Shown piece after piece: positions 1 through 25,429 of a stretch of 25,429 bases of DNA. The position numbers and the translations under genes were made by a program. Source of the stretch: Craspedostauros australis (taxonomy: Eukaryota); NCBI GenBank assembly GCA_030167865.1, contig JALAGF010002407.1, forward strand, positions 62,001 through 87,429, given 5' to 3'. The notes beneath the pieces are model-generated. The model was not told where the DNA came from, made no database searches, and saw only the letters and a program-made list of their open reading frames with translations. Numbering within the stretch: position 1 is the first letter of the stretch; each line of letters begins with the position of its first letter.

Positions 1-2
1 AA

Positions 3-464
3 AACAATCTCCAGGAACTCCTGCGCATCACCCCCTCTGATGACGGAAAGGTCGACGAGGATGCGCAAGCCATGTGGTCTGACACCGAGAAGATCCTCCA
101 ACAGCAGAAGGAGCTCATCGACAGCATGGACATCCCGGACGAAGAGAAGGCCAAGATGCACCTGGAGTTGCCTCCCGGAGACGATGCCGTCGGACCACTC
201 CTCGACACCGGAGTGTACGAGATGCTCGTGTCCAAGCAGAAGGGCTTCGCCGAGGGCCAAGACATCGAACGTCGCAACGAGCTGAAGAACCGCGTCGTGC
301 GCCTTGGTCACGTGTGCCGCATCGCACACAACAACATCCAGCAGCCGCATGGAAATTACGCCGAGCTCGAGGTGCTTTTCCGTAAGCTGTTCCAGAACAT
401 CAAGTACAGTGTCGCTGACATGATGAAGCAGCTCACTGACCAGCACGATGTCACCGAAGTCTAA
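3..464 (+). CDS. 3' end of an unidentified protein-coding gene (5'-partial, runs off the window start)
   Basis: The frame is open from position 3 (NNLQELLRITPSDDGKVDEDAQA) into the listed ORF 72..464, ending TAA. Strong C/G-ending codon bias and natural-looking helical protein. No family recognised. Confidence 0.75.
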   Translation, partial: NNLQELLRITPSDDGKVDEDAQAMWSDTEKILQQQKELIDSMDIPDEEKAKMHLELPPGDDAVGPLLDTGVYEMLVSKQKGFAEGQDIERRNELKNRVVRLGHVCRIAHNNIQQPHGNYAELEVLFRKLFQNIKYSVADMMKQLTDQHDVTEV

Positions 465-1022
465 ATTTGCACCGTTGTGGACTACCTACATATGATACGC
501 ATGGTACTCGTACTCGTACGAGCCGTGGTACATTGGGAGATGGGGTTCTTAGGTACTCTGTGCTCCATACGACGTGCCCGCACACAAGATTAATCTTCCC
601 TCTCGAGAGAGAGAAAATGATAGCAGAGCAACACTTGTCAGTTCATCTGAGTGTGCTGTATGAACTGTGGTAGCTGTTGCGTCGGCACTGGAGGTTGTGC
701 GCGCAAAGGCAGACCCTTGATGAGGACCGCACCATGAACTCTGGTTGCAACTGAGCCATCGGACGCCGTCCCGTTTGTTCTCTTGCAAGATTCTGAATGG
801 CCACTGCAGCGCTTCGGTCATGTCGGAGGATCTCTCTCGTACAATGCATGCTAATACGAGTAGATTAGAGTAGGAAAGGGCCGCAATGATCGAAATTGGA
901 CATTACGAGGATGGCACCACGTATCATACTAATACTCTACAAGTTTACTGCTGGTCCCATCACATACGAATACAGTCCACTCCAGCCCCCTTGTCCGTCG
1001 ACCGACCCAACAGATGGGGACT

Positions 1023-2654
1023 TCAGCGCTTGTAGGTTGCCAGCGACAGGATGATGAAGAGCTCCAGGAAGACCGATTGGAGGAGGACGAACCAGGCCCC
1101 GATCAACGGTTCCCCAACGATCGACAGGCACGGCTCCTCCGTGACGTCATGGAAATGGGAGCACAGCTTGGTGGGCTCTTGGTTGATGACGTAGTCGACG
1201 ACGGGAGCAAATCCCATCGATCCCGCGAAGACGCTGACGGCGAAGACCATGCCGCAGAGCATCGGGTGTATGCAGGAAAGGACGGTGCGGCAGAGGTTGG
1301 AGTAGTCGGGATCCATGGTCCACACGCCGATCGCCAAGCCGGTCGCGACGAGCGGGAGGATGTAGACGGTGAGGACGAGGACGACCTCGAGGATGAGCAT
1401 CTGGTACACCGCCGTGCCGGCATCAGAAGCGCGTTGACCGACTAATGCTGGGAACTCCCAGAAGGCGACGTGGAAGACTACGTCGTCCATGTAATCGGCC
1501 GCCAAACCTCCGTACCACACCTCGTACATGGGCAGGAAGAGCGCAGGGAGCCATGCGAGGCACGCGAGCAGGCCAATTTGAAAGACGATGAAGGAATGGC
1601 AGCCCTGGAAGCTGCAGCACATTCCAGATGCGTCGCTGCCATTGCGATTGCCATCGGTGTCGCTGTCCATGTCCCCGAGCAACGGTGCGGCATGTTCGTC
1701 GCCGACCAAGCGTGGTGATCGGCGATTCTGCCACGGTAGCTGGAAGGCGCTGGCGGGCGGGATGCCGCGCCCCTCCGTCGTGGTGCGGCCGATGTACAGC
1801 AGCCGCAACCCGCTGCGATATCCCGCGATCCTGAGAACGACGAAGACCCCCAGGGCGCAGAACATGCCCAGCGCGTAGGCCATGATTCCGCCCTGAGTCT
1901 TGTTGTAGAGAACGAGAGTCGTGTCCTCCGTCTCGAGAGTTATGGAGGACATGCCGACGTCCAGGACCATGAGGATGAAGAGCGCCAGCAGGGAGAAACG
2001 AGCCAACCACTCGAAGATCATGCGCGGCATCCGAAAGTCGGTGTTGGAGCTGCGGCCTCCAGCGTGCTGCACGAGCATGCGATCCTTGTGGTCGCTGTGC
2101 GTCCACGTGGGACACAGGATCATACAGACGCAGGGGAGCAGCAACGAGGTGACGATGAGGCAGAGGGCGACGGCGTCGTAACCCGCGCTGTTCAAGGCGG
2201 AGAGGATGGATGCCAGCGTGGACGACCTGAGCTTGAAGGCGGTGAGGCCGTCCAGCATGGGCAGGAACTGCGACTGCCAATCCACAGTGGTGCGAACGAA
2301 GGTGTCGAACCAGGACTTGGCGAAGAAGGAGGCCCAGGTGAACGCGAACTGCAGCACGCACAGCGTCCCCGCTATGACCGTTGCGGTCGATGCGCTGCCC
2401 GGTGGGATCTGCTGGTGGCGCTGGTTGGACGATGCGATGCCCGCCGTCGGCATGGAGGGCGCGGAGGCCGGACCAGCACCATCCAAGCCCATCTCAGCGT
2501 TCGGCGGCAGCGACGAGGACATGGTGATCATGCGTTCCAGCGGCGATGCGTTCGCCTCGGCCATCCCTCCTCCGTTCGTGAACATGGACAGCGACGGTGC
2601 TTCATTGTGATCCTCGGGCGAAGCCAGCAGCGGTGGAGGCGCAGACGATGCCAT
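1023..2654 (-). CDS. Multi-pass membrane protein, 543 aa, probably PqiA/LetA (paraquat-inducible protein A)-like with two membrane modules
   Basis: Long ORF with strong GC3 bias and two blocks of ~4 hydrophobic helices separated by a polar linker. PqiA-like segments: LCLIVTSLLLP..., FEWLARFSLLALFILMVLDV, LAWLPALFLPMY. The CDS is secure; the family call is tentative. Confidence 0.6.
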   Translation of the reverse strand: MASSAPPPLLASPEDHNEAPSLSMFTNGGGMAEANASPLERMITMSSSLPPNAEMGLDGAGPASAPSMPTAGIASSNQRHQQIPPGSASTATVIAGTLCVLQFAFTWASFFAKSWFDTFVRTTVDWQSQFLPMLDGLTAFKLRSSTLASILSALNSAGYDAVALCLIVTSLLLPCVCMILCPTWTHSDHKDRMLVQHAGGRSSNTDFRMPRMIFEWLARFSLLALFILMVLDVGMSSITLETEDTTLVLYNKTQGGIMAYALGMFCALGVFVVLRIAGYRSGLRLLYIGRTTTEGRGIPPASAFQLPWQNRRSPRLVGDEHAAPLLGDMDSDTDGNRNGSDASGMCCSFQGCHSFIVFQIGLLACLAWLPALFLPMYEVWYGGLAADYMDDVVFHVAFWEFPALVGQRASDAGTAVYQMLILEVVLVLTVYILPLVATGLAIGVWTMDPDYSNLCRTVLSCIHPMLCGMVFAVSVFAGSMGFAPVVDYVINQEPTKLCSHFHDVTEEPCLSIVGEPLIGAWFVLLQSVFLELFIILSLATYKR

Positions 2655-2744
2655 GCTTTCGTTCTTGCCTCCTCTGATGATGGCGGTCTTGCCAATCTTC
2701 CTTCTTCACCACTCTTGTCGGCCGTCTCCCGTTCGTTAATGTGC

Positions 2745-2800
2745 TGATGATTGATTGATTGATTGTTGATCGATTGATTGTTGATCGATTGTTGATCGAT
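2745..2800. repeat. Compound microsatellite: (GATT)n followed by three GATTGTTGATC-type units
   Basis: tgatgattgattgattgattgttgatcgattgattgttgatcgattgttgatcgat read directly, ~90 bp upstream of the ATG at 2654. Confidence 0.85.
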
Positions 2801-3369
2801 CCCTCGCTTGCTCTCTTCGTGTTGGTATGAACACTCGACGACTCTTGATCGTACTGTGCGGATAGGAGTCCTATAGTATTATGGCACAGTCTAAGTGCTC
2901 GTCAGGGCGAAAGGTATGATCTCTCTCGATGTTTCTTGCTTGCGCCTTCTTCGCCAAGTGGCAATCCACCATGACAAGAAAGAAGACAGCCAAGACAGAA
3001 AATGATCGATCGTTTGTCGTGTCAACAACGTCCACGGTCACTCGTGACTGTTGGGTGCCTTGGTTGTTCGCCTGCGTTCCATTCTTGTTGAATCGCGGTT
3101 TCGACTTATTTAGTCCTCATAACAACTAGGTTTACGCAAATAGCAAGCATGAGCGAATAAATCAGCCCATTTCAATCATAAAATTATCTCACCCAAACTA
3201 GCCAAGTTATGAAGGGCATCACCACAAAAACAATGCGACGGCTCTGTGTTTGGAAAAGCACGGCTCCCACCACACATTGTGTGCAGCATCCACCCTTGCA
3301 TTTCGCATTGAACAGAGATACGAGCAGAGGGGAGAGAACGACCCAACATTACCACTCTCAGGCAGCAGT

Positions 3370-6237
3370 ATGAGGTGTCTGCGCACAGCAGCAGCAACAA
3401 CAACACATCGAGTCAGGCAGACGACGAAGCTCCGAGAATGGAAAACGTGCGTTCCCTGCTGCACTTCTGCTCGCTCTGCCGTTCGTGCTGACAATGGTGA
3501 AGATGATGCGTCGTCCTGTCGCGCCAATGGACACACACTAGAGTCGCCACATTCACAGGTGGCAAGATATGGATGGGCAAGTGCTCTCGGGAATGGATTC
3601 TCCATAATAGACCAACAGGGTGGAGGGAGATGGAGAATGGCGCTATTGCAACGAACATTCTCGACAACCGTGGATGACACCATGGATGGCACCATGGATG
3701 GCACCGCCAATGCCAACAGCGCGCAAGTTGGGTCGCTTTACGACAGCTGGATAGAAGACGTGAATTATATCCGCAGCCTGGGCGTGGGATCGTTCACGGA
3801 ATCCACCTGGCTGGACGTTGACAACCTCATCCGCACTTGGATCTTCGCCATGCCCGAATTCCAGCAACGCAGACCGACCAATGAGCAGCATGCGACACAG
3901 TTGGCCACGATGATGAATCTCATCTTTGCGCTGTTGGAACGGACGGCCATGGAACCCGCGGTGAGGCTTCCCAATCCTCCAGATGCACTCCAAGGCGTAT
4001 TGCAAACCTGGAACATCGTGTTCGCGCGTCAATGCAGAGGTCCCAGAGGCAGGTCGTCTGCATCGGTCGATGGCGTACCCATGCCTCTGGAAGTCTTCAA
4101 GACTGTCGACAGACTGCAGCAATCCTCAAACGGCGCCTTCTTCGTAGATCAGCAAGTGGTCACCAGCATTTTGGAAGTCATGTCCCTGACTTTCAAGCAT
4201 GGCATCATCAAAGATTCGAGACCAGGGATGGAGGTTGCGACGAACTTGCTCGTCGATATCACCGAGGCATCGCGGCATAACCCAGCCATCCAGCCCTCGC
4301 TGCGCACATTTGCGGCGTTTATGAACTGTTGCATCCACAGCAACTTGCCCAATGCGGTCGATTTGATGGACGAGGTGTATGCACAGCTAGAGAAAATGAA
4401 TCAGGAGGGTTGGGCTCATCTCAAACCCAACGACGTCATCTTCAATTTGCGTCTCAAGATGCATGTCGTTGCTGGTCAGCTAGAGACAGCAGAGGCGCTG
4501 CTCCATCAACATACGAGTATTCAGAGAACGTCAGACGATTACGACGGTATTGACTATGGTGGTGACTCCGATACCTTTCCGGATTGTATCTCATTCACCA
4601 CAGTCTTGGATGGTTATGCGACACCGTCCAAAGGCAGACGCAGTGACCCGACTCGTGCGCAAGGGCTCCTCTCCAGAATGCAGCAGCTCTACGAAGGCGG
4701 CAACGACTTGGTCAAGCCCAATCTCTTCAACTACACCACGGTCATCAAGGCGTGGGCGCTCGCGGGAAACTCTGCGCAAGCAGAGAGCATCTTCAACCTC
4801 CTGCGCGAGTATTCCAACGAGGATCCCGAATTGACGCCCGACACAGCCGTTCACAACACCTTGCTGCTGGCATACGCACGTGCGCGCCAACCAGAGAAGG
4901 CGCATGCGCTGCTCCTCTCCATGATTGGCGAAGACATGGTCGGATCCGAACAATCACAAGAAGCTCCGCACCGCACACGCGTGGCAATACCGGATCAACG
5001 ATCGTTCAACATCGTCATCGCGGCATGGGCGAAGCAGGGTAAGGCGGACATGGCAGAGGCAGTGCTGACGCTCATGCATGACTTGCATCGAGAAGGGAAG
5101 ACCGAATCCAAACCTGATGTGGTCTCGTATAATGCGGTTTTGGACGCATGGTCCCGATCCAAGGACAACGACGCGTGGAAACGTGTCGATGACATTCTGC
5201 AGCACATGCTGAAGAAGTACAGGAACGGTGACAAGTCCATCAAACCGACAATCGTCACGTTGAACTCCGTCATGAAGGGCTTTGCAAAGGCCGACAACTC
5301 AATCAGAGCAGAACGACTTCTAGACGTCATGTTGAATGATGGGGGGTCCTCAGATTTGCCAAAGCCGAACCTGAGGACGTGGAACACCGCCCTGTCATCA
5401 TGCTCCCGGCTAGGCAATGTCAACAGCGCCTCAAATATACTAGCGAAGATGCAGAGGAACTCCGTTGCGCCGGACATCATCACGTGCAACACCATGCTCG
5501 CCTGCCTCTCGCGAAACGGAACAAAGAAAGCGGCAGACCAGGCATTGAAATTCTACGTCAGCATCGTGCAGAACCACAACGTGGAGCCCGATCGAATTTC
5601 GTTTGAAACGCTGCTAGATGCCATCATCCATGGTGCGGATGTTGGTCAGGCCGAGGAGCTGATCTTGGAATTGTGCCGTGATCCATCGAAGTATACGCGT
5701 GTCAATCCCAACCTCGACATGTTCCACAAAGTTCTGCGAGGATGGGTGAACCAAGGATCTCCGAAACGAGCCGAGTCGTTGCTCCTCAAGATGATCGAGC
5801 TCTATGAGAATGGTCAGGAAGCCGTGAAGCCAAACCTCAACACGTACAATCGGGTTCTCAGTTGCTGGGCAAAGTCCAATGAGAAGTACAGCGGCGAACG
5901 TGCTCAACTCATCTTGCGCCAAATGAAGATGCTGGAGGCAGATGGCAAGACAGAAATGGCGCCGGACATCATCTCGTACAACACCGTCGTCAATGCGTGG
6001 GCCAACAGCATGGATCCAACTTCGCACCTTCAAATCGAGAGCTTGGTGTTGGAAATGATCATGGCAGGCCGCGAGAAGCTTATGCCGGATGCTGCGACGT
6101 ACGGATCGTGGTTGAAGGCGATTTCGAGGCATGAGGATGTGAAGGATCATGTGAAGGACGTCGTGAAGATGATGAAGGTGCACGATTTCTCACCTACTGG
6201 CTATCTCGAGAAACGAATCGCGGCGCTTTCCAAATAG
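3370..6237 (+). CDS. Pentatricopeptide-repeat (PPR) protein, ~955 aa, probably organelle (mitochondrion)-targeted
   Basis: About 15 tandem PPR motifs (e.g. KPNLFNYTTVIKAWA, KPDVVSYNAVLDAWS, APDIISYNTVVNAWA). The listed ORF starts at TTG 3250; the first in-frame ATG is 3370, giving an R/T/A-rich N-terminus (MRCLRTAAATTTHRVRQ) like a presequence. Confidence 0.9.
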   Translation: MRCLRTAAATTTHRVRQTTKLREWKTCVPCCTSARSAVRADNGEDDASSCRANGHTLESPHSQVARYGWASALGNGFSIIDQQGGGRWRMALLQRTFSTTVDDTMDGTMDGTANANSAQVGSLYDSWIEDVNYIRSLGVGSFTESTWLDVDNLIRTWIFAMPEFQQRRPTNEQHATQLATMMNLIFALLERTAMEPAVRLPNPPDALQGVLQTWNIVFARQCRGPRGRSSASVDGVPMPLEVFKTVDRLQQSSNGAFFVDQQVVTSILEVMSLTFKHGIIKDSRPGMEVATNLLVDITEASRHNPAIQPSLRTFAAFMNCCIHSNLPNAVDLMDEVYAQLEKMNQEGWAHLKPNDVIFNLRLKMHVVAGQLETAEALLHQHTSIQRTSDDYDGIDYGGDSDTFPDCISFTTVLDGYATPSKGRRSDPTRAQGLLSRMQQLYEGGNDLVKPNLFNYTTVIKAWALAGNSAQAESIFNLLREYSNEDPELTPDTAVHNTLLLAYARARQPEKAHALLLSMIGEDMVGSEQSQEAPHRTRVAIPDQRSFNIVIAAWAKQGKADMAEAVLTLMHDLHREGKTESKPDVVSYNAVLDAWSRSKDNDAWKRVDDILQHMLKKYRNGDKSIKPTIVTLNSVMKGFAKADNSIRAERLLDVMLNDGGSSDLPKPNLRTWNTALSSCSRLGNVNSASNILAKMQRNSVAPDIITCNTMLACLSRNGTKKAADQALKFYVSIVQNHNVEPDRISFETLLDAIIHGADVGQAEELILELCRDPSKYTRVNPNLDMFHKVLRGWVNQGSPKRAESLLLKMIELYENGQEAVKPNLNTYNRVLSCWAKSNEKYSGERAQLILRQMKMLEADGKTEMAPDIISYNTVVNAWANSMDPTSHLQIESLVLEMIMAGREKLMPDAATYGSWLKAISRHEDVKDHVKDVVKMMKVHDFSPTGYLEKRIAALSK
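3667..3705 (+). repeat. Short in-frame 12-bp tandem repeat (ACCATGGATGGC-like, T-M-D-G) in the PPR N-terminal region
   Basis: accgtggatgac accatggatggc accatggatggc acc. Confidence 0.7.
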
Positions 6238-6503
6238 AGTAAAGTGGAGTAGGGAAGGGCAGAGTGGACACGATTGGTGTAGGGCATCCTGATTACGTCT
6301 TTTCAGCGATTCTCATACGACTAGAATACTATTTGCTCCGTCCTACCCGCAGCGCACGAGCAATGCAGCAGCACAAGCATGCATCCTGGTTGCGACTTGC
6401 ATCTCTGCTGGACTTGTTTACGGGTAAGACTACGCTGGGTCATTGTACGAGTGGTCTAGCGCAACGCAGACAATGGCGTGGTTGCAATCCCGTCGGCAAG
6501 GCC

Positions 6504-8549
6504 TCACTTCTTGGCGTTCCTCTTCGGCAAGAAGAAGTTTTGGATTCCCGCCTTTCGCTTTCTTGGCGGTTGTGATCGGATCGAAGATTGCGATGAACGA
6601 ATGATCTTCGATTGCGTGCCAGATACCTTCTTCGACTGTCCCTGCGATGCTCCGCTCCCAAAAAAGGACATGATCGACCGTTGCGCCTTGTGAGGTTGTG
6701 CCAGCTTGGTCGCCTTGTCTGTTGCGTTCAATTCCAGATCCCTGCGAATGCAGTCATCGTCGAGCAGGACCGAGATCGCGATGTGATCCGAGAATGTCGG
6801 CGGCGTGTAGATCATGCCAGTGTGGGGGATCCCGAATTGGCTCTCCAACGCCTGTCTTGACGATTGCTGGATCCCCCCACCGTCGAAGGCAGCTGCTTGG
6901 AATTGACCATTCGCCGTCGCCGCGTTCAGAGCAGCGCTATCGCTGAAAGGATCTTCATCGTCAGGTCCGCAACATCTGGGATGCTCGACGTCTCCCTTCT
7001 GAACATTGGATCGCAGCGTTTCATCGACGAGGATGTAATCGATCCGACCTCCCTCGTTGAAGTAGCGCCGATTCTTGGACTGGTTCCAGCACGTGAATCG
7101 ACCCAACGCGCTGGGATAGAAGTGGCGGAAGGTGTCGACCATCTTGTCCTCCTCGATAAGTGCATTGAGCCAAGCGCGCGGCGGGGAGGCCTTGCTGATG
7201 CCTCCGATCGTATCCGCGATGTGTCGCTGCAGTTCGTCATCCCAACGGATGCCTGCTATCTTGAGCTGAAGCTCCGCCAAGGTATCCACGCATACTGCAT
7301 TTTTCTCCAGAGATATTCGCTCTTGATTCGTTTGTGGGCACACGTAACTTGATGCATCGAAGGCATACTGGTACAGACAGTAGTCCGGCAATGGTTCATG
7401 ATTGCCGAGGAAGACACGCTTTCGGAAAGTGTTTGTATTGTTCGTCTCTTCACCGCCGACGCCGTCGCTTGTGCTGACATGCACGGACATGCGATACCTC
7501 TCATACTTTTGATTCGTCATTGGATTCGTGGTTTGAGTCTTAACCACTTCCTGCGTTTTCAACGCGTCGGCGATTTTAGGCCACCCCTTTGCGACGTCCC
7601 GTTTCCATTGCTCCAGTTGTCCTCCTTTGCTTTTCTCATCGTTGGCGTCGTTGTTGGGATCGGCGATGCTGTCGCGATTGCTGCTATCATTGCCGTTGTC
7701 AATGTCACTGCTATTGTTGGGACGTTGACACTTTCTCACCGCAGCAACTTCATCCAGGATTTCATCCACGAGGACCAACCGATGCCTCCAAAATCGATCC
7801 AGCGGTCCGCGCGCGATGTTCAAATCGCCAGCAAGGATGACCTTCTTATTCAATACATCGCGCTGATGACGAATCGCATTGCGCAACGCGATGAGAAACT
7901 TCATGCGGAACGCCACTGGCTGCCCGCTGGCCGGGACGTAGACATTGAAGATGACGATGTCTCCATGATCCGTCATGACGCAACGACCGTGCCGATCCAG
8001 TTCTGCGTCGCCCAGCGGGTTGGAGTTGGCCGACACCACCATTCCTTGCCGCACGTACGTCATGGCGCCGTTCATGCCTTTCGCATTCTTGTCCGACAAG
8101 GAGTTGCAGCTCCAGAAGGACTCGTATCCCTCCACCACAGCGCAGCCTCTTGGTTCACATCGCGAGGATAGCTTGGAGCGCGGGATCTTGTGTTCCTGGA
8201 CGCAGAGGATGTCCACGTGGTGGCGCTTGAGGAAGTGAGCGATCGCAAGCGACGGTGCGGACTTTGTCTTCTTCGGCCTCTTCCTGCTGTTGATGCTGGG
8301 ATGGGTCTGTGATTGTGACTGCGATTGCGGCTGCGATTGAGACTGCGACTGTGTGTCATTGTCTGACTGCGAGAGATGGCCTCGGTCGGCATCATGTTCT
8401 GACGCAATCACGCTCGCATTGGTGTCTGCAACATGATGGAAGTTGATCTTGCTGCTGTCCTCCGCACCTTGAGCTTCTGAGAAGAACGCCTCATGGATGC
8501 GATCGGAGGTTGTGGAAAGACCCGCGACGTTCCAGGAGACGATCAACAT
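6504..8549 (-). CDS. APE2: Exonuclease III-family AP endonuclease, APE2/Apn2-like, ~681 aa
   Basis: Complete EEP catalytic motif set: MLIVSWNVAG, DILCVQEHK, FNVYVP, AGDLN, VDTFR..YP...FTCW, GRIDYILV, SDH. C-terminal PIP box QRSIMSFF is typical of APE2. Start placed at ATG 8549 because the family fold begins at M-x-I-V-S-W-N; an upstream in-frame ATG exists at 8687. Confidence 0.85.
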   Translation of the reverse strand: MLIVSWNVAGLSTTSDRIHEAFFSEAQGAEDSSKINFHHVADTNASVIASEHDADRGHLSQSDNDTQSQSQSQPQSQSQSQTHPSINSRKRPKKTKSAPSLAIAHFLKRHHVDILCVQEHKIPRSKLSSRCEPRGCAVVEGYESFWSCNSLSDKNAKGMNGAMTYVRQGMVVSANSNPLGDAELDRHGRCVMTDHGDIVIFNVYVPASGQPVAFRMKFLIALRNAIRHQRDVLNKKVILAGDLNIARGPLDRFWRHRLVLVDEILDEVAAVRKCQRPNNSSDIDNGNDSSNRDSIADPNNDANDEKSKGGQLEQWKRDVAKGWPKIADALKTQEVVKTQTTNPMTNQKYERYRMSVHVSTSDGVGGEETNNTNTFRKRVFLGNHEPLPDYCLYQYAFDASSYVCPQTNQERISLEKNAVCVDTLAELQLKIAGIRWDDELQRHIADTIGGISKASPPRAWLNALIEEDKMVDTFRHFYPSALGRFTCWNQSKNRRYFNEGGRIDYILVDETLRSNVQKGDVEHPRCCGPDDEDPFSDSAALNAATANGQFQAAAFDGGGIQQSSRQALESQFGIPHTGMIYTPPTFSDHIAISVLLDDDCIRRDLELNATDKATKLAQPHKAQRSIMSFFGSGASQGQSKKVSGTQSKIIRSSQSSIRSQPPRKRKAGIQNFFLPKRNAKK

Positions 8550-8843
8550 GGCGCATGCATGGGAATGTGTATCAACAAACGCTGTAGACCCCCTTGTGGA
8601 GTGGATGGAGTTGTGCAGAAGTGCAGAAACGCAACATTGAATCCGAAGGCGCCAAATTGAAGAATCAATGGGTCTATTCTCATGCACAGGCTATCATTGA
8701 GATCCCAACACGCAGCAGCTCGCATTGGAGAATGCAATCACTGCGACCTACTCGTAGCTCCATCCCACCAAATACTACACGTAACTTGTTTCGTTCATTT
8801 CCCTTCACTACACCACCATTGGGTTTCTCTCGAGAGGAAGAGA

Positions 8844-10349
8844 TTACGTTTTCTTTTGTTTCTGCTTCTTCTTGTCCTTCTTTTTCTTCAGCTTCTTCGC
8901 CTGCGATACCAGCTGCCTTGCCTTCTCCACCTCATTGGGGTCCATCATCTCCTTGGGGGTCTCCCTCCGCTTCTTCGATGATCGCTTGTCATCGCCGCTG
9001 ATCTCGCGTTTGTTTGATTTGTTCTTGCCATTCTCGTCATCGTCATCATTCTCGGCGTCGCTGTCGTTTTCATCATTGCTGTCCAGATCTCCGGGCACAA
9101 CGTCGATGTTCTCCTCGTCGGCACCGATGTCGGAAGCTTCTTCCGCCATGATACTATCATCGTACCAAACGGCCAGGGCGGTGATTCTGGCTCCAGTCCC
9201 CAACCGGACACTGTCAATGATGTCAACAGCAAGCTCTTCTTCCGCATCCTCGTCCTCATCGCTTTCATCTTCATCATCTCCTTCATTGCCATCTCCAGTA
9301 CCGCCTCGCTGTCTTCCATCCGCAGCTTCTGCATCAACGTCGTCTGCATCATCGCCCATCATCATGCGCACAGCTCCCGACAGATCCATGAGGCTGACCA
9401 CGCCGGCGCTGTTGGCCGTGACGACATGGTACCCGGAGGCATACGCGACGCACTTGAATCTTTCTTCTCCAGCAACCACGTTATCCACAGGCTCGATGGC
9501 CATGATGGCCCTTCTGTTTTCGTCGTTGCTGTCCTCCACCGCCAGCACCGGCAAGGAACCATCGTTGCAGGCAGCGACGACGAACAGGCCATCGGGGCCA
9601 GCCATGAGGCAAATTTGGTTTATCCGGCTTGGCAGATCGACGTCGAGCAGATCCTTGCCGGATGCAACCTCCCTGACGGTGATGTGCGCGCCGTACGCCA
9701 CGGCGTAGAAATTGCCATCTTCCGACCACACCATGCTGCTGACGGGGCTGTACTTGGTGCGCCCGCCACGCGTCGATACGGGATTGAGCTTGGCGACGAA
9801 GGCCAAGCGGCCCTTCGTGAGATCCCACAGCTTGAGCTTGCCATCCGCCATGCCGCCCGTCAAGGCCAGCTTGCCCGTCGGATGCACCGCCAGCGCACCC
9901 ACGCCGCCGTCATGACCGGCCAGAACATGCTGCACGGACCAATCTCGCTTCTTGTAAATCGCCAGCTTCCCCTCCGAAAAGCCGATGATACAATGCGTCG
10001 ATTTGCGGCGCGGCGGAGCGTACGAACTGCAGATGGGGGTGCCGAAATCGCTGGGCGTGCGGACCTCGCCCGACGACGTCATGCGCTTGTGCCACTCGTG
10101 CGTGCGCAGGGATTCATCGTAGCCCGACGACAGCAGGGAACCCGCGGCTGTCGAGGTGGGCGACGTCGTGAGGCTGAGGCTGCGCACGCTGCCGGAATGC
10201 ACGGACGTCGCAAACTCCAGCTGCAACGCCTTGCGGCCGCGGGAACCCTTCGTGCGTCGCTTGTCGGGTGCCTTCGTGGGGATCTTGAACTCCCATCCGG
10301 CCACAACGCCATCGTACGTTCCGGCTGCGATCGCGAGGGTGGACAGCAT
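8844..10349 (-). CDS. MAK11: WD40 protein, MAK11/PAK1IP1-like 60S ribosome biogenesis factor, 501 aa
   Basis: N-terminal IAAGTYDG..GW; GHDGGVGALAVHPTGKLALTG...KLWDLTKGRLAF and C-terminal TGARITALAV match family hallmarks; acidic tracts and a Lys-rich nucleolar-type tail. Confidence 0.8.
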   Translation of the reverse strand: MLSTLAIAAGTYDGVVAGWEFKIPTKAPDKRRTKGSRGRKALQLEFATSVHSGSVRSLSLTTSPTSTAAGSLLSSGYDESLRTHEWHKRMTSSGEVRTPSDFGTPICSSYAPPRRKSTHCIIGFSEGKLAIYKKRDWSVQHVLAGHDGGVGALAVHPTGKLALTGGMADGKLKLWDLTKGRLAFVAKLNPVSTRGGRTKYSPVSSMVWSEDGNFYAVAYGAHITVREVASGKDLLDVDLPSRINQICLMAGPDGLFVVAACNDGSLPVLAVEDSNDENRRAIMAIEPVDNVVAGEERFKCVAYASGYHVVTANSAGVVSLMDLSGAVRMMMGDDADDVDAEAADGRQRGGTGDGNEGDDEDESDEDEDAEEELAVDIIDSVRLGTGARITALAVWYDDSIMAEEASDIGADEENIDVVPGDLDSNDENDSDAENDDDDENGKNKSNKREISGDDKRSSKKRRETPKEMMDPNEVEKARQLVSQAKKLKKKKDKKKQKQKKT

Positions 10350-10399
10350 GTTGCGAGCGCGTGCGAGCGTGTGCGAGTGCTTGTTTGCCTTAGACCAAT

Positions 10400-10429
10400 C
10401 TACTCTGCTCTATTCTACTCTATTCTACA
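10400..10429. repeat. Degenerate pentanucleotide repeat (CTAYT)n upstream of the WD40 gene
   Basis: ctact ctgct ctatt ctact ctatt ctaca. Confidence 0.6.
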
Positions 10430-12447
10430 CATTCCTTTGTTCACCAACCTCCAGAGATGACGCTGATGTCCAAGCTGATGTTGACGCTGATACTTGGAGC
10501 ATGAATGTCGATGCCATTCCAACCAGCGCTACGAGCGCACATCATCCAATCGAAGACAGATCCTCTTTCGTTGGTTGCGACAGCGTGAGGCTTTGTGTTT
10601 GTTGGCGTTCGAATCCCCATTTCGGGAAACGAGAAGCAGGAACTTTTTGGTTGGTTGTGGTTGAACAGTACAAGAGCCTAATAGAAATAACAAAACGTGA
10701 TGTGCGACAAGTCGTGGTTCGATCACAAGGAGAGATGCGCGAATGCAAAGGGACTTGATGACGTCATGACAAAAGAAAGGAACGCGCACAGGCTTGCGGA
10801 CAAGAGTGACGCATCCGATAGATATGAAAGACGTTATTGTGAACGTTTCCCCACAATGACACAGAGCCCTACGGGCTCGCGTAAAAAACTGAATTTCCAA
10901 AATGTATGACTGGCTGTCTCGCACCGTGTTGTTCTGAGTTCGGTTGGGCCATCTTGCGTCATGCGGACCGGCCGTTCCAAGCAAAGTTCGGCCAATGATG
11001 AGGGTAGTTTGTGGGTTGGCACGCTGATTGGTTGCCGTTCGGGAGTTTTTTTTTCTGCGTGGGCGCCGCGTCTTTCTTCTGCTTTGTGCCCTTGGTCATG
11101 TCTGTGTCGTGGTTTGGTTGCACGAGGAATGGAGTTGCGTGGTTGAGACCTCGCGGATAATACGAAAAGTCGCGCCGTTGCCGTGGCGGCAAAAATGCGA
11201 CCGACCCTGTGTGCGGGCAAGAGCAAGCATGGCGGTTCGGCAACAACAAGAAGAGGTCCAACAAAAGGCGAAAAGCCATCAGAGAGCCAACAAGCGAGTG
11301 ACTGCATCGTTGAGTACGCGTACATCCTCCACGAATCGGTACAAACTGGAACATCACAGCAGAAACTTCGCAGCCTTTGTGTTCATTGGCGCGAACGGCT
11401 GGAACAACAACAAAGACAAAAACGCAACCAAACACGAACAGTATCCTGTGCCACTCCTTGCTGTGTGCCGATGCTCACCAGTGTTTACTCGCACAACAAC
11501 AACATCAACAACAAAAGCAAGACCAAGAACAACACAAGCCTTGGCATCAGCATCAGCATCAGTTTCATAGCAAAGCTCACGACCAAGACCAACACGAAGT
11601 CCTCATCCACAACAAGAGGAACGAAACGGCATCGTCAGACCAACCCTTACTGGCACCAAGCACGCGAACAAACAAGCAACCGACAAAAGGAGGAAAGAAG
11701 CAAAAGCAGGCCTCAGCTCAAGCTTCCGTTCTGTTGCTCATTGATACACGCACACACCAATACACACCAACACACAACGATACACCATCAAGACGCTGCC
11801 TTGATCAGTAGCTCGTATCATACCAAGCAGACTCCGACAAGGCTCGTGTTCCGTTGTATTATTCATCTTCGCCCAACAGTGTAGAAGGTGACTCGGTGCT
11901 GCAGACATAGTCGCACCAGTAATCGCAACAGCCACAAGTCCCAGAGCAGTCATTGCATTGACCCTTAGCAACACAGCTCGCAGGTCGCGGAAGCCCTTTC
12001 GTGCAACCAAGACAGCAATAGCAATAGAGTAGCAGCAGCAGCAGCAGCAACTGGCCACAATCTGAACTCGAAACGTGGAGATCAAAGAGAGTGCCACCGG
12101 ACAAACGCCAACGACACGACGCAGCAAGGCAAAAGCAAAAGAGAACAGAAAGCAACGGAAACCGCAGAGCGGCCAGGAATCGTGCGAGTTTCGCTCTTGC
12201 AACGTTGGAACAAATCTTCGACAGCAACAGCGATACTGACAATTCTCAACCTTTCCCATCTCTCTTCAAGGCAGTACGAACGAAAGCCTTCGCGATTCAG
12301 ATCGTGCGCGTTTGATCCCAGAGCACCACCCACGAACTGCCTCGACCCGCGGTCTGTGCGCATCGTGCAACCACCACCGCAATAGCATTCTCGACTATCC
12401 ATCGTGAGGGGAACAGCAGAAGCAACCCAAGGAGCAAACACACCAAC

Positions 12448-14346
12448 ATGAGGTTCCAACTGGACCAAGGCCGCGCCAACGGTGGCAGCAACGGTGGCAA
12501 CAGCAGAAGACACTGCCATGCGCAACGGCAATACTACAGGCAGCATCAGAGACAGCACGTGCCGGATGAGTCTTCCACTGACGAGGAATCCACCATGGTC
12601 AACACACCTTTGATGCCAATGTCCCAAGCATCGCAGCCTGCGGCTCCGGCCGAACGAAACATCATGCAACACTCATACGGCTTGCGCGAGGGTACCACCG
12701 CATTCTTACCAACCACCAACGTCAACTTCGACGACAGTTGCAGTTCTGGCGACTGCATCAGCATCACCAGCAGCAGCAGCGACAGTCAACTCAGTTGCCC
12801 ATCCACGGACGAGGCCATCTCCCAGCCGCTTCACCATGCCCAACACAGCTACCGTCAACACCAACAGCAACACCAACAGCGCCACCAATCCAATACGCGT
12901 AAACAGAGATCCACTTCGTTAGATGTGCTTGCGTACGCAGCTACGGCGGCGCAATCACACCAGCAACTGCACTCGCTGGCCCATCAACCAACTCAGGATC
13001 CTAGCAGATGGTTGGCCCGCGAGGATAGCCTTGACTACTCATACGATACCGACACGCTCAAGCACGATGCTAAATGCATCCCCCGGATTGGTACCACCGC
13101 AACCAACAATAACAACAACATGGATGCCAATGATCCAGGCATCGACCATGCAGAGGCATTGAACGCGCTTTGGCGCATACTCTTCCAGAGGTCTCCAAGG
13201 TCAAAGACGTCGCCCTCAATGCTGTCCCTGTCCTCAGCGTCACCACCATCATCATCATCATCGCAGGCGGGCAAAACAACCAGATTCCGACTGCCGGCCA
13301 CCAGGGTCATGCGAATTATAGGCATCACCATGCTTGCGTGGATGTGCATCGCGTTCTGCATCATGTTCCAATGCACAGGTTGGCTCACGCAGATCGGCAT
13401 GCTCGACGCCACCACCATCAGGCTCGGTCAGAAGGTCCTGCAAAGGTCGTCCGGTTCGAAGACAGCCGTCACCATGGGTTCTCCGCTGGTGCGCTCCACC
13501 ATCCCCTTGCCGCTCCCCAAACAGAAGGTTTCTGTCATCCTCATGAACTACAGCCGACCGCGCATGATCCGCGACTCCTCCATGATGCGGACGCTTCTGT
13601 CACATCCCAGCATCGACGAGGTCCTCCTCCTGCACTCCAACCGAAAGACCGCGTTCGAGTTCGACCACCCCAAGGTCGTCAACATCGATGCAATCGAGGA
13701 GAACGAAGAGATGGGACTCAGCCTGCGCTTCTACTTCTGCCAGCTGGCCAAGAATGATTGGGTCCTGCACCTCGACGACGACATGGAGTTCACGTCTGCC
13801 GCTCTCGATGAGATGCTCATCGAGTACGGTCGCAACCCACGCCGCATCGTCGGTCGGTTCGGAAGGAACCTGCAGCTCGAGGATCCCACCAACACCTTCA
13901 ACGGCTACAGCTCCACCAGCACGCACAAGTCAAGCGAAGTCGTCCTCACCAAGCTCATGGTCATGGAGCGCGAGACATGCAGCTCATTCTTCCAGTACTC
14001 GCATCTGCTGTGGGACGACGTCGTCCTGCACGACGGCGAAGGTCCGCTGTGGAACGGGGAGGACATCTTCATGTCCCTCGTCGCGAATCACATCTACGGT
14101 CCACCGGCCGATGGCCGTCCCTTCAACAACTACGCCATGGATTGGCTCGACGTCTGGCAAGCCGATGATTCGCTCAAGGACTACAACAACGGAAAGCTGG
14201 ATATCAGCGGCGGCCTCAAAGGACTCAACCTCCTCGACTGGAAGTGGTGGCAGACGCTCTTCCGCCGCAACCGGCATTACTCGTACCGCGGCCAGCTCTG
14301 GCAAACCGCCAAGGAGCGATTGGCTGGTCTCGTTGAACCCAAGTAA
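12448..14346 (+). CDS. Glycosyltransferase family 64 (EXTL2-like) type II membrane protein, up to 632 aa
   Basis: Single TM (IIGITMLAWMCIAFCIMF) followed by GT64 motifs VSVILMNYSR, LSLRF, WVLHLDDD (DxD), IVGRFGR, VVLTK, NGEDIFMS. Long low-complexity N-terminus; true start uncertain. Confidence 0.8.
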   Translation: MRFQLDQGRANGGSNGGNSRRHCHAQRQYYRQHQRQHVPDESSTDEESTMVNTPLMPMSQASQPAAPAERNIMQHSYGLREGTTAFLPTTNVNFDDSCSSGDCISITSSSSDSQLSCPSTDEAISQPLHHAQHSYRQHQQQHQQRHQSNTRKQRSTSLDVLAYAATAAQSHQQLHSLAHQPTQDPSRWLAREDSLDYSYDTDTLKHDAKCIPRIGTTATNNNNNMDANDPGIDHAEALNALWRILFQRSPRSKTSPSMLSLSSASPPSSSSSQAGKTTRFRLPATRVMRIIGITMLAWMCIAFCIMFQCTGWLTQIGMLDATTIRLGQKVLQRSSGSKTAVTMGSPLVRSTIPLPLPKQKVSVILMNYSRPRMIRDSSMMRTLLSHPSIDEVLLLHSNRKTAFEFDHPKVVNIDAIEENEEMGLSLRFYFCQLAKNDWVLHLDDDMEFTSAALDEMLIEYGRNPRRIVGRFGRNLQLEDPTNTFNGYSSTSTHKSSEVVLTKLMVMERETCSSFFQYSHLLWDDVVLHDGEGPLWNGEDIFMSLVANHIYGPPADGRPFNNYAMDWLDVWQADDSLKDYNNGKLDISGGLKGLNLLDWKWWQTLFRRNRHYSYRGQLWQTAKERLAGLVEPK

Positions 14347-14946
14347 AGGCAAACGCAGGCAGCAAATGAGTACTCATAATAGTCAATCAACCTTTTTGTT
14401 ATCAACACTACAGCTACGAGTTGAGCAGACTGGGGTATTCGTGTTGTACGAATTAGGCAGGGACAGCATCGGCATTGCGACGCTTGTTGTAGTAGGGAAC
14501 TGTCAGCATACGCATGGTACACGCACTGGTAGCTAAACACAACGTTTGTAGTCTGCAAACCTCGTTGGAGAAAGACAAGTATGCTTGCAGGTGAAGGTAA
14601 AATTGTTCCTTTCTATTATTGCTGTCTCGGATGCACTACTCTTGTCATCAAATCAATCATCGATTGATCTCACATGTTCCTTTGATTCCATGTCCATGTG
14701 TGTATGCATTCATGCATGTGGAAGTACTTGATTGCATTCTTATTCGATGTTTCTTTGTCTGTTCAGTTCATGAAGAGCCCATCTCACGATTCATGCCGGC
14801 ACTTGGTGGGATTGCTGATGCTGGTGGTAAAGCCTTTCTCTTTGGTCACCTGCAATCGTATGCATCAGTACGAGCTAGTCTTGGTTGTACTCGTACATTG
14901 GCATTCAATATCCGCTCGCACATCAGCACCGCCATCCTCAACCGCT

Positions 14947-15911
14947 TCAGTTCTTGCTCTTCGACCTGCAAAACACACGACCATCTTCATCCAAAGTAAT
15001 CTGAAAGGCTTCCGCATCCAGAGGCTTGTCGCCATCCGTCGCGGTCTTGGCCAATCCGTTGACGAATCCGGCCAATCCCTTGCGTTTCAATTGCGGACCC
15101 AACCGTCCTGTGCGCATCGAGTACGTCGTGCCGCAGGTCGGGCAGGCAATGCGTGGCGTCTCCTCCCATGCGGGATCATCCAGGCCGATCAAATCACCCT
15201 TCCACAGGTCGAACGCGCAACGCGGGCACTCGCCTTGGATGGCGTAGAAGGCGCCTTCGACGTTGGCGCATGCCATCGTGACTTTCTCACCGAATTCCCA
15301 GCCTTTGACGGAACCTGTTGTGCATCGTGTCGCGTTGAGAGGTTGGGTCATGTTTTTGGGATTGTGTGTGAGTGATTTGAGGGGTGAGCACAAGTATGCA
15401 CGTAGTTCATTTCATGATTCGTGAGTGTCAACATAGTAAGAGCGATCCAAACAGGATGGAGGAATGAATGTTAGCCCATGCACATCAACATTCAACAAAT
15501 GGAAGCCATGCCGGGATGATGCATATGACCACATAGAATAGTGGGATGGCATGTCAACCCACACCCACACCGGCACAAGCCAAGCTTCTGGAGTCTTGGT
15601 TTCTCTTGCATCGCGCTCTTGCATCATGCTCGTACCGCGAAGAGGAACAATTCTGCCGTACCTTCGGCTGGGAGAGTAACTCCCGTGATTTCCTGTCCCT
15701 TGCCCCGATTCATCGCATTGACACTTGAGTTGGACTTTTTGCTGGAGACGGATTCGCCGGACAGAGTTTTCTTGAGCTTGCCCTTGCCTCGTCGTCCCAT
15801 CATGACGAGCGAGAATGCGTGGCATTGCTGCACTTGCTGTGCCAGCTGCACCACCACCAGAACTGCGAGCAGCGATAGGCACAGCGACAGCGTTCGAGAT
15901 TGAGATCGCAT
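14947..15911 (-). CDS. Plastid-targeted Rieske-ferredoxin-fold protein with CxxC-x24-CxxC ligands; two exons, complement(join(14947..15314,15662..15911)), 205 aa
   Basis: Exon 1 encodes a signal peptide (LSLCLSLLAVLVVV...CHA|FS, ASAFAP-like with Phe at +1) and a basic transit peptide. A phase-1 GT-AG intron joins GAA G|GT TCC in frame to exon 2: NVEGAFYAIQGECPRC..DLWKG.L...IACPTCGTTYSMRTG...FQITLDEDGRVFC. Confidence 0.8.
15315..15661 (-). other. Spliceosomal GT-AG intron, 347 bp
   Basis: Donor GAAG|GTACGG at 15661 and acceptor CAACAG|GT at 15315, with a CTCAAC branch-like sequence ~20 nt upstream of the acceptor. Removal joins two ORFs in frame into one coherent protein. Confidence 0.75.
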
Positions 15912-16356
15912 GATTCTCGTTTTATTTGAAGTCACTCGATCGAGGGGTTGGACTGAAGGTGTCGCCTGGAGGGATCGTGGACGCCTTCGTTGTATGGAAG
16001 CGTTGTATGCTACTTGTATGGTTCTCTGCTGCAGCCCTCGATAGTGGACAAATGGAATGAAAGACTACAACAAAGCCAACAAAGCCAACAAACAACAACG
16101 ACGACGTCAAAGAGATGAGGTGTGTCACGATCATGGGAGGTGCGTTGTCCACGAAAGACGAGAAACCGTCATCTTGGTGGAACGCTTGTGTTGAACTTGT
16201 CGGAGTGACGTAATCCGTGAATGAAAGTCCAGGGAATCCCGAGTAATGACGACGAAATCCAAACCACAAACCACAAACCAAACAAGGCGAACGAATGCAC
16301 ACGAACACACCCACCAACCCATCGGTGGACATCTGCAGACAACATCCATACTCTCA

Positions 16357-16382
16357 GAGTATGAGTACGAGTACGAGTACGA
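16357..16382. repeat. Hexanucleotide tandem repeat (GAGTAC)n in the divergent Rieske/COQ5 spacer
   Basis: gagtat gagtac gagtac gagtac ga. Confidence 0.75.
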
Positions 16383-16536
16383 AGAGGAACAGAGTGACAG
16401 CGAGTGTATCCGTATCGTAGATTAGAGGACAGCCCCACAGCAGCCTCATCAACAGCAGCAAGTGTGCAGAGCAGTCAAAAAGACAAAGTCGTCGTTGTTC
16501 GCGTTCGCAGTACAATCACACCCTTCATCACCAACC

Positions 16537-17607
16537 ATGAACAGAATCCTTTCGCCTGCTTCGGCAAGGTCATTGTGGACGCAATCGCAGCCGCTGGCTC
16601 GAAGGCTTCAAGCATCGCCTTGTGCTTCGCTGTCATCGTCCACAAGAACCGCCAGCACCACAAGCAGCAACGGTCAGGATTCATCACCAGCATCGGCATA
16701 TATTTCGGGCGACACTACCCATTTCGGATTCGAAAACGTGGGCGTCGACGAAAAGGAAGGCAAGGTCCGCGAAGTCTTCGAGAATGTCGCTGATTCCTAC
16801 GACGTCATGAATGACTTCATGAGCGCTGGATTGCATCGGGTGTGGAAGGATTACTTGTTGGACTTGTCTTCAGTTCGATCCATGGCGCAAGTCGTCAACC
16901 AGCAACAGCAGCAGCAACACAGTGTCACCAATGACGCGACCGCGAGCATTCCGCTCAATCTCAAGATACTGGATGTGGCCGGTGGGACCGGTGATGTGGC
17001 ATTTCGATTTGTGGACGCAGCAGGATTGGCAGGGCAGCAGCAGCAACTGCAACAGGAACCACAAGGGCAGGTGCAGGACGACCCGCCGATCTCAATTACT
17101 GTCTGCGACATCAATGCCGAAATGCTTCGCGTCGGCGAGAAGCGCGCAAGGGAGAAGTACGGATCGCACCTGCTCGACACCACGAAGGGCCTTGCCTTCG
17201 TGCAGGGCAACGCGCAAGATCTGCACCAGTTCGAAGACAACACATTCGATCTCTACACCATCGCATTTGGGCTGCGCAATGTCACGGACGTCGACAAAGG
17301 ACTACGCGAGGCATGCAGAGTGCTGAAGCCCGGTGGCAGATTCATGTGTCTGGAGTTCTCGCAAGTTCCTAACCCCATGTTCCGTCAAATCTACGATCTC
17401 TACTCCTTCAACGTCATCCCGCAGATGGGACAGTTCGTCGCTCACGACCGTGATTCGTACCAGTACCTCGTCGAGAGCATCCGCAAGTTCCCCCCGCAGG
17501 ACGAACTCAAGCAGAGAATGACGAACGCAGGTTTCCAAATGTCAAAGTATACCAACCTGACGGGAGGCATCGTCGCCATCCACGAAGGCTGGAAACCGCT
17601 GGAATGA
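16537..17607 (+). CDS. COQ5: Ubiquinone biosynthesis C-methyltransferase COQ5 (UbiE family), mitochondrial, 356 aa
   Basis: THFGF..V...EK..KV..VFENVA.SYDVMND.MS.GLHR.WKD, LDVAGGTGD, DIN..ML..G, FDLYTIAFGLRNVT, LKPGGRF.CLEFS, SYQYLVESIR.FP, NLTGGIVAIH.G.K. First ATG is 16537, followed by an S/R/A-rich presequence. Confidence 0.95.
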   Translation: MNRILSPASARSLWTQSQPLARRLQASPCASLSSSTRTASTTSSNGQDSSPASAYISGDTTHFGFENVGVDEKEGKVREVFENVADSYDVMNDFMSAGLHRVWKDYLLDLSSVRSMAQVVNQQQQQQHSVTNDATASIPLNLKILDVAGGTGDVAFRFVDAAGLAGQQQQLQQEPQGQVQDDPPISITVCDINAEMLRVGEKRAREKYGSHLLDTTKGLAFVQGNAQDLHQFEDNTFDLYTIAFGLRNVTDVDKGLREACRVLKPGGRFMCLEFSQVPNPMFRQIYDLYSFNVIPQMGQFVAHDRDSYQYLVESIRKFPPQDELKQRMTNAGFQMSKYTNLTGGIVAIHEGWKPLE

Positions 17608-17985
17608 GGTGGCTCCCCGCTGGCAGATGATTGCGCGAAGAATGATCAGGCCCACTTGTGGTAGACTGGGAATTGTATCAACAAGAAAGCGGCTACAGAA
17701 CATACATGATGCGGTCAGTCATATCATTCTCCACACTTCTGATGCAAACTGTAATCACGAACAACTTTGGAGTACTCGCAATGTTTTGAAGTCGGTGAAG
17801 GCCCCCGCGCTGCACGTAGCAAAAAGCAAACGATGCGCTTCTCGAATTCCAGTAGGGACTGGTACGAGTATGCTAGCTCGATGTATCTCGTGGTCTAATG
17901 GCATCGCCATACCATGCTTTACTCGTATTACTCGCACTAACCGTTGCTGTTAAACTATGTGCCGAGTCAACGAACCACTTCATGA

Positions 17986-20900
17986 TCAACCTGAGTTGTC
18001 TGTCAACACCGACACGTTGTCACTATCGTCGTCATCGTTGTGAACGGCTTGACTCCTGTTGCCATCGTCGCCACCTCCGGTTCTGCCTTTGTCAAACGCT
18101 GTGCCAGTCGTGTTCGATTTCGAAGCTGACGTGTGCGTACGGCCTTCAATACCGTTGCCAGCGCTGTTCTTGGAACGCGTGTCGGTTGGACTTGGGCGTG
18201 GCACAATCTCAAAGCCTGCGAGATTTGTCGGCGACGCAATGCCAAGCACTTCTGCGATGGTCTGGTTGCGATGGTTCCAGGCCGCCAGCTTTGAATTCGG
18301 CCTGCCATCATCGTATGCCGTGGTCACGAACTGCCCACGTCGTTTCTTGATGTCATCCACCTTGATCTTGCAGCCCCAGGCTGCGTAGTGCTCGACTGCG
18401 TTGTTGAAGTGGTCGCCGACCATGTCTGCCGCGTCATGCAGCATGCAGTGCTCCCCCGCGAGTTCGTACGCAAGGGCTGTGTCATTGATGCATGTGGATT
18501 GCGTGGCGGAGATGATCGCCAGGTTGTATGCGTGCTGTATTTTGGAATGACGCTTGTTCTTGATGGTGATCGAGAGCTCCTCTGCTTCGAGCAACAATGC
18601 CTGGTGGATCCAGTTGCGCCCTCTGGTCTTGCCGAGATGGCGTAACGCCTTGATAGATTTGCGCAGGGTCGTTAGGTAGCGACTGCTGCCGGTCTCCCTG
18701 TATCTTCCTGCCGAGATCAAGCCCGACAAGTACGGCATCATTATCAAAGGAAAATATGATGGATCCTTCGGAGCGAAGATGCGGAAGCATTTGTACAAGC
18801 GTTCCGCGGTTATATATCGGCGATCGTGGATCGAAAGGCAAATCCGACTGTAGAAGTGGACCGAATTTCGGCCGTCTTGGGTTGGATCCAATGACTCCTC
18901 GTCGATACCTATCTTGGCCTCAGCCTCGAATTCTTCCCATAGGACTGGCTCGTCTCCGGCCAGCCACTGCAGCAGGGGCAGCGTTTCCTTCACCATCTCG
19001 ATGTGCGAGAAGACTTCGTATGTGATGTGTTGTTGAGTGGTTGCATGCGTTGCTTCGATCAGTTGCCTCAGCTCAAAACCAATAACGAACGCGAATCCAA
19101 GGCAAATGTGTAGGTTCAACAGCCCCATCTCAAACTCTCCAACTTCCATGGACTCGTGATGACCTTGTTGGCAGCGTCGCAGCAACTTTGTGAAAGGGAC
19201 GCTGAACGATGAGATGCAATTGACAACGAGAATGGAAACAAGGCCTCTCTTCGACTTTCCATTGATTCTATCAAGGATCGCGGATGCAATATCTGCACCA
19301 CGCTGCCCCATGGCCTGGTCTCCCATCATGCTCTTAATTAGACCATAGTCGGCAAATGCGCTTGCCGATTCCTCACAAACACCATGCTGAATGGTTCTGA
19401 GAATCATCTTGCAGAGGTTGAATACCATCAATATTGCTTTGTTGGTAATGTGGCAACAAAAGCCAAAGTCAGCACAGATCTTCATGGCGTAGATCTTCTT
19501 GGGGTCTGTCATCAATGGCATCGACACGATCTCATCGTTGGTATGGTTCTTCATGAAAGTATTGATCTTCAACAATGATCGCACGATACGCACAGCATAC
19601 CATCGCTTCGGGAACTCATTCAGCGCTCGTAGTGCCTGCTTATCCATTCTTCGGGCGTCCGCATGACGATGCTCCCTGCCCAGCGCCTTTGCCATCACAT
19701 AGTATGTGGGGAGCTTGTCCTCGAACGACCGAGCTCTCTCCACCACTTCCTTGCCAAGATCGTACCCGGCCTCGAAGCGGTTCAGCGATAGTTCAACGTC
19801 GCAGCGAGCGCGGTACAGCCGCAGACATGCGTCATAGTGGTCTTCGTTGTCCCACGCTGACGAAGTATTGGCTTGGTGGGTCGTGATGGTGGTGGCGGCG
19901 ACGACGGTGGTAAGCTTGGAACTCTTCACCAGACGTAAGGCAACGGATGCGTTTCCCAAGTATTCAGATGCCGATTCCAGAGCTCCCATTTGCAACGCCT
20001 TCTCGCCGACCTCGAGGTTCATCATGACGGTGAACATGTGATCCTTGGTCTGAACGGCGTTGAGATGATCGGCTGCCACGAACAGCAGGCCATCAGTCGC
20101 ATCGGGCCCCAAAGATGCTGATACTGATGATGGTATTGGTGCTTCAGTCGATAAGTCGGAGCTTGTTGCTTTCGATGGTACGCCAACGTTTTGTGGCGGT
20201 CGATGGCGCTGCTGACTTGAGGCTTTGGTCATCTTCGGACGATTCTTCTTGTGGATGCGGTCTTTGCCATCGCTCTCCTTGGCGGCGTCTTGTCCCTTTG
20301 CATCTTGATGTGGATTTGGACGTTGATGCTCTTCGTCGTGCAGCGAGCTCCGATACTTCTCCAGCAAGCAGTGACCGATGCGCAATCGTAGCTTGTCGCG
20401 GGTCTCACCGGGTGGGATCATGCCGTACGCGGCCTGCTGGATACGATCATGTGCGAAGTGATACATGGCGCCACCGATGGGATTGATTATCAAGCGTTCC
20501 AGCACGGCCTGTTCCAGCACATCGGATAGTGCTGGCGCGTTGGCAACGACGCCCGCTGTATCAGTTGCAGTATCGACCACGCCGTCAACATGGGCTTGCT
20601 CATTCTGCAGCACATGTTGTAGGATGGAAACATGGAAGGCTGATCCGATGTATGCCGCAACGGCCAATACTCTTTGCAACAGTAGCGGGAGCTCCTCGAG
20701 CTTGAATTTGATGACATGGACGATGCTGTGACTGATGGGAAGGTCGGCACTGCGGACGCTGCCGTCACCGTCGATATCACCCTTGCCTCCTTGGTTTGGA
20801 ATCTTCTATTCCCACTGGGCCGATGCCTGGTTGTACGTGAGAATGTTCTTCCTCTCCAGCTCTTCCAACGCCTGCATCGTGAAGAAGATGTTGCCATTGG

Positions 20901-22239
20901 TCTTGGCGTGCAGCTTCCTTGAGAGGATGTCGATGTCTTGACAAGGCAGCAAGGTTGTGAGCCATGCAGTCATGTCTGGTAGCGACAGGTTGGTGATGGT
21001 GACGTGCTGGAGTGTGCGATGACGTTGTTGCCGCTGGTGACGACCGGCTCCATCAACTTGAGATGCAGGTGCAAATCGTTGCAAGAAAGATGTCGACAGT
21101 GGATGGTCCGATGGCAGCTCCAGTACTTCATCGTTGTGCGGACTCGTGTCCTGCCGAATGGCACCCAGTAGAAGGAAGCTCTTCAGCTCTGTATCTTCAA
21201 CTAGATTCGCCAGCAGGCGCAAAGCCACGCTGGATGACCATTGCAGATCGTCCAGGAACATGTAGATGGGGCGTTCCTTGGTGGAGACGGCCTTGATGAA
21301 CTGCAGGAAGATGTACTGTAGCTGATTCCACGAGCTGTCGCCTAGCAGCTGGGTTGATGTCGACATTGACAACGACGATGAACCGCCGATTCGGTTCTGA
21401 CTGTTGCTCATGCTTGCCGTGCTGCTGCCGACTTCGATGTCGTGGCTGGTGCGACCTCGTCGGAGTGTCGAATGATGTGTCACAGATCCATCCTCACGCA
21501 CCGTTGCGTTTGGCGAAAGGATGGAAAGGGCCGGCACCACATTGATCAACGGATCGAATCCATCGGTCGGGAAGACCGCTTTGACGCACTGGCGGACCCG
21601 ATCGAGCTCCTCTTGCTGTCCGCGCTTGAGCTGAGATGTGAAATCGCGCATAGCCTGCGCGATGGCGGAGAATGGATCGCTGCTGCCATTGTACTCGTCG
21701 TGCTTGCCACGCAGCACGTAGCAGCAAGTGCAGGTGCGGGCTTGCGACTTGGTTGGTTGTTGTGTCGCTGTTGTCGCTTGTTGCTGGTCGGCGAGGTCAT
21801 CTTTTGGCTGTGCATTGCATGTGCAGCACGTCTGCAGGAAGTGATCGATCAGAGCTGACTTTCCTGTCCCGCTGATGCCCCAGACCAGCACGGCAGGGTA
21901 CGCAGTTGACTTGGCGTCCCTCGATTTCGATGCTCCAATGACTTGGTTGTTGACGTCATGGAGCTGCTGCAGTTCGTGTTGCCTGCCAAGAAAGCACGCG
22001 GATGATCGCCAGGAGGCCGTGTCATTTGATCGTCGCCGTTTGCTGCCTGGATCAGATGGATTGGCGAGGTCATCGGCGGTGGAAGGAGGAGGCGGCATGA
22101 TGCCCTGATGATTACTGCCACTTGACTCGGTCTTCACGTCTCCATTGTTGCTAATGATATCAGCGAGCATGGTGGGATCGTGTAAGAGTTCAGTTGCCTG
22201 CACGGTTTGAATCGTTGCGGAGTCCATTGTCGGCGACAT
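17986..22239 (-). pseudogene. Large COG3899-type (AAA_16/STAND) ATPase with helical/TPR-like C-terminus, ~1417 codons, interrupted by one in-frame TAG at 20806-20808
   Basis: Walker A VLVWGISGTGKS, Walker B MFLDDLQWS, TNGNIFF, YHFAHDRIQQAAY, ALAYELAGE..HYAAWG..KV. The two listed ORFs (20806..22239 and 17986..20679) share a frame and the 42 codons between them are open. Could be a nonsense allele, an assembly error or recoding. Confidence 0.7.
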
Positions 22240-23195
22240 GGGGGATGGTGACTGTGATGGCTGTGGGAAATGTGAAGCGTCGTGTGTCCTTGATCTGAAC
22301 TGGACTCGGGCTCATCCACCGAGTATGAATGAAGGAAAGAATGTGGGCTCGATGAGATTGTGGCACGAGATACTTTCTTCTTGCGATTTGGTTGTGTGTG
22401 CGATGTTGTTGTTGCGGTGGGGTGCTGGTATGGAGTCTGCACTGACACTGTCCCCTGTAAGATGATGGCCTCGAAAGATGTGATCTTGCTGGTGACAGTA
22501 CAATACACATCTGGGTCCCGCACTCGGTAGTGGATGACTGGAGCGGTTCAATCTCCTTTCCTTCTGTATGGCAATCGGAGGGGTTTGAGGCGGCGATCGG
22601 CATCTCAGCTGTGTCCTGTCTTTCTGCACACTCATTGACACGCTCCAATTTCGCCTCTCAGTCCAACGGCAACAAAGAGACACCATCCGTCACAAAGACC
22701 GAACAACCACGCTTTTGGCGCGAATTGGTTAGCACTCCCGTCCCGCCGCAAGTTTGCTCGTGGCTGCAGCTCGTACCCTCTCTCAAACCGAGGAGAAGCT
22801 CGATGGTTTGGAGCGACATGTGATTGTAAGAAAGAGAAACGCGTCGATACCGTTTCCGTCGAGGTGGGTCATGGGGACCGTTCACTGTTTCGAAACGAAA
22901 CAACTGGTTTCTCCTCTCCTCCTTGCAGAACTGGTGACCAAGGAGTATAATGCCGCTCCGCCATGATGGCGATGCGATGTGCTCTTTGCCGCACAGAGGG
23001 GTGCCCTGCCAGCGAAACCGAGGTGTGCGCTGACATGGGTACGAACTGTGTTTGCACTCTTGGACACAAACCGGGATATGTATGAAACCGTTGAAACGGC
23101 GTTACACGATAGCCGCCACTACCAATCATGGACGACACAGCAATGAGACAACAGCACTGACGCATACGACATCGATAAGACTCATAATCTGCATC

Positions 23196-23262
23196 NNNNN
23201 NNNNNNNNNNNNNNNNNNNNNNNNNNNNNNNNNNNNNNNNNNNNNNNNNNNNNNNNNNNNNN
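23196..23262. other. Assembly gap (67 N)
   Basis: Run of N immediately upstream of the retrotransposon leader; it may hide a collapsed LTR. Confidence 0.99.
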
Positions 23263-23719
23263 ATGCGGGCATGTGCGAGCGTGCAGGGACCGCCTGAAGA
23301 GGCGACGATAACACTGGGACCCCGCTCCGAGGGTGGACCGTCACCAAGCCGGCACTGCTTGAACTGTGCTACATCCTCTTTGACCATGGTGTGTTGACGC
23401 AGAGTGACCGGCGTCAACGGGATGCAATCCCACCGTTTGCATTGCGAGGTGTGGATGACACTGGTGGACGCACCGACCGTAGGTCACACGGAAATCCCTA
23501 CTGAGACACACGCTGTCATCAGCGAAAAGATCGTGTGCCTTGTTGCCCGGTCTGTGCTTCTCATCGTGGATCGATACCGCGAAAACACACGTTGAAACGC
23601 TTTTTCACGTCGAAAACACACCATGTCCCAGTGTGATTTTCTTGACAACACAATCCCTCTCTCTCCTTACTACTTCTCCCTCATCCTCATCAACAACACT
23701 ACACGCGAACATCAACAAC

Positions 23720-25213
23720 ATGGCAGCCGTAGCAAACCCCAACGTCAACGAAATACGTGACTATTGCAAGAACGTACTCAGCTTCCCCGACGATGATATC
23801 GTCGATGCTTTGGAGGATCAAGGCTTGACCAAATTCGACGATTTCCTCTCCATCACCGACGAAGGCGTTACTGCCCTGTGCAAGCGCATCTGTGACGGTA
23901 GCGGATTCATCGAAAATCCTGCATACAAGGCGGGAGCCAAGGGCAACATACCACCGCAAATCAAGGATCCAGGCATCAGCGTTGGCTGGGTTCATGAAAC
24001 GAAACTGCGCCAACTTCGCTATGCACGATTCCATTTTCAACGCATTCAACGTCCTTTCACGGCGGCAGAGGCGCCCATGGATCGCCTCGTTGCACTATGG
24101 GAGCTCTTCCTCGAGGAACAACGCATCAAGAAGGAAACCGAGATGGACATGCCAGAACGGCTGGTCAAAGTGGACCGTGTCCGTGATAGCCTCGAAGACA
24201 TTCAGAACTACCTGGAGAACACACATGGTGCACTTGACACTCCGCTTTCCTATGTGATCCGTGAGGATTCACGTAAACCCGAAGACCGCACACCGGCCAT
24301 CAATGACGGGTTTGGTGTACCCACCATGAAGGAGGAGCTGATCGATCGTGCAATCCATGAAGGCATCCGCTATGATGCTGACAACGCGAAAGTATGGCAG
24401 GTGGTTCGTCATGTCACTCACGGCGGACCTGCATGGGCTTGGGTCCAAGGCTTCGAGCGCGCACGCAATGGTCGTGCAGCATTTATTGCTCTCAAGGAAC
24501 ACTATCACGGTGACTCCTTTCAGGCGCGCACCAAGGCAGCAGCATCCAAGACAATTGCAACCAGCTTCTATGACGGCAAATCGCGTTAATTCACCTTCGA
24601 ACGATACGCACAGATCATGAAAGGCGCATTCGAAGACATGGCACGATGCGGTGAACCACTCGTGAACGCGGCGAAAGTGCGTCACTTCATCGATGGTATC
24701 CGTGATTCTCGTCTCGACAGCGCATGCGTTGCTATCAAGATCAACGAAGCCCTTCGTGAAGACCTACCTGGTGCAATCAATGTCCTGAGCGAAGTCATTG
24801 ACCACAAACAAATTGCGTCACCCAGACGCTCCATTGGCGCGATGGACCGCGGCAAAGGCGGTCGTGGTAATCGCAACGGAACACCAAGCAAGGGTGGTCG
24901 CGGAGGTCAAGGCAAACCCAAGAAGTACGACCCGAACATGGTCATCACCGATCGTCACTACTCACCCGACGAATGGTCGGTCATGTCATCCGCACAGAAG
25001 ACCAAGGCACTGGAGATGCGTGCTGAACGAGACAAACGCCGTGGGGTCATGTCGGTGGGCAGAAACACGCCATCGAAACGTCCTCATGAAGAGACGGCTG
25101 GTCATTACGGGCCGACTGATGCTGCTAACCAAGGCGGTAGTCCATCTGGTACCAACAATCAGGCTGGAATTGGCAGCATGGCCACCCGCCGCAACCAGCA
25201 AGGACGCTCTTGA
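23720..25213 (+). pseudogene. gag: Retrotransposon gag with an internal in-frame TAA at 24587-24589
   Basis: ATG at 23720. ORFs 23540..24589 and 24617..25213 share a frame and read YDGKSR*FTFERYAQIMKGAF; terminal TGA at 25211-25213. Confidence 0.75.
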
Positions 25214-25429
25214 CCGCGAGGTCACACTCGGCGGCTCACATCCGTCAGCATGTCTCTGTCATCTGACACCCCACGGGCAGAGCTCGATTCGCATGCAGAT
25301 ACATGTTGTTTTGGTGACACTGCGTACATCGTGCATCAGACCGACCAAACCGTCACTGCAACTCCTTTTATTGACTCACTTGGGTCCATCGATAATGCAC
25401 CAATCGTCACAGCTGCGATAGCATACGAT
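25214..25429 (+). CDS. pol: Retrotransposon pol, N-terminal aspartic protease (3'-partial; not in the ORF track)
   Basis: Hand translation in the gag frame: PRGHTRRLTSVSMSLSSDTPRAELDSHADTCCFGDTAYIVHQTDQTVTATPFIDSLGSIDNAPIVTAAIAYD; catalytic D at 25286. Confidence 0.85.

Follow-up and report, generated by a model that had tools for sequence, protein, structure and literature searches.

A plastid-directed Rieske-fold protein of diatoms, from a conserved and unstudied family, with a four-cysteine site that probably holds a single metal ion

The window, by which we mean the whole stretch of DNA analysed (25,429 nucleotides of contig JALAGF010002407.1, assembly GCA_030167865.1, of the diatom Craspedostauros australis), carries on its minus strand, as for all features given below, a two-exon gene whose spliced translation, scripted from the coordinates, is a product of 205 amino acids. 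Exon 1 (15662..15911, 250 nt) encodes residues 1-83 and the first base of codon 84 and begins with the ATG at 15911-15909, the first ATG past an in-frame upstream stop; exon 2 (14947..15314) encodes residues 84-205 and ends with a TGA stop at 14949-14947. Between them lies a phase-1 intron of 347 nt (15315..15661) with GT..AG borders, which starts GTACGG and ends AACAG and has a GC content of 0.48, compared to 0.57 for the exons. Splicing is required, as the exon 1 frame closes 12 codons inside the intron (ORF 15624..16064) and the exon 2 frame has an upstream stop at 15411. The spliced translation was found to be identical, letter for letter, to a 205 amino acid peptide (P0003; 100% identity) whose source name is the MMETSP1442 'Craspedosta...' peptide, and as MMETSP records are transcriptome-derived, this identity confirmed the junction 15662^15314. 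The head-to-head neighbour is a COQ5/UbiE methyltransferase gene, the product of which has no signal peptide, and we draw no functional link between the two genes.

The N-terminus of the precursor was analysed using a heuristic of our own rather than a trained predictor, and by this heuristic it has the components of a diatom bipartite plastid presequence: a signal peptide, a small residue followed by Phe, and a basic, hydroxylated, acid-poor stretch. Residues 1-32 (15816..15911) are a predicted ER-type signal peptide, in which a hydrophobic core (Kyte-Doolittle 3.3) precedes the predicted cleavage site, A32|F33, and the AF2 model places a helix at residues 5-32. The aromatic residue at +1 (F33) is the diatom plastid-import signature. 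Residues 33-68 (15708..15815) form a transit-peptide-like region of 36 residues, which is basic and Ser/Thr-rich (8 K+R, 1 D+E, 9 S+T; pI 11.3), is predicted to be disordered (pLDDT 53-61 in the AF2 model) and contains the conserved motif MMGRRGKGKLKK; the transit peptide may be cleaved at the end of this region. The signature is shared by relatives, as 150/185 of those bearing a hydrophobic core have [AGSC]F after it, compared to a mean of 46 and a maximum of 58 after shuffling. A search of the T. pseudonana N-terminome supplement for three peptide motifs from Thalassiosira orthologues matched 0 files. From its leader, the mature protein is predicted to be stromal. A preliminary description of this DNA had proposed both an intron spliced at 15662^15314 and a diatom-type bipartite plastid leader; the identity to P0003 confirmed the former, and the latter was upheld in the window protein and in its relatives.

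Two CxxC boxes, 24 residues apart, take the place of the Rieske ligand motifs C-x-H and C-x-x-H, which are absent from the window protein. In box 1 (C113-P-R-C116; 15217..15228) the first Cys aligns with the Cys of the Rieske CxH motif and the second sits one position beyond that of the Rieske His, while box 2 (C141-P-T-C144; 15133..15144) is colinear with the Rieske CxxH motif, with Cys replacing His. This register was taken from ungapped HMM alignments of the family profile with Rieske ferredoxins such as BphA3 and BphF, in which C-P-R-C lay over C-T-H-G and C-P-L-C over C-S-L-H. The sole His of the protein is H31, within the signal peptide, and residues 33-205 have none. Two further cysteines, C99 and C199, are found in diatom orthologues.

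Judged from the AF2 models, the window protein is a Rieske-fold protein. Over residues ~70-205 the model is a Rieske domain of high confidence (pLDDT >90), which starts at about residue 70 (15704), inside exon 1, and has its bulk in exon 2. The model of exon 2 gave a pLDDT of 90.7 and a pTM of 0.83, and that of the full-length protein a pLDDT of 84.1, with block values of 91-97 across residues 71-200; the models carry no metal. When both were compared to the PDB with Foldseek, the leading matches were all Rieske-fold proteins, mostly Rieske-type ferredoxins, with the ferredoxins CarAc, TodB and BphA3 at the top (TMt 0.66-0.76 for the exon-2 model, reaching 0.82 in a second run with 21 matches at E<=0.001). 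Searching PDB sequences with a family profile gave 19 matches, the best 10 of which were all Rieske-type (E 0.0036-0.22), and a second such search had a similar outcome; the E-values of these profile-to-PDB matches are marginal (0.002-0.02). The same PDB sequences searched with exon 2 as a single sequence returned nothing beyond noise, namely a designed zinc finger and a nanobody, so that the Rieske proteins were reached only via the family profile. The window protein itself scored under the Pfam cut-offs for Rieske (PF00355; 13.6 bits vs 20.3) and Rieske_2 (PF13806; 15.2 bits vs 27), and it matched zinc-ribbon models no more strongly. Among 42 family members, 23 matched Pfam Rieske at E<=0.1 (best E 1.2e-6) and 20 matched Rieske_2 at the same threshold (best E 5.3e-9), and a precomputed PF13806 annotation is attached to two relatives.

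The protein was compared to the Rieske-type ferredoxins of bacterial multicomponent oxygenases (CarAc, 1vck/2de5; BphA3/BphF, 2e4p/1fqt; TodB, 3dqy; and 5bok and 3gce), with which it shares a soluble single domain (~137 amino acids here, ~100-110 in the ferredoxins) of the same fold (TMt 0.66-0.82), the scaffold motifs LP.G, G..YA...C, L..G and C..(H/C)...F....G, and the first Cys of each box. It differs from them in having Cys for both His, with CxH becoming CxxC in box 1 through a one-residue shift, in an inter-box loop that is ~7 residues longer, and in being a eukaryotic, predicted plastid-targeted protein with an identity of 11-20%. It also differs in a family-specific helix (residues 164-175, GLAGFVNGLAKT; 15040..15075) that separates box 2 from the final two strands, in a stretch unmatched by Rieske sequences in the profile alignments, which is presumably where the canonical Rieske Pro loop lies. 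This helix is present in the AF2 models (H164-175, or H80-92 in exon-2 numbering; block pLDDT 91-95) and its region is kept in the family consensus as 'GxxGxVGGLAKxAT'. Past it, the models hold two strands only before the protein ends at residue 205.

The boxes are conserved throughout a family of homologues. All four cysteines were kept in 271/273 pooled homologues covering both boxes, and His was found at any of the four ligand columns in 0/273. In an alignment of 42 sequences reaching down to 22% identity, the sole invariant columns were the four Cys and one Gly; the four Cys were likewise invariant in alignments whose lowest identities were 17-22%, where the invariant Gly was accompanied by small residues after the second Cys of each box. 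Such conservation means that the boxes are not a matter of chance. A tree of 262 sequences has two deep clades, both of which keep the four Cys, and of the 273 proteins carrying the CxxC..CxxC pattern, 208 have an inter-box spacing of 23-24 residues. Named members of the family are all diatoms, with Bacillariophyta also indicated by ESM Atlas clusters.

Domain fusions among the long homologue hits were not informative: the long matches P0174, P0178, P0184 and P0191 were rejected as repetitive junk, and the gene models behind P0290 and P0310 seem to be unspliced or frameshifted. A scan of prokaryotes with a narrower alignment, which was pattern-based and so blind to His-bearing ancestors, gave 90 stretches and 10 loci, with coverage limited to 12-52 residues at and near the boxes. 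Two of the ten loci were inspected and rejected as relatives, with no Rieske-like ORF found at either: one (L001) encodes a membrane-anchored CxxC..CxxC protein and the other (L009) a multi-zinc-finger protein, which we take to be McsA-like.

Database labels currently given to the family are generic ones, 'Rieske domain' and 'nitrite reductase/ring-hydroxylating ferredoxin subunit', and our literature search found no published description of a Cys4 Rieske-fold diatom family. The preliminary description had further claimed a Rieske-like scaffold and boxes CPRC and CPTC at 15133-15228, 24 residues apart, had named His at the ligand positions of homologues and an already characterised family among the findings that would count against it, and had offered mononuclear Fe or Zn, a 4-Cys [2Fe-2S] cluster or a thiol switch as readings of the site, which are weighed below. 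The leading Foldseek matches of both AF2 models and the scripted coordinates agree with the two claims in turn, and none of the four points on which that description might have failed (ligands, fold, splicing and prior description), each of which was tested, went against it.

The nearest precedent for the ligand pattern is an engineered one. The double mutant H44C/H64C of the S. solfataricus Rieske ferredoxin (ARF) for the most part did not assemble a cluster (PMC2946596), whereas the triple mutant H44I/K45C/H64C (Iwasaki et al. 2005, as summarised there), with its CxxC/CxxC pattern, bound a single metal. That triple mutant has the same ligand pattern as the diatom protein on the same scaffold, with the second Cys of one C-x-x-C lying one residue past the His position and the other C-x-x-C colinear with CxxH (PMC2946596). 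It is on account of this match in register that we favour a mononuclear metal site, which we regard as fairly likely, although the precedent is an archaeal protein made in E. coli with an inter-box loop ~7 residues shorter. The ARF site was designed in the laboratory, whereas the diatom version is natural and conserved, with its longer loop and other residues around the site.

The boxes also resemble those of rubredoxins, including the plastid membrane-anchored RBD1/RubA, in being two CxxC knuckles 23-27 residues apart; a spacing of 27 residues is quoted for rubredoxin (PMC9400863), to which the 23-24 residues of the family are close. Further likenesses are a small residue after each second Cys, with C-P-x-C-G in box 2, and an aromatic at +2 of box 1 (CPRCAF compared to CTVCGY; PMC9400863). 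The diatom knuckles differ in being set in a Rieske beta-sandwich and not in the ~50 amino acid rubredoxin fold, and the protein has no membrane anchor. No Pfam rubredoxin match to the window protein was found even at E<=10, and an NCBIfam 'rubrerythrin-like' match was sub-threshold (E 0.029; 14.1 bits vs a cut-off of 32).

Taken as a whole, our best explanation is a stromal electron carrier on a Rieske scaffold with a mononuclear rubredoxin-type Fe(Cys)4 centre, which we put forward tentatively, at somewhat less than an even chance. The precursor would enter the ER via its signal peptide, be imported into the plastid stroma via the F at +1 and the basic, hydroxylated transit region, and mature to a soluble Rieske-fold protein of ~137 amino acids. 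This protein has retained both metal-binding loops of the Rieske cluster subdomain and lost both His ligands, loops 1 and 2 each reading CxxC. We propose that its four thiolates bind a single metal ion at the domain tip, in an M(Cys)4 site of the rubredoxin/zinc-ribbon type and not in a Rieske [2Fe-2S] cluster. With iron as the metal, a choice that is itself tentative and for which zinc is a slightly weaker candidate, it would act as a small stromal one-electron carrier, with putative electron transfer to a partner protein.

Zinc is the metal that natural tetrathiolate knuckle pairs bind far more often than iron, and a structural zinc site is the alternative of greatest weight, if a rather unlikely one: Cys4-bound zinc would only stabilise the two loops, and the protein would be a non-redox adaptor or regulatory subunit, like the cluster-less Rieske-fold NirD small subunits or PSB33/TEF5 on photosystem II. 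Box 2 is a C-P-x-C-G knuckle, for which zinc is the usual metal, and many zinc-ribbon Pfam and NCBIfam models gave sub-threshold matches to the query centred on this box (E 0.0045-0.5), the best being Zn_ribbon_PaaD (E 0.0045; 17 bits vs a cut-off of 27) and the others weaker. The engineered ARF site, moreover, held Fe/Zn (PMC2946596). Structural neighbours of the models include the cluster-less NirD proteins 3c0d and 4aiv, NirD itself being without ligands, and 8jng, a Rieske-fold subunit of the PBS-PSII-PSI-LHC complex of the red alga Porphyridium (TMq 0.68); the nearest structures, however, are electron-carrier ferredoxins. PSB33/TEF5/LIL8, the PSB33-like proteins and NirD are likewise of the Rieske fold, in plastids or bacteria, and deviate from the canonical Rieske type (PMC12164590, PMC8003979); that a Rieske-like domain without a cofactor can serve as a factor associated with a photosystem is shown by PSB33/TEF5 (PMC12164590). 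PSB33-type proteins have merely lost their metal ligands, and they carry 1-2 transmembrane helices at the C-terminus (PMC12164590), whereas here four Cys are strictly kept across two deep clades, with no transmembrane helix like that of PSB33 and no known partner; the 'PSB33-like' proteins of green algae and cyanobacteria, in turn, keep CxH/CxxH where the diatom family has its four invariant Cys (PMC12164590, PMC8003979). Membership of the PSB33/TEF5/LIL8 group was rejected on these two grounds, the presence of the four invariant Cys and the absence of a transmembrane helix.

In its fold and in where its loops lie, the protein corresponds to a [2Fe-2S] site, which would suit an all-Cys, low-potential [2Fe-2S] ferredoxin on the Rieske scaffold, with ligation like that of plant-type ferredoxins and a potential below that of a Rieske centre. 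We consider this improbable, since the second Cys of box 1 is shifted by +1 into the register of a rubredoxin knuckle and not that of Rieske. Engineered proteins have gone both ways: a [2Fe-2S] cluster formed in rubredoxin C42A and, as a low-potential 3Cys-1His centre, in ARF H64C, while on the same scaffold as the diatom protein the double mutant was largely clusterless and the CxxC/CxxC version held one metal (PMC2946596). Linear CCCC peptides derived from Rieske proteins also formed ferredoxin-like [2Fe-2S] in vitro (PMC9400863). Very improbable, in our estimation, is a metal-free thiol switch, in which the CxxC pairs would cycle between dithiol and disulfide, or release zinc on oxidation, within a stromal redox sensor or relay. 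CxxC is a classical redox-active dithiol motif, thiol regulation is widespread in the plastid, where the protein is predicted to reside, and C99 and C199 are extra cysteines in the diatom orthologues; yet CxxC pairs placed on the paired knuckles of a metal subdomain, with an invariant Gly and small residues, resemble a metal site, and Pfam and Foldseek searches gave no similarity to thioredoxin-fold proteins.

A stronger form of the Fe(Cys)4 reading, in which such carriers would exist naturally on the Rieske scaffold in at least two paralogous diatom lines, as the counterpart of the ARF triple mutant, is doubtful at present. If true, the plastid would possess a carrier with one iron and no sulfide, independent of Fe-S cluster assembly, whose potential would differ greatly from that of a Rieske centre and which would serve a stromal partner, possibly as an iron-sparing device.

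The protein is thus a plastid-directed Rieske-fold protein whose Cys4 site probably holds a single metal ion, in a conserved and unstudied diatom family. Mutagenesis has until now been the means of studying how ligand type and spacing determine the metal centre that forms on a Rieske scaffold (PMC2946596), and a conserved natural CxxC/CxxC family would show evolution to have followed that route too, while offering a ready protein for spectroscopy. Existing database labels imply a [2Fe-2S] cluster, which this sequence cannot bind in the Rieske manner. For diatom biology, the gain is a plastid protein that is conserved and probably has a metal centre. Were the metal a single Fe or Zn, this would bear on iron economy in organisms of iron-poor seas, and were the protein to dock on photosystems like other Rieske-like proteins, it would become a candidate assembly or regulation factor of the red lineage.

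The gene was resolved on the minus strand as two exons, 15911-15662 (250 nt, from the ATG at 15911) and 15314-14947 (TGA stop included), separated by a 347-nt GT..AG intron (15661-15315) with a GC content of 0.48 against 0.57 in the exons. As the exons lie in different frames and both are closed, with a stop 12 codons into read-through from exon 1 and another at 15411 upstream of exon 2, splicing is required. The spliced translation made from these coordinates was identical at every letter (205 aa) to P0003, a homologue collected from databases and named at source as an MMETSP1442 'Craspedosta...' peptide. MMETSP records are transcriptome assemblies, and this identity therefore provides evidence for the 15662^15314 junction proposed in the preliminary description. 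The two cysteine motifs reported there, CPRC (box 1; 15228-15217, residues 113-116) and CPTC (box 2; 15144-15133, residues 141-144), were both recovered in the spliced protein with 24 residues between them. Its sole histidine, H31, lies within the signal peptide, leaving residues 33-205 without histidine.

Scanning 1.84 billion cluster representatives by HMMER with the single sequence yielded 73 homologues at E<=0.001, and word-indexed searches gave 227 proteins with that sequence, 402 with a profile and 88 with a paralogue as query. When 311 fetched proteins were pooled and aligned to the family HMM, 308 matched (the other 3 being long repetitive proteins), and after 35 fragments were set aside both boxes were covered in 273. 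Cysteine occupied all four ligand columns in 271 of the 273 and histidine occupied none of them in any protein, so the proposed four-cysteine site is conserved among homologues. The two exceptions, P0179 and P0188, lacked box 1, were collinear over the rest of the sequence and look like faulty gene models. They belong, with P0290 and P0310, to a small set of database relatives that either lack box 1 or continue into unrelated sequence behind an initial exon-like stretch, apparently because the genes were predicted unspliced or with a frameshift rather than through true ligand loss. In alignments down to 17-22% identity the only invariant columns were the four cysteines and one glycine, with one proline also invariant when the N-terminus was included.

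FastTree analysis of 262 domain sequences gave two clades, one of 187 sequences, mostly CPRC/CPTC, containing the gene studied here, and one of 75 sequences with CP[QSK]C / CD[FL]C (support 0.997). As both clades were found in Nitzschia inconspicua and in Cylindrotheca fusiformis, the Cys4 pattern is, judged from this distribution, older than a gene duplication. The second-clade members (P0181, P0229-P0313) are deeply diverged paralogues in diatoms, and diatom-dominated Atlas clusters likewise contain a third, P0142-like group marked by KAWEL and CPLCGTTY. All named family members are from diatoms, most members carrying no name.

Searched alone, the 205-aa protein gave only sub-threshold Pfam matches, to Rieske_2 (E 0.02, 15.2 bits; cut-off 27), Rieske (E 0.066, 13.6 bits; cut-off 20.3) and several zinc-ribbon models, with comparably weak NCBIfam matches to HcaC and NirD. 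Support at the level of the family was stronger. Among 42 aligned members, 23 matched Rieske (best E 1.2e-6) and 20 matched Rieske_2 (best E 5.3e-9) at E<=0.1. Against PDB sequences, the best 10 of 19 matches to the family profile were Rieske-type (E 0.0036-0.22), as were the best 11 of 14 to a second family profile. AlphaFold2, run with the family alignment, modelled exon 2 with a pLDDT of 90.7 and a pTM of 0.83, and the full-length protein with block mean pLDDT of 91-97 over residues 71-200. The leading Foldseek matches in the PDB were all of Rieske fold, the first being carbazole, toluene and biphenyl dioxygenase ferredoxins, with TMt values of 0.66-0.76 in one search and up to 0.82 (3gce) in a second (21 matches at E<=0.001); sequence identity to the matched Rieske structures was 11-20%. 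A Rieske fold is thus well supported for the modelled protein by family-level profile matches, AlphaFold2 models and Foldseek matches, and the leaders of the profile and Foldseek comparisons bear out the ferredoxin-like scaffold originally read from the sequence. Also among the nearest structures was 8jng, a Rieske-fold chain deposited in the Porphyridium PBS-PSII-PSI-LHC megacomplex, which the profile matched at E 0.035 and which had the highest query-based score (TMq 0.68).

The diatom protein is alike in fold to Rieske-type ferredoxins and may work in a comparable way, but it lacks their defining ligands, and a functional Rieske [2Fe-2S] protein was ruled out on that count. Rubredoxin was ruled out by fold. 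Three further candidates were rejected: PSB33/TEF5 is free of ligands and bears transmembrane helices (PMC12164590), the 'PSB33-like' protein of green algae and cyanobacteria retains CxH/CxxH (PMC8003979), and NirD lacks ligands.

In profile alignments to Rieske ferredoxins, ungapped over box 1, C-P-R-C lay above C-T-H-G, placing the second cysteine of box 1 one residue past the Rieske histidine, and the C-x-x-C of box 2 lay exactly over C-x-x-H; the inter-box loop was about 7 residues longer than in the aligned ferredoxins. The same ligand pattern was engineered by Iwasaki and colleagues into ARF, the Sulfolobus solfataricus Rieske ferredoxin, where, according to a review, the single change H64C produced a 3Cys-1His [2Fe-2S] cluster of low potential and H44C assembled no cluster (PMC2946596). 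Of the 273 proteins carrying the CxxC..CxxC pattern, 208 have an inter-box spacing of 23-24 residues, close to the 27 given for rubredoxin, whose CTVCGY and CPLCG (PMC9400863) are similar to the CPRCAF and CPTCG of the diatom protein. The ARF-like ligand register, near-rubredoxin spacing and rubredoxin-like local sequences argue for a mononuclear tetrathiolate site, which we consider probable.

As to the metal, a fold descended from electron carriers and a strictly retained site incline us towards redox-active iron, and a rubredoxin-type iron carrier is our tentative suggestion. Structural zinc, which base rates for such knuckles favour, ranks only slightly lower. There is also real evidence for an all-cysteine [2Fe-2S] cluster on the four residues, since all-cysteine Rieske-derived peptides assembled one (PMC9400863), as did a rubredoxin variant described in the ARF review (PMC2946596); we rate this reading as less likely than the mononuclear site.

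The protein begins with a strongly hydrophobic N-terminus (residues 1-32; Kyte-Doolittle 3.3 across 10 residues) that ends ...CHA|F and is helical over residues 5-32 of the full-length model. The 36 residues following A|F contain 8 K+R, 1 D+E and 9 S+T (pI 11.3) and were modelled at low confidence (pLDDT 53-61). By a heuristic of our own, 219 relatives with a Met start and at least 75 residues ahead of box 1 were surveyed. A hydrophobic core was present in 185, and [AGSC]-F stood right behind it in 150 of these (200 shuffles: mean 46, maximum 58); the 34 without a core mostly started at internal methionines and were apparently truncated. For such leaders, PMC3774753 refers to a canonical FAP, FXXP or (F/Y)XXP motif behind the signal peptide. 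The leader is thus, as predicted from sequence, the signal-peptide-plus-Phe signature of import into complex red-type plastids, in agreement with the bipartite leader first proposed. Just ahead of the domain, 88 of 224 relatives carry S-[LMIV]-N-x-G-x-G-Q-E, which resembles the transit-peptide cleavage consensus outlined in PMC3774753 (Ala/Ser at -3, Leu at -2), and our guess is that cleavage may occur there. Directly behind the predicted signal-peptide cleavage (15708-15815, residues 33-68) lies a basic Gly motif, F-x-L-V-M-M-G-R-R-G-K-G-x-L-K-K, found in loose form in 152 of 224 relatives, second clade included; such conservation in a region modelled as disordered is unusual for a transit peptide.

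As this is a eukaryotic nuclear locus, functional linkage of neighbours is not expected. At lower window coordinates lie a long PPR ORF (3202-6234, plus strand; PPR_2 E 5e-36), an endonuclease/exonuclease/phosphatase-family ORF (6507-8690, minus; E 2.4e-11), a WD40-repeat ORF (8847-10409, minus; E 5e-12) and a glycosyltransferase family 64 (GT64) ORF (12316-14343, plus; E 4e-13). A COQ5/UbiE methyltransferase gene (16426-17604, plus, first Met at about 16537; Pfam E 8.7e-83) stands head-to-head with the studied gene, the two ATGs being about 626 bp apart. The methyltransferase contains poly-Gln runs and has an Arg/Ser-rich N-terminus with no signal peptide, which suggests a mitochondrial rather than plastid location, and no functional link was drawn. 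Beyond it, two long minus-strand ORFs (17989-22311) abut at 20805/20806, the upstream one with an AAA_16 ATPase domain (E 3.6e-17) and the downstream one of 939 aa without any match in Pfam; a stop or short intron may divide what is a single gene.

No published description of a natural all-cysteine Rieske-fold family, or of the diatom protein, was found in the mostly non-subscription full texts searched; a mention in an omics table elsewhere is possible. Orthologues are labelled 'Rieske domain-containing protein' or 'nitrite reductase/ring-hydroxylating ferredoxin subunit' in databases, labels that currently mask the ligand change. The observation made in the preliminary description is confirmed and, within the limits of sequence analysis and structure prediction, its interpretation is upheld; the results support a naturally occurring, conserved Cys4 form of the Rieske fold that would reside in plastids.
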